From: a virus
Reading direction: 5' to 3' (one strand)
IMG/VR virus record: IMGVR_UViG_3300036828_000755
Span: 32,001-96,000 of that record
Length of the DNA: 64,000 bases
The position numbers and the translations under genes are program-made. This document shows, in pieces, positions 1-64,000 of the stretch. The notes below the pieces were generated by a model. The model searched no databases and had not been told where the DNA came from. It saw nothing but the letters and a program-made list of their open reading frames with translations. Position 1 is the stretch's first letter; every line of letters begins with the position of its first letter.

Positions 1-1
1 A

Positions 2-3000
2 CGTTGGGGCAGTAAGCTGTCCCGTTGCCATGTGCGCGCCACCTACGGAGATTGACCCAAGCGCAGCCTTATCATAGACGAAGTTGGCCGAGGTGCCCCA
101 CGCATTGTTGTCATTGAACACCACTTGGGTGTCGGTCCCAGGAGGTGCTACGAGTATCGGGTGATAGCCCGTACCACTGAACGAGACGTACAACTGCGTC
201 GAGGTCGCGTACAGGAAAGCAAAGTTCAGGCCACCGCCTGTTCCGGTAGGATCCCCAGACTGATTCTTCAAGCAAACGAAAGAAGGTATGAGCTGCCCAC
301 ACTGGATCGCGCCGTTGCCATCAACAGAAAACGTAGACGGGTTTTGTAGCTGAAACGGGTAACTCGGGCCAAACGACGCTGCCGAAGCCCTGAACGTTGG
401 GGCAGTGAGCTGCCCCGTGGGCTGTTGTCCACCGTTGACAACGTTCGTTCCGGGAGCATTCTTGTCGAACACAAAGAAGGACGACGCGCCCCACGTGTTG
501 TTGTCGTTGAAGGTGACCTGCGTGTCTGTTCCTGGCGGCGCCGTGAGTATCGGGTAATACGTCCCACCATTGGCCGAGAACATCAGCTGCGTCTGGGTCG
601 AGTACAGGTAGCCAAATCCGGTGTTGTGCGCCGTGCCAGGGGGATCCGCTGCTTGGTTCACCAAGGCGATGTAAGCAGGGATCAGCTCTTGGCATAGCAA
701 ATTCCCTTCGCCATCCACGTTAAATAGTCCAGGGTTCTGAAGCTGAAACGGGTAGTTCGTCCCGACCGAATCTGAGGAAGCCCTGAACATGGGAGCTGTA
801 AGTTGCCCGATAGCTACCTGCGGACCGCCCAATGGTGGGTGTACCCCTAGCGCATTCTTGTCATAGACGAATTGGTTTGACGCACCCCACAAACCACTGT
901 CATTGAACACCACCTGGGTATCGTCTCCCGGCGGTACCGCGCTCAATGTATGGTACGTTCCCCCGTTTATCGACAACATCAGTTGAGTATCGGTCGAATA
1001 CAGGTAGGCGTAGTTCTTGTTACCGAGCGTTCCTAGCGGATCACTGGCGGGTGATTCGCCCGGCTGATTCTTCAAAGCTATGTACGAAGGAATGAGCTCA
1101 CCGCACTGCAACGCCCCGTTGCCGTCCACCGAAAAGATGACCGGGTTTGCCAGTTGAAACGCCATGGGGGCTGAGCCCGGAGGTCCACTCGACGCGTTCG
1201 AAATAAAGCCCGGCGCTGAAACGTTGGTCCCGTCGAACGTGAAGACGGTTGATGCGCCCAAGGCTATGGATCCGGTTGCATCCTGTTTGTTGAACACGAC
1301 CTGCGTGTCACCCCCGGTCACCAGGGCCACGACCTGGTACGGCCAACCATCTGGAGAAAACATCAACCTCGTCCCGGTCGAGTACAGGTAACCAAAACCA
1401 GGATTTTGAAGGGTACCTACAGGATCCCCTGGCTGGTCCACGAGAGCGATGTAGGCTGGGATGAGTTCCTGGCATATCAGGTCCCCATTGCCATCCACGC
1501 TAAAGAGACCAGGATTTTGCAGCTGAAATGGGTAATTGTAGTTCGTCGAAATTGAGGATGCCCGGAACAAGGGAGCGGTGACTCGCCCGACACCGGGAGT
1601 ATTATCGGGATTTTTCTCGTAGACGAAGTCGGCAACAGCTCCCCACAAATTGTTGTCGTTGAACACCACCTGGGTATCACTTCCGGGGGGTATCGCGCTC
1701 AAGGGATAGTACGTGCCGCCGTTGATTGACAACCACAGCTGCGAGTCGGTCGCATACATGTAAGCCCAACCAACGTTGCCAACAGTTAGAGGAGGATCAC
1801 TACTTGGGGATTGGGCACCCGGCCCACCCTGGTTAGCGAAAGCAATGAATTGCGTAATAAATTCCTGGCACTGCATCGCCCCGTTGCCGTCCACCGAAAA
1901 AAGTTGGGGATTCGCCAACTGAAACGCGAGTGGTGCAGAACCCGGGAGACCAGACTGTGCCTGCGAGTTAAAGTTGGTCGCGATAATGCCAGTGTTTGCT
2001 CCCCCAGCCACCGTGACGTTCTGGCCGTCGTACACGAAGTTTGGGCTCGCGGCGAATGAGCCGTTCAAGTTGTAGATTACCTCGGTGCTATCGCCAGGGG
2101 GAACATCTCCTGCCTTGGTGGTGCCATAGAAGACGATGTGCCAGTCCCCGGGAAATGGCGCAACTGCGTAGGTGATCTTGTTGGCGTTTATCGTGAAGTC
2201 GATTCCCTTGTGCTGCTCAACGCCATTCAGGGAAAGGAGCAAGACTCCGGCAGGCGTCTCGGAAATCGTGAAGACCGCGTTGTTGCCGTCTATCGTTCCC
2301 GAGGGAACCTCTTGCAAAATGCCAACACTTGCGCCTGGAATTACGCCACCGCCACCGCCACCACCGCCGCCACTGATGACCCCGTTACCAACCGAGTCGT
2401 AGGCTAACTCATACGCAACGCCCATCGCCGTCGACAACTCGTAGGGGTACGTCAACTCAAGGTGCGTGTCGTCCGTTATGGTATCGATCGGCCACGGAAC
2501 CCCGTTCACCGTGATAACCCCGAGGTTCATGTCGGTGGTGAAGGTCGTCCCCTCCCCAACGACGGTCGTTGACCCGGTCGTGACGTCAACAGATCCATCA
2601 GAATACGTCGACAGGTACAGTCCCCTCGCTGCCGAGTTCGTGCCGCCAGAAGTAGAGGACAAGTCATAGGCAAACCCCGAGTTGCGGACATATGCCCCAA
2701 GGGAAGCAAAAGGGGTCCCCGTCAAGAGGTGGACCAACGCCACGTTAGTCGTCCCAATTATTAGGTTTAGCAGGGATAGGGAACTGTTGAAGTCGGTAAA
2801 CCGCTGGAAGTTGATGGTGGCGTCCTGGTCGTTGACCTGGTAGATGTTGTTCTCGATCGAAAGTATCCCTCCCTCGATGTGGTATATGTCCGATGTTGGG
2901 AAGCCCGTGCTGGACCTTGGGTTCGGCCTAGTCCACCTGCTGTCGCAGTCCCTGATAATCCTGACAGACCCATTGATAGCGAAGATCCTGTAACCGTTGG

Positions 3001-3994
3001 ACGAGCAATTCTGCTCGGCAAGCACGTAGGGTCCTGCGCTGAAACCGTCGACAAGCAGGTCAGCCCAGTTGGTGCTGAAGCTCCCTCCCCTGATATCCAC
3101 GTTCGAAGCTTGACCGTACGCTGTCACGAACCCACCATCTGAGTAGGTTCCCGGGCTGCCACTCATTGGGATCGTGAACGTCACGTTGTCAACGACGGCG
3201 CACTCCTGCGCATTGACGATGTTGAAGGCGGCGGGGTTCACCGACCAGATGCTAACAGGATTTCCAGCTGCCAAGTTGTGGGCATTGGTCGTGACTACGG
3301 TAAGAATCCCGGACGCCCACGTTGCGGAGGAAATGGGACCACCCTGGTTGCTGGAGCAAACATACCCGTAGTTCCCGGTCGACCCGTTTGCCTGGGCACC
3401 TGAATCCAACAGCGAGTAGTTGTAGGCAACCGTCCCCTGGACCCACCAGCCCGCGTCCCTAAACCCAAGGAACTGCACACGGTTGAACATCGCGAAGTCG
3501 TTGTTGATGTCCTGGCCAAATGCGCGGAAGACGAACCTCGTCGCGTCTTTGTCACTCGTGACTACGCAGTCCTCGAGCAAGAACTGCTGAGAAGTCTCCA
3601 CGCCGTTTGCCGAAACCTCAAAGACGTGGGAGATCGGCTTAGCTGCCTTGATCGTGACCTGGAAGTGGTGGAAGTGTGGCTTGAAGCATCCCACAAAACT
3701 AAACATCGGCCCTACTGCCGCACCGCCCCAGGTGAAGTTCGTCGAGGAGCCCGAACCAAACATCTCGAAGCCCATGGTCGTGGTGATCGTCAGGGTCTTG
3801 GTAATTAGGAACGTGCCAGGGGGAAACGAGAGCGTTGCGGGATATAGGGAAGTGATTCGCTTGGCTGCCGAGTCAATGGCTGACTGTATCGCGGCCGTGT
3901 CGTCCGCAACCCCGTCCCCCACGACGCCAAACATCTTAGCGTCTAGGTTGTCTCCCAAGAAATCGCTGACGGTCCTCTCTGCTGCCGTTGACAT
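2..3994 (-). CDS. Tailspike/tail fibre protein, >1331 aa, truncated at left window edge; N-terminal pectate-lyase-3-like beta-helix start, poly-Gly linker, five ~130-aa repeats
   Basis: Not in ORF track (no stop inside window). ATG at 3994, one base after the stop of the tail tip gene. I translated MSTAAERTVSDFLGDNLDAKMFGVVGDGVADDTAAIQSAID..., and the same frame holds at 2345, 1922 and position 2 (...MATGQLTAPT). The FGVVGDGVADDTAAIQ motif is typical of tailspike beta-helix N-termini. Confidence 0.8.
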   Translation of the reverse strand, partial: MSTAAERTVSDFLGDNLDAKMFGVVGDGVADDTAAIQSAIDSAAKRITSLYPATLSFPPGTFLITKTLTITTTMGFEMFGSGSSTNFTWGGAAVGPMFSFVGCFKPHFHHFQVTIKAAKPISHVFEVSANGVETSQQFLLEDCVVTSDKDATRFVFRAFGQDINNDFAMFNRVQFLGFRDAGWWVQGTVAYNYSLLDSGAQANGSTGNYGYVCSSNQGGPISSATWASGILTVVTTNAHNLAAGNPVSIWSVNPAAFNIVNAQECAVVDNVTFTIPMSGSPGTYSDGGFVTAYGQASNVDIRGGSFSTNWADLLVDGFSAGPYVLAEQNCSSNGYRIFAINGSVRIIRDCDSRWTRPNPRSSTGFPTSDIYHIEGGILSIENNIYQVNDQDATINFQRFTDFNSSLSLLNLIIGTTNVALVHLLTGTPFASLGAYVRNSGFAYDLSSTSGGTNSAARGLYLSTYSDGSVDVTTGSTTVVGEGTTFTTDMNLGVITVNGVPWPIDTITDDTHLELTYPYELSTAMGVAYELAYDSVGNGVISGGGGGGGGGVIPGASVGILQEVPSGTIDGNNAVFTISETPAGVLLLSLNGVEQHKGIDFTINANKITYAVAPFPGDWHIVFYGTTKAGDVPPGDSTEVIYNLNGSFAASPNFVYDGQNVTVAGGANTGIIATNFNSQAQSGLPGSAPLAFQLANPQLFSVDGNGAMQCQEFITQFIAFANQGGPGAQSPSSDPPLTVGNVGWAYMYATDSQLWLSINGGTYYPLSAIPPGSDTQVVFNDNNLWGAVADFVYEKNPDNTPGVGRVTAPLFRASSISTNYNYPFQLQNPGLFSVDGNGDLICQELIPAYIALVDQPGDPVGTLQNPGFGYLYSTGTRLMFSPDGWPYQVVALVTGGDTQVVFNKQDATGSIALGASTVFTFDGTNVSAPGFISNASSGPPGSAPMAFQLANPVIFSVDGNGALQCGELIPSYIALKNQPGESPASDPLGTLGNKNYAYLYSTDTQLMLSINGGTYHTLSAVPPGDDTQVVFNDSGLWGASNQFVYDKNALGVHPPLGGPQVAIGQLTAPMFRASSDSVGTNYPFQLQNPGLFNVDGEGNLLCQELIPAYIALVNQAADPPGTAHNTGFGYLYSTQTQLMFSANGGTYYPILTAPPGTDTQVTFNDNNTWGASSFFVFDKNAPGTNVVNGGQQPTGQLTAPTFRASAASFGPSYPFQLQNPSTFSVDGNGAIQCGQLIPSFVCLKNQSGDPTGTGGGLNFAFLYATSTQLYVSFSGTGYHPILVAPPGTDTQVVFNDNNAWGTSANFVYDKAALGSISVGGAHMATGQLTAPT

Positions 3995-3995
3995 G

Positions 3996-6900
3996 CTAGT
4001 ACGTCACCTCCACCCCGTCCCAAGTAACACTGTTGCCAGCAGCATCTTGCGGAGGACTGTAGATCTCCCGAAATGGCTGATACTGCATTGGGTAGGAGTT
4101 ACCGTTGACGTCCACGGTTGCCACCTGGATAAGCACAGATGCCGAGGACAACTGAGTTACTACGCCGGACGCTACCGGAAAAGTTCCCCGAATAGTGGTA
4201 GCCGTTGACCCGTCTGAGTTAATTTTTGGGGTATAGAACGGAGTAAAGTTCCTCGCCAACACGATGAATACGGTGGTTGCATCAGGCATGATGTCCCACG
4301 TCCCGTTGATGGTGAACACCGTAGCTGTGTTAGAGGCAATCGTTTTTATGGAGCTGCCAAACCCAGTCCCACCAACTATCATAATGGAATTTCCGGCGTC
4401 CTGGTCTACGGTAAGCCCGTTTTGGCCATACCAGTTAACGAAATTTGGGTCACCGATCGTGTTGACCGTTATGGAGCTCGACATCGCCCTCATTACCACG
4501 ACATCTCCTGCCTTAAAGAGCTGGTTGCTATGCGCAATAAATTCAAGCGTGTTGAGCGTGCTTGTCGCTATCTTTGCGGTAGCTATCGGTTGAGGATTTG
4601 CGTTCGCCCTAAAATATAGGACGATCGTGTAGTTGACCCACTGTGAGTCTGTCCACTGCGCATCGTTGAACGTCAACGTCATAGGCCAGGTGTTGCCCAC
4701 CCTCTGGCCAAGTGTTACTTTCGAAATAACTTCCCCCCAAACACCGCCGTGGGCAATCTCGGTCTGCTGTATCTCAAACCCAAAGAAGTTTGGGTCCGGG
4801 AGACCTGAAAAGGTAGTATTATAGGCCGTCAACATCACGGTAGTCGGGTTCCCATTCGCATCTGTGTCAACGATTACTACCCCTGGACTCTGGTAAGTCA
4901 TGTGCAAGATGTCGGGTCCCATGTAGACCGACATGGATGAGGTTGTGCCCGAAGGCCAGTAAATCTTCGATATCGTGATCGTGTTGGTGTTAGTTCCCTG
5001 TGGAACCGTTGCATGTACCAGGATCGAGATGGGGCCCTCCAAACCGCCAGAGCTCAAGATAACGTAGTATGCTCCGGGAAGAATACTGCCGCCAGTATTG
5101 GCCGTGGTCGCAAACAGGGGGACTTGGGGAGGAGCATTCGTGGAAGCAACATTGACTGGGGCATTGCCGAAGATGTTGATCGTCCCCGGGACGTTCGAGA
5201 AATCAAAGGAAAAGTTGAATGTGTTCTGGCCACTGCTGAGGTTTAGGCCAGGTTTCCACGGGTATGGCAATCCGCCGTGCCTCCCTAACTGGGCTGCTCT
5301 CTGGAATGGGGCAGGGTCTTGACCATAGGCATCGGTATACCAGATGTCCTGGTGGAACCTAAATTGAAGTGTCCAACTTTCACCGTCTAGTCCTGGGGCA
5401 GCCGACATCAACCTCACTAGCTGGTTCGACATCCCAAGCTGGTCATAGTTCACGGCGCAGATGCAGCCGACCCTACTGGCAAGGTGAGCTGCCTTGGCTG
5501 TCGTCGTGAAACTAAAGAATTCGGTTCCTCCAGCGTCAAACCTGTTGTTGCCATACAGCGCCTTGGACAACTCCACGTTAGCTCGCCGAATAGCCTGGTC
5601 GAAGTTGTCTATCCCCATGACCTGCAGCTGCTCATCTATCCTTTGGTTTCCGGAGGACACATACCCGTCAGGGTCTATCAGCGTCAAGGAATCGACGACC
5701 CAGACGTTTGCCGAATCTTGGAAAGAGAACGCGACAGTGTTCGCCGTATCGTTGAGTGACCGACCCTCCAACTTCAACGAATCCTTGACGATTGAGTTGG
5801 CACCGTCGAACACGTAGGCCAAGTAACCGTTTGCCCCAGTCCCGTCTGCCCTCATAGAAGGATACGGGCTGTTGAAGTTTGACCCGTCTATGGGATCTGG
5901 TTGCTGGTCCGCAACCGTTAACTCAAGGTTGCACTGCAACTTGCCATTGGACGGGTTCCTGCTGAGCACTATCCCGGCACAATTCCTTATGCTTAGGACG
6001 GCCTGCGCAAAGGTTTGGCGGTTCGAGGTGGAAAAGCACAGGGAACACCTGAAACGGGCGTGCGTCGCCGAGTTGCCGTTGATGTCGGTGTAGCTTATCT
6101 GTTGGGCGCAAATCGAAGCAGCATTATACCACGTCGGCACGTCGAAGTCAGACAAGACGAACGGGCCCCAGATCGCAAGCAAGTCCATCAGTACCCAAAC
6201 GGGATTTGCCGAAGTTATCGAAGTTAAGTTAGCGTCGAGGCCTGGCACAGAAACAACGCCGTCGCTGTAGCCCACGTCCACCGTAAGTGGGAGGTAGAAC
6301 ACCGCCCCACCCGTCCCAGACCACCCGCCAGGGATAGTCACAACCCCTGGTGGGCCAGCAGCCACGGCAGAGGTGACGTACGAACCGTCCGGGACGCCGG
6401 AATTCCCCGACACGTAGATCGTCATCCCGACGGTGATGTCGATGTTGGTTGCTCCAGGACCAAACGTCAAGTCCGTGTTGGCCCCATTCGACGTAGCAGT
6501 AGTTACCTCGTACGCGTGCAGGCAGTTTGGGAAATCTACCAGGACCTGGACACTCGGTATGGAACCAGGCGCAGCAAGTTGGGAGAGGATCACCACCTCT
6601 ATGACGCACTGCGAACCGTGCGGGTCCCCCTTACTATCGTAGATCTTGTCACCATTGACGTAGCCATTCCTTCCCCCTCCCCTGCGAGAGCCATCGGCCG
6701 CGCCCATGACCCTAAAGGTGAACGTGACATCAGAACTATTGAACGGGATGTCGACGCCATTAGCTATGACCTTCTTCACTGTGGCTGGTTGAACTGGGGC
6801 CATGCAAACCACGCACTCGGCCCTGTCTGAGTTCGGGTCACCGGCTGGGGCAAGCACGGTGGCGTCCACGAACTGCGACCCATACCCAATGTTGTAGAAC

Positions 6901-7832
6901 GTCGTGCCAGTGGCGGGATTCGGGGTGTTGAACCCGTACTGATATGCTGCTCCTGGGTTGGTGTACTGCGTCCCTCCCCACCCTTGTGGGGCCAACCAAA
7001 CATTGCCAGGGAAGCGAGCTGTCGCGTTCCCTTGCTGATCTTTCGTGATGTCGCCGTCGGGGGCAAGTGTCCCTGAGTAGTTTCCCAACCTAGCCATGCA
7101 CCCTTGCGTCAAGGTCTTCTTGCCCGAACCACAGGACCTGGTGTAGTCGCACATCACGTACAGACCATTGCCATCCGTTATCTTGTCACCGTTCGGGTCA
7201 GTCAAGTTGGCGGTCGTCCTGTTTCCTGGGCCACCCTGGTCTGGGGAATAGCCACAACCCCAGTACGGGGAGAATGGGTTAATGAGCCCATCAAGCCTTT
7301 GCGCGGCGGTGCTCGGGAATTGGAAACTACACCGATTTTGGTTTGGGAAATTCGGGACAAACAACCTTGTCAAGCTCTGGCGAGCTTGCGCAGAAACGGT
7401 AAGGATGCCGTTCCCGGTTATGTTCGGCTTATCGAGTATGAAGTCCCAGGAGTAATAGTTCGTCGAAAACGCGTTCGTCGGGATGTCCCAAAGCAAGAAA
7501 ATGACCTTGACTGTTCCTCCCCTCCACCCGTGGGAATTTGCGTGGTTGTTCCAGATCTCAAAATCCCCGTCCGCAATCTCAAGTGAAATCGACCCCGGGA
7601 TATCGTACCCCTGCTGGGACAATGCCTGTATCTGCTCAATCGTGTTCTGGACCAGCCTCGACTGGTACGTGTTCCCGTTATACGTAACATCGATGGCACC
7701 TAAGCTAGGGGTAGTGGAGAACCTGCACACGTCCCCGTCAACGGCGGTGATCTCACACAAGACAAGTGGCTTAGGAATTGGCCCATACGGGACAACCCCT
7801 GTTTCTTTCCCTTGCTCGATGGTGAACGCCAT
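3996..7832 (-). CDS. Tail tip / central fibre protein (hub-like N-terminus fused to gpJ-like host-specificity region), 1278 aa
   Basis: Large ORF after the distal tail gene; Cys cluster (NRC...GCGY...CDYTRSCG...GCMARLG) like lambda gpL, and FSFQDSANVWVVDS...IDNFDQAIRRA segment like phage-tail_3/gpJ proteins. Confidence 0.7.
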   Translation of the reverse strand: MAFTIEQGKETGVVPYGPIPKPLVLCEITAVDGDVCRFSTTPSLGAIDVTYNGNTYQSRLVQNTIEQIQALSQQGYDIPGSISLEIADGDFEIWNNHANSHGWRGGTVKVIFLLWDIPTNAFSTNYYSWDFILDKPNITGNGILTVSAQARQSLTRLFVPNFPNQNRCSFQFPSTAAQRLDGLINPFSPYWGCGYSPDQGGPGNRTTANLTDPNGDKITDGNGLYVMCDYTRSCGSGKKTLTQGCMARLGNYSGTLAPDGDITKDQQGNATARFPGNVWLAPQGWGGTQYTNPGAAYQYGFNTPNPATGTTFYNIGYGSQFVDATVLAPAGDPNSDRAECVVCMAPVQPATVKKVIANGVDIPFNSSDVTFTFRVMGAADGSRRGGGRNGYVNGDKIYDSKGDPHGSQCVIEVVILSQLAAPGSIPSVQVLVDFPNCLHAYEVTTATSNGANTDLTFGPGATNIDITVGMTIYVSGNSGVPDGSYVTSAVAAGPPGVVTIPGGWSGTGGAVFYLPLTVDVGYSDGVVSVPGLDANLTSITSANPVWVLMDLLAIWGPFVLSDFDVPTWYNAASICAQQISYTDINGNSATHARFRCSLCFSTSNRQTFAQAVLSIRNCAGIVLSRNPSNGKLQCNLELTVADQQPDPIDGSNFNSPYPSMRADGTGANGYLAYVFDGANSIVKDSLKLEGRSLNDTANTVAFSFQDSANVWVVDSLTLIDPDGYVSSGNQRIDEQLQVMGIDNFDQAIRRANVELSKALYGNNRFDAGGTEFFSFTTTAKAAHLASRVGCICAVNYDQLGMSNQLVRLMSAAPGLDGESWTLQFRFHQDIWYTDAYGQDPAPFQRAAQLGRHGGLPYPWKPGLNLSSGQNTFNFSFDFSNVPGTINIFGNAPVNVASTNAPPQVPLFATTANTGGSILPGAYYVILSSGGLEGPISILVHATVPQGTNTNTITISKIYWPSGTTSSMSVYMGPDILHMTYQSPGVVIVDTDANGNPTTVMLTAYNTTFSGLPDPNFFGFEIQQTEIAHGGVWGEVISKVTLGQRVGNTWPMTLTFNDAQWTDSQWVNYTIVLYFRANANPQPIATAKIATSTLNTLEFIAHSNQLFKAGDVVVMRAMSSSITVNTIGDPNFVNWYGQNGLTVDQDAGNSIMIVGGTGFGSSIKTIASNTATVFTINGTWDIMPDATTVFIVLARNFTPFYTPKINSDGSTATTIRGTFPVASGVVTQLSSASVLIQVATVDVNGNSYPMQYQPFREIYSPPQDAAGNSVTWDGVEVTY

Positions 7833-7838
7833 AGTAGT

Positions 7839-8594
7839 TTAAAACGTGTTCTCTAGGGAAACCTGGACATCTGTCTCGTCTGGTCCGCTGCACGTGAACG
7901 ACAAATCGTCTGACCCATACCTTACCGTAAAACTTTGCCCATCCTCGTCAACGAACGGGAATAGGTACGCCATCCCCCAGTTGGCGATGAAGTGCGACTT
8001 AAGGTTGGCGAACTCAGCATCCCTGAGTCGCTGATAGGAAAGCATCCACCCCATCAAACCGTCTGTAGGATACCCCGAAAGTCCCCCGCCAAATTCTGGG
8101 GAAGTGTACTTGATGCCCGGCCTAGTCTTCGTCACGATTGTCTGGAAATTCTTCTTCTGTGAATAGGGCAGCGTGCTGATGGCCCCGTTCCACAAGACGG
8201 GGAACCGCAGGCCAGCTTGTCCTGGGGAATAGTTCTGCGTAACTGTCTGTGTCAAGCTCAACGGCGCGTCGTAGTACGTGCTCTTGTTTTCGGAACCAAT
8301 GAAGCTGTCAGAGTCAAGGCTCAGGTTGTCGTACGTGTCGGGTCCAAGGGTCAACGTTAGGTCTGTCCCATACTGGCCCAAGGAACCAGTAACGGCATTC
8401 TTGATCACGTTCTTCTGGGCCTGGCTCAGTATGGCGTACGGAAGTTGGAAGCTGAACAACGCAGAAGGCTGGACAACGTACCTCTGCTCGGAACCGTTCT
8501 GGAACCTCCCAATCACGGTCTTAAAAGAGATGGTCATCGTGAACGGGTAAAGGGCCGCGGACGTTCCCCTGATAATTGGCAGTGGTACTGGCAT
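7839..8594 (-). CDS. Distal tail (Dit)-like minor tail protein with two tandem similar domains, 251 aa
   Basis: Immediately downstream of the tape measure; internal duplication (LYPFTMTISFKTVI / LPYSQKKNFQTIV). Confidence 0.6.
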   Translation of the reverse strand: MPVPLPIIRGTSAALYPFTMTISFKTVIGRFQNGSEQRYVVQPSALFSFQLPYAILSQAQKNVIKNAVTGSLGQYGTDLTLTLGPDTYDNLSLDSDSFIGSENKSTYYDAPLSLTQTVTQNYSPGQAGLRFPVLWNGAISTLPYSQKKNFQTIVTKTRPGIKYTSPEFGGGLSGYPTDGLMGWMLSYQRLRDAEFANLKSHFIANWGMAYLFPFVDEDGQSFTVRYGSDDLSFTCSGPDETDVQVSLENTF

Positions 8595-8597
8595 GGT

Positions 8598-11500
8598 CTA
8601 CCTCGCTGCCCTCTGGACTTCCCTCGTTAGTAGGCTGTGTCCATCTTGCAAAGATTTAGCCGTCGCAAGCCCAACAGACCTGTTATTCTTCTGCAAATAA
8701 TCGTGGAAGCTGTTCGCGTCAAGCGTATGAACCGTGTAGTTGTTGTTGACCGTTACAGGGGGTTGTGGGGTAGGCGTGCGAGCCCCCGGGTTCACGATGG
8801 AGCCGAACTGGCTAGTCTGACCGCCCGGGACGTCGTAGTAGGTCGGTGGCCCGCCCAACAGCCCGTGCGTTTGCTTCCACACGAATCCCTGCGTGACGAG
8901 CGGGTACGGGCTAAAGTTGGAGGTGCGGAGTTGCCCCTTGACCCCTATGTCGGCGAAGGTCCCGGCAGAACTCGCCGTCACGTTCAAGGCTTGCGGGGCG
9001 AGGTACTGCCTCGCTTGAAGCATGTTGGATATGTCCTGGGCCCTCCTTGCAGGATTATTTATCATGCTACCGACGAGGGACGTCCCCATAGCCACACCAG
9101 CGAGTATCGCCTTTGAGATTGGCTCCGGGTCAATTATGGCGGCAGCCCCCAGCAGTGCCCCGGTTCCCTCGAGAGCTCCCCCAGCGCCGCCCCTCCTGAA
9201 GTCCTTGACTGCCTGGTAGGCCGCTATCCCTGCGGCCGCAACGCTCACGGCTGTGCCTATCGTGTTGGCCTGCGTCACAGCTGGCCTAGGACTGACGGGA
9301 GCAAGCGGTGGAAGTTCTTCTTCACCAGTGTCTATCCCAGGACTCACCGGGGCAAGCGGAGGTAAATCTTCTCCCTGGTATGCGCTAGCAAAGGCAAGTC
9401 CACCTCCACCTCCACCAATCAACGGAGTCCCTGCCAGGGCCCCGGCATTGCCGGAAAGGATTGATGCGTCCTGCCCAGGAAACAACGTTTCTGAACGATC
9501 TTGGTAAGCTTGGTCATCAAAGCTTATCGCAGTCGAGGTAGCAACTCCCCTATCCCCAGGCTGGTACCCAGGAAGCTGTGGATTCATGAACCCGAACTGG
9601 TAAGGCGTTATGGAGGGAGTGCCTCCCCACTCTGGGCCAAGGTTTGGGGGACCAACCCACCCGACCCTCCCACCGCCAAGGGCACCCATTGTCCCGCCAC
9701 TCGAGAGTCCGGGGGTAATTCCCAGGTTCTTCTCCATCTCGAGAAGTCTTGCCGTCAACCTGTTCAAGGCGTCGGTATTCTTGTCGGTGGCCGTGGTATT
9801 TTTCACGGTGACCACGTTCAACTGCGCGTCGATCTCCTCCTTTGTCGGGACCTTGGTGCCGAGCATCGTCCCACTCAGCATCTTCCCAAGCCAGGTGGGG
9901 GTGTGCACCGGATTACCTTGCTTGTCATACGTCACATTTTCCAACCCGGGCAAGAACATCTTGACGTCCTTCAACGTGTCGACCATGAAGTTCCCGAAAA
10001 CCTTGGAACCAAAACTCCTGAACTGGTCAGTCATGAAGCTCTTTATCGCGGGACCACGGTTGTACTGTGAGAAAGCTTGGAAGATTCCCTCGGAGAGGCT
10101 CCTGATCTCCTCGAGGTGCTGCTTGCGAAGGTCAAGCATCTGCTTGAGCTTCTCCATCTCAGCCTCACGAATTTGTTCTTCCTTCGTCTGTTCTGCCTCA
10201 AGTGTCTGGTCCCTGGCCTCGAACTCGGCCTGGATGTTCTTTAGCCGAAGCGTGTGTATGTTCTCGGCCGCAGCCATCTCCTCGTTCTGGCCAACGGCAA
10301 TACCCTGCAAGTATTCAACCCTGCTTTGCGTAACTTCGCCGATAGACTTGGCAAGCCTCTCACGGGCAGTATCGATCTCTTGCTCAACAACCTTTATGCT
10401 GTCGATCGCAGCCCTTGAGTTGGCCTGAGCCATGGCCAAGTCCCTCTGATTCTTCAAGGGGCCCTGACCCTCTATCGTTGTATATTTCTTGCGTTCCTCG
10501 TACGCTTCCTCAATCTCAGCAACCTGAGCTTTTCGGGTTCGCTGGATCTCGTCCAATGCCCTGTAAGCTGGAGACTGTCGCTTGTTAGCCTTAGCACTGA
10601 TCGTGCGATCGATCTGCATCGCAAGGTCTTGGCTGTCCTTGAACATGGCGATGCGCTGTTCAGCATCAGAGCCCAGCAGTTCCTTGTTATACCTCTTAAT
10701 ACCAGTGGTAAGCTCATCGAAGATTGCTACCTGTTCTTCAAGTCTCTTGTTTTCATCCTGGATTCCGCTTGTTGAGTCCATCCGAATCTGGGCTGCCGCA
10801 GTCATTGCATCGACGACGCTTCCGGTAGCTCCAGGTTTATCGAGGAGGTCCTGGGCAGCGATGCTAGCATCCCGAAGCTGTGACTTCTCCAACATCGCCT
10901 GGGTTGCCCGCTTTCTTTCGGTATCAAGTCGAATGATTGCGCTGTCCCTCTCAACTTCATTCGCGACGACCTGCTTATTATAGTCGTCAACATTATTCAA
11001 GAGTTTCAACGTCTTCTTGGCCGTGTTTTCCTTAACAATGTAAACGTCCAATATCGCCTGCTTCTCAGAGGCATAGTTCCCAATCGTGACGTTGGACTGG
11101 ATCTTCTCAATCGCCAGCTGATCCCTGGTCTGCCCAATCTGGGCCTGGGTCATCCTGTTAAGTTTACCAAGTTGGATGTCGCGGTTTTCCACAGCTTTAT
11201 CAGTAACATTCTTCCTGAGTTGGTCAAAATTCTCGAGTCTCTTCCTTCCAAGTTCACCGCCACCCAGCCCGGTAACCATCAGGTCTAGTTGGCGCTTCGC
11301 AACAGGATCATTAGCCTTGGCTCCTGCCTGCACCTCCTTGATCTTTTTTCCTAAAACGTCTATGTTAGCAATTTCTTGCTCATAGTCGAGCATGATCTTC
11401 TCACGAGGACTCCCCATCGACTTACGGGCACGAAGACCAACGTTGCCAAGTTCGCTGTACTTTTCATCAAGCTTATTCAACTTACCCTCGGCCTCAAGCA

Positions 11501-14500
11501 TCTCAGAAATGAATGCCTGGATCTGTGCCCTCTCGGTATTGATGATCAAGACATCGCCCTTTGCTTCTGCTTCACTCGCAGCCTTTTGGAGGTCGCTCTC
11601 CCTCACGATGGCGCCAGGCTTAACGGTGCCACCAGTATAGGCAGAAAACTTCTTCGCGAGTTCTTCCTGACTTTCTTTTTTTCGCTGACCCTCAGATTTC
11701 TTACGAGAAAACGAGCTAAACAACGTCCCAAACATCCCTAGTTCAGGATTCCCCTCAAAACCCGCCAAGAGCGCGCTCAAGACCCCATTCTTTCCCTTAA
11801 TATCTGCGATATACTTATCAAGGGCCTTAACACGGGCGTTATATTCCTCGCCGAGCCTACCTGTGAGATCTTCCTCAAGCACCATCCTGGTGCTTATGTC
11901 AGCTTTTATTTGCTCGAGTAATTGGTTTCTACTAGCCATGGCTTCTGGAGAACCGTCGCCAGAAGACTTACTTAACTTGTCAAAATCTGCAGCTGTTTTC
12001 TTCTTATAAAAATCTACGCGTTCCTTGGAATTGTCGGCGATGTCCTTGGCAGCGTCCTCGTTCATCATACCGTATGCGGCCAGGCCAACGGCTGCTGACG
12101 CAACCTTGAGTGGCAGTGGGATCACGGGTGTTGCCGCAAGAAACCTCATGAAAGAAAACGTGCCTAAGGCGCCCAAGGCTGCTGATATCGCTGTAAGAAC
12201 CTTTGCATACCTTGCCATGGCAGCAGAATTGTCGTCGGCGTACTTCACACCCTTTGACAGCATGCCAACAAACTTCGTAAACTCTGGCAAAAATGCCTTG
12301 CCAACCGAGTACTGCAGCTCAACCACGTTTTGCTCAAAAAGCTTAAGCTGTCCACCGGCCGTCATTAGGGACTTCTCATAAAGTCCATTAGCCTTTGCTC
12401 CCTCAAGGATAACGGCATTGAGCAAAGCTTGACGCTTCTCAACCTCGCTAGCAGGGCCAGTTTTTCCCTCAGCCTTTCGCTCTATGTTTAGCTGACGATT
12501 GACCTGCAACATGCTCACCGGGAGACCCATGCGGTGCAATGTCATGGTTAATCCGGTTGAGATGCCGGTAATGAGCCTCTCAGCTGCCTCAGACGGTGTT
12601 TGACCTGTGATTACCGAAACATTCTGAGCAACCTTGGCTAGCTGACCAGCCTTGCCAACATCAAGTTGCGCAAATATCATCTTCTGGACAAGCTGATTAG
12701 CAGACTCAGTTGTCATATTGAGCTTCTTAACGTTCTGGACGCTCCCCATCACGGCGTCAACGTCAAGCGCATTTATCTTGGCTATTTCCTTAGTAGAAAA
12801 CACCAGCGTGTCAACCTGCGCAGCATAGGTCGCCATCTGCTTAACGCCAGCAAAAACGGCTGACCCAGCCGACGCCAACATCGATGCCCCGACCCCAAAC
12901 CCGAGGTATCCTTCCCTGGAGCCAAACGCCCGACCACCACCGCCGCCACCACCCGCGCCACCGCCGGGCCCGCCCCCGCCAGGACCACCACCCCTGGCAT
13001 CCTCTGACTTGACGTACCTTACCTTTGCCTCGTACTCTTTTCTGTAAGCTGTCTGCCTCTTCTTACTCTGGTCTTCTTCCTTCTTATTTATGTCCATCTG
13101 GATCTTGGTAGAAGTCCCAGCAAACTTCCTCTCGTTGTCTATCCTAGCCTGGTCAGCCTTTTCCCTGGCCGCGGCCCTCCTCTTCTCGATCAAGCCTATC
13201 TGATTATCGATCTGCTCCTCAGCCGCGACCCGACCCTCGCCAACATCCGAAATCTTCGACTTGGCCCTCTCCTCGAGCGTACGACCACCGAGCATCGTGT
13301 AGTATCTTTTCTCATACTGCTGCCTGGCTTCTTCCAACTCAGCCGAACCACCGTACATAGCCCTCGCTGCTGCGGTCGAGGTCTGCCTTCGAAGAGTCTC
13401 CAACTTATCGAACTTGGGAAATGGCCCTTCCTGCCCCGGCTCAAGTCCCCAGTCACCGGGAGACAACCGACTTGCCTCACTCCTGTACCTAGCCCTTATC
13501 ATCCTAAGCTGAGGGTCACGAATCGAACTCTCCAATCTTTCTTGTATGTCCGCATCAGTAAGCCCGAGCCTTTTCTTGGAAGCACGAAGTTTTCTCCCAA
13601 GACGACCCTGGGCCTTTACCGCGTCGCTGTAGCGCTTCTCTGCATCTAGCTCAGCAAAAGCTAGGTTAGTCGTCCTCTCCTCGTAGGTGCCCTGGATTCC
13701 CTCGAGGCGACCTCGTGCGATTCGTGTGATAGCAGCCCGGCGAGCTTGCAGCCTGGATACCTGGGCATCGAACGAGGCCTCAGTCCCAGCTAAGCCTAAT
13801 CCTAGCGCAGATTCCCTGGACCCACGACGCCTCGCGGCTTCCTCCATCTTTGCCTTAGCAGTAACATCCCTGAATTCGTTTAGTTTACGGGCAGCAGCAT
13901 CAACGGCGTCGGCCAGGTTCTTGAGCCTTGACTGAAGAGCATCGTACCTCATCTGCGCCCGAGGATCATCAGCACTTGGCGGTCCAAAGGGCGCTCCCCT
14001 GTTTACCCTAGACTCGGCCGACTCTGGCGGCTCGAGGGGGTGGCGACCAGCCTTCGTTCGATCCCGCATCTCCTTGATTTTCCGGTACAAGGGATACAGT
14101 CCAAAGGACATGAAGTCAAGGTTACCAAACCCAGCCTCACTACCACCCCTCCCACCCCCAAGGTCGCCCATCCCCCTCAATGCCTCACCAATGAGGTTTC
14201 GGTGGGCACGGGGTTGGAAACTGGCACCGGTGGCCCCCGAGAAGAAATCCCTCTGTGCTTGGGCAATCTTCGCAGCCGCTAGGCGCCTACCGATTACTTG
14301 TCCCTCGGTCATTATCGAGGTAAGTCCCCTGAACCTGGGGTCCTCGAAACCGACCTGGTTAGCCATCTGCGCAGCCGGGCGAATAGCTAACATGGCTGGC
14401 TTTTCCCGATATCTACTAATGAACGAAGCGATCGCTTTTTGACTATATGGGGGAGCCGCGCGCTGCGCCCACGGCGAACTCAGCATGCTGGCAAATTCTG

Positions 14501-16103
14501 CCCGCAGATCCTCTTTCTTCCCTCTGTCAGCTGCCTCGAACTGGGCCATTTCCCGAGCAATCCCGAAACCAGGTTCTTGCACCTGCCTATAATGCGTGTT
14601 TATTCCCTGCATCAAAGCAAGCGCAAGCTCGTCCCCGTGCCTTATGTCTTCCTTGACTTGGCGACCCCTGCCACGGCCCTGTTGAATTCCTTCCTGATGC
14701 CTGGCTTGCCTCTCGTACTGGGTCAAGAAGGCGGCAGAACTAGCTGGTCCAGACATGATCGCCATGTTCCTGTAGAACGATTCGATCACCCCGATTCGCC
14801 TATCAAGACCAATGGCTGCCGCACCGATTAGTCCAGGGGTTGTTTCGGGAGCAACGCCAGAACCTTTCTTGATACCGTAATCGGTACTACGAGATGGGCG
14901 ACGCGACCTAGCCTCGATGCCGCCCTCTATAGTTGCTATGACGTGCTGCGCATAGACTTCGTGACCCTCATCATCGTAAGCAGCAGCCCTTCTCCTATAC
15001 CTCGCAACAGGAGACATGTATCGCGTCGCACCGCCACCGATCCGACTCTGCAAGTTCTCCAGTATCTCATCTGCCTGTTGCTTAACCGTTGCCAATATCT
15101 GCTGCTGCCTCGTCAACGGCCCCTGGTTGGCGAGCAACTGCGCCATGTATGGCTGCCCACCGAGCGGTGACCTAGATGCAAGAAGTCTGAGCGAACCTCC
15201 CACATCCCCCTGTGTTCGGTGAGCTTGACCAGCATCAATCCCATGAAACCTAATGAGATCCTGAAGAGATCGGGATTCGAAGCCGTGCATCCTCCACGGT
15301 ATTCCCCTCAAAGAATCCATCCAGATCTTTGAAGCCACGTAAGGAACAAGTTGTTGGACGAACTTCTTATCAAAGGGAGCGTTGTGGGCAATGAGGAAGT
15401 CAGCCTTATTGACCAAGTGACGTATCATGGTCGTCGAGATCGCCTGACCCTTGAGCAATTCAGCTGACAGACCTGGAGAAAGAAACTGGTGACGGCCCTG
15501 GTAACTCAGCTGCTGCATCCCCGTGTAGCTCTTCAACACCTTACCAAATTCCCCAGTTTCCTTGTTGAAGGAAAACAGTGTTGCGGTAAGCTCAACAACC
15601 TGATGCTTGAGGGCTTTTAACCCAGTCGTCTCCGTGTCTATGAAGAGTGCTTGGCCCATCACCTTTCCCTTGGTGACAGGGTCATACATCCCTTGCCGAG
15701 TGGCCATCTGCCGCTGTATTAGGGCCCCGTGCTTCTCGAGTTCCCTCCGAAGTGCAGCAGTCCCACTAGTCTCGGCAATCCTGGTAGCAGCAGTCTCCGC
15801 CATCCTCTCCAACCGATACGGCGTGTACCGGTTCAAGACTTGCTGGGCAGTCATCAGGACGCCCGCAGAAGACCCTATGCCAGCCGTCCTCTTCTCGAGT
15901 GCCCTGATGCTTGGCTCAATCCTCTGGATTGCCTCGACTATGTCGCCGACAGATTTGCCAGCAGCAACAGCTCGACGAACAACGCCGTCCAACGACATCG
16001 AGAGTCGGGACGCAAGCTTGTCCGCGTCCTGCATCTCGGCCTTGCCTTGGTTGGTGAAGCGAAGTACTACGCTCAGTATTTCGTCGTCAAACAGTTGCGC
16101 CAT
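8598..16103 (-). CDS. Tape measure protein, 2501 aa, with N-terminal DEDDh exonuclease domain
   Basis: Longest ORF, between tail chaperones and Dit; Ala/Gln/Lys-rich helical composition; TMP core (QVDTLVFSTKEIAK...AAERLITGISTG); hydrophobic segments. Confidence 0.9.
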   Translation of the reverse strand: MAQLFDDEILSVVLRFTNQGKAEMQDADKLASRLSMSLDGVVRRAVAAGKSVGDIVEAIQRIEPSIRALEKRTAGIGSSAGVLMTAQQVLNRYTPYRLERMAETAATRIAETSGTAALRRELEKHGALIQRQMATRQGMYDPVTKGKVMGQALFIDTETTGLKALKHQVVELTATLFSFNKETGEFGKVLKSYTGMQQLSYQGRHQFLSPGLSAELLKGQAISTTMIRHLVNKADFLIAHNAPFDKKFVQQLVPYVASKIWMDSLRGIPWRMHGFESRSLQDLIRFHGIDAGQAHRTQGDVGGSLRLLASRSPLGGQPYMAQLLANQGPLTRQQQILATVKQQADEILENLQSRIGGGATRYMSPVARYRRRAAAYDDEGHEVYAQHVIATIEGGIEARSRRPSRSTDYGIKKGSGVAPETTPGLIGAAAIGLDRRIGVIESFYRNMAIMSGPASSAAFLTQYERQARHQEGIQQGRGRGRQVKEDIRHGDELALALMQGINTHYRQVQEPGFGIAREMAQFEAADRGKKEDLRAEFASMLSSPWAQRAAPPYSQKAIASFISRYREKPAMLAIRPAAQMANQVGFEDPRFRGLTSIMTEGQVIGRRLAAAKIAQAQRDFFSGATGASFQPRAHRNLIGEALRGMGDLGGGRGGSEAGFGNLDFMSFGLYPLYRKIKEMRDRTKAGRHPLEPPESAESRVNRGAPFGPPSADDPRAQMRYDALQSRLKNLADAVDAAARKLNEFRDVTAKAKMEEAARRRGSRESALGLGLAGTEASFDAQVSRLQARRAAITRIARGRLEGIQGTYEERTTNLAFAELDAEKRYSDAVKAQGRLGRKLRASKKRLGLTDADIQERLESSIRDPQLRMIRARYRSEASRLSPGDWGLEPGQEGPFPKFDKLETLRRQTSTAAARAMYGGSAELEEARQQYEKRYYTMLGGRTLEERAKSKISDVGEGRVAAEEQIDNQIGLIEKRRAAAREKADQARIDNERKFAGTSTKIQMDINKKEEDQSKKRQTAYRKEYEAKVRYVKSEDARGGGPGGGGPGGGAGGGGGGGRAFGSREGYLGFGVGASMLASAGSAVFAGVKQMATYAAQVDTLVFSTKEIAKINALDVDAVMGSVQNVKKLNMTTESANQLVQKMIFAQLDVGKAGQLAKVAQNVSVITGQTPSEAAERLITGISTGLTMTLHRMGLPVSMLQVNRQLNIERKAEGKTGPASEVEKRQALLNAVILEGAKANGLYEKSLMTAGGQLKLFEQNVVELQYSVGKAFLPEFTKFVGMLSKGVKYADDNSAAMARYAKVLTAISAALGALGTFSFMRFLAATPVIPLPLKVASAAVGLAAYGMMNEDAAKDIADNSKERVDFYKKKTAADFDKLSKSSGDGSPEAMASRNQLLEQIKADISTRMVLEEDLTGRLGEEYNARVKALDKYIADIKGKNGVLSALLAGFEGNPELGMFGTLFSSFSRKKSEGQRKKESQEELAKKFSAYTGGTVKPGAIVRESDLQKAASEAEAKGDVLIINTERAQIQAFISEMLEAEGKLNKLDEKYSELGNVGLRARKSMGSPREKIMLDYEQEIANIDVLGKKIKEVQAGAKANDPVAKRQLDLMVTGLGGGELGRKRLENFDQLRKNVTDKAVENRDIQLGKLNRMTQAQIGQTRDQLAIEKIQSNVTIGNYASEKQAILDVYIVKENTAKKTLKLLNNVDDYNKQVVANEVERDSAIIRLDTERKRATQAMLEKSQLRDASIAAQDLLDKPGATGSVVDAMTAAAQIRMDSTSGIQDENKRLEEQVAIFDELTTGIKRYNKELLGSDAEQRIAMFKDSQDLAMQIDRTISAKANKRQSPAYRALDEIQRTRKAQVAEIEEAYEERKKYTTIEGQGPLKNQRDLAMAQANSRAAIDSIKVVEQEIDTARERLAKSIGEVTQSRVEYLQGIAVGQNEEMAAAENIHTLRLKNIQAEFEARDQTLEAEQTKEEQIREAEMEKLKQMLDLRKQHLEEIRSLSEGIFQAFSQYNRGPAIKSFMTDQFRSFGSKVFGNFMVDTLKDVKMFLPGLENVTYDKQGNPVHTPTWLGKMLSGTMLGTKVPTKEEIDAQLNVVTVKNTTATDKNTDALNRLTARLLEMEKNLGITPGLSSGGTMGALGGGRVGWVGPPNLGPEWGGTPSITPYQFGFMNPQLPGYQPGDRGVATSTAISFDDQAYQDRSETLFPGQDASILSGNAGALAGTPLIGGGGGGLAFASAYQGEDLPPLAPVSPGIDTGEEELPPLAPVSPRPAVTQANTIGTAVSVAAAGIAAYQAVKDFRRGGAGGALEGTGALLGAAAIIDPEPISKAILAGVAMGTSLVGSMINNPARRAQDISNMLQARQYLAPQALNVTASSAGTFADIGVKGQLRTSNFSPYPLVTQGFVWKQTHGLLGGPPTYYDVPGGQTSQFGSIVNPGARTPTPQPPVTVNNNYTVHTLDANSFHDYLQKNNRSVGLATAKSLQDGHSLLTREVQRAAR
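15170..15660 (-). other. DnaQ/epsilon-like 3'-5' exonuclease (DEDDh) domain inside the tape measure protein
   Basis: ExoI ALFIDTETTG (15621-15650), ExoII LIAHNAPFD, WMDSLRGIPW, ExoIII AHRTQGD (about 15205-15225); all catalytic residues present. Confidence 0.85.
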
Positions 16104-16109
16104 CTCTAA

Positions 16110-16981
16110 TTACCGACGTCCTTTTGTTTGGGATTGGGACTGCTGTTGGCGAGGGACTTCCCTGATAGAGGCCGACTGCAGAGCATCGACCCTCGCCTGT
16201 TCATCTTGGAGGAGCACGAACGCATCTACGATGCGGGACGGCCATTGCAAAAGATCCCCGCCGTAGGGAGCCGCGCCGAACTCCTTCATTATCTTGGTTC
16301 GCGCGAAAAGTTGTATCAACTCCGTAGACTTAGTTGATATGAGTGAGACAGGGCACTCGCTAGTTTCGGTGCCTGAGATGTTGAACGGACGACCGTGGTG
16401 GTCGTGGTATCCTGCTTCCCAGCATGACGCCCTCTTCGGGTCTACATGGTCTGGGAAATAGGTATTACAATTTCTTTGTTGCCAGTATCCCCTTCGCTTA
16501 CACCGTCCACAATCGAAGACTTCTGACTCATGTCCGCCGGTGCGCCAGAAATGGTAGGCGATGGTGAGTTTTTTCTTTCTGCGCCATTCAGCTCTGACTC
16601 CGACTTGATCGCGTCGATGACCTCGTCAAACAGTGCGGACGGGAAATCCTTCCAATCCTCGACGCCGAGCGGCTTCCCGTCAGACTCGATCCCGTCTATC
16701 CGCTTCAAGCCCCACAGGAGCCAGGCAGGGTTCACGGTGCCGAGCATGATACCGTCCAACTCTTCTTGTAGTTCGAGCCACTTAGCAGTGTCGCGGGTCT
16801 CCTCGTCGACCTGCTCAATGCTCGCTTGCTCCTTGATGATCTCACGTATCCTGCGGTTCGGCCCGGAGATCTTGGACCTCAGCTCAAGTCTTCGGCCCTC
16901 AGTCATCTTGTGCAAATAAAAAACGACGCCTTCGAAGATCTGAGACTCGCGGCGCCTGAGAGTCTCATGCTTATAGACCAT
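16110..16981 (-). CDS. Tail assembly chaperone -1 frameshift product (gpGT-like)
   Basis: The -1 frame after A AAA AAC is open (KLTIAYHFWRTGGHESEVFDCGRCKRRG...SECPVSLISTKSTELIQLFARTK...) and joins ORF 16110..16319. Confidence 0.75.
16442..16981 (-). CDS. Tail assembly chaperone (gpG-like), 179 aa
   Basis: Position between major tail and tape measure genes; ends just after a slippery heptamer. Confidence 0.75.
   Translation of the reverse strand: MVYKHETLRRRESQIFEGVVFYLHKMTEGRRLELRSKISGPNRRIREIIKEQASIEQVDEETRDTAKWLELQEELDGIMLGTVNPAWLLWGLKRIDGIESDGKPLGVEDWKDFPSALFDEVIDAIKSESELNGAERKNSPSPTISGAPADMSQKSSIVDGVSEGDTGNKEIVIPISQTM
16568..16574 (-). promoter_or_regulatory. -1 ribosomal frameshift slippery site A AAA AAC
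   Basis: X XXY YYZ heptamer in the correct phase (AGA AAA AAC). Confidence 0.75.
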
Positions 16982-17006
16982 GTTTAAAACTTCCTTTTTG
17001 GGAAAT

Positions 17007-17029
17007 CGGGGAGTCCGAACGACTCCCCG
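17007..17029 (-). terminator. Probable intrinsic terminator after major tail gene
   Basis: Perfect 9-bp stem CGGGGAGTC/GACTCCCCG with 5-nt loop; short T run follows on minus strand. Confidence 0.5.
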
Positions 17030-17052
17030 GTTCTACGGAACGTAGAATTTGG

Positions 17053-18339
17053 TTATGCGATGACGAGTGAAAATTCATCTCGGACCGCGAGCGACGTCGT
17101 CGTCGCCCTGCTGTCTGCATAAGAGGCATCGAACCGAAGTTGTCCATCACCCAAGACGTGGGCGGCTAAGTAGACGTTCTTGAGCAAGAACACGAAGGTG
17201 TTACCAACGTTGGTCCCAAGGTTAATGGCGAAGTCGACCGGGATCTTGTTGTCGCCCCACGACTTGATGGTGTTCACGGCCACCGTGTCGTCGTCATAGA
17301 CGTTGAACGTAAGTGTTATGTTCCTAACATCACCCTCAGGCAAGCTCGGGTAGTAGCTACCGAAGGTATCCCTCACAAGGAGATTGTTCGTCTGCACGCG
17401 GATCGTTGCGTTACGAATAGTAGGGAATGAGGCTGAGCCCGTGGAGAACGTTGCACCGTCCGTCGTCGATGCAGCCTGACCCGCCACGAAGCGCCCAGTA
17501 AATCCCGGGATGATGTTACCGCTCGTCACTGGGGCAGTAGGTTCAGGAGGGAAGGTCAACAAGCCTCCCTTTTGGTAGACGTCAGAATTCCCGTAGTCCT
17601 TGCTCCTCAGCACCCAGTAACAGTCGCCGTTCGCCTGCCACGTGGCAACGTCCTGGTTGAAATTGAACGTCGACTCAGTGACGAGGCAGGTGTTGCCAAC
17701 CCTCTGGTCCAACGTCGTCGGCGTCCTGAAAGACCAAAGGGAAAACTGCGCGATCTCGTCCACGAACGTGTACTGTAGCTTGACCCTGCTCGCGGTCCCA
17801 CCTGCACCAGCACCTTGCCCATTGCCAATAGACCCACACAACGTCAACGTAGTTGAGCTTGCGGCAAAGGCGTACCAGGTGCCATTAGCATTGGTATTGA
17901 TGGTATGTCCAGTGACCGTCACAACCTCGAATGATCCTGAAGGAATCCCGTGCGCGCCACAAGATACCACGATAGGTGTTGCATCGGTCGAGGACGTGAC
18001 AGCCGTCGAACCAACACCAACCGCAGCAGTCTGCCCAAAAATGGCATAGAGCAGCGGGTCAGCATCTGGAGCAACGCCAGGTGTCCCGTTGCCAACAAGG
18101 GACATCTCTATGCTCCAGCGCCCCATCCTGCGACCACCGACCATCCCTTCCATCGAGCGGGTGCCGGTCTTATCAGCGCGCTCGAGCAAGGCCACTTCGT
18201 TCTGCAACTCCATGCGGATGAACCTGCACGCGTTGGCGTTGCCCACGGTTGCCGTGCCCGATGTATTTGGGATGATCCCAAACGCTGGCTGTTGCTGAAG
18301 ATACGCGCGTTCAAGTCGCGAGAAAGAATACTGTGCCAT
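17053..18339 (-). CDS. Major tail tube protein, 428 aa, with an inserted beta-rich domain
   Basis: Position before chaperones; tail-tube-like pattern (ERADKTGTRS...GRRMGRWSIEMSL...LYAIFG; RNATIRVQTNN). Confidence 0.75.
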   Translation of the reverse strand: MAQYSFSRLERAYLQQQPAFGIIPNTSGTATVGNANACRFIRMELQNEVALLERADKTGTRSMEGMVGGRRMGRWSIEMSLVGNGTPGVAPDADPLLYAIFGQTAAVGVGSTAVTSSTDATPIVVSCGAHGIPSGSFEVVTVTGHTINTNANGTWYAFAASSTTLTLCGSIGNGQGAGAGGTASRVKLQYTFVDEIAQFSLWSFRTPTTLDQRVGNTCLVTESTFNFNQDVATWQANGDCYWVLRSKDYGNSDVYQKGGLLTFPPEPTAPVTSGNIIPGFTGRFVAGQAASTTDGATFSTGSASFPTIRNATIRVQTNNLLVRDTFGSYYPSLPEGDVRNITLTFNVYDDDTVAVNTIKSWGDNKIPVDFAINLGTNVGNTFVFLLKNVYLAAHVLGDGQLRFDASYADSRATTTSLAVRDEFSLVIA

Positions 18340-18366
18340 CTATTTCAGGTTCTCCTTTTCTTACGG

Positions 18367-18717
18367 TTATCTAGCAACAAGCTCAGGATCTGAAACAACA
18401 TCCCCAGCTTCAGCGAGTGTTTGCCGACGATCTATCAGCATGCACCTTCGCGTCTCGCGATAAATTTCCTGGGCCACCACGAGCTTTTCCAAGAACGAGC
18501 TCGTGGCGCTGAAGCGAGAACCAATTGAGCCGTACTTGTCCAACTCGCCTTGCGTAAAATTGATTCGCTTGAAATCTTCCTCTGAGATGAACGCCGCACC
18601 ACCAAGTACAGCTTCAAGATACGTTTGCTCACTCAACGCAGCCCGCTGGCCAACGGAGTCGAACTCGCGATCCCCTATAAAGGAAGAATCACCACCGACG
18701 TATCTGCAAGAAATCAC
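18367..18717 (-). CDS. Hypothetical virion-module protein
   Basis: ORF 18367..18768; likely GTG start at 18717 after AGGAG. Confidence 0.55.
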   Translation of the reverse strand: MISCRYVGGDSSFIGDREFDSVGQRAALSEQTYLEAVLGGAAFISEEDFKRINFTQGELDKYGSIGSRFSATSSFLEKLVVAQEIYRETRRCMLIDRRQTLAEAGDVVSDPELVAR

Positions 18718-18794
18718 TTTCCGGACTCCTACAAAAATTGTAACACAAACGAATGTACAAGGGTACAAAAAAGTTTCGTACCTTGTGTGGAAAC

Positions 18795-19325
18795 TTACAG
18801 GTGGTACCCGAACATCATCGAGAAACCGATGAGCTGCTTAAAGTTTTGGGCCGCGAAGAGCAATGGTCCTCGCTTACACTGGATCTGCCCATTGTAGACC
18901 AGGGGTTCCAACCAGTCCTGGTTCTGGACCCTGTTCATCACGTCAAGGACGACGTCCTCAACGCAGTTGCAGTACTTCTCGTGGTCCTGCAACCCCTTGA
19001 TGTTTCCCCAAGACATGTGAACCTCGAAGATGCACCTTACTGCCCCAGAGAACTGGGTAAACCTCTGCTCGCCAGTCTGACCCGACTCCTTGATATAGAG
19101 GCAAGAAAAAGGGTACCTGATGAGGCCGGTCTTCTCAAGCATGTCAGGATCGATCTGCGCCTTGTAGAAGTTCGTGCTAGACGTGCTGAAGTCAAACTTA
19201 GCAAATGAGGGCGGAAGACCATACACGGCAGCATTAGCAACGAACCCCGGGTTATACCCGGTCAGGGGGTCGCTGAGCCTCTTGTAGACGCCGTCAAGGA
19301 CCTGCTGACTGACCTTATTTAGCAC
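18795..19325 (-). CDS. Tail terminator / tail completion-like protein, 176 aa
   Basis: Synteny and size; YPFSCLYIKES...VRCIFEVHM pattern. Confidence 0.55.
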   Translation of the reverse strand: MLNKVSQQVLDGVYKRLSDPLTGYNPGFVANAAVYGLPPSFAKFDFSTSSTNFYKAQIDPDMLEKTGLIRYPFSCLYIKESGQTGEQRFTQFSGAVRCIFEVHMSWGNIKGLQDHEKYCNCVEDVVLDVMNRVQNQDWLEPLVYNGQIQCKRGPLLFAAQNFKQLIGFSMMFGYHL

Positions 19326-19725
19326 GCTTGAAGACCTCCAAGATCGTGGTCCACAAGTCCCGCTTCACCTCTTCTCGGTCCACCCTGGCAAAACCCACGA
19401 ACCTCCTACGGATGTTCTGGTAGTTACCTATCTGCGCAGCACGGCCGTAGATGGTCATCCTCATCTCCGTCTCGTTCAAGAAATGGGAGATGTCGTAGTT
19501 CGGCGACTGGAACAACCTTGCCGCATGCTCGAGCGGTCGGCTGTGAAGGTGAGGTTTTTCGGGATACTTATATGGGGCGAACGAAGCGCCGAACAAGTCG
19601 GTGCCCCGCTTCAACCTGTTCTGGGTCCTAACGGTCTGCTCCTCCATGACGTGGGTAGAATTGCCAAACGTCGATGTTGCGGCGATCAGCCTCCTGATAC
19701 CTGTGATGCGAGTCGTCGAAACCAT
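19315..19725 (-). CDS. Neck / virion morphogenesis protein, about 136 aa
   Basis: ATG overlaps the upstream stop (TGATG); RLKRGTDLFGASFAPY and RRRFVGF motifs typical of this class. Confidence 0.55.
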   Translation of the reverse strand: MVSTTRITGIRRLIAATSTFGNSTHVMEEQTVRTQNRLKRGTDLFGASFAPYKYPEKPHLHSRPLEHAARLFQSPNYDISHFLNETEMRMTIYGRAAQIGNYQNIRRRFVGFARVDREEVKRDLWTTILEVFKRAK

Positions 19726-20504
19726 CAAGCAGCCTCCTGCAACGCCCACCAATGCCTGCACCCGTACCCGCCACCAACATCGAAGACCCCCGGCAACTGC
19801 CCATTGTCGAGCGCGTCTATCTCCTTTCGAGACAGTTCTTTCCCAAGGAGCCGCGAACAAAAGCTCCTCGACTTGTCGTCGACGGGACCGACGTAGACGT
19901 AGCGGCACTGGTGCCCGTTTTCTTCCAAAGTTCGGTAGTGCAAATTTCCTGTCATTCTAAAGAATAGTATCAGTTGGTCCTTAGCAACGAGTTCCACGTC
20001 ATTCAACCTCCGAACGACCGTGGATATCCCTGTGACTAACTCAGACAGGTTGACCTCACCCAGGGACCTAGACAAAAGGTTCCGAAGTGCCAGGCCAACC
20101 CTGAGCACGTGGCCCTCTATTGCCCCTATTGCTGCAGCAGCCTGGTTTCCAAGCAACTCGTGGTCGTCGCTGTCTAGCTGAACTTCTGGGAGGTCCCCCA
20201 TCTCGGCGTACATCTCCCTGAACTCGTCAACCTGGTCGACGAACGTCTCGATCAACGCGAGTATCGAGGGGTAGAACCCTGACCTGTTGAGTTCCCGGTG
20301 GAACACGTTCTCGAAGTCAAGTATCACGACCGAGTTTTCGGGCACCTGCCTAACTACCCCATCCTTGACAATCAACCTCTCAAGGAAGTAGCTAGAAAAA
20401 CTTTCTATGAGCAAGTCCACCTCGTCTCGTATTTGACCAGTGAAGTACGAGATCAAGGACTGCATGCGAGAAGCATGCGCATCTACCTTTGCCTGGGAAA
20501 CCAC
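19725..20504 (-). CDS. Minor head protein (SPP1 gp7 / Mu gpF-like), 259 aa
   Basis: C-terminal YVYVGPVDDKSRSFCSRLLG...GGGYGCRHWW motif. Confidence 0.65.
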   Translation of the reverse strand: MVSQAKVDAHASRMQSLISYFTGQIRDEVDLLIESFSSYFLERLIVKDGVVRQVPENSVVILDFENVFHRELNRSGFYPSILALIETFVDQVDEFREMYAEMGDLPEVQLDSDDHELLGNQAAAAIGAIEGHVLRVGLALRNLLSRSLGEVNLSELVTGISTVVRRLNDVELVAKDQLILFFRMTGNLHYRTLEENGHQCRYVYVGPVDDKSRSFCSRLLGKELSRKEIDALDNGQLPGVFDVGGGYGCRHWWALQEAA

Positions 20505-21487
20505 TACGCCCTTTGCCTCATCGGCACCAAGCTAAGTCTGCGGGTTGGCCACTGCCCGAGACCAGCCGTCGGCCCACTAAAAATTGGGTCCGCGTCCAAC
20601 GTGTATGTTTCCACGTCAATTGGGATGGGCACAGTGTTCTGCAAGAACAGCACGCCGCCAGCAACCGGGGAGACGTACACGTTCCAGTGCGTTGCCTTCA
20701 GTGGCGAAACAACCACCACCAAGACCTGCGCAGGGTCCTGGATTCCCGTCGGAGGGACGAGCGTCGAGATGTCGACGGAGATGACGTTCCCCGGTGACAT
20801 GTTAACGGTGATCCTGTCAGCAAGTTCCGACTCAGCATTGTTAACATTCGACGGATCTAGGTACAAGTTAGCCTGCGACATGTCGACGTACGAGATGACG
20901 ACGTCGCACTGGGTCCCGTCGAGCGTACCGTTGCCTGGGACCAGCGACACGTTGGCGTAGTCCCAGCTCCCAGAGTTCCTCGTAAAATACGAGGCTGGGG
21001 CGTACAGGGGGCGGAGGACGATAGGTATGCCTAGCCCAAAGAGCGTTGGCTGCACCCTCCTCGTCAGCTCATCCTTGTAGAGGTTCATCTTCTTCTCGTA
21101 CCTGTCGTTCACGGTGCGGGCAAAAGCATTCCTATAGAAGATCCTCAATGTCCAGAAAACGGCGAACTGCTTGATCCAATTCCACGCTGCTCCCGTGTCG
21201 CTGGACACGCAAACCTGCGTCAAGGCCGCCTTTACCCTGACGGAGTTTCCGATGCCAACGTTCAGGACGGCGGCAAGATGGTTGGCCGTGAGGTCGCCGG
21301 AGTTCAGGTAGCCTCCGAAAGCAACCATGAGCTTCTGGAGCTCGTTGGCAGTTTCCTCGATCCCGGCCCGAATGAGCCCGTTGTCCCCCTCAAGCGTGAT
21401 GGACTCGTTGTCAGCAACTACCTGGGTCTCCCCGTCAATCCTCATCAGATCATTGGTTGTAACGAAGATCTTGTCGGTGAAGAGCAA
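20504..21487 (-). CDS. Head-tail adaptor-like virion protein, about 327 aa
   Basis: ORF 20504..21604; likely TTG start at 21487 after GGGAGG; position after capsid genes. Confidence 0.55.
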   Translation of the reverse strand: MLFTDKIFVTTNDLMRIDGETQVVADNESITLEGDNGLIRAGIEETANELQKLMVAFGGYLNSGDLTANHLAAVLNVGIGNSVRVKAALTQVCVSSDTGAAWNWIKQFAVFWTLRIFYRNAFARTVNDRYEKKMNLYKDELTRRVQPTLFGLGIPIVLRPLYAPASYFTRNSGSWDYANVSLVPGNGTLDGTQCDVVISYVDMSQANLYLDPSNVNNAESELADRITVNMSPGNVISVDISTLVPPTGIQDPAQVLVVVVSPLKATHWNVYVSPVAGGVLFLQNTVPIPIDVETYTLDADPIFSGPTAGLGQWPTRRLSLVPMRQRA

Positions 21488-21506
21488 TCGAACCTCCCTA
21501 CTCCTA

Positions 21507-21548
21507 AAACAAAAATGGGGGCCAGACGGTGTCCCGCCGAGCCCCCAT
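21507..21548 (-). terminator. Terminator-like hairpin containing a CGG-CGGGACA-CCG inner stem-loop
   Basis: ATGGGGGC/GCCCCCAT stem followed by TTTTTGTTTT on minus strand. Confidence 0.5.
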
Positions 21549-21566
21549 AGATCCGTGCTGCTGAAT

Positions 21567-21935
21567 TTATGATTCCAGCCAGGCTCGGTATGTGCAACTC
21601 CCACCAGCCTCGATGTTGGAGAGCTTGAGGCGAAGCGTAGCGCCAGCCACGCCCAGCCGAAGGTCGGGAAAGTCCTGCTTCTTGAAAGACTTCACCTTGT
21701 CGGCGGAACTGACGAGCGCGCCCTTGAAGCTTACCGCTGGGCCCGAGAGCGAAGCGGTAAAACCGTTGATCGAGTCCTCGAAGACGAACCGAACTAGTGG
21801 GACAGCTGAACCGGAGTCGGACAACTGCGAAACGTTCAACTTCAGCGTCCAGTCGCCGGTGATACCGGAAGTGTCTATGCCAACGCCCGTATAGGGAGCT
21901 GTCTGCGTCTGCGAATCAATCTGCGTGAGGGTCAT
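21567..21935 (-). CDS. Beta-rich virion protein (possible capsid decoration), 122 aa
   Basis: ORF in head module, beta-strand composition. Confidence 0.5.
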   Translation of the reverse strand: MTLTQIDSQTQTAPYTGVGIDTSGITGDWTLKLNVSQLSDSGSAVPLVRFVFEDSINGFTASLSGPAVSFKGALVSSADKVKSFKKQDFPDLRLGVAGATLRLKLSNIEAGGSCTYRAWLES

Positions 21936-21981
21936 TTTCTGTTACCTCTTCCTTTTGAATTCCGGACGTATCCGGTACGAA

Positions 21982-22362
21982 TCACTCTGTCGGAACCTGG
22001 GACTTGGGACCCCGGCCCTTCTGTGCCGGCATCACGGTGGCATTGAGCGCCTGATTCGATTCTGCCCCACCGGTCACGATGACGTACTGCTGCTTCTTCT
22101 GCTGCTCTGCTCGGATGTGGGTCTTGAGCTGCTCTTCCTGCCACGAGTAGAATCGCTCGATCTCTTCCTCGCTCGATTCCCTGTGGGTCCCGTCCGTGAT
22201 CACTCGGGCAGCATTGCGGCAAGTCGCGCTCGCGATCGCGCCGGGGGTGGAGTTCCTTTCCCGATAAAAGAGGGAAGTAACGTGCACGACCCCGTCAGAA
22301 TGCTTTGCCTGGAGCTCCGCCTCTTTTGCTCGAAGGTCGGAGAAGTACTGCTTCAAATCCAT
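21982..22362 (-). CDS. Hypothetical protein after major capsid gene, 126 aa
   Basis: ORF track; co-oriented with operon. Confidence 0.6.
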   Translation of the reverse strand: MDLKQYFSDLRAKEAELQAKHSDGVVHVTSLFYRERNSTPGAIASATCRNAARVITDGTHRESSEEEIERFYSWQEEQLKTHIRAEQQKKQQYVIVTGGAESNQALNATVMPAQKGRGPKSQVPTE

Positions 22363-22435
22363 GTTTATGGTCCCCTAAACAGGTCAAGGCCGCGCTTGCA
22401 GACGCGGCCAACGACCAGTGGAAATGCGGCGAGGT

Positions 22436-23335
22436 TTAGCTGAGCACCTGCAGCCCGAACACGTTGCGAAGGACGGCGACGCCATAGAGCACGTCGACGG
22501 TAAACTGCTGCGCAAGGGTATTGGGGGCATAGCTCAACACTACGCGCATACCGAAGTTCCCGAGGGTGGCATACTCCGCCACGGCACCGGTATTCGGGAG
22601 AGGCTTGGGAAGCATGCGCATCACGAGGGCAAAGGCGTCCCGAGCAAAGGCAAGGTTGTACGTGGTGTTGCCAACCTTGGAAACGTACTGGCTGCGCATG
22701 ACAAAGAAATTCTTGAGTCTGCCGACCTGGCCAGACGGGATGACGTTCGAATACTCGGGCGAAACCTTGTCTTCCGAGAACCGCTGGATCTGGCGCATGT
22801 CAGAATAGGTCGAGCCGCTAACGAGCAAGAACTTCGGCAAGGAGTCGGAGACCTTCGCGTTGAACAGCGCAGTTTCAGCGCTATCGACCACGGATTCCGT
22901 GATCGTCGTGTTCCCGGTACCGACCAACGTGTTCGCAGTCAAGTTGAGGTAAAGCTGGGTAAGGTCGGTCTCGATTCGTTCCGCCAGCGAGATGATCGCT
23001 GGCATCATGTACATCTGGAGCAAGTCCGGGTGTGCCAGCACCCTCGTAACGTCCGGGATCTGGAAAGACGATTCCGCGTGCGTGTTGATGACCACCTGCG
23101 CATTACCAAGGCTGGGGTTCTGCGTCGCAACAGACCCGCCTTCTGCAATGTTGTTGGCGGCCATGACTGGCGGAATCGGTATATTGACGGTGTCCCCCTG
23201 GTTGGCGAGGTCTGCCTCATACGACCTGTTGACCAGGTTCCCCATGACGAGGTTACCGACCAACGCCGGCAAGGCGTCCGCCGCAACAAGTTTTACGATC
23301 GCATCAGCAACATTTGCTGAGGTAATGGCTGGCAT
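22436..23335 (-). CDS. Major capsid protein (HK97 fold, P22 coat-like), 299 aa
   Basis: Follows scaffold; GDTVNIPIPP and DVLYGVAVLR motifs typical of P22 gp5-like coats. Confidence 0.85.
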   Translation of the reverse strand: MPAITSANVADAIVKLVAADALPALVGNLVMGNLVNRSYEADLANQGDTVNIPIPPVMAANNIAEGGSVATQNPSLGNAQVVINTHAESSFQIPDVTRVLAHPDLLQMYMMPAIISLAERIETDLTQLYLNLTANTLVGTGNTTITESVVDSAETALFNAKVSDSLPKFLLVSGSTYSDMRQIQRFSEDKVSPEYSNVIPSGQVGRLKNFFVMRSQYVSKVGNTTYNLAFARDAFALVMRMLPKPLPNTGAVAEYATLGNFGMRVVLSYAPNTLAQQFTVDVLYGVAVLRNVFGLQVLS

Positions 23336-23359
23336 CTAGTTGGCTCCCTTTCTTTTTTA

Positions 23360-24145
23360 TTACGCGTTCTGTAGCGCAGCGCCAATGGACGCCACTATGC
23401 TATCTCGAACATCGGACTTCATGCCGACCTTGATATCGTTCAAGTCGGCCTTAACTCCCATTCGAACTCCAGGACTCGCTGGTGCTCCTGAACCCGAGGC
23501 GCCAGAGGCACGCAACAGGTAGGAATGTTCCTTGGTAAGGAAATCCTTGACAAAGGCATCGATCGGGAAATCACTACCGTTAATCGTGCCAACGAAGGAA
23601 CCGTCGTCAAGTTTCCGTACAGCTGGCTCAACCAGCGTGAAGGCCGTGTTCGAGGCCGCGTCGCTGATGAAGTGCATGTTCCCGAGCGCCTGCCTCACCG
23701 TCCCGTGCCGACTGGAAGTTTCCGCACGCTTCTCGGCCTCTTCCTTCTCCTTGCGAAGCGTCTCAATCTGCTGTCCCTGCGCCTTAGTCGTGTCCTGCAA
23801 CTGCTTAAGCAGGACATTGGTCTGGGGATCCGGGTTACCACCACCCTGTGGAGTGGGGTTCGGGTTCGGGCTCGGGTTCGGGCTCAACTTCCCTATAGCG
23901 TCGTTGATAGAAGTGAGGGAAGCATTGATCGGCGTAAGCTGCTCCTGGATAGCGGGAGCAAGCCCCTCCTTCTTAAACTTGTCGAGGGCCCCGGCCATCT
24001 TCGCCTCAACTACCTTGTTGACCTCGGTAATGACAGCTTCCATCGTCAACACAGCATTTGGGTCCGCGCCTCCCGCACCTCCCGCACCCCCAGCAACTCC
24101 TGCCGGCGCCATGAGTGGGCCCGCGTGAAACCTGTTAGTCAACAT
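23360..24145 (-). CDS. Capsid scaffolding protein, 261 aa
   Basis: Directly upstream of capsid gene; low-complexity N-terminus, coiled coil, KEHSYLLRASGASGSGA C-terminal motif. Confidence 0.75.
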   Translation of the reverse strand: MLTNRFHAGPLMAPAGVAGGAGGAGGADPNAVLTMEAVITEVNKVVEAKMAGALDKFKKEGLAPAIQEQLTPINASLTSINDAIGKLSPNPSPNPNPTPQGGGNPDPQTNVLLKQLQDTTKAQGQQIETLRKEKEEAEKRAETSSRHGTVRQALGNMHFISDAASNTAFTLVEPAVRKLDDGSFVGTINGSDFPIDAFVKDFLTKEHSYLLRASGASGSGAPASPGVRMGVKADLNDIKVGMKSDVRDSIVASIGAALQNA

Positions 24146-24271
24146 TTATCTAAGACTCCTCGATTCAGTTTTCATTTTAGCACGCCGAAACAAAACAGGT
24201 AATAACTATTTTGCCTACGTCTTAAAAGTTGTTGCCGCAGAACGTCCAGGAATTTTTGTTTCTCCTCTCAT

Positions 24272-25429
24272 TTATGGAACGTACTTCACACGGTTGCCGT
24301 CAGCCGGGTCATACCAAAGCTGTTTCGATCCGGCCGCCGGAGCCACTGATGGCAGTGCTGAAACTGCCAGCGTCGGCGTGGTCAGTGCTGGGCCGGTGTC
24401 ATCCGGCGTACCGATGGTGCAATGGCCGCTATAGTCGATGATCAGCCGATTGGTTTCGTTTCCGCTGGTTCTGAACCAAATCCCGCTGCCCCCGCGTCCA
24501 GTGATTATGAGGTCGCTGCAATAGAGGCGAAACGATGACAGTCCACCGTTGATCGTGGCGCAGTGGACCACGTTGTTCGTCATGACCAGGTCATCCACCA
24601 AAGTCAGCGATGCTCCCGCGTCATCGGTGGCCCCGATGGTGCAGTGCCCTGCGGAATCGATTGACAATCGCTGTGTTGGCGTGCTTCCAGTCAACAAAGA
24701 CAGACTGCCGGATGTAGTAAAGAGGTTGTGACCCGCCGCATCAATGTCGAAAGACCACGGCGTTTGCGTGGCTGGGTTTCCCTGCAATCCTTGTGGTCCG
24801 GTTAAACCCTGGGCACCGGTTGGACCTGTTGCTCCGGGTGCGCCATCGGCGCCGGGAACGCCCTGCGGTCCGCTGCTGCCAGCAGGACCAGCAACACCCT
24901 GCGGTCCCTGCGATCCGGTTGCTCCGGTTAAGCCCTGCGGCCCAGCCAGGCCCTGCGGCCCGGGTGGTCCCTGGATGTTGCCCGCATCCGTCCACGTCGT
25001 GTTCCAGACCCAAATGTGGTCCGTGTCCTGCGTGATGTAAGCGTCGCCGGCATTGGCTGATGCGGGCAGATCCGCATGCGTCGGCACGCTGCCAAGCAGC
25101 TTGATGCCGGTGCCGGGAGTGCCTTGCGGACCGGGAGTGCCTTGCGGACCGACGGCTCCGGTTGAACCGGGAGGGCCTTGCGGTCCCTGTGTTCCGGGCG
25201 ATCCCTGCAAACCCTGCGGCCCCTGCATTCCGGGAGGCCCCGAGGAACCGGTGGGACCAGCTGGGCCTGGTGCTCCCTGCGGACCGGGCGGTCCCGGTGG
25301 TCCGGCTAAGCTGGCTTGGCTGATTCCCACGGAAAACTGCACCTTGGGTACAATAGTAGCAGAAAATGTCTGGCCAAGAACTACGGGAGCAGGAGATTTT
25401 TCGGTAGGAGTCAAGGGTTTACCTCGCAA
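24272..25429 (-). CDS. Collagen-like (Gly-X-Y) fibre protein, 385 aa
   Basis: Two long GPxGPx blocks and a duplicated C-terminal motif ([12 protein letters not shown] / [12 protein letters not shown]). Confidence 0.8.
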
Positions 25430-25829
25430 TCAATGCCGCTGTTTTTGGGGAATTAAGCGGCACGCGGACAGAACCTGGGGCCAACCTTGCGGCAGCCGAC
25501 CTAGTTATGTCCTTGGTCACCTGCACAGTACCAGCCAGCAAGGTCGTGACCCACGAGTTGGCGTCCATAATCTGAAGATCCCAAACATATGTTGCCTGGT
25601 TCAAGTTAAGCGTCACGTTGTGCGTCAGGACCATCGTGATGGTATTCCCAACAATGCTGCACTGGAATTGCGCAGCCACGATGGAGTTGGAATCAGCAGG
25701 GCCTAGGCGAACCTGTGACTGGGCGACGTACCCAGTCAAGTCAGCGACTGTGCCGTCCGTATTCAGGACGGTGACCGTTGCTATGAAGTCATCGCCCTGG
25801 TAAATTTCAAGGTTCGCTAAGCCAGGCAT
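25419..25829 (-). CDS. Ig-like / BppU-N-like virion adaptor protein, 136 aa
   Basis: LEIYQGDDF...YVWDLQI...TLLAGTVQV pattern common beside phage fibre genes. Confidence 0.55.
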
Positions 25830-25839
25830 GGTCTTGTTG

Positions 25840-26115
25840 TTACTTCTTTACAGCATGAGCCTCGTGGCTAGTTTCTGCCGTCGTTGCGAGCGCTGGGTTA
25901 CTGCCGACCAACGTCAAGATCTGGGCAATCGTCGGCTGTGCACCAACGTCAGAATCAGAACCTCGTCCAGCAGAGTTATTCGCCTTTCCCCAGTTAACCC
26001 GGTCCAGGTATTCGTCGACTTGCCGAAGCTGGTACGGCTTAAGCGAGCCAAGGGTAGAAGACGCCAGGGCATTGAACTGCGCGGTCGTCAAGCGAGTGTA
26101 CGGAACTTTAGGCAC
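25840..26115 (-). CDS. Hypothetical protein, 91 aa
   Basis: ORF track; tight packing between portal and next gene. Confidence 0.55.
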   Translation of the reverse strand: MPKVPYTRLTTAQFNALASSTLGSLKPYQLRQVDEYLDRVNWGKANNSAGRGSDSDVGAQPTIAQILTLVGSNPALATTAETSHEAHAVKK

Positions 26116-26127
26116 GTTGTTTCTCCT

Positions 26128-27840
26128 TTATTTTGGGGTGTTTGGTGACGGACCCGCGCCACCTCGTCCAGGGGGTTGTATGGGACCCTTGCTGCCGGGA
26201 GATGGTAAAGCTCCCTTGTTGCCTTGAGATCCCAGGGCTCCCTTGAGGCCCTGCTTCGCCATCTCGACGCGCTTCTTGAACTCGTCTTCCTCGCGTTCTT
26301 CGATGGTTGGTCCCGCGTCGATCTCCTTGTAAACCTTGTCAATCTCCTCGCGGTTCGCGTCCACCATCCAGGCCTTGGCAACCTTCTTGTAGAGGTACTT
26401 CTCGAACAGCTCGGAGGGAACCTTGATGCTGAGGACTGAACTGACGGCGAAGACTTCCTCCGTCGTCATGTCCTCCTGGAAAGTGAACCCACGAACATCG
26501 GGATGTATGCCCTCATCCTTGTGCGCGTCGCGAACATCTACCAGGACGTCTTGCATATGACGACGGAGGTCGTCCCCCATGCCAGCCAGGATCTGCTTGG
26601 CTGGGGACATCTCGAGCTGCTTACTCTTGCCGGATTGCATGGCAGGGGTTGCCCGCATGCTGCGGCCCTGCGCCTGCAAGTTCATGGACCTGAAGCACTC
26701 CTCCCTCAGCGACTCCACTCGCTTGGCAGAATGCACGAAACTCTTGCCTTCTGGCTCAGACCACATGTACTCCGTGCCTGCGGGAAACTGAAGGTAGCCG
26801 CTCTCCGTCTGCGTCATGTTCGTCGTGTCGACGTCGCCGATGATGATCGGGATCGCCAAGTTGGACATGAACAACGACCAGGCGAGCGTGTTGTCCTGGT
26901 TAAGGTGATCTACCAGAAGGAGGTAGGCTCGGTTGGCGAGCCACAGCCCCTCGCTGAGGAGGACCCTGCGAACAGGCAAACGATTCTTGTGAGAAAGCGC
27001 GTGCTGCCCGCGACGAATGAGCACAGCCATTCGGCCAGTATCATCGTAGCCGACCCTAACTTGCTCCTCGTTTTTTCTCCGATCCTCGTATACCCGGTAT
27101 TCAGCCCTGTCATAGTAGTACCACGTCGTGACTATCTCCCGCTCCCCAAGGAAGTCCTGGTCCTCAACCTCGGTCTTTATGACCGCCCACCGAAGTTCTC
27201 CCCTCTCGTCTGTTCGCCAATTGATGACGTTCAATGGCGTGTAGGCAGCGAGGTGTGGCTCGAGCAGCCCGCGACTCTTCTCCTCCTCGAGGGTTTTCGG
27301 CGGTTCTTCTCCCTCGCCTAGCGACGTCAAGTCCGTGAGTACCCAGGCAGAACCATATGTCAGCAAGAACTGGAACGTCTTCTTCCAGAAATCGATGTAC
27401 GAGAGCCCGAGCCCGTCGCAATTCTCGAGGAAGTCGCTGAAGAACCCCGTGTCCCGCTTCTTCCCTTGCTGATCGAAGAAGATCTCCGGCAATGTGTCAA
27501 ACATCGCGGCGCCATACCACCCGAGCCCGGTACCTAGTATATTCTGGTACGTGAAGCGGTCCATGCGAGCGGCGTAGACTTCCTCATCTTCCCTCGGCCT
27601 CTTCTTGAGGACGCGCTCGCACTTGGCTTTCAGGTAGGACCCGCCCTCATACATCAGGGACAAGTCAACCCAGGCCTCGAAACGGGAAGCAAACTCGGGG
27701 TGCTGCTGGTTAAGCTTGTTGACGGCGACGTACTTGTCGCTCGAGGTAGCCCCGACGGGGAATATGGCATTATTGCCCTGGCCATAAACTCCCGGCGCGC
27801 CCACGAACGTCATTGTAGGATTTATCGGTGTTGTGGCCAC
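26128..27840 (-). CDS. Portal protein, 570 aa
   Basis: Size and position between terminase and capsid genes; YLKAK...RPREDEEVYAARMDRFTYQN and YTPLNVINW motifs of DUF4055/SPP1-like portals. Confidence 0.85.
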   Translation of the reverse strand: MATTPINPTMTFVGAPGVYGQGNNAIFPVGATSSDKYVAVNKLNQQHPEFASRFEAWVDLSLMYEGGSYLKAKCERVLKKRPREDEEVYAARMDRFTYQNILGTGLGWYGAAMFDTLPEIFFDQQGKKRDTGFFSDFLENCDGLGLSYIDFWKKTFQFLLTYGSAWVLTDLTSLGEGEEPPKTLEEEKSRGLLEPHLAAYTPLNVINWRTDERGELRWAVIKTEVEDQDFLGEREIVTTWYYYDRAEYRVYEDRRKNEEQVRVGYDDTGRMAVLIRRGQHALSHKNRLPVRRVLLSEGLWLANRAYLLLVDHLNQDNTLAWSLFMSNLAIPIIIGDVDTTNMTQTESGYLQFPAGTEYMWSEPEGKSFVHSAKRVESLREECFRSMNLQAQGRSMRATPAMQSGKSKQLEMSPAKQILAGMGDDLRRHMQDVLVDVRDAHKDEGIHPDVRGFTFQEDMTTEEVFAVSSVLSIKVPSELFEKYLYKKVAKAWMVDANREEIDKVYKEIDAGPTIEEREEDEFKKRVEMAKQGLKGALGSQGNKGALPSPGSKGPIQPPGRGGAGPSPNTPK

Positions 27841-27850
27841 TTATTCAGAA

Positions 27851-28063
27851 TCACTCCAATTCATCGATAATCTGCACAATCTTTTCCCTACCAAGGAACA
27901 GCCACGCCTCGTCGTTGAACACGTGCAACGAGAAGAGCGCACGGGCAAGTTTGATGTCCTCGGCTACTCGCACGCAAGTAGGCCACAGGACACTCAAATC
28001 TGCCCTGCGCATCTCAGCATACCACAATTCCCTGATGATTTGTAGCAGGCCTTTGAATTCCAC
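27851..28063 (-). CDS. Hypothetical protein, 70 aa
   Basis: ORF track, co-oriented. Confidence 0.5.
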   Translation of the reverse strand: MEFKGLLQIIRELWYAEMRRADLSVLWPTCVRVAEDIKLARALFSLHVFNDEAWLFLGREKIVQIIDELE

Positions 28064-28065
28064 GT

Positions 28066-28800
28066 TCAGTTGCTGCGCAAATAAAGTCCACGATTCCTTC
28101 TGACAAAGATCAACCCTAACCCAGCGATCGCCAAGAGGATCGATGCCGGTTCAACTGTTGCTGAAGTGGTGAGCGAGGTGCTCGCACTCCAGTTCAAGTC
28201 CTCGCCCGCTGCCAACGTAATTGTGAACGCTTCATCGATCGAGTAAGGGGCAGAAAGCGAAGGAATGACGGCAGACTTGTCGTTGGAGAACGACCCTGCT
28301 GAAACGACCGGTGGCGTAGACAGGCCGGACGCGAAGGCCCCCGCCACGCAAGTTGACCCGAGCGGGTTAACCGTGGCAAGCACATCGGCAGAATTGACGC
28401 AGCTCTGGTAGGACATGGTACTCCCAGATGTCCCAACAACTACCGTCCCACCGACGTGGCTGAGCAGCGCGATGTTCGGCCCCACGGGCATGGTGAACTG
28501 GTCCGCAGAAATCTGGATCTGTATCGTTTGAGAAGTAGACGACAAGTTGTCCAGGTCAACGTTGGCCGACAGCAAATCAGCAAGCGTCGAGGTTCCCGGG
28601 TTGTTCGAAGTTGCGCCCAGGAGCGTGATCTGGAGCGGCGGCCCAGCCACGTTGGCGCAGCTTACCGGGGCCGGTGACACACTGTCGCAGGTCACCAGCG
28701 GCCCCGCCCCAACCTGGTACTGGATCTGGATTGTCCCACAATCCGCAACTGCAGCAAAAGCTGCTAGGTATGCGGAAAGCATAAGTATTGTTTTCTTCAT
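28066..28800 (-). CDS. Secreted protein with PEP-CTERM-like C-terminal sorting signal (VEPAS variant), 244 aa
   Basis: Signal peptide MKKTILMLSAYLAAFAAVA; Ser/Thr-rich body; C-terminal TVEPASILLAIAGLGLIFVRRNR. Confidence 0.7.
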   Translation of the reverse strand: MKKTILMLSAYLAAFAAVADCGTIQIQYQVGAGPLVTCDSVSPAPVSCANVAGPPLQITLLGATSNNPGTSTLADLLSANVDLDNLSSTSQTIQIQISADQFTMPVGPNIALLSHVGGTVVVGTSGSTMSYQSCVNSADVLATVNPLGSTCVAGAFASGLSTPPVVSAGSFSNDKSAVIPSLSAPYSIDEAFTITLAAGEDLNWSASTSLTTSATVEPASILLAIAGLGLIFVRRNRGLYLRSN

Positions 28801-28802
28801 CT

Positions 28803-30140
28803 CTATCTTACCTCCATCAAAAGCTCAGGCGATCCTTCGCCGTTGCCTACCGAACATCCTTCTTGTTCCATGACCTCGGCGTGCATCTTGCTCAACTCCT
28901 CGTTCAAGTCCGTGCGGTACTGCTTATTCGGTATGATCAACTCGTCGAGCAACTCGTACGGCTCGTCGAATGCCTCGTAGCAATCGTCCGCCATCCCAAT
29001 CGCGTCCGCAACCACGCCCGACCCAACAGAATGGACCAGGCCATCACCGTCAGCCATGACCTCGAACAGGTAGAAGCAATCTTCCTTTCCTTCTGGTATC
29101 CCACGGATTGGCACACCAACGTTCGGGCAAACTTTCTCTATGTCCGACAATTTCTTAGCTTCAAGAGGGTATGGGGGGATGGTGACGCGAACAGCTGCAC
29201 CAAACTGGTCTGTCATGTTCACGGCCGAGGCCTGACCCTTGGCAACGTCGGACATGAACTTCCCAACCCCTCCACGGAGCATCTTTATCAAGGTCGGCAT
29301 AGCATCATAGCCGAACCTTGGGGTCCACTCAAGGCCCCACACCCCCTCCCCGTTGACCACGGTGTTCAGGTCCATCGGGCCAACGTACCCGGACTCGACG
29401 ATGAGCCTCTCGGCCCTCAATATCCCCTCACTGATTATCCTGCAAGTCTCGTCGTGCTCGGCCCACACGAGGTTTCCAGCACACCCGGTCGCTTGTCCCA
29501 GCTCCCCGTTCAAGGCTTTCTTGACCTCTACGGTATGGTTCAACGGACGCAAGAAGCGGTTGCCGTCGCACCATGCCTCCGTTGAAACACACACGCCCTC
29601 CTTGAACTCTTGCAAGATGAACGACTCAATTTCCTTCCCAAAATACTTGTCAACGTACTCCGCCCACCTGACCAAGTCGTCGCCATCGTGGGAGCAGTAC
29701 GTCAACGAGCAAGGGAGATCCTTGCCCGAGGGCTTGAAGACGAACCTCTTGCCATCGTCGTGTTCTTCCAGGAACGACCTGACCTCGTCCACGCTGAAGT
29801 CGTCGAACTTCGCCGTGTACGGTACCTTGATCCCGGCCTGCTCCATCAAGTTCAGCCCAAACATCCTGTCCTGCTCAAGCTCATCGGCAAACACCGAGCC
29901 CGCCACGGTCGCGAATCCTTCTTTACGGAGGTTGTCGGCAATGTCTCCCATGCCGGAAAAGTCGAATACCACGACCGTACCTTCTGCGGGCTCGATCTTC
30001 TCTGTCTTGGGTATCAGCCCGTCCCAGACAGAGCGATAGTCGGGCTGGTTGATGTACAGCTCAACCTGGTTTCCCTCCTGCTCAATCTGGTGAAGGAGGT
30101 GCGCGCCCTCCCCGACGTTCGACACCATCAAGAATCTCAT
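28803..30140 (-). CDS. PurD (GAR synthetase)-like ATP-grasp ligase, 445 aa
   Basis: ELEQDRMFG, FVFKPSG, FILQEFKEG, ELGQATGCAG, LEWTPRFGYD motifs parallel the PurD ATP-grasp motifs. Confidence 0.75.
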   Translation of the reverse strand: MRFLMVSNVGEGAHLLHQIEQEGNQVELYINQPDYRSVWDGLIPKTEKIEPAEGTVVVFDFSGMGDIADNLRKEGFATVAGSVFADELEQDRMFGLNLMEQAGIKVPYTAKFDDFSVDEVRSFLEEHDDGKRFVFKPSGKDLPCSLTYCSHDGDDLVRWAEYVDKYFGKEIESFILQEFKEGVCVSTEAWCDGNRFLRPLNHTVEVKKALNGELGQATGCAGNLVWAEHDETCRIISEGILRAERLIVESGYVGPMDLNTVVNGEGVWGLEWTPRFGYDAMPTLIKMLRGGVGKFMSDVAKGQASAVNMTDQFGAAVRVTIPPYPLEAKKLSDIEKVCPNVGVPIRGIPEGKEDCFYLFEVMADGDGLVHSVGSGVVADAIGMADDCYEAFDEPYELLDELIIPNKQYRTDLNEELSKMHAEVMEQEGCSVGNGEGSPELLMEVR

Positions 30141-30608
30141 CTACAGTGCCTCTACCCTCGCGTCATGGATTTGCCAGTTCACGCCAGCTTGGGAAGCTAC
30201 CAACCTCTCCACTATGTCGGCAATCAGGTGTTGCCTGTGGTACGGTGCAAGCGGAGAATTACCGGGCTCAGGCAACGAGTCCTCGTTCCGGTTCTGCTCG
30301 TAGAACTTGTCGAAGTCATCGATCGCGTTCTCGGACACGAGGCATTCCCTGCAGAGCGTCGCCTCGATCAGCTCATGTATCGCCACCAGCATGTTGCTCG
30401 CGTGATCACCCGTGTCGGAGACCCGGATCCGGAGACCTTCAGACAAGAACTGCCAATCGCCGCAAGTCTCGTACCTCTGATCCTTGTGCGGGATAACTTC
30501 TGCCAAGAAGAGGAACTTGTTACCCGACGCTGTACCCAACGTAGGGACCTCCCCCGCTAGCGGAACTGTCGATCTCGAACTGCGAAAGGTCGAGAGCGTT
30601 CTGCCCAC
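30141..30608 (-). CDS. Hypothetical protein with HExxE zincin-like motif (start uncertain)
   Basis: PHKDQRYETCGDW...LVAIHELIEATLC...PYHRQHLIADIVE; the GTG start at 30608 overlaps the upstream gene by 89 nt, and a TTG near 30504 is an alternative. Confidence 0.55.
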   Translation of the reverse strand: MGRTLSTFRSSRSTVPLAGEVPTLGTASGNKFLFLAEVIPHKDQRYETCGDWQFLSEGLRIRVSDTGDHASNMLVAIHELIEATLCRECLVSENAIDDFDKFYEQNRNEDSLPEPGNSPLAPYHRQHLIADIVERLVASQAGVNWQIHDARVEAL

Positions 30609-37982: not shown

Positions 37983-38291
37983 TTAATAGTGATGGTATTC
38001 CAAGTCCGGGTCCCCGCCCGGTCTCCGGCGACCGGTCTTCGTGTGCCGGAACCAACCCACCGGCTCATCGCTGATCAGCGGATCCCAGGCCTCGAAGGCG
38101 CGAACTGCGCCTGCCACGTCCTCGAATCACCAGAAATCGTCTATCCAGGAGTTGCCAACCCTGCCGATTGCCACGATGGAGTTGTACAACCTAGGGTAAA
38201 CTACCACCTCCCTGCCGTCCCCGACAAGGCCGACGGCCACCGCCTGTCGGAGGAACCTCCTGTCGTTCAGGAACTCCGGCCTATTTCTCAC
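37983..38291 (-). CDS. Conserved-type phage protein interrupted by in-frame TGA at codon 55 (selenoprotein candidate or nonsense allele), 102 aa if read through
   Basis: ...WIDDFW-TGA-FEDVAGAVRAFEAWDPLISDEPVGWFRHTKTGRRRPGGDPDLEYHHY; the downstream frame stays open with no RBS or start. Confidence 0.6.
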
Positions 38292-38541
38292 GTCCCAGGT
38301 CCCACCTGACGTACTCCTCGTCTTCCTTATCCGGGTCCACGCATTCAGTGACCTCTAGCTCGTGCGGGTGAAGCCTCGAAGCTATCCAGTCGTTGAACTC
38401 CCTGCGGTCCTCGTCAGTGCCGTTCCCGGCAGACCAGGAGATCCTGATCGCGTTGCAGGCAAACCACTGGACCACGCCCACGTTCCCGCTGCTGGAGACG
38501 AAGACCCTGTTGTCCATCTTCCTAAGGATGTCCCTTGCCAC
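38281..38541 (-). CDS. Hypothetical protein, 86 aa
   Basis: ORF track; overlapping packing. Confidence 0.55.
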   Translation of the reverse strand: MARDILRKMDNRVFVSSSGNVGVVQWFACNAIRISWSAGNGTDEDRREFNDWIASRLHPHELEVTECVDPDKEDEEYVRWDLGREK

Positions 38542-38905
38542 GTGCCCAGTCCTCCCACTGCGCTACCTTCTTCGGCGTGACGAAGGTCCTCAAGAACCAG
38601 TCCCAGGTCCTGGATTCCCCGACCCTGTTCATCGCCTCGGCGAACGCCCGCTCCCTGAGTGGGCAATCCCTGTAAACGTGGTTGAACCCGTAGCAGTTCG
38701 GGCACCTCCCGGCGTCGAAGTTCGGGTGACGCCCGTCGGGGTAGGTGTACTCGAACTCCCCCCGGTTCACCCTGCGCTTGAATTCCAGGGCATTCTTGAG
38801 GGAGAACCACCTCGCTTCGACGGCCAACCACGGCCCCGAACCAGTGATGAGGTTCCTCCGCCCCCGACTAGGGGGTGGCAAAACATCGACGCTGACCCTA
38901 AGCAT
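38522..38905 (-). CDS. Hypothetical protein with CxxC...HxxxxC Zn knuckle, 127 aa
   Basis: RCPNCYGFNHVYRDC. Confidence 0.55.
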   Translation of the reverse strand: MLRVSVDVLPPPSRGRRNLITGSGPWLAVEARWFSLKNALEFKRRVNRGEFEYTYPDGRHPNFDAGRCPNCYGFNHVYRDCPLRERAFAEAMNRVGESRTWDWFLRTFVTPKKVAQWEDWARGKGHP

Positions 38906-39548
38906 TCGCAGCTCCCCTCGTCCCCAACGAGTAGTTGAAGTCCACCGGGCCCGAGAAGTCTTGCTCGGCGTGCTCCTCCGCGCTAGCCACGAACTCGTCG
39001 AGTGACAGGGGTTCGGGGCTTTCCCCGAAGTACGGCATAAGTATCACCGGCCCGTTCCCCTGCACGTTGCTGGTCCAGACCTTGGATGGGTAGAGCCCGC
39101 ACCTCGACCCGTCGATCCCGAGGTCGACCATCGCGCAGTACATCCTCGAGTACGCGATCGTCGTCGACGTCGGCTGGTGGAAGCTGAACAGGTGGCAGTT
39201 CCCGCTCTTGCTCCTGCAAGGCAGGAGCGGCTGCCCCAGCTTCCCCTTCAACGCCGAGACCGGGTAGTCGACGTCAATCGCCGAGAATACGCAGGTCTCG
39301 TTCTTCCTGGTTGGCGAGATGGCGAGGTGCTTGCCAAGCTCTCCCCTGAGGTGCGCCAGCCAGTCTTCCCTGGTTGGGACACCGCCAAACTTCGGCGTGA
39401 AGTCGCCGACAACTTTCCCAATCTTCGGTGAGTGCTTCGCGCTGAATATGGCGAAGCCCTTGGGCGAGCCGTCAAACAGCGCCGCCATCTTTTCCGCCGC
39501 GAGTCCTAGTTCCACGTGCCTTCTCCTTGTTTGCCACGAACCTCGCAT
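38898..39548 (-). CDS. Stand-alone AEP-superfamily primase-like domain, about 200 aa
   Basis: WLAHLRG, AIDVD (DxD), CRSKSGNCHLF (SxH-type motif), GNGPVILMPYF. Confidence 0.65.
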   Translation of the reverse strand: MRGSWQTRRRHVELGLAAEKMAALFDGSPKGFAIFSAKHSPKIGKVVGDFTPKFGGVPTREDWLAHLRGELGKHLAISPTRKNETCVFSAIDVDYPVSALKGKLGQPLLPCRSKSGNCHLFSFHQPTSTTIAYSRMYCAMVDLGIDGSRCGLYPSKVWTSNVQGNGPVILMPYFGESPEPLSLDEFVASAEEHAEQDFSGPVDFNYSLGTRGAANA

Positions 39549-39690
39549 CGGATTTCTGCTGCAGCAGCGAGAGCCTCCGATGCATCAGGCCCTCCGCCGG
39601 CGACAGGTGAACGTCCTCCAAGATCTTGACCACCATCTCGAGGTCGCTCAACCTTATCCTCAACGACACGTCTTTCTTGCGTAAGCTCAA
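39472..39690 (-). CDS. Hypothetical protein, 72 aa
   Basis: ORF track. Confidence 0.45.
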   Translation of the reverse strand: MSLRKKDVSLRIRLSDLEMVVKILEDVHLSPAEGLMHRRLSLLQQKSDARFVANKEKARGTRTRGGKDGGAV

Positions 39691-39691
39691 C

Positions 39692-40672
39692 TCATGCTCT
39701 CCTCTGCTGCTCCAACCAGTTCCTCTCCTCCTTGGTCATGCCATCTCCTGGTAGTTCTTCTTCCTCTTCCAAGTCACCCAAGTCCTGGCTTGGTAGCTCA
39801 TCCACGATTTTTGCCACCTCGACCACTTCTCCCGGAGGCTGGTCTCCAGGCTCTGGGATCTCCGGGTCAGCAAACCCGAACCGGGTCCTCTCAGCGAGCG
39901 ACATCTTCGCGATTTCTTCTAGGGGGATCATCACGGATGATTTCGGCGGCACAACTGCTGGTGGGCCAAACCCTTCCCGTGAACCTGAGAGGGTTTGCCT
40001 CACTTGGGTTTCCTCGATCGACATCCCAGGCCTAGGATTCGCCAAACCCGACCTCTCGGCTACCCTCTTCGCGGCCCTCTGGGAGCGAGAGAGCCCGGAG
40101 ATGTTCCTCGCAGCTTGGTCGAACTTGCCATTGTTGATGGCAACGATCGTGGCGTTGTCGAGCCCGGTCGCCGCCCTTATTTTCTCAAGTGAGTTGTTCG
40201 CCTTGAACAAGAATTTTACGGCGTTGATCTTCGCCTTCGTCAAACCCCTTGGCAAGATCTCGGGGAGAACCACGGACCTCTCGTTCCTCCGATCCTCGGC
40301 AGTCCCGCGCCTGGTCAAGATGCCCAGCTCGTATGGGAGGGAGAGCCCCTTCGACGTGCTGTGTTCCGAATACCTCAGTTCTTGGTGGTGCGGGTTGATG
40401 CAATACTTGTGGTCGCAAGCATACCGGATGTCGTGCTTGTCCGGCACCTCCCCGCGAAATGCCGCGTACAGCGCCTTCTTCACCGAGACAACTTCCCCAG
40501 TTCTCGGGATGGTCACGTGCTTCTTTTTCTCGTCCTTCAGGAGCCAGTGCTTCGGACCCTTCCGCTGGATCGTGATCATCTTCTCCAACTTGAGGTGCAG
40601 CCTAACCTTCATCCTTTCCTCCAACAATTGTTCGGACAAAATCACCGAGGTTGACCGGAGTTTTTTGACCAT
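39692..40672 (-). CDS. Degenerate HNH-like (His-Me finger) plus HTH protein, 326 aa
   Basis: YAAFRGEVPDKHDIRYACDHKYCINPHHQE (Y in place of the catalytic H), then LTKAKINAVKFLF...SLEKIRAATGLDNATIVAI HTH and an acidic tail. Confidence 0.55.
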   Translation of the reverse strand: MVKKLRSTSVILSEQLLEERMKVRLHLKLEKMITIQRKGPKHWLLKDEKKKHVTIPRTGEVVSVKKALYAAFRGEVPDKHDIRYACDHKYCINPHHQELRYSEHSTSKGLSLPYELGILTRRGTAEDRRNERSVVLPEILPRGLTKAKINAVKFLFKANNSLEKIRAATGLDNATIVAINNGKFDQAARNISGLSRSQRAAKRVAERSGLANPRPGMSIEETQVRQTLSGSREGFGPPAVVPPKSSVMIPLEEIAKMSLAERTRFGFADPEIPEPGDQPPGEVVEVAKIVDELPSQDLGDLEEEEELPGDGMTKEERNWLEQQRRA

Positions 40673-40766
40673 TGGCTAACCCAGTCAACGTAAATTGGTT
40701 CCACTGCGTGAACGACCCGAGCGACGGGATGTGTCCAATTGTCATAATAGGGTCGTTGGGGTTGGG

Positions 40767-40979
40767 TCATTTTTTTACCCCACCACCTGACTTCTCCCGT
40801 ACCACGTACCTCGGTAGGCAGAGGTTCCCCAGCAGCCGTACCATGACTACGATGGACCTGGGATATTGATCCCCAGCGACCACGATGGCGCCCGCCAGGT
40901 CTTCCGCCGCGACGTAGACGTCCTCGAACCCCCTCGATTCTGTCTTGTGGTTTATCCTTACCTTGTAGACGTTCACCAT
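40767..40979 (-). CDS. Hypothetical protein, 70 aa
   Basis: ORF track. Confidence 0.5.
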   Translation of the reverse strand: MVNVYKVRINHKTESRGFEDVYVAAEDLAGAIVVAGDQYPRSIVVMVRLLGNLCLPRYVVREKSGGGVKK

Positions 40980-41206
40980 ATCCTCGGTTCTTCCCGCCCC
41001 ATCCTCTTCCTCTCTTTTCTCCTGGCTTCCAGGAACGCCCTCAGCGACTCCTTCGCCTCGTCCGGCGAAGCGCCGACAGCCCAGTAGCTCGTGTCTTTCG
41101 CGTCGGGTGACAGGGGGTCGTGGCCTTCTGCCCGGTACCAGTCAGGCTCGCCGCTGAGCCGGCCCAGCTGCCTGACCCTGAGGTTCGCGACATCACCTAG
41201 CTCCAA
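40973..41206 (-). CDS. Hypothetical protein, 77 aa (weak HicB-like AVGASPDEA motif)
   Basis: ORF track; motif resemblance only. Confidence 0.45.
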   Translation of the reverse strand: MELGDVANLRVRQLGRLSGEPDWYRAEGHDPLSPDAKDTSYWAVGASPDEAKESLRAFLEARRKERKRMGREEPRIW

Positions 41207-41411
41207 CGCAGCTCCTCTCGGGAGAAGGACTCACCTGGTGGGCCGTTGTTGCGGCCGACGAGGCATGCCAGAACCCGAGCGCGAAGAACAGCGCGGCGAG
41301 CAGGACGAACTCGACCAGCGACAACTCCTCGTCCATCAGCCTGGACACGTAGTAGCCGACGAGCGCTATCGTCGCGGTGAAGGTCAACGCGTCATGGTTG
41401 AGCAGCGGCAT
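41193..41411 (-). CDS. Small membrane protein, 72 aa
   Basis: Two hydrophobic segments. Confidence 0.5.
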   Translation of the reverse strand: MPLLNHDALTFTATIALVGYYVSRLMDEELSLVEFVLLAALFFALGFWHASSAATTAHQVSPSPERSCVGAR

Positions 41412-41537
41412 GGCCAGGCCTCTTCTTCTTCACCCATATCTTCATCTTCACGTCCACTCCCACTTCCAGACTTCTCGGTATGCTCCGCATACCGGAAGTA
41501 ATCATCGGCATCCCGCGTCCTCCCAAAATTGTGCCAT

Positions 41538-41572
41538 CTCCACTAAACCATTATAACACAGGACATCACCAC
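41538..41572 (-). promoter_or_regulatory. Leftward promoter-like element GTGG-N7-CTG-N3-TATAAT-GGTTTAGTG
   Basis: Perfect TATAAT at 41550-41555 at the head of the leftward block; same motif as the four copies at 49.0-49.8 kb. Confidence 0.6.
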
Positions 41573-42935
41573 GAAAACAGATAAATTAACTGCGGTAGCC
41601 ATTTTGTGAGTATTATACCAGTGTAAAATACCACAACGATTTTCCTCAGTTTTACAGGGGGTTGTTTCGGAAGCCATGTACATTTTTGAAACATAGACGT
41701 TTACTACGAGAAAACTCATGTTACAATGTAACCTGATGAATTTGGGCACAACCCAAACCTCGCAACGAAGAAACCCCGCAGTACCACCGCAGTCCCACCT
41801 GTTCTTTTCTCCCGAAAAAATCCTCGCAGCAACGAACATCCTCGATTCGTCACTAAAAAAGATTAGTTGCTTCTTAATCAAATTTATTGGCGCTATTGTC
41901 CGCCTATTGGACCGAGGATATGAGCCAATAAGTCACAAAATCTCCCTAACTCCTTTCAAATCAATAGCATAGGTCCCGCTTGAATGGGCCTGGTTATTGG
42001 CACTATATATGTGACATGGAAAAATTTTTTACTTTCACTGCCATGTCACATACACGGATCCAATATCCCAATAACGGGTTACGGAAGTTGTTGAAAACAA
42101 AGATCAATTAATACCGTGAGAGCCAATAGCTGGACAATAACGCCAATAGGTACAAATTTTAATCTTTGTAAGAGCGTCTCGCAAGTTGTTGATAACAAAG
42201 ACTTGTTGAGTCCATTTCCCATCATTGGCAGATTTTAATAAACCTATGGCAAGAACTCGTAAGTTGTTGAAAACAAAGATCAATCACCTCCGTTTTTAGT
42301 TTTTTACCTACTACATTAGTGTTTGCACTCCATACACATAGTATTAATTTTTCTTAATCTTCACTACAGACTATCGATGTAGTTTAAGTTTCTTCTCGTG
42401 GCGACCGCGTCGACGCGACGCAGCCTTCCTTTTCTTACTCACCCCAGACTCCAGACTCCAGACTCCAGACTCGAGTAGGCTGCAGCTTGCGATGAGTTAC
42501 TGGGAGCTTGTGAGGAGAAACCGGAATCCAGAATCTGGAGTCGCTTCGCTACCTCTCGTCCCTCGAGTACAGGGGGTTAGGTCGATAACTCAAAAGTAGC
42601 CTATATTAGACTAGGGAAAATCTTACAAAGCAGTTTTTCGAAAAGTTCCCGCGGACGGCTTCGGGGGCGGGAGTCACTTCTACGTGATTCTTACTCAACA
42701 GACCCCCTGTATATCGGTACCAAACACGGTCGCGGTATATTTGGCCATAGGTTGGGGTAAAACTTAGGAAAGAAAAGGAGAATAAGTAGCAAGTAATGTA
42801 CGGACTAAAGTTGCAGAACAAGAAGGTGATCGGGCAGATGTCCCTGACTCGCGCATTCGCGAAGATGGAAGCCACGGTCGTTGTTGCCGTTGTTCGGTTG
42901 AGCGATGGCGCTATAATAAAGGAGAAGAAGTAATC
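41573..42935. other. AT-rich non-coding strand-switch region with iteron-like repeats (candidate origin or genome-end region)
   Basis: Markedly AT-rich; no credible ORFs; AAGTTGTTGAwAACAAAGA at 42085, 42183 and 42261; CCAGACT x4 at 42444-42471. Confidence 0.55.
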
Positions 42936-43262
42936 GTGAAGAACTTGATCAAGGATGCGATGCTTGCTCTGCAAGTATCGAAGAAGGAGGGGAGCACTAG
43001 TATACAAGCTAGTGTTCCTCAAACAATGGAGGTAAGCTTTCCCAGGTCATCTAGGGAGCAAGAGCTGCTGGAAGCAAGGGAGCAGATGAAGGGTCTTGCA
43101 GCACTGTTCAAGGAGGTGCAAAACAAGTGGTGGTCAGCGGAGTGCAAGGGCTTCAAGGCGATCGCTGATAAGGTCTTCGAGATGAGGAAAGAGGTCATCA
43201 AGAAGCAGGATGAGCTGTTGGAGAAGTATCCGGAGCTCATTGAGATGGTGACGGAACTCTAA
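42936..43262 (+). CDS. Hypothetical coiled-coil protein, up to 108 aa
   Basis: First rightward ORF. Confidence 0.5.
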   Translation: MKNLIKDAMLALQVSKKEGSTSIQASVPQTMEVSFPRSSREQELLEAREQMKGLAALFKEVQNKWWSAECKGFKAIADKVFEMRKEVIKKQDELLEKYPELIEMVTEL

Positions 43263-43303
43263 AGTGAGGTGCCGCGGATGCTGGTGCTACGGTCCGCGGC
43301 ATA

Positions 43304-43341
43304 CGGGAAAATTGGGCCTTCCCGCTTAGATCTTGCCCTAT
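43304..43341 (+). repeat. 38-nt intergenic stem-loop element, copy 1
   Basis: CGGGAA-AATTGGGCC-TTCCCG...AGATCTTGCCCTAT. Confidence 0.75.
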
Positions 43342-43346
43342 GAAAG

Positions 43347-43604
43347 ATGAACATGAGAATAAGAATAATTGATGTCAATGGAAAGCAGTACAAGGTTGTT
43401 GGCAATCTGACTGGACGCGAGTACGACACTCCTGACCAGGTAGGCGGTGAACAACATCGCGCTGGGTGGGGGTTGTATATCTGCAGAGCAGGGGAATGGG
43501 GAGCAGAAGACGCGGAGTACATCTTCGTCCCGCATGATGCGGCTATGCAGCCGTTCAACTCGACGTACGTCATGACCAGTGCTCAAGTGGAGGTTGTTTC
43601 GTAG
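43347..43604 (+). CDS. Hypothetical protein, 85 aa
   Basis: ORF track. Confidence 0.55.
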   Translation: MNMRIRIIDVNGKQYKVVGNLTGREYDTPDQVGGEQHRAGWGLYICRAGEWGAEDAEYIFVPHDAAMQPFNSTYVMTSAQVEVVS

Positions 43605-43633
43605 TCAGTGAAGCAGGTCCATAAGGACCTGCA

Positions 43634-43671
43634 CCGGAAAATTGGGCCTTCCGGCACAGATCTTGCCCTAT
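43634..43671 (+). repeat. 38-nt intergenic stem-loop element, copy 2
   Basis: CCGGAA-AATTGGGCC-TTCCGG...AGATCTTGCCCTAT. Confidence 0.75.
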
Positions 43672-43683
43672 AAGGAAGTAAAA

Positions 43684-44131
43684 ATGTTGACGAAGATGAA
43701 CGAACTCAAGGGTGTGTACGATGCCCAGGGGGTTGTGTTGAGCATAGTCGTTGAGCACGACAACCGCTACGCTAGGCGTGTGTTGTTTCAGCTTGATCGG
43801 AAGATGCACTCGATGGACAGGAGCCTTGCCCCTGTTCCTGCTGAGCCGAACAAGAAGACGCTCAATGAGATGGTCTTTGGAAAGGAGGAAAAGTAGAATG
43901 GCAAATTCTTTCTTACCTGCAATATTTACTTGTGGGGCTTGTGGACACGATTACAGTGGTTCACACTCGTGTATTACAAATCATGACTTGCGAAATCCCG
44001 CAGACCTTGAGCGACTTATGGGAATCATGAAGCGCTTGGTATTGGACGGGTTTAACTTCTCACTTGACGGTGACACTCACTCGGTAACTGTTAAGGCGGA
44101 ACGTCAGCAAGTTAAGTGGACGCTTGGATAA
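43684..44131 (+). CDS. Two small hypothetical proteins (43684..43896; 43898..44131)
   Basis: RBS plus ATG for each; from ORF track frames. Confidence 0.5.
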
Positions 44132-44149
44132 GGGCTAGCACGAGCATGT

Positions 44150-44176
44150 ATTTACCGAGCCGGCGGGACGTACCGG
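44150..44176 (+). repeat. 27-nt intergenic hairpin motif ATTTACCGAGCCGGCGGGACRTACCGG, copy 1 of 6
   Basis: Exact motif followed by TTTTT. Confidence 0.9.
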
Positions 44177-44260
44177 TTTTTCAGTTAAAAGACTCTGGGG
44201 AATACTTTACCGATATAAAAGTGTTAACCTGTGTTAAAATAATAAAGGAGAAGTGTTGTT

Positions 44261-44596
44261 ATGTTGAACAAAACAAAGCTCATCGTGCTCGATAACCTGA
44301 TGTACAAGGTTGAGGAGGATGGTCACAAGTACCAGATGCATGCTGACCAGATCCGCAAAGCGTGCGGACTGAACGAGGGGAAATTGCCCGACAACGAGGA
44401 GAACAAGACCTTCAGGTTGGAGAACTGCACGGTGCTCTTCCTGACGAAGGAGGACGCGAAGGTCAAGTACCCGAAAGCGAAGCGGCCGTACCGCATGCTC
44501 GTGTACTGCCCCAACTTCTCATGCAATGGTAGGCTGATCCCGGCTGGCAAGTTTCACCAGCACGCCCGGATGATACATAGAAAGGAGGTGAAGTAA
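44261..44596 (+). CDS. Hypothetical protein, 111 aa
   Basis: AAGGAG RBS; ORF track. Confidence 0.6.
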   Translation: MLNKTKLIVLDNLMYKVEEDGHKYQMHADQIRKACGLNEGKLPDNEENKTFRLENCTVLFLTKEDAKVKYPKAKRPYRMLVYCPNFSCNGRLIPAGKFHQHARMIHRKEVK

Positions 44597-44597
44597 C

Positions 44598-44798
44598 ATG
44601 CCAAGGTGCGAAGATTACCCATGCTGCGGTCATGAGGCGGGAGACTGTCCCGATTCTCAGGGTCGCATGACGTGCGTCGAGTGTGGTAAGCGTTTGTCAA
44701 AGAACGCGGCGTCGTCCATCTGCGCAACTTGCATTCGCAAGATGAATCGCAGGATGAGCAATGGCGGCGACGACCACGACTATTCGATGAACTACTAA
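44598..44798 (+). CDS. Cys-rich small protein, 66 aa
   Basis: RCEDYPCCGH...CVECG...CATC. Confidence 0.6.
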   Translation: MPRCEDYPCCGHEAGDCPDSQGRMTCVECGKRLSKNAASSICATCIRKMNRRMSNGGDDHDYSMNY

Positions 44799-44807
44799 GG
44801 AGAAGAA

Positions 44808-45041
44808 ATGCATTTCAAAAACTCTGCGGAGTATAAGGCACACCTCAAAGCTCATGGAATAACTTTTGAGGAGAACGAGAGCACTGACCAAGTTAAGTTT
44901 GGCTTGGCGAAAGGTATCTTGCTCATCATCGTCTGCGCGTTAATCGGTGCTTTTTGGGCTCAGGTTGGCAACGATTACCGAAAAGCGCTGGACAATGATC
45001 GGCTTGATAAACTTCTAAGCCAGGGTGCATATCGTCCGTAA
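44808..45041 (+). CDS. Small single-TM protein, 77 aa
   Basis: AAGGAG RBS; hydrophobic segment. Confidence 0.55.
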   Translation: MHFKNSAEYKAHLKAHGITFEENESTDQVKFGLAKGILLIIVCALIGAFWAQVGNDYRKALDNDRLDKLLSQGAYRP

Positions 45042-45056
45042 TTAGAAAGGAGAAGT

Positions 45057-45575
45057 ATGCTGTACGAAAGAAGAACCGCGATATTCGAGGATATCGCGGA
45101 AGCCGAGAGCGTTCCTGAGCTCGACGCGATGGTTCGCCACTGGGAACTTGAGTTCCCCGAGGCGATCGCCAACGTCGAAATCATGACAGCTGTCGAGAAC
45201 AGGAAGATGAGTATCCCGGTGCCAGTGGCCGAGGACAACCAATCTATCCTAATGGGGTTGCTCGAGCAGCTCCAAAAACTTAAGACTGAGCAGCCAACGA
45301 TCGAGAGGGCGCAGATAACGAGGTCCTCGAGAAAGTACAAGTTGCTCAAGACTGAGCTGGACTGGACAACAAAACCGCAGATTCACGCGGTGATGAGGAT
45401 CCTGTCCGCCCACGCCAAGCTAGGAGATGTGCTGGACGAGGGTGACATCGTCGAGATGATGGTCGCCAACGAGTCGGTGCTGAACACGCGGCAGGGCGGT
45501 AAGCGGGTCTGGAACTACTACAAGGGCGACCACTTCGAAGGTCTGTGCGCCCACGGGAACATCCAGAAGCTGTAG
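45057..45575 (+). CDS. Paralog family member 1 (shared C-terminal domain), 172 aa
   Basis: KYKLLKTELDWTTKPQ...IL...LNTRQGGKRVWNYYK. Confidence 0.7.
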   Translation: MLYERRTAIFEDIAEAESVPELDAMVRHWELEFPEAIANVEIMTAVENRKMSIPVPVAEDNQSILMGLLEQLQKLKTEQPTIERAQITRSSRKYKLLKTELDWTTKPQIHAVMRILSAHAKLGDVLDEGDIVEMMVANESVLNTRQGGKRVWNYYKGDHFEGLCAHGNIQKL

Positions 45576-45606
45576 TCGTCGGGTGGTGCTACTCTGACGA
45601 TGTTGG

Positions 45607-45633
45607 ATTTACCGAGCCGGCGGGACATACCGG
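45607..45633 (+). repeat. 27-nt hairpin motif copy 2
   Basis: ATTTACCGAGCCGGCGGGACATACCGG followed by CTTTTTT. Confidence 0.9.
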
Positions 45634-45662
45634 CTTTTTTAGTTATCAAGGAGAACAAGAAC

Positions 45663-45899
45663 GTGGAAGATACTAAAGTAACGATCACAGGAAACGACTA
45701 TCGTGAGCCGCTTAAGGATCGCAGCGCAGTCATCAATTGCTTGTGTGATATCTGGGTAGATCTCAACACTGGCAGAGACAATGACGAGCCAGTTGACGTT
45801 GACAACCTCTCGCATATGCTTACCAGGGCAAGGGACTTCCTTTGCAAGGAGTGGAGCATGGATGAGTTTGGGAATTTGACAACGCAGCCTGTAGACTGA
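45663..45899 (+). CDS. Hypothetical protein, about 78 aa
   Basis: AAGGAG RBS before GTG; frame of ORF 45600..45899. Confidence 0.5.
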   Translation: MEDTKVTITGNDYREPLKDRSAVINCLCDIWVDLNTGRDNDEPVDVDNLSHMLTRARDFLCKEWSMDEFGNLTTQPVD

Positions 45900-45916
45900 G
45901 GTGCTTAACATCCCGT

Positions 45917-45943
45917 ATTTACCGAGCCGGCGGGACATACCGG
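45917..45943 (+). repeat. 27-nt hairpin motif copy 3
   Basis: Identical to copy 2. Confidence 0.9.
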
Positions 45944-45968
45944 CTTACTACGAACTAGGAGAAAATCA

Positions 45969-46241
45969 ATGCAGAAGATCAACTACATGGAACACGACTA
46001 CGAATACACGGAGATGCAGACCGCGCAACAGACGCAGGTCGCCGGTCTCAGGAGCTTCTATTGCAGCGAAGCGCCTTTCCCGGTAAGGGAACTGGATGAG
46101 GTGGTGTTCTTCGAGGAGCCGGCAGTAATCAAGGTCCCGGACTCTGAGCTCAGCGAGGTATGCAAATGGTTGCGGCGCGCTGATGTTTGGCTCGCCTTCA
46201 AGCCAGCCGTGTACGAGGAAAACGTCCTGGTATTGCGGTAG
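45969..46241 (+). CDS. Hypothetical protein, 90 aa
   Basis: AGGAG RBS. Confidence 0.6.
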   Translation: MQKINYMEHDYEYTEMQTAQQTQVAGLRSFYCSEAPFPVRELDEVVFFEEPAVIKVPDSELSEVCKWLRRADVWLAFKPAVYEENVLVLR

Positions 46242-46318
46242 TAGTGAATCCCGGAGATGGGTGCTACGCTCCGGGATCATGCGAGGTGACCTACGCATGC
46301 TGATGATCAGGTCGACGT

Positions 46319-46345
46319 ATTTACCGAGCCAGCGGGACATACTGG
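46319..46345 (+). repeat. 27-nt hairpin motif copy 4 (compensatory CCAG/CTGG stem)
   Basis: ATTTACCGAGCCAGCGGGACATACTGG. Confidence 0.9.
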
Positions 46346-46370
46346 TAGCATTCGAACCTAGGAGTGTACC

Positions 46371-46928
46371 ATGAACGCAGAACTGAACAACATCACCGAA
46401 AACGTCGAAGTCAAGGAGGTCGAGGTGGTTGTTGACCCAGTCAATGAGGATGGCATCATCGCAACGGTGATCAACACCGTTGAAGAACCTAAGGAGGAAG
46501 AAGTGGAAGAAGAAGTGAAGAAGGAAGAGCCGATCAGCAACGAGGTGCTGGTCGGACTCATCGCGGAGCTCACAAAAGAGCTCGCAGCAATCAAGGGAGG
46601 TAACACGGGAATGAAGAAGAACCACAAGGTTGGGAAGCCGGTCGCAGGTCGCAAGTACGTCCTGCTGACCAACACGCTCGAGAAGTGGGGCAAGGTGCCG
46701 CAACAGCAGTCGGACATCGCCACGCTGCTCACGAAGTCGTTCAAGGTCGGGGAGGAGTTCACCGAGGCCGAGGCGTTCGACGCGCTGGTCGACAACAGTG
46801 GCGACTACGTCTCCATGACCAAGTCGGTGCAGGACCCGACGTACCTGTTCAAGTACTACCGTGGTCTGAAGAACGACGGTAAGTACGCGGGGTTCGTAGC
46901 GCGCAACTTCATCAAGCAGATCGGATAA
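46371..46928 (+). CDS. Paralog family member 2, 185 aa
   Basis: KYVLLTNTLEKWGKVPQ...LL...VQDPTYLFKYYR. Confidence 0.7.
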   Translation: MNAELNNITENVEVKEVEVVVDPVNEDGIIATVINTVEEPKEEEVEEEVKKEEPISNEVLVGLIAELTKELAAIKGGNTGMKKNHKVGKPVAGRKYVLLTNTLEKWGKVPQQQSDIATLLTKSFKVGEEFTEAEAFDALVDNSGDYVSMTKSVQDPTYLFKYYRGLKNDGKYAGFVARNFIKQIG

Positions 46929-46964
46929 CTCGGAGCACGGGCGCTACTGTGCCGAGTCGATTGG

Positions 46965-46991
46965 ATTTACCGAGCCGGCGGGACATACCGG
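46965..46991 (+). repeat. 27-nt hairpin motif copy 5
   Basis: Identical to copy 2. Confidence 0.9.
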
Positions 46992-47012
46992 CTTTACAAC
47001 ATAAGGAGAAGC

Positions 47013-48540
47013 ATGATTGACAAGCGAGACCTGGCCATATGCACCACCTGTGGCCAGGAATACGTCAACGTGTACCAGCCAGGGGGATCCATGGAAGGTA
47101 TGGAAGGCCCTGAGGGTAAGAAGTTCGAATTCCGGGACATCACGGAATGCGTTGAGTGTTTCGAGGAGTTCGTGAGGTTTGAGTTGATCAGGTTAGAAAA
47201 GGAGAAGAAATAACAAGTGGTGTACAAGGAAATAGACGCTGTTCCAGCAGAAGAAATTCTTGCTGGTCGTGACCTGAGTATTAAGCGTAAGTATAATCCG
47301 GGAGACAAGGTCCTCATAAATGGGATTCAAACAACGGTGTTATGGTTTGAATCTTTCCCAGGTTCAGGGTATGGCGCAGACGCAATCATGTTTGTTGAGC
47401 TGCAGCCAGAATTTGGTGAATCAGACTTTGAGCCGTCCAACAATAGCTGGTCCTACCTTCGCAATAAGGAAGGTGAGAGGGTCTTGTTTGATTGGAAAGT
47501 CCCGGTATTGGATATTCGCTTGAAACGGATCATTGGTTGGTATAGCCACGGAAATAAGAAGTGGACAGTTGAGAAAGTTAGAAAGGGGAAGAAGTGAAGA
47601 AACTACAAGCAGCGATGCGCGACAAGGCCGCCAAGCGGTGGCACGAGGCGCGGGTAATGTACAAGGTTGGCAGCCCCATGAAGGGTTGCCGCAACTGTGG
47701 TGAGGAGGAAGAGGTGGAGGACGGCAAGTGGCAGTTCACTTCCGGGTTCCAGGTCTTCCGAGCATACAAGCCATGGTGGACGAAGTGGACCTGGAAATGC
47801 TGGGAGTGCGGCGCGACCGACTTGGCATGCTGGGCGCCAGACGAGCTAGGACTCATCGAGGCCGAGCTAGGCAAAGAACCCCTGTTGGGCAACCGCGAGG
47901 GTGTCCGCAAGAAGAAGTACCAGTTGCGCAGGGAAGCAATGCGGCAGATGGACAAGCCGACGCCTGAGAGGGTCACCTCGAGGGAAGCGGTGAACCCGGA
48001 GCATACTGCCAAGATACAAGATCTCGAGGCGAAGTTGGCGTTCCTCGTGGAACAGTTGAAAGGAAGGAAGTAGTGGAACAGAAGGAGGTAGTTGTGGAAG
48101 CAGTAAACATCAACCACATCGTTCGCGGCGGCACGGTCGCGAACTACACGTTGAGGGGAGAGCCAATCAAGCTCAACGGAAAGGAGTTCAGGGGGTACTT
48201 CAAGCCAGACGGCGACGGGTACGAGGAGGTCTGGGAAGAGGTGGACCTCGCAGTCAAGTCCAAGACCGGGATGCGGCTGCGCGGTTCTCGCAAGCAGAAG
48301 GCTGCTCGGGCCGCGGTACCGTTCTCGACCATCAAGATCGTCAAGCCACTGGAGCCGGTTGCTCCAAGGGTCGCGATCGCGGTGTTCGAGGGCAAGAGCA
48401 CGCAGGAGGTGCGCATCATCGAGCTTGAGGAGAAGATCAAGGCAGTCCTCGGGATTGATGAGAAAGCGACCAAGGCGGAGCAAGCTAAGCAGGCCGCGAT
48501 CAAGCGGCTCAAGGCGAAGTTCGACCGTCGTCGCATCTAG
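47013..48540 (+). CDS. Run of four hypothetical proteins (47013..47213 CxxC; 47217..47597; 47594..48073 double CxxC; 48073..48540)
   Basis: Abutting or overlapping ORFs with RBSs. Confidence 0.6.
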
Positions 48541-48571
48541 AGTTGACGGCGCTACGTCGCTAGGTGCGTGG

Positions 48572-48598
48572 ATTTACCGGGCCGGCGGGAAATACCGG
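48572..48598 (+). repeat. 27-nt hairpin motif copy 6
   Basis: ATTTACCGGGCCGGCGGGAAATACCGG followed by CTTT. Confidence 0.85.
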
Positions 48599-48619
48599 CT
48601 TTCACTTAGAGGAGAAGAA

Positions 48620-48787
48620 ATGATCAAGGTAACGGACGTTGAAGCAAGCGGGACACGTAGGATTTCCTACATCGAGCAGGACCGCGTCGAGGGAGTGGAC
48701 ACCGCGAGGGACGAGTGTCCCAAGGGAGGACGCGTCGAGTTGGAGTGGTGCCCGACTTTCTTGGAGCGGTTAGAAGAAAAGAAGTAA
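48620..48787 (+). CDS. Hypothetical protein, 55 aa
   Basis: AGGAG RBS; MIKVTDVEASG... Confidence 0.5.
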   Translation: MIKVTDVEASGTRRISYIEQDRVEGVDTARDECPKGGRVELEWCPTFLERLEEKK

Positions 48788-48964
48788 GCGAAGTGCAATT
48801 ATAACACGTCAAATGCCATTCTCAATGAAGCGAGGTAACAAATCCGTGATCTATTTTGCAACATACGCTAGGCCGCCGCCTAAGGTAGCCTAGCCAACAG
48901 ACATTGTCCGATGAGGAAGCCCGAAGTCCCGGACTTTTTGCCCTGCCCGGCGGGTTCCGGAACC

Positions 48965-49810
48965 CGGACAAAACAATCCGGGGGAACGTGGTAGTTTCCG
49001 CTTTACGATGGTTTTGTGAGGGAAATACGCCATGTGCGAAACAAGGCGCGGCGGGAATGTGCGGGTCTCCGGACCACAGTTGCCGGAACCTGCGGGTCGT
49101 CGCCGCGCAAAAACAAACTTGGTGAGCCTGGCGTATTCCGCATTATTATGGTTTTGTGAGGAGGTAACGCCACGAAATTACACCACGTTGTAGCATTCTT
49201 CAAGGTAGATCCCGCGTTCGGGAACTCGGACGAGTTCGCCAAGGTCGGGATCCCGCGAGTTGGGGCCCCGTGGCTCGTGTCTGTGCCGGGGATCTTGTAC
49301 TCCGCTGAGCGGAACGAGGTCCTGCGGCAGGCGCTCGAGTTGCAGGACAAGATTTTCCCGAAGCCCTGAACAGGAACCTGCTAGTTCCCGTGCGGCATTG
49401 GCGGGAAGGCGCAGATTCCCGATTCGGGATTCCTGGGCCTGGGATCTAGGGTCTGGAGATGGGTCCAAAAATGGACAGGGACAGGTGTTGGTTCACTCGA
49501 ACACCTTGCTACCGTTCGAAAATGTGCGGGTTCAGGTTCGCGGGAACTCCCGAAAAAGGCTCCAGTCTCTGGTTTCCACTCCCAAGCAACCGGAGGCCAG
49601 GGTCTAGTAGCAAAAAAACTTGCCAAAACAAACCCGAAATTGTGGCAAAAGTCTGCATTACAATGGTCTTGTGAGGGTTTGCAACAACGAAAATTACCCA
49701 AGAATTACATGCTGCGAGCCACTGTTCTTGCATTCACAAAAATGCAACGGATTCAAAACAATCCCGAACAAAGTGGCAAAAACTGTAGTATAATGGTTTT
49801 AGTGAGCAAT
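48965..49810 (+). promoter_or_regulatory. Four dispersed ~55-bp promoter-like repeats CAAAACAA...TGG...TAnnAT-GGTyTT(A)GTGAG in a 1.1-kb non-coding gap
   Basis: -10-like hexamers at 49004 (TACGAT), 49144 (TATTAT), 49659 (TACAAT) and 49789 (TATAAT), each followed by GGTTTTGTGAG-like sequence. Confidence 0.65.
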
Positions 49811-49894
49811 ACGTCACTAAATACTTCTCGGCACGCTCACACGAGCCGAGGAAACGACCCGCGTCCATGTGGCGTGGGTTAACTAGGGAGCATC

Positions 49895-50740
49895 ATGCGC
49901 AACAAAAACCGCAATCGTGCAAACGAAACCGGTTCCACTGCCGTACTCGACAGCAGCAACGTCGAGGGGGCACAGGAACTGCCAACCACAACCACCAACG
50001 AGGGCAAACCCCTGTCCGAGTGGACCCGCGAGGAACTCCTCGCAAAACTCACGGACGCTGATCCCGAGGGAATCTCATCTGCCCTCGAGATGAGCGACGA
50101 GGGCCTGCGCGAGCTCGTGCAGATCGTGCTCGATGACCCGGAAGCTGGCGAGGATGTCGTCCTTGAGTCCAGCGACGACGCTGTCGCGGAAGTCCCGGCG
50201 ACCGAGCCAATCGTCGAGGTTGTCCCGGAAGCTCCGGTGACCGAGCAGCCCGCCGTGTCCGAACCCCCTGTTGCTGAGGTTCCGGCAACAATCGAACCGG
50301 CTGCTCAGCAGGAAACGCCCGCAACCACGGAGGTTGTGGCGCTCGACCTCTCGGGCATCCCCGAGTCTGCGCTCAAGGTCATCACCACCCTCATGGACGA
50401 GATCAACAAGCTCAAGGCCCGCGGCCCCGGTCGCAAGGTCGCGAGCGGTTCTACTCCTCGCCCGAACGTGGTGTACACGCTGCTGGCAAAGCCGCCGGCG
50501 TGGCACAACACACCGCAGGTTGCCCAGCTCGAGCAAATCCTGTTTGCTCCCGAGGTTGCCGCGAAGTTCACCGTCGAAGTCCAGGGCAAGCCCACGGTCC
50601 AGATCAAGGAACCGGACATGTTCGCCCTCATCGAGGACGGCAAGACCCGCGGCGTGCTTCGCACTCGCCAGCCCGCTGTCCGGATCTTCCAGTACTACCG
50701 GTCGGACCTGATCGCGGCCAACGTCCTCGTCCAGCAGTAA
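49895..50740 (+). CDS. Paralog family member 3 with acidic Glu/Pro-rich N-terminal region, 281 aa
   Basis: VYTLLAKPPAWHNTPQ...IL...LRTRQPAVRIFQYYR. Confidence 0.75.
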   Translation: MRNKNRNRANETGSTAVLDSSNVEGAQELPTTTTNEGKPLSEWTREELLAKLTDADPEGISSALEMSDEGLRELVQIVLDDPEAGEDVVLESSDDAVAEVPATEPIVEVVPEAPVTEQPAVSEPPVAEVPATIEPAAQQETPATTEVVALDLSGIPESALKVITTLMDEINKLKARGPGRKVASGSTPRPNVVYTLLAKPPAWHNTPQVAQLEQILFAPEVAAKFTVEVQGKPTVQIKEPDMFALIEDGKTRGVLRTRQPAVRIFQYYRSDLIAANVLVQQ

Positions 50741-50755
50741 GTTGGGGTCTGCTCT

Positions 50756-50789
50756 CCCTGGCCTCTCGTGCTCTTGCGAGAGGCTAGGG
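50756..50789 (+). terminator. Probable terminator hairpin
   Basis: CCCTGGCCTCTCG...CGAGAGGCTAGGG stem just after the stop codon. Confidence 0.45.
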
Positions 50790-50990
50790 ACTCCGCAGAT
50801 TTGCAAGGAAAAAGCTCAATTCTTGCCTGCAAGATTGCCCGAAAATCGCAAATTCGGACAAGCTTTGCTTTTATCTTGTTGACCTCTCTTGCAGTACTTT
50901 GGTACCAAAGATGGCTCCGCGTCGAGTAAATCCTTACACGGTGCGAGGCGACCTTTGGGTCCAAGTTATTGGAACCATTGAAAGGAACCA

Positions 50991-53900
50991 GTGCAAATGG
51001 CAGTACTAACGTGCCGGAGTCACCCAGACTTGAGGTGGCATTGCAAGGACATCGCCATAACCGGGGGAAAATACAACGGGATGCGGCACATCTTCTTCTC
51101 GGGACGGCTTCGCCGGCACGATGCAGCGGGTGATGGGAAACTAGTCCCAGTGTTCTACAGCGACATGAGCGGGGTCGACTGTGACAGGTTCGACGAGGTT
51201 GCTCGCAAGGAAATCAAGGAGTGCGAGTGTCCTAGCTCAGACCTCGAGCTGGCGCCGGAGGACGCGGAGATCCACGTCGGCTGGCGCGACAAGGATGACA
51301 ACTGGGTCAAGGGACCCAGGAAGGATGCCCCGAAGGAGGCAGAAACGTTTTAACATGGAAAAGCTGTACAACTACAAGGTGACCGGCAACGGCCAGTTCC
51401 CCCTGGATATGTTGCGGTACGACTCGTGCTTCCCGGGAGACCCGGACGCGGTGTCGAAGCTCTGCATCGACCGCAAGGACCCGTTCTTCAAGGAACCCAG
51501 GACGGTCAAGGTTACCGGGTGCGCCAAGCCGACGGTTGCCCGCTGGGCCTCGTTCGGGTGGACGGTGGAGGCGTTGCCGTGATCTTTGACGTGGAAGCAT
51601 TCGTGAAGAAGATCGAGGAAGCCTCGCTCCACGTCAAGGACGTGGTCGACGAGACGGTCAGGGAAGACCTAGACCCGGTGGAAAACGTTGGCAGGGTCTC
51701 GCACTACTGCTTCGAGATCGGGGAAATCCTGGCCGATGTCATGGAAGCGATAGTTTCCAGGGTTCCGCTCGAAGATGTGCAAAAGGCGATAATCGACGAG
51801 TACCTCACGTCCTACGTCCCGACGGAGGAAGAGAAAAGTTGAAGATCAAGATTGAGAAGGGCATCCCGATCACGCACAGGATAAGGAACAGCGGCGTTAA
51901 CGACGCGATCCAATCCCTCGAAGTCGGCGACAGCTTCAAGATTCCTGACGGCATAGTCGTTGCGGGGCTGTACACGCTCGCGAGGCGCGCAGGTATCAAG
52001 GTCACGATACATGACCGAAGGTTGTGGAGGACAGGATAAGGCATGAGTCCTAAGGTAAAAGATATGTTTGCTCGCCTCGAACAGCTGGGCTTACTCCCAG
52101 AACAGTTTGCGAATCCTCGCAAGCTCCGCAGATGGAGGAATAGGTTGCAAAAGAAGACACAACAGGAAGTGGTAGGGACTCCAGTTCCCAGGAAACACAA
52201 CAGGGACGAAATAGAGAAGGTTTCGGCGAAACTCCTCACCGACCTGAGGCAGGAAGTCCAACTCACGCACAACCAGGCTGTTGGGGGTCCGAACACTGTC
52301 GCGTTCGTCCAGTCGATGATCAGCCAGGTCACCGACATCGAAGACGTCGGGAAATTAGCAGAGGTTTGCTTTGCCGCAGGAATCATAGTAGGGTCTAGGT
52401 TGAAACAGCCATGAAACTGTCCAAGGCAGCGCAAATCTTCAGCGACTTGCTGAGGGAGCACGGGGACCAGGAATTCGTCCTGAGGATGGATGGTGAGGCA
52501 AGCCAGTGCCTGTCCATGACTGGCTCGGTGGACTCGACTAGTCCAATACGTCTCGGTGTTGCCTCGACTGAGCACGAGGACGTCGAGTTGTTCAACGGCG
52601 TGGTAAACGGTGGAGACTCGTTCGCGAGGCCCGTCGAGGCGTTGCCGTGAAAAAGATCAAGGTCAGGGGGTTCCGGGACGTGGAGTTGGTCCGCGTCGTG
52701 CTTCCGGGGAAGGTCTGCCTGGTCCGCATCCAGGGCAAGGAAGTGATGGTTGCCTGGGACTGCGAGGCCGAGAAGTGGGCGACAGACCAGGCGTTGATCG
52801 AGGAATACCTCGGAAAAAAGAAGAAGGAGAACCCGTTTCCGTGATGGACGATTTACGAAAGCAAGTCTTTGACGAGAACCAGTCGAAGTTACAGCCAGAA
52901 CTTAGGGTTGCCAGGGATGGCGAGGAGATGTGCCAGGACGAGCTAGGCGGGGTGTCCTGCACCCTGAAGAAGGGCCACGCCGTGGACCGCCACGTTTGCC
53001 ACTCTATACTGGGGCGAATCTTGCAGACTTGGTCCGACAAGGTCAAGCCCGCGAGGGCGTACGCCAGGGGTTTGCCGGCACCACCGAACTTCGACCTGCA
53101 CGACGGCTTCGACGAGAAAAACGAGTCGACGACGTTCTTCAGGTCCAGGGACAACTTGACGGAGATCAAGGTCACCGTCCTCTTGAGGCAGCGCAAGACC
53201 GAGGAAGGAGACTGGGAATAGGATGGCAGAAAGATTCGTCGAGGTCGGGATCCCGGTCTCTGAGCCCGAAGAACTGCGAACCAGGTTCGCAACCCCGCTC
53301 GACTTCGACAGGTTCTGGGACCCATACATGCGAACCATGAGGGTCAGCTGTTTCGCCGAGGAGCATAGGCCGGGCGAGTTTACCCCGTGCATCGAGGCGT
53401 TTCCCGGGAACCAGCCGTGGGAGTTCCCGATAACCTTGGATACCGAGATCGGGGCGATATCCGCCGCGGTCGAGTTCCTGTGGACGATCAAGGACTTCGA
53501 CGACCTGGCCCCGTTCGCGCACTCTTGCGCTGGGAAGGTCGAGGGTTGGCTTGGGCAAGGAAAACAGGTCGGCGCACGCTGACGCCCAATGGCGATGGGA
53601 GAAAAAAAGGCAATGCTGTGGAATGACGTAGCAAGACAAGTTAGCGGTGGTTTTCGGCCACGGATAAGGAAGACTGGGGATCTGAAGAAAGACACCAGCA
53701 TTCGATCCTCGATATACAGCAGCATGCAAAGGACGTACGAGCTCCGCGTCTCAATCAATGACGTTGGGGACGCGTTTGAGGTCGTGTGTCGGGCAGACCG
53801 CGGGGTCGTTCGGTCACCTCAACCGATGTCAGGAAAATCTGACGGTATCAAGGTCGTGCTAAGCAATGGCGAGTACTACTATGGCGCCAGCCTGCTGCCA

Positions 53901-56691
53901 TTCGGCAGGTGCGTACTCCTGGACTTGCCGGAGCAACCAGGCCTAGAATCCGTGGTCGACCTGGTCCAACCACTCAAGGTTGGGTTCGACGCCGAATTTG
54001 ACAGCCAGGTCTATTTCGCGGGCGGGTACAACATTTCCGTTGAACAAGACAAGGAGGACCAGGATGAAACCTCTGTTGACGCTGATCCCCAAGGAGAATA
54101 ACTGGCCGACGAACACGATCAGGAGCACGGACTCCTTCTTCAACGTCCTCGTGGACGGCAAAATGGCGCCGTTCGACGCGTCATTCACCCCTGGTGGAAG
54201 GCTTTACTCGATAGAGAGCGTCCACGTGCCGAACGGTCAGGTGGGTAAGCTAATGGGTCAGGCGAACGTTACGAGGAAGATGCTGCAGGAGGCATATGAC
54301 CTATGGCGAATGAGGGCTTAACGATGAACGCAGAAGAAAGGTTCAGGGTCGAGGTCGGAAGACAAAGGACCATCGAGGAAGTGCGCCAAGCACTGGCGGA
54401 AGCAGAGCCAGTGGCCGCGAGGTACAAGGCCTCGGAAGAGGCGATCGACGCGATGCCGGGTGGTCCCGGACGCGACGCGGCCGCCAAGGCGCACGGCGAG
54501 GAGTTCGACCCTGACGATAGCGAGGACGTCTGCAACGGGTTGCGGGAGATCCTCCCAGAGCTCGAGGAAATCGAGTTAGTAAGGGCCAGGTGTTCGGGTT
54601 GGCCCGAACCAAAGAAAACCAAGTGCCTCGAAGCAGTCCAGGAGTTCTGGCAAACCACCGTCGAGCGGCACATCAGGAATTGCCGACACTGGATCGAGGT
54701 ATTCGGGACAGAGTCGTTCGTCAGGATCCAGGTATTTAGCTGGGTTGCGGGCGTTGAGCCCAACTTCGACCCCCTGTATGACGCGACCCCCGAGGAATCT
54801 GAGACGTTCAAGGAACAGGCAAGGGAGATGATGCGGCCTGTCTTGGAACAAATCTGCGACAAGGATTAGTCAACGATTACTGAAGGAATAGGAAAGAAGG
54901 AATAGGGAAGATGTACTTGATCCAAGTAACGATGGACAACGGGTGGTGTGGTTTCTTACCCGAGGCCGGGGAACCAATGGTGTTCTCGCACGAGGGGGCA
55001 CTCCAAGCTATTGCCCGCTTGCAAGAGGGCCACGAGATGGGGGACTTGTTTGAGCCGTGGCGATCCAGTCCCCAGAATCCTGGGATCACCGAGTTCAAGA
55101 TCTTTGAACTGGTAGAAAGGAAGTAATGTGGAAAAAGAAAAGCTAAAGATCCCGATCAACGCGGGATGGCTGGCCGAGAACGGCATGCTCGTCGTTGCTG
55201 CCGCACAGCTCGGGATAGTGTTCGACCCCGGGTCGGCGAACGACAGGGGGATAACGATGGTCGGGCCGGACGGCAACAAGTTGCTGCTGTACTCCGACTA
55301 CCTCCTGTTTACCCTGGGACAGCTACAGGTCCTGGGCTTTGACACCGGGCCGATTTGCAACAGCTGCGGCAAGCCGTTGCCGGTCTGCGAGAGGGAGCGG
55401 GAAGAAATACACGCGAGGATGCTGGCGGAAGCGGGGGCCTTCGAACCGAGATGAGGAAAGAAACTGAGGCCAGCAAAGGCGCGAGGGGTCCCAGGTTTAC
55501 GTTGGACGACTACGGGACAGGGCTCGTGCTGAGGGTCGAAAACGACTACGAGGACTCGCTCATACCGGACGACGAACTCATCAGGTTGTTCAACCTGGAC
55601 CTTGCTGACCCGAAGTTGGTCCAAGAGGCGAGGGAGGCACTGGCCCAGTTGGTTCCCACCTTGAACAGGGTAGATTCAGGCCCAGGAAACTCACTCGATG
55701 GCAAATCGTACGCCGGCGTCAACGTACCACACGAGTATCCGGCGCACTTTTGTCAGGCCACGTCCTGCAAGTATCCGGACCCGGTTTCTGCGTACTCGCT
55801 TAAGGCGCACGACGACCTTGAAGTGGAGGTCTTCCTGTGCGACGAGCACGCGCCAAGAAGTTCCGGGTCAAGGGAGGCCCCCGAAACAACGTGAGGAAAG
55901 GGACGCTGAGGATGGCTAGGTCGGAAGAGGAGTTCCGCCAATTCTGCGACGGCAGGCCGGGTGCCGGCGTCGCGAACGATTTCCCGGGCGGCATGGTGTT
56001 GCACCGTGCTGGGTGCCACACGTTGAACCGCAAAAACCACGTGGAGGGGGACGTTCGCTGGCCAGCAGGTGGGCCAGGGGGCAGGGGGAGTGTTTTCCGC
56101 GTCAAGTGGCTGGCCGACACGGTGGACGAGCTGAAGGTCAGGTGGCCGACCGCCTACCTGTGCGGGAAGTGCCTGTAGCCGTGGCTACCAACAAGGAAAA
56201 GGGAGCGTCGGTGACGGAGATCGTCAAGTTTCGGGTCTTCCACATGCCCTGTTGCGGGCAACTGCTGTGCTGGGTCAACCCGCGCCTACCATCGTTCTGC
56301 CCGGAATGCGGGACGAGCGTGTACTTGGAACTAAATTCCAAGGACCGCAAACACATCAAGTTGTGGGACGACCACGCGCAGCTGAAGTTCACGGAAGGGG
56401 CGCTCTACTAGGAATATGGTAGGAAAGAAAACGCGGATCCCGGCGATCAACCAGGTGCTGTGCGAGGCCATCCCGACATCGTTCGGGGACGCCCCTAGCA
56501 GGTTGCCCGGGCACGTCGCGGGACTAGTCAAGGAAGCGATGAAGCTGGCCGACCCGGCCCCGATGGTCAGGAAGATACTGGTCGACTGGCGCGTGGACGT
56601 CCTGGAGAACGAGGATCACGTGCTGGTCCGGTGCGTGGGCTCCGGGACCGTGGCACGGTTGAAGAAGAAGATTTTGGTCGAAAAAAGGTAA
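50991..56691 (+). CDS. Dense cluster of about 18 short hypothetical genes (e.g. 50991..51353, 51354..51582 FPLDMLRYD family, 51839..52039 IEKGIP..LEVGDSF family, 52043..52414, 53223..53582, 53589..54101, 54303..54869, 55128..55454, 56416..56691)
   Basis: Abutting plus-strand ORFs with ATGA/GTGA overlaps; no confident functions. Confidence 0.55.
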
Positions 56692-57704
56692 GGAGGAAAA
56701 TTGGCAGCATGGTTGGCGCAAAAGATGATGGAAAACAAAACTGGTCAAATTTCCAGGAAGGGGACGAGGTACAACTCGTCTTCCTTGGGCAAGACCCAGC
56801 TAAACACGAGGAATTGTTTAAGCCAGAAAAAGTCGAGGAAGCGACCGTTGTGGGGTTCTTCATCCCGCACAATGATGGTTGCTACGTATTCAAGACCAAG
56901 TCTGGCAAGAACCTTTACGTGGAACCGTTCCCATACCCGTATGATCCTGAAGGTAGTTGGCCAGGGGATGGCCTATGGCCATCAGAAGAAGACTGGGAAA
57001 TCCCGCCCACTCTTCGGGGAGTAGGTTCCTACACGGTCGCTCCGACGACTGGGCACGCGGCTTCCCTCTTTAGGCCGACCAACGAAACCTACGAGGCGAC
57101 CCCAACGACGACCTTGCTACCCCTTGACCAGTCAACTCCCGAGGATTTCGGGGCAATACTGGTTGTTCCAAGGCAACCACTGGTGGACGTCGACTTCGTC
57201 GACCGTCTCAAGCAATGTATCACCAGGGCCATCGCCGACCAACTCCCGAACTTCGAAGAAGTTCGCTGGCACGAGGTCCTCCTCGGAGACGAGCTCCGGG
57301 TTCGAGATAAGGAAGGGTTAGGATTTGACGCAAGGGTCATCTTCAAGGTCGAGGAAGACTTCAAGTACGAGCTATTGCTCGTTGCGTCCGACGGGAAGGT
57401 CAGGAAACTCTCATCCAATGGGAAACCTCGTCCTGAACAGGGAACGTTTTGGAACTTGGAGGGGTTGCGCGCGGCCAAGGTCGCGAAGTTGGGTCACCGG
57501 GACATCCACAATGTCAGGTTCCACGCAAGGGGAGAAGTGGGAAGGCTCCCGGAATCCTTGGGTTGGTCGGAAACCGAGCATAACGCCGAGGTCATGGCAA
57601 CCGTGACCGGGAAAGATGTCTGGGTCGACGTCGAGTACTCGTTCGGTGTGTCTGCAACAGACACGAGGACTACCTCGTACTTAGCGTTCAAGGTCCTAAA
57701 TTAA
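56631..57704 (+). CDS. Hypothetical protein, up to 357 aa (start uncertain)
   Basis: ORF track. Confidence 0.55.
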   Translation: MRGLRDRGTVEEEDFGRKKVRRKIGSMVGAKDDGKQNWSNFQEGDEVQLVFLGQDPAKHEELFKPEKVEEATVVGFFIPHNDGCYVFKTKSGKNLYVEPFPYPYDPEGSWPGDGLWPSEEDWEIPPTLRGVGSYTVAPTTGHAASLFRPTNETYEATPTTTLLPLDQSTPEDFGAILVVPRQPLVDVDFVDRLKQCITRAIADQLPNFEEVRWHEVLLGDELRVRDKEGLGFDARVIFKVEEDFKYELLLVASDGKVRKLSSNGKPRPEQGTFWNLEGLRAAKVAKLGHRDIHNVRFHARGEVGRLPESLGWSETEHNAEVMATVTGKDVWVDVEYSFGVSATDTRTTSYLAFKVLN

Positions 57705-57725
57705 AATTAAGAAAAGGGGTAGCAG

Positions 57726-58697
57726 ATGTGGCAGGTTGAGCTGACGAAGAAGCCGAGGGTCAACGACTTCAGGGACGACTACTTTCCCAGGAAAACGTAC
57801 TACAAGGCGGACGCGCTGAAGTTGCAGAAGGAAGTCGAGGACAAGGGCGGGGAAGCCTTGGTCGTGCGGGTCTCCCGTTCCGCTAAGAAAGGAAACTGAT
57901 GCCCAAGATCAAGGTAACCATCAACGGGACGAGTGCGAACCCCTGGCACGCGATGTGCTTGGAACAGAACCCGTTTCCCCAAATTGGGAGGATGGAGTAC
58001 GACGAGTTCTCGAAGAGGGTTTCATCACTGGACGCTGACCCGATCGACCCTGGGGAAGCAGAAGCCATTATCCGAGGGAGACTCAAGGGCTGTTCCGAGG
58101 AATTCGTGAAGATCTGCCTCTCGCAGTACAAGCCAGGGGAGCGGGTCAAGTTCGAGGTGACGTGGTGATGGCGCCCAACCAGGTAGCGGAAGAATTCCGC
58201 CTCTTGCGATTCCTCCACGAAACCTTGAAGCTGCAGCTGGGGGAGGCGCACGAGAGGAAGGCGACGCTTGCCGAACTCCTGTGCTTGACGAGGCAGCTCA
58301 TCGTCGTCCAGGACTTGCTAGACTTCGCCAAGCAGCGGAACCTCGAGCAGGTCAACGCGGAGATGGCGGCCGAAGCAACGGTGGTGGTCGTGGATTGAGG
58401 AGGTGCTGCGTGCTGGAAAACTTGACTAAGCCAAGCCTCACCCAGGCCGAGTTCGACGCTTTGCCGCCATGCGGCAACGTCCCGCTCACCTGCGGGAGGC
58501 ACCCGCTGCTGAGGTGGACCGCGAGGAAGTCCGCGACGATCCGGTGCGCGGGTCTGCACCTCGCATATCCTGGCAGCCAAACCTACTTCCTTGGGAAGGT
58601 GGCGGGAACCGACAGTTTCGGGTATGTTCCCGCGTGCGCCTGCGAGTCGAAGAATTTGTTGGTAGTTATCCGAGAACATGCACGAGGAGGAGTATGA
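57726..58697 (+). CDS. Four short hypothetical genes (57726..57899; 57899..58168; 58162..58398; about 58410..58697)
   Basis: Overlapping start/stop codons. Confidence 0.5.
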
Positions 58698-59071
58698 GGG
58701 TAGGGTTTACGGGTACGAGGGTCGGCATGACCGACAACCAGAAGAAGCAGCTCACCGGGCTGTTGCAGGGCGTGACCGAGTTCCACCACGGCGACTGCGT
58801 CGGGGCCGATGCCCAGGCGCACGACATCGCGAGGAACCTCGGGTGCTCGGTTGTCATCCACCCACCGGTGCTGAGGACCTACAGGGCTTTCAAGCAGAGC
58901 GACCGGACTCGGGTCCCTAAGTCCTACGTTGAGAGGAACCACGACATAGTCGACGAGGTCGAGCTGCTGATCGCGGCGCCGAGTGGGCCGGAGGCGGTGC
59001 GTTCTGGGACGTGGTCGACCGTGAGGTATGCGAGGAAGTTGGGCCGAAAAGTGGAGATCTTGGGGAGGTAG
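58694..59071 (+). CDS. SLOG (Smf/DprA-LOG) superfamily protein, 125 aa
   Basis: GAGGAGG RBS; VGFTGTR, FHHGDCVGAD, ERNHDIVD, RSGTWSTVRYA motifs. Confidence 0.7.
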   Translation: MRVGFTGTRVGMTDNQKKQLTGLLQGVTEFHHGDCVGADAQAHDIARNLGCSVVIHPPVLRTYRAFKQSDRTRVPKSYVERNHDIVDEVELLIAAPSGPEAVRSGTWSTVRYARKLGRKVEILGR

Positions 59072-59309
59072 TCGTGTCGCTGAAGAACAAGTTGAACGCG
59101 TGGTCCGCGGGGATACTCGCGGCCTGCGGGGCCGTGCTGCTGATACTTGGGGTGCTGATACCGTCGTCGGCCGTCGCGACGGCCACGAGCATCCTCGGTG
59201 CGCTGGCCTTCTTGGCCGGCTGCGCCGTCGCGGCCTGGGTCTCCGACAGGCAAAACAGTGGAGAATGATGGCAGGATCGAGGATCGGCCAAAAAATACCG
59301 GATGACCCC

Positions 59310-59330
59310 GTGAAAAACTGTGGTAAAATT
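59310..59330 (+). promoter_or_regulatory. Promoter-like GTGAAAAACTGTGGTAAAAT, related to the 49-kb motif
   Basis: Extended -10 (TG-N-TAAAAT) upstream of 59339. Confidence 0.4.
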
Positions 59331-59338
59331 TAATTTAG

Positions 59339-60492
59339 GTGAAGGGGAGTACCATGAAGATCGAGAAGATATCGAGGTTGGCTGAGCTGGTCGACGGCGA
59401 CGTCGTCCTCTTGCTGGAGAATGATCCGAATGGTCACCCGGACGAGTCAGACCCGGCAGGCTACACGGCGTCGGTCGTCGTGGTTGTGGACGTCCTGCCG
59501 GAAAGGAAGGCGGCGGCGATGGTCCCGCACACCGAAGACCCGGTCAACGTGACCTGGTTCAGGGGGAACCAGGGCGGGGAACCCTTCCAGATATACGAGA
59601 AGTCGAACCACGCGTTCACCTCGGCCGGGGATTTCCACAGCGCGGAGCTGTGGCTGATCCACAGGAAGAAGAACTAGTTAGCCGAAGTCCAGCTTCAGGG
59701 GCGCCGCGGGCCAGTTCCTTTCGGACAGTGCAGCGGTTGTTGGCAGAGGCCCCCGTAGCTGGACTTGGGAGAACCAGGAAAAAGGTGATGCAGACCATCG
59801 AAGAAATAAGGAAAGCGGCCCAGGCTCGGGACTCCGTGTCCCTTGATGAGGTCTACGCGTGGGAGACTGCGCGGTTGGACGCCAAGAAGTACCACATCCC
59901 GTATGCTGTCTGGCACTCTGGGCAATGGCTCATGAGGGAAGTCCGGGCAAGGGGTGGCGACGACTCGTTGGCAGAAGCCATCTGCTTCGGCGTTGGCCAG
60001 AGGCAGGCGATGCTCGAGCACGGCGAAGATCCCTGGGTGCCGGCAGTCCTGGCCCTGGGAAGGTACGAGCAGGGCGAGTGGGACGTGTGCGGTAAGGTGC
60101 TCGCCGAGCAACTGCTGCGCGAGAAGTTCGGCGACCCGATCGATCGCCGGAAGCTGGCCGAGTGGATGCTGTCTAGGGTAGGGGTATTCTTCGAGGAGTG
60201 AGTGAAAAACATGGAAAAGTTATCGAGGGATCTGCTCACGAGGGCCGCGTACGCGGCATCGAAGATGAGGTACGGGAACATCCCTGCTAAGGCGCTCGTC
60301 CCACTGGGAAGACAGTTCATGGTGGCTGGCGGGAACGACGAGAAGGTGGGGCAGAGCATCGTCCTGGGAGTCGTCAAGGCCCTTGACGCGGAGAAAAAGC
60401 ACGCGTATCCTGTGTGCCCCTTCTGCGGCAGGAGGCACGCCGCGCCGAAGACCTTCCTCCTTGGCAGTAAGCAAGGGGGCAGCAGACGTTAG
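59339..60492 (+). CDS. Three hypothetical genes (59339..59677; about 59787..60201; 60202..60492 CxxC)
   Basis: ORF track. Confidence 0.5.
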
Positions 60493-60513
60493 ACGATTGG
60501 GGAGCTGAAGAAC

Positions 60514-61998
60514 GTGCCAACGATACGTGAGACGCTAAAAGAGAACGAGCTTGACCGGCGAGACGAAACGGCCAAGCAGACGAAGTTCGACAAGCCGGTC
60601 GAGGTTGTCAGGACCGGGGAAGTCATAGTGGTGCCGAGGGCTGTCCGGCCCGAGAAAGCACTGGAGATCATCAAGACCTGGGCGGATGCCGAGTCCCAGA
60701 CGGTCTCGGTCACCGAGAACATCGACGGCATACCGATCGACGCGGCCAACGCGCTGATGATGGCCGTCAAGTACGAGTTCGGCGTGGTCAGCCTGAGCCA
60801 GGGCTTCTGGGGTCCGCCGCCGCCGTTCTTCTCGGTGCCGACCTCGTCGAGGGGAGAAAACGTCGACGTCTACGTCGGGGCGTTCACCCTTCCGGGTTTC
60901 GAGGGGGCATCGTTCCGGTCGTACCCCGATGACAAGAATATCAGGCTGGCCGTCAGTGGCGTGCTCCGGAAAAAGGACATGCCCCTGTTCAAGCAGCTGA
61001 TGCAGACCGCGAGGGATTTCCTGAGGGACCAGTCCCTGTACAAGGGAAGGGCGATCACCATCGACTTCCTCAACCCCGAGTCTGACTCAGACGACGAAAC
61101 TAAGCTCCTGATTCCCAGGTTCATGGACCTCAGCCAGCCGAAGCCCCTCATACTGGCGAGGGACACGGAGGCCATGATAAACGCGACCATCTGGACGCCG
61201 ATCAGGCACATGGACCTGGTCAAGAAGATGGGCACGCCCATCAAGCGAGGCATCCTGCTGTACGGCACGTATGGCACGGGCAAGACGCTGACGGCGCTGG
61301 AGACGGCGGCCGTGGCAACGAGGCACGGGTTCACGTTCCTCTACGTGAGGGACGTCTCGCACCTGCAGAAGGCCATCGAGTTCGCGTCGGCCCAGTTCTT
61401 GCCGGCGATCATCTTCATGGAGGACACGGAGAAGGCGTTCGAGGACGCGGCCAAGATCCAGGCCATCCAAAACACGATGGACGGGATCGATGGCAAGGAC
61501 CGCGACCTGATCGTCGTGCTCACCACCAACCATGTTGAGAAGCTGCCGCAGGCGATCATGCGCCCCGGAAGGCTCGACACGATCATCCAGCTCAGGCCGG
61601 CAGACCCGGACACGGCAGCGAGGTTGGTCGCGCTGTACGCGGGAAGCATGCTGGACAAGGATGCCGACTCGCTGCGTATCGGGATCGCGGTACAGGGGAA
61701 CATACCGGCCGCGATTCGCGAGGTGGTGGAGCGGGCGAAGTTGTTCGCGCTCGCCCGGCAGGGCAACTCGAACTTCACGATCAACCACGAGGACATCGAG
61801 TTGTCGGCGAAGGGCATGGAGGAGCACATGGCGCTGCTCAACGGTGGCGAGAGGGCGATACCCTCGCCGGCCGAGCTACTCGGCGGCTCGATGGGGGCGC
61901 AGATTGCCCTGGGAATAGTCTCCGGGATCCAGGCACTGGCTGCCGGGGACGTCAATCTTCGGGAAGATCCGAAGAACACGAACAAGACGGTGCAGTAG
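60514..61998 (+). CDS. AAA+ ATPase (CDC48/FtsH-like clade), 494 aa
   Basis: Walker A GILLYGTYGTGKT, Walker B IIFMED, sensor-1 TTN, SRH AIMRPGRLD. Confidence 0.85.
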   Translation: MPTIRETLKENELDRRDETAKQTKFDKPVEVVRTGEVIVVPRAVRPEKALEIIKTWADAESQTVSVTENIDGIPIDAANALMMAVKYEFGVVSLSQGFWGPPPPFFSVPTSSRGENVDVYVGAFTLPGFEGASFRSYPDDKNIRLAVSGVLRKKDMPLFKQLMQTARDFLRDQSLYKGRAITIDFLNPESDSDDETKLLIPRFMDLSQPKPLILARDTEAMINATIWTPIRHMDLVKKMGTPIKRGILLYGTYGTGKTLTALETAAVATRHGFTFLYVRDVSHLQKAIEFASAQFLPAIIFMEDTEKAFEDAAKIQAIQNTMDGIDGKDRDLIVVLTTNHVEKLPQAIMRPGRLDTIIQLRPADPDTAARLVALYAGSMLDKDADSLRIGIAVQGNIPAAIREVVERAKLFALARQGNSNFTINHEDIELSAKGMEEHMALLNGGERAIPSPAELLGGSMGAQIALGIVSGIQALAAGDVNLREDPKNTNKTVQ

Positions 61999-62013
61999 AC
62001 CAATTCGGGGATG

Positions 62014-62047
62014 GGGACCGGGATCCTGAAGTTAGGGTCTCGGTCCC
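62014..62047 (+). terminator. Probable terminator after the AAA gene
   Basis: GGGACCGGGATCCT/AGGGTCTCGGTCCC stem followed by GTTTT. Confidence 0.55.
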
Positions 62048-62059
62048 GTTTTAAGGAGG

Positions 62060-63695
62060 ATGATGCCGAGCTTCGATTCGAAGGAAATAATCGACCAGTT
62101 GTTGGCCAACGACGGCTGCTACGAGGATGACCCGCAAGCCATCCAGGTAGCAAAGTACGAGAACGCGAGTGGCGGTACCACGTACCACGTGGCGTACCAG
62201 GAGTCGGAGATCATCGACCTCCTTATTTCTCCGTTCGTGGGCAACGTGGAGGTCCTGTGGCGGCGATGAAGCTCGAGAGGGAAAACTACGAGATGCTGGG
62301 GTGCATGCGCTGGGCCGAGAGCACCTTCCTCTGGGTGGTCCTGATGAGGGAGAAGAAGCTCCACGACGATGAGCGCGCTGAGCAATACGTCGTGTGGACG
62401 TACAACGACCAGGTCGACGGGCTATCGAGCGGTAGCTACTTCGTCAACGGCTCCTCCGAGAGCAACAAGCGTTCCGCGTACCTCGAGTTTTTCGCGAGGT
62501 GCGAGCAAAAGTCCAGGTCCTAGGACGTTGGTCGGCCATGCCCCACCCACCCCCTGGACCTCGGGAGGTATTCGGACAGGTTCACTGGGTGAACCAAAAT
62601 TTCATGGCCATGTCAACACATGGCCAAATTTTGAAAGAACCACGATGAAGCCAAAGGAAAGGTAAAAAGGTAGGACCATGTCACTTTTCAAGACTCCCGG
62701 CTGGGTACTCCCTCCCAAGAACGCGACGAGGGAACCGCGGCCGCAGGCTGAGCCGCGGCTGGGGGGCTTCCTCGTCCAGGACCCCAGCACCGGGACTAGC
62801 AAAGAATTCTCGTGGACCCGTCTTGCGGGTCCCAACCAAGCTCCCGAGCCGGGGAAAAAGACCCAGCTCGGAAGGATGGTGCCCGGGGTTCGCGACGTCG
62901 TAGCGCCCGCCGCGAGCTCCGGGTACCGGTTCATCCAGGAGAATCCCAATGCCAAGGACAGTTGAGCAGATGGACTGCTACCACGAGTTCGTCGAGGTGA
63001 TCGACCCATCGTCTGGGGGATACATGAGGTGCAAGAAGTGCGACTTGGTCGTTGATTGCGAAGACCCGGACAGGGACACGGGGCTATAGGATGCTGAACT
63101 TCAGCGATGGTGTAAGCATAAACACCTCGGGAAAACCGAGGATAGTCCGCCTCAAGGACGGCCTATACGTCGTCGGGGGCGGTTGGTCGATACCGGTCGA
63201 CGACGAGGAAGAGGCTAGGGAAATCTTGGGGGAGTTGACGAGCCGTGAAGAAACTCCGAGAAGTTGACCTCGCCAAGACCACCGTGAAAGGTAGCAAGGA
63301 ACTCAAGGTGGGTCCCTGGTACCTGGTGCAGATCGGTGGCCAGCTCTACGCTGGCAAGTTCTCGATGCAGTGGTACGGGCTGAACTTCGGCGGGTGGTCG
63401 CCGAACCCGGCAGGGCTGCAGTACGACCCACCGGGAACGAACAGCTCACAGTACGAGAAAGCATGGCTCATCTACGATGCCTAGCGAAGCGGCCAAGAGG
63501 ATGGACCACCGGGTCCGCGTGGAGAAGCTGCTCAACAGGCACTGGCCGACTGGGTGGCCAATCGAGCGGCAGGACGTGCTGCCCAGCATAGACATCTGGT
63601 TCGAGTGTGGCCACACACCAGAAGAGTGCTTCTACTTCGTCGTCGAGGCATACTTCGCGGTGACCAGGCCAGACATCGGGAGGAAAACTAAGTGA
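62060..63695 (+). CDS. Cluster of short hypothetical genes (62060..62269, 62257..62523, 62678..62965, 63245..63484, 63477..63695 and others)
   Basis: ORF track with RBSs and overlaps. Confidence 0.5.
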
Positions 63696-64000
63696 AGAAG
63701 TTCGTGCACCAGCGACTGAACGAGACCATTGAGAAGTACGGGTGGCTCATCACCGGCGTGCCAGGGGGTGCCATATACACCGTTGGGCTGGTGGACAAGT
63801 TTTCCCACCCGGAGATGATGATCCACGACCTGTCGCCCGGGATGTCGGAAGACATCCTGAGGGTAGCTGTGGAGAGGGTAAGTCACGGGTACGACTACAT
63901 CTTGACTGACTCGTTGCACGACAACGTGATAGTTGGGTTCAACGTCAAGTCGATCCCGGTAGACAAGTCCAACTTCGGGGACTGGCTCGGCCAGGCCGCC
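63692..64000 (+). CDS. DUF4262-like protein, truncated at right edge (not in ORF track)
   Basis: GTG start overlapping upstream TGA; IEKYGWLITGV...YTVGLVDKFSHPE motif. Confidence 0.6.
   Translation, partial: MKKFVHQRLNETIEKYGWLITGVPGGAIYTVGLVDKFSHPEMMIHDLSPGMSEDILRVAVERVSHGYDYILTDSLHDNVIVGFNVKSIPVDKSNFGDWLGQAA

Follow-up and report, generated by a model that had tools for sequence, protein, structure and literature searches.

The locus examined here lies in a 64,000-nucleotide window of the IMG/VR virus record IMGVR_UViG_3300036828_000755, and raises the question of why the probable tape measure protein (TMP) of a phage should contain the complete active site of a 3'-5' exonuclease. The phage is uncultured, comes from soil and has a genome of 132 kb, in which the open reading frame in question (8598..16103, minus strand) forms an uninterrupted frame of 2501 amino acids, here called P0001. 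The TMP proper is preceded by an Arg-rich N-terminal half of 1036 residues, and a poly-glycine linker lies between the two.

Anatomy of the giant protein

The protein and its parts are listed below, with coordinates given as positions in the window and the basis of each assignment in brackets.

8598..16103, minus strand: P0001, best read as a giant tape measure protein with an N-terminal cargo extension (open frame; sole phrog_28 match; syntenic position in loci L001, L003, L010 and L011)
15711..16103, minus strand: N-terminal helical leader, residues 1-131 (alignment A1, AF2, alignment with P0156)
15120..15710, minus strand: predicted DEDDh 3'-5' exonuclease module, or cargo slot 1, residues 132-328 (profiles, fold, absence from P0156)
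15630..15638, minus strand: Exo I motif, D156-x-E158 (sequence reading; 57 of 57 aligned domains)
15369..15371, minus strand: Exo II aspartate, D245, in HNAPFD (sequence reading and domain alignment)
15204..15221, minus strand: Exo III motif, H295-x4-D300, containing the "h" of DEDDh (sequence reading and domain alignment)
12996..15119, minus strand: remainder of the N-terminal extension, residues 329-1036, Arg-rich and basic (composition, AF2)
14445..14597, minus strand: putative cargo slot 2, residues about 503-553, empty in P0001 (insertions in relatives)
12918..12995, minus strand: poly-glycine linker, residues 1037-1062, at the boundary between the extension and the TMP proper (69% Gly)
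12054..12917, minus strand: TMP core, residues 1063-1350 (phrog_28, BLAST to P0159, hydropathy)
8601..12053, minus strand: long helical "ruler" and Gly/Pro-rich C-terminal part, residues 1351-2501 (composition, low conservation)

The leader is kept throughout the family, including the orthologue P0156 that has no exonuclease module, with identities of 0.49-0.69 in alignment A1, and is predicted by AF2 to form six helices. Residues 1-1036 carry a net charge of +41, with 111 Arg as against 54 Lys. The part of the extension that follows the exonuclease module (residues 329-1036) contains a conserved bundle of helices at about 424-510, for which the AF2 prediction reached pLDDT values above 90 at residues 430-470, and the ESM Atlas gave weak leads from this part to TMP-like clusters, all with scores below 0.9. 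A glycine run at the relative position of the poly-glycine linker was found in nine of ten family members. Hydropathy analysis places hydrophobic segments of the TMP core at residues 1067-1087 and 1321-1339, and the ruler region is poorly conserved in A1, as is typical for rulers.

Identification of a DEDDh exonuclease domain

A preliminary description had reported an intact DEDDh domain at positions 15170-15660, which correspond to residues of about 149-311, and the motifs, profiles, AF2 model and Foldseek search all agree with that assignment. Each of the motifs quoted there is present, namely FIDTETTG (D156, E158), AHNAPFD (D245) and AHRTQGD (H295, D300). The domain thereby contains the Exo I D-x-E motif, the Exo II aspartate and an Exo III H-x4-D motif with His rather than Tyr, in a predicted RNase H-like alpha/beta fold of the DnaQ type. 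Searches with profiles gave matches to the DEDDh profile of PADLOC (E 1e-15) and to PHROG 192, "DNA polymerase exonuclease subunit" (E 1.4e-18). The similarity to PRK09182-type proteins was likewise borne out, in that the NCBIfam model NF006615/PRK09182 was the best-matching family (E 5.7e-36, 123.8 bits, residues 114-328), although the score is below the curated cut-off of 207 bits for this 307-position profile. Only profile positions 15-227 were aligned, the C-terminal third of the profile being missing from the embedded domain. By its profile score, the domain is thus closest to PRK09182, yet not a member of that family by the curated rule. The Pfam family RNase_T (PF00929) scored 18.5 bits for the P0001 copy, which is below the cut-off of 24; it matched 8 of 10 close homologues at E-values up to 0.05, the best of them at 31.1 bits and thus over the cut-off.

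The AF2 model has pLDDT values above 90 across residues 130-350. A Foldseek search with this model returned DnaQ-fold structures with a probability of 1.00, including 8zef, 8h2f, 1fxx, 2p1j, RNase T, TREX and 2gui; by name, the matches are DinG-exo, Cas2-DnaQ, ExoI, RNase T, TREX and epsilon. Judged from sequence and predicted structure, residues of about 132-328 form a DnaQ-like DEDDh 3'-5' exonuclease domain with a complete set of catalytic residues. The fold and the five catalytic residues are shared with PRK09182 proteins, the N-terminal domain of Staphylococcus aureus DinG (8zef), Streptococcus thermophilus Cas2-DnaQ (8h18, 8h2f), ExoI, RNase T, TREX1/2 and Pol III epsilon, but the P0001 domain differs from all of these in being embedded in a probable virion structural protein. 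Its best matches in cultured phages are stand-alone epsilon-like genes. Two homologues carry the JGI label "DNA polymerase III epsilon subunit-like".

Evidence for a tape measure protein

The preliminary description had also called the protein a tape measure, a label that is supported, less strongly, by a profile match and by gene order. This ORF alone in the whole genome matches the TMP family phrog_28 (E 5.3e-8), and the match was recovered when a separate segment was searched (E 2.8e-5, residues 1235-1348). Nothing was found by Pfam in the whole protein, with no match to PhageMin_Tail (PF10145), and segments scanned separately with Pfam and PHROG matched nothing besides phrog_28; no muralytic domain was detected in P0001 by these scans. 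The core was aligned by BLAST (E 6.7e-17) with the N-terminal core of P0159, a TMP that bears NlpC/P60 and SLT domains. A comparison of the TMP-core profile with the TMP of Gordonia phage Skysand was not significant, and the whole-protein profile gave only marginal matches to PDB sequences. As in other TMPs, the protein is long and helical with hydrophobic and Gly-rich segments.

The gene order is MCP, followed further along by the 428-aa ORF, the 179-aa ORF, a small ORF, the giant ORF, a DUF2460-like ORF and a 1278-aa ORF, and the same order is present in four other loci. Identities of the neighbouring genes were assigned from their positions, apart from weak matches to DUF2460. The closest neighbours are the following.

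7839..8594, minus strand: 251-aa ORF, candidate distal tail protein (directly downstream of the TMP; weak DUF2460 match, E 0.0037)
16110..16445, minus strand: conserved small reading frame in the interval between the chaperone candidate and the TMP (conservation)
16442..16981, minus strand: 179-aa ORF, candidate tail assembly chaperone (position only, directly upstream of the TMP)
17053..18339, minus strand: 428-aa ORF, candidate major tail protein (position and conservation)

The counterpart of the 251-aa ORF in L011 has an equally weak match to DUF2460. Counterparts of the 179-aa ORF have 154-180 residues in all syntenic loci and match no family. Compared to the 179-aa ORF, the small reading frame lies in frame -1, and it lacks a separate start codon close to its conserved N-terminus; a search for the canonical slippery heptamer of the suspected chaperone frameshift found none. 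The 428-aa ORF is 69-73% identical to its counterparts in four related loci and matches no family; an AF2 model built from a five-sequence alignment had a pLDDT of 34 and no usable fold, and a profile comparison with the PDB was uninformative. NCBIfam gave no usable match for ten neighbouring structural proteins. The sheath profile PF04984 was not matched, although this does not prove that the tail is non-contractile. Among the ORFs of the 132-kb genome, none besides P0001 could serve as the TMP. With modest profile support, our preferred reading of the 2501-aa protein is as the TMP of a phage that resembles siphoviruses.

Conservation and modularity of the fusion

A survey for the same fusion identified it in 15 giant proteins; these come from independent assemblies, and synteny is seen in all five of the loci that were inspected. 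All five DEDDh residues are kept in 15 of the 15 TMP-embedded copies, even though the domains are merely 30-60% identical, and the D-x-E of Exo I is present in every one of 57 aligned domains. In a quick IQ-TREE tree, the embedded copies form a single clade (SH-aLRT 100) apart from 42 stand-alone relatives, the nearest of which are about 40% identical to the embedded domain. One stand-alone relative, P0012, adjoins a UvrD helicase, and the gene contexts of two others, P0013 and P0014, were uninformative. The best-conserved parts of alignment A1 are residues 1-50 (identity 0.69), the exonuclease region (0.52-0.68), residues 401-450 (0.65) and the TMP core (up to 0.62), as compared to 0.15-0.45 over most of the ruler.

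The orthologue P0156, from a syntenic locus, aligns over leader residues 1-131 and is without exactly the exonuclease module of about 200 residues (about 127-327). From these alignments, the exonuclease is a discrete, removable module of the putative TMP. The second slot was recognized from insertions of 109-132 residues after reference position 548 in P0002, P0004 and P0009 (alignment A1). A DUF4406 domain occupies this slot in relatives (E 1.3e-16), and in P0157 it contains an intact cytidine deaminase (E 3.4e-13) with the motifs HAE and PCADC.

Two further Logan assemblies, possibly from the same source sample, are identical to our sequence across both junctions, with no indels or differences. 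Given these, the 15 proteins from independent assemblies and the syntenic loci, the fusion is not an assembly artefact, and the check for a misassembly or frameshift joining two genes was negative. An alignment-based search of IMG/VR retrieved one locus and a single-sequence search none. No match was obtained when 19 kb was compared to phages by megablast, or when the TMP core was compared to cultured phages by tblastn. A search for shorter homologues at E 1e-10 also found none, and is uninformative with regard to stand-alone relatives. There were no RNA datasets among the sequencing runs listed for the sequence.

Comparison with known systems

Peptidoglycan hydrolase domains are present in the TMPs of T5 (pb2), mycobacteriophage TM4 and many phages of Gram-positive bacteria. 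P0001 resembles these proteins in that a catalytic domain, probably used at infection, is located on a TMP, and in having a homologous core, as seen for P0159. The hydrolases act on the cell wall and are usually placed at the C-terminus or in the middle, whereas the P0001 domain is predicted to act on 3' ends of nucleic acids and is placed in an N-terminal extension. To our knowledge, TMP-borne delivery of an enzyme that acts in the cytoplasm has so far been shown for one RNA polymerase only.

The TMP of Thermus phage P23-45, gp96, has 5002 residues with a virion RNA polymerase at its N-terminus, as also found in P74-26, G20c and TSP4 (Chaban et al., 2024, Nat Commun 15:317, PMC10770324). In virions, the polymerase domain was detected within full-size gp96, and 5 min into infection it was located on phage DNA (PMC10770324). 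Like gp96, P0001 has a nucleic-acid enzyme on the N-terminal side of the TMP part of a giant protein from a long-tailed phage, in a single ORF whose frame is continuous across independent assemblies. The enzymes differ, with a two-barrel RNA polymerase in gp96 and a DEDDh exonuclease in P0001. Unlike gp96, the P0001 family, which is known from sequence alone, has two swappable slots and an orthologue without the exonuclease. The P23-45 protein is the only experimentally supported model for how P0001 would work. Literature searches that combined TMPs with exonuclease, DnaQ, nuclease or PRK09182 found no description of nuclease cargo on a TMP.

A similar logic is seen in the polyvalent proteins of phages and conjugative elements (PMC5512222), DarB of P1 and the virion RNA polymerase of N4, which are multidomain giants delivered with the DNA that supply enzymes for early infection and swap domains. 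These proteins are thought to be capsid-borne, whereas P0001 is probably a tail ruler. Tape measures and DnaQ-type exonucleases are both absent from the text of the paper that describes the polyvalent proteins (Iyer et al., 2017, PMC5512222). Polyvalent proteins are recognized by several conflict-related domains; P0001 has one enzyme domain and its relatives two, and no polyvalent signature domains were found in P0001 with Pfam, PHROG or NCBIfam.

A proposed role at infection and its alternatives

By analogy with P23-45, we consider it probable (roughly 0.6) that the Arg-rich N-terminal extension of the TMP bears an enzyme cargo delivered by the virion. The 1036-residue extension would then be a carrier for enzyme modules, with the exonuclease in slot 1 and slot 2 empty in P0001. 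We infer that the tail is assembled with the full-length protein, which is expelled at infection; its N-terminal enzyme part would adjoin the end of the genome that enters first and would come to lie where the TMP conduit opens into the cytoplasm, or close to it, a placement modelled on what has been proposed for the TMP-fused RNA polymerase of P23-45. There, the exonuclease may shorten nucleic acids from their free 3' ends ahead of all phage gene expression. It could act on the end of the entering phage DNA, so as to process or protect this end, or on nucleic acids of the host or of a defence at the site of entry, and we rate these two options about equally. The preliminary description had suggested genome ends, retron msDNA or oligonucleotide signals as possible targets. 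Cyclic oligonucleotide signals have no free 3' end and are therefore disfavoured as substrates of a DEDDh enzyme. The suggestion in the preliminary description that the nuclease is delivered at "time zero" of infection is plausible, with gp96 as the experimental precedent.

Several features of tails would constrain such a delivery. In model siphophages, TMPs exit the tail with the C-terminus first, so the N-terminus would be the last part out and might stay in the tube or the periplasm, short of the cytoplasm. The width of a folded DEDDh domain roughly equals that of the tail-tube lumen (about 4 nm), and three or more copies would therefore need staggering or partial unfolding. The small number of TMP copies per virion would also limit the catalytic capacity. 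Moreover, cleavage could remove the N-terminal part, or this part could fail to be packaged at all.

In a reading that we regard as unlikely, the exonuclease acts in the producing cell and not in the next host, either trimming the end of the DNA as it moves down into the tail when head and tail are joined, or as a free N-terminal fragment that is released by proteolysis of the TMP precursor and absent from mature virions. Processing of TMPs during assembly is known from lambda, where gpH is converted to gpH*, and the poly-glycine linker could be a site of cleavage or of flexibility. The core of ordinary TMPs also lies 90-140 residues from the N-terminus, so that residues 1-1036 are dispensable for a ruler. 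However, gp96 is the sole N-terminal TMP enzyme that has been tested, and there the enzyme remains on the full-length protein in virions. The conservation of the leader together with the TMP, even in P0156, is suggestive of one functional polypeptide, and fusion to a late structural protein would be an odd route for supplying an intracellular enzyme.

It is very improbable that the domain is a non-catalytic clamp on the 3' end, which holds the leading genome end atop the tail and pilots the DNA into the cell without degrading it. The N-terminus of the TMP is head-proximal and beside the DNA end in model siphophages, and the strongly basic extension (+41) is compatible with DNA binding. Binding needs no general-base His, however, and this residue is invariant over deep divergence along with the other four catalytic residues; as seen from P0156, DNA delivery itself can also do without the module. 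A reading that we consider very improbable is that the giant protein is not a tape measure, but another large virion or injected protein, of the internal, ejection or polyvalent type, that is situated in the tail module. The Pfam result, the tail neighbours that could not be annotated and the failed fold prediction for the putative tail tube protein leave room for it, but phrog_28 is unique to this ORF, bona fide TMP architectures share a homologous core with it, the genome has no rival TMP and signature domains of polyvalent proteins were not found. Finally, the idea of a replisome proofreading subunit that became joined to the TMP accidentally or through misassembly, as might be suggested by the JGI names and the epsilon-like matches in cultured phages, is essentially refuted by the occurrence of the fusion in 15 proteins of independent assemblies, by the synteny of the five inspected loci and by the identical junctions in contigs of two more runs, and a late structural protein could not serve early replication. 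The DNA polymerase PolA of the phage, which aligns with PDB 7pbk from PolA residue 26 and in which exo-type DxE and NxxYD motifs were read by eye, appears to carry proofreading motifs of its own.

Under the preferred reading of a virion-delivered cargo, a more tentative and somewhat doubtful generalization is that the N-terminal extensions of these giant TMPs are a general, modular delivery platform, the siphophage counterpart of the polyvalent proteins, with interchangeable slots for a DEDDh exonuclease, a cytidine deaminase or a DUF4406/nucleoside-deoxyribosyltransferase-like domain. An exonuclease present at time zero at the DNA entry pore might then counteract host defences that need free 3' ends or that sense the incoming DNA end.

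Implications

Should the exonuclease enter the cell together with the DNA, TMPs would be vehicles for several enzymes that act in the cytoplasm, beyond their roles as rulers and wall-cutters, and a principle established so far for the RNA polymerase of P23-45 only would be extended. The natural orthologues with and without the exonuclease, together with the variants of slot 2, provide a comparative series for cargo function, from which it may be learned which defence or DNA-end problem the cargo addresses. It would also change the annotation of giant metagenomic phage proteins that are now called "hypothetical" or are misnamed "Pol III epsilon-like".

A DnaQ-like exonuclease domain in a giant protein

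The giant protein P0001 is encoded by an unbroken reading frame of 2501 codons on the minus strand (window 8598-16103), in which the stretch at 15170-15660 corresponds to approximately residues 149-311. The three motifs claimed for this protein in a preliminary description, FIDTETTG (D156, E158), AHNAPFD (D245) and AHRTQGD (H295, D300), are all present. The NCBIfam model NF006615/PRK09182 aligns to residues 114-328 (E 5.7e-36, profile positions 15-227 of 307) with a score of 123.8 bits, short of the 207 bits set as the curated cut-off for this model. Matches were also obtained to PHROG 192, annotated as "DNA polymerase exonuclease subunit" (E 1.4e-18), and to the PADLOC DEDDh profile (E 1e-15). 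The Pfam profile RNase_T is sub-threshold on the P0001 copy (18.5 bits) and above threshold on a close homologue (31.1 bits), where all 164 profile positions are aligned.

In an AlphaFold2 model of residues 1-520, built from an alignment of 58 sequences, residues 130-350 have a pLDDT above 90. When the exonuclease model was compared to the PDB with Foldseek, the matches with a probability of 1.00 were all DnaQ-fold exonucleases, namely the N-terminal domain of S. aureus DinG (8zef), Cas2-DnaQ (8h2f, 8h18) and exonuclease I, as well as PolC exo, RNase T, TREX1/2 and Pol III epsilon. The profile matches (NF006615/PRK09182, PHROG 192 and PADLOC DEDDh) and the DnaQ fold confirm the suggested DEDDh domain, and thus a DnaQ-like exonuclease domain inside P0001.

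Conservation of the fusion and of the active site

A homologue search with residues 100-340 of P0001 identified nine proteins, 2515-2824 aa long, that share this N-terminal domain at an identity of 56-62%. An exhaustive representative search also recovered more divergent giants, about 40% identical (P0011, P0032, P0034 and P0055), and one more relative is located on a 116,843-bp IMG/VR contig. Positions 14500-16500 are covered by Logan contigs of two further runs, possibly from the source sample, with zero differences and zero indels. Since both the giant homologues and the indel-free Logan contigs carry the fusion, a misassembly or sequencing frameshift is excluded.

Aligned with one another, the ten closest proteins are most conserved in the exonuclease region (identity 0.52-0.68), residues 1-50 (0.69), residues 401-450 (0.65) and the tape measure core (up to 0.62); most of the ruler region has an identity of 0.15-0.45. 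All 15 embedded copies, even that of the highly divergent P0157, retain the five catalytic residues D156, E158, D245, H295 and D300, as do all 42 aligned stand-alone relatives. Judged from these alignments, the exonuclease active site is under selection.

Modular architecture and origin of the N-terminal extension

The protein P0156 (2264 aa), encoded in a syntenic locus, aligns to residues 1-131 and 329-2473 of P0001. It cleanly lacks residues ~127-327, with both flanks conserved, and by this comparison the exonuclease domain is a discrete, removable module. In three relatives (P0002, P0004 and P0009) an insertion of 109-132 aa follows reference position 548, which in P0002 was identified as DUF4406 (E 1.3e-16). 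Between the positions of P0157 that correspond to residues 502 and 553 lies a cytidine/dCMP deaminase domain (E 3.4e-13), in which the HAE and PCADC motifs are intact. As read from these insertions, there is a second cargo slot in the giant family.

Residues 1-1036 of P0001 are Arg-rich and basic, with a net charge of +41, and are separated from the tape measure proper by a poly-Gly linker (1037-1062), which is found in the same relative place in nine of ten family members. In ordinary tape measure proteins such as P0158-P0160 the homologous core lies only 90-140 residues from the N-terminus, so that the first ~1036 residues of P0001 constitute an added extension. In a quick IQ-TREE analysis, a branch with an SH-aLRT support of 100 separates the 15 embedded domains from the 42 stand-alone relatives. 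A single acquisition would fit this topology, the P0156 lineage having either lost the module afterwards or never had it.

Among the stand-alone relatives, the one closest to the exonuclease is P0012 (351 aa), whose tail gives weak TPR-like matches. At its locus (L004 3105-6736), the gene directly behind it encodes a UvrD-type helicase of 828 aa that carries a Zn ribbon, and Mrr-like and HTH/M78 genes lie close by. Exonuclease and helicase may form a pair, in a context of mobile elements or defence.

The giant protein as a probable tape measure protein

The window belongs to a single IMG/VR virus record of 131,754 bp with a CheckV completeness of 91%, and the two public runs with a matching stretch are soil metagenomes. 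The structural module starts at about 32.8 kb on the minus strand and extends to position 1.

Structural module in gene order (all on the minus strand)
31134-32828: large terminase, first in the module
28803-30140: ATP-grasp protein, 445 aa, GARS_A-like (E 4.7e-08), between the terminase and portal-sized genes
Next in order: portal-sized protein, 570 aa
24272-25429: collagen-like, tail-fibre-like protein, 385 aa, with many PHROG tail fibre matches (best E 1.9e-35)
23360-24145: scaffold
22436-23335: P22-type major capsid protein
Between the major capsid gene and the giant ORF: several small ORFs, then ORFs of 428 aa and 179 aa
After the giant ORF: 251-aa ORF with a weak DUF2460 match
End of the listed order: ORFs of 1278 aa and more than 1331 aa

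This gene order is repeated in four loci with homologues of the giant protein (L001, L003, L010 and L011). The tape measure profile phrog_28 matches residues 1235-1348 of P0001 in a segment search (E 2.8e-5), and when searched against the whole genome the P0001 ORF is its sole match (E 5.3e-8). Residues 1086-1313 share homology with the N-terminal core of further large proteins; one of them, P0159 (1441 aa), has NlpC/P60 and SLT domains at its end and matches annotated tape measure proteins in about 1900 cultured phage records. Hydrophobic segments (1067-1087 and 1321-1339) and Gly-rich stretches are consistent with this function. Pfam PhageMin_Tail did not match P0001, a Gordonia phage tape measure protein gave no significant match when compared directly by profile, and the neighbours of the giant ORF gave no family matches. 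The identification of P0001 as a tape measure protein is well supported and very probably correct, if not proven.

Several other features of the module were observed. The ATP-grasp gene lies inside the head module, as it does in L010, and the position of the collagen-like gene between the portal-sized and scaffold genes is unusual for a fibre protein. A small reading frame at 16110-16445 on the minus strand, between the 179-aa ORF and the tape measure gene, is 52% identical to ORFs in L011 and L003; it lacks a start codon near its conserved N-terminus and overlaps the 179-aa ORF in the -1 frame relative to it. Together they look like a G/GT-type tail chaperone frameshift, at which no canonical slippery heptamer was seen. 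In L001, a 237-aa OrfB_IS605/Cas12f-like TnpB gene (9285-9998) is located within the tail module, directly upstream of the P0011 gene. Around 41000-43000 the GC content falls to 0.47 and both GC skew and AT skew flip sign near 42 kb, where the minus-strand structural module switches to plus-strand genes.

Possible delivery and function

In model siphophages, the tail tube is filled by the tape measure protein, whose N-terminus points to the head and lies beside the DNA end, while the C-terminus sits at the tip. At infection the protein is ejected and takes part in forming the DNA conduit. In Thermus phage P23-45, virions contain the RNA polymerase part on full-size gp96; 5 min after infection it is located on phage DNA, and it transcribes the pre-early genes. 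It was proposed to work at the tape measure pore during DNA entry (PMC10770324). By analogy with gp96, the exonuclease module would ride on the tape measure protein and act on free 3' ends at the point of entry or close to it, ahead of all phage gene expression. Virion-delivered enzyme cargo is the best explanation of the fusion, with a probability of roughly 0.6. The anatomical part of the preliminary interpretation stands, on motifs, profiles, fold and conservation; delivery and function, like everything beyond the anatomy, are what we infer. Physically, the chief objection is the width of a folded DEDDh domain, which is about that of a tail-tube lumen; a second objection is that the N-terminus is the last part to exit the tail.

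For DinG-exo, Cas2-DnaQ, ExoI, RNase T and TREX, the usual substrate is DNA with a single-stranded 3' end or a 3' overhang, and because these are structural neighbours of the modelled domain, a DNA 3' end is suggested as its substrate. One candidate target is the leading end of the phage's own DNA, which might be trimmed, relieved of a blocked end or given a 5' overhang, at which host end-dependent nucleases would start poorly. About equally plausible are host or defence nucleic acids that have a free 3' end. The modules found in slot 2, a deaminase and DUF4406, likewise belong to the nucleic-acid or nucleotide enzymes, in keeping with a reading as conflict cargo. Cyclic oligonucleotide signals are unlikely substrates, because they have no 3' end.

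A role as proofreader for the replicase was weighed as well. The domain is the only RNase_T-type exonuclease in the genome. The phage encodes a family A DNA polymerase of 690 aa (G000:C1 2212-4284; L008 736-2808), the N-terminal part of which aligns with PDB 7pbk from residue 26. Pfam PF01612 (DNA_pol_A_exo1) did not match this polymerase, but exo-type motifs of its own (…IDVE… and …NLLYD…) were read by eye from the alignment, which makes a proofreading role unlikely. Nor could a late structural protein serve an early role in replication.

For virion-delivered cargo, the closest working model is gp96, likewise a tape measure-fused enzyme, although of a different kind. Tape measure proteins with muralytic domains follow the same principle, but those domains act on the wall. 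Polyvalent proteins share the logic; the text of the paper describing them mentions neither tape measures nor DnaQ-type exonucleases. Full-text literature searches, with many subscription papers outside their coverage, returned no description of a tape measure-borne exonuclease. Virion enzymes fused to tape measure proteins are thus already known, and what is new here is the exonuclease cargo and the two-slot modular architecture.
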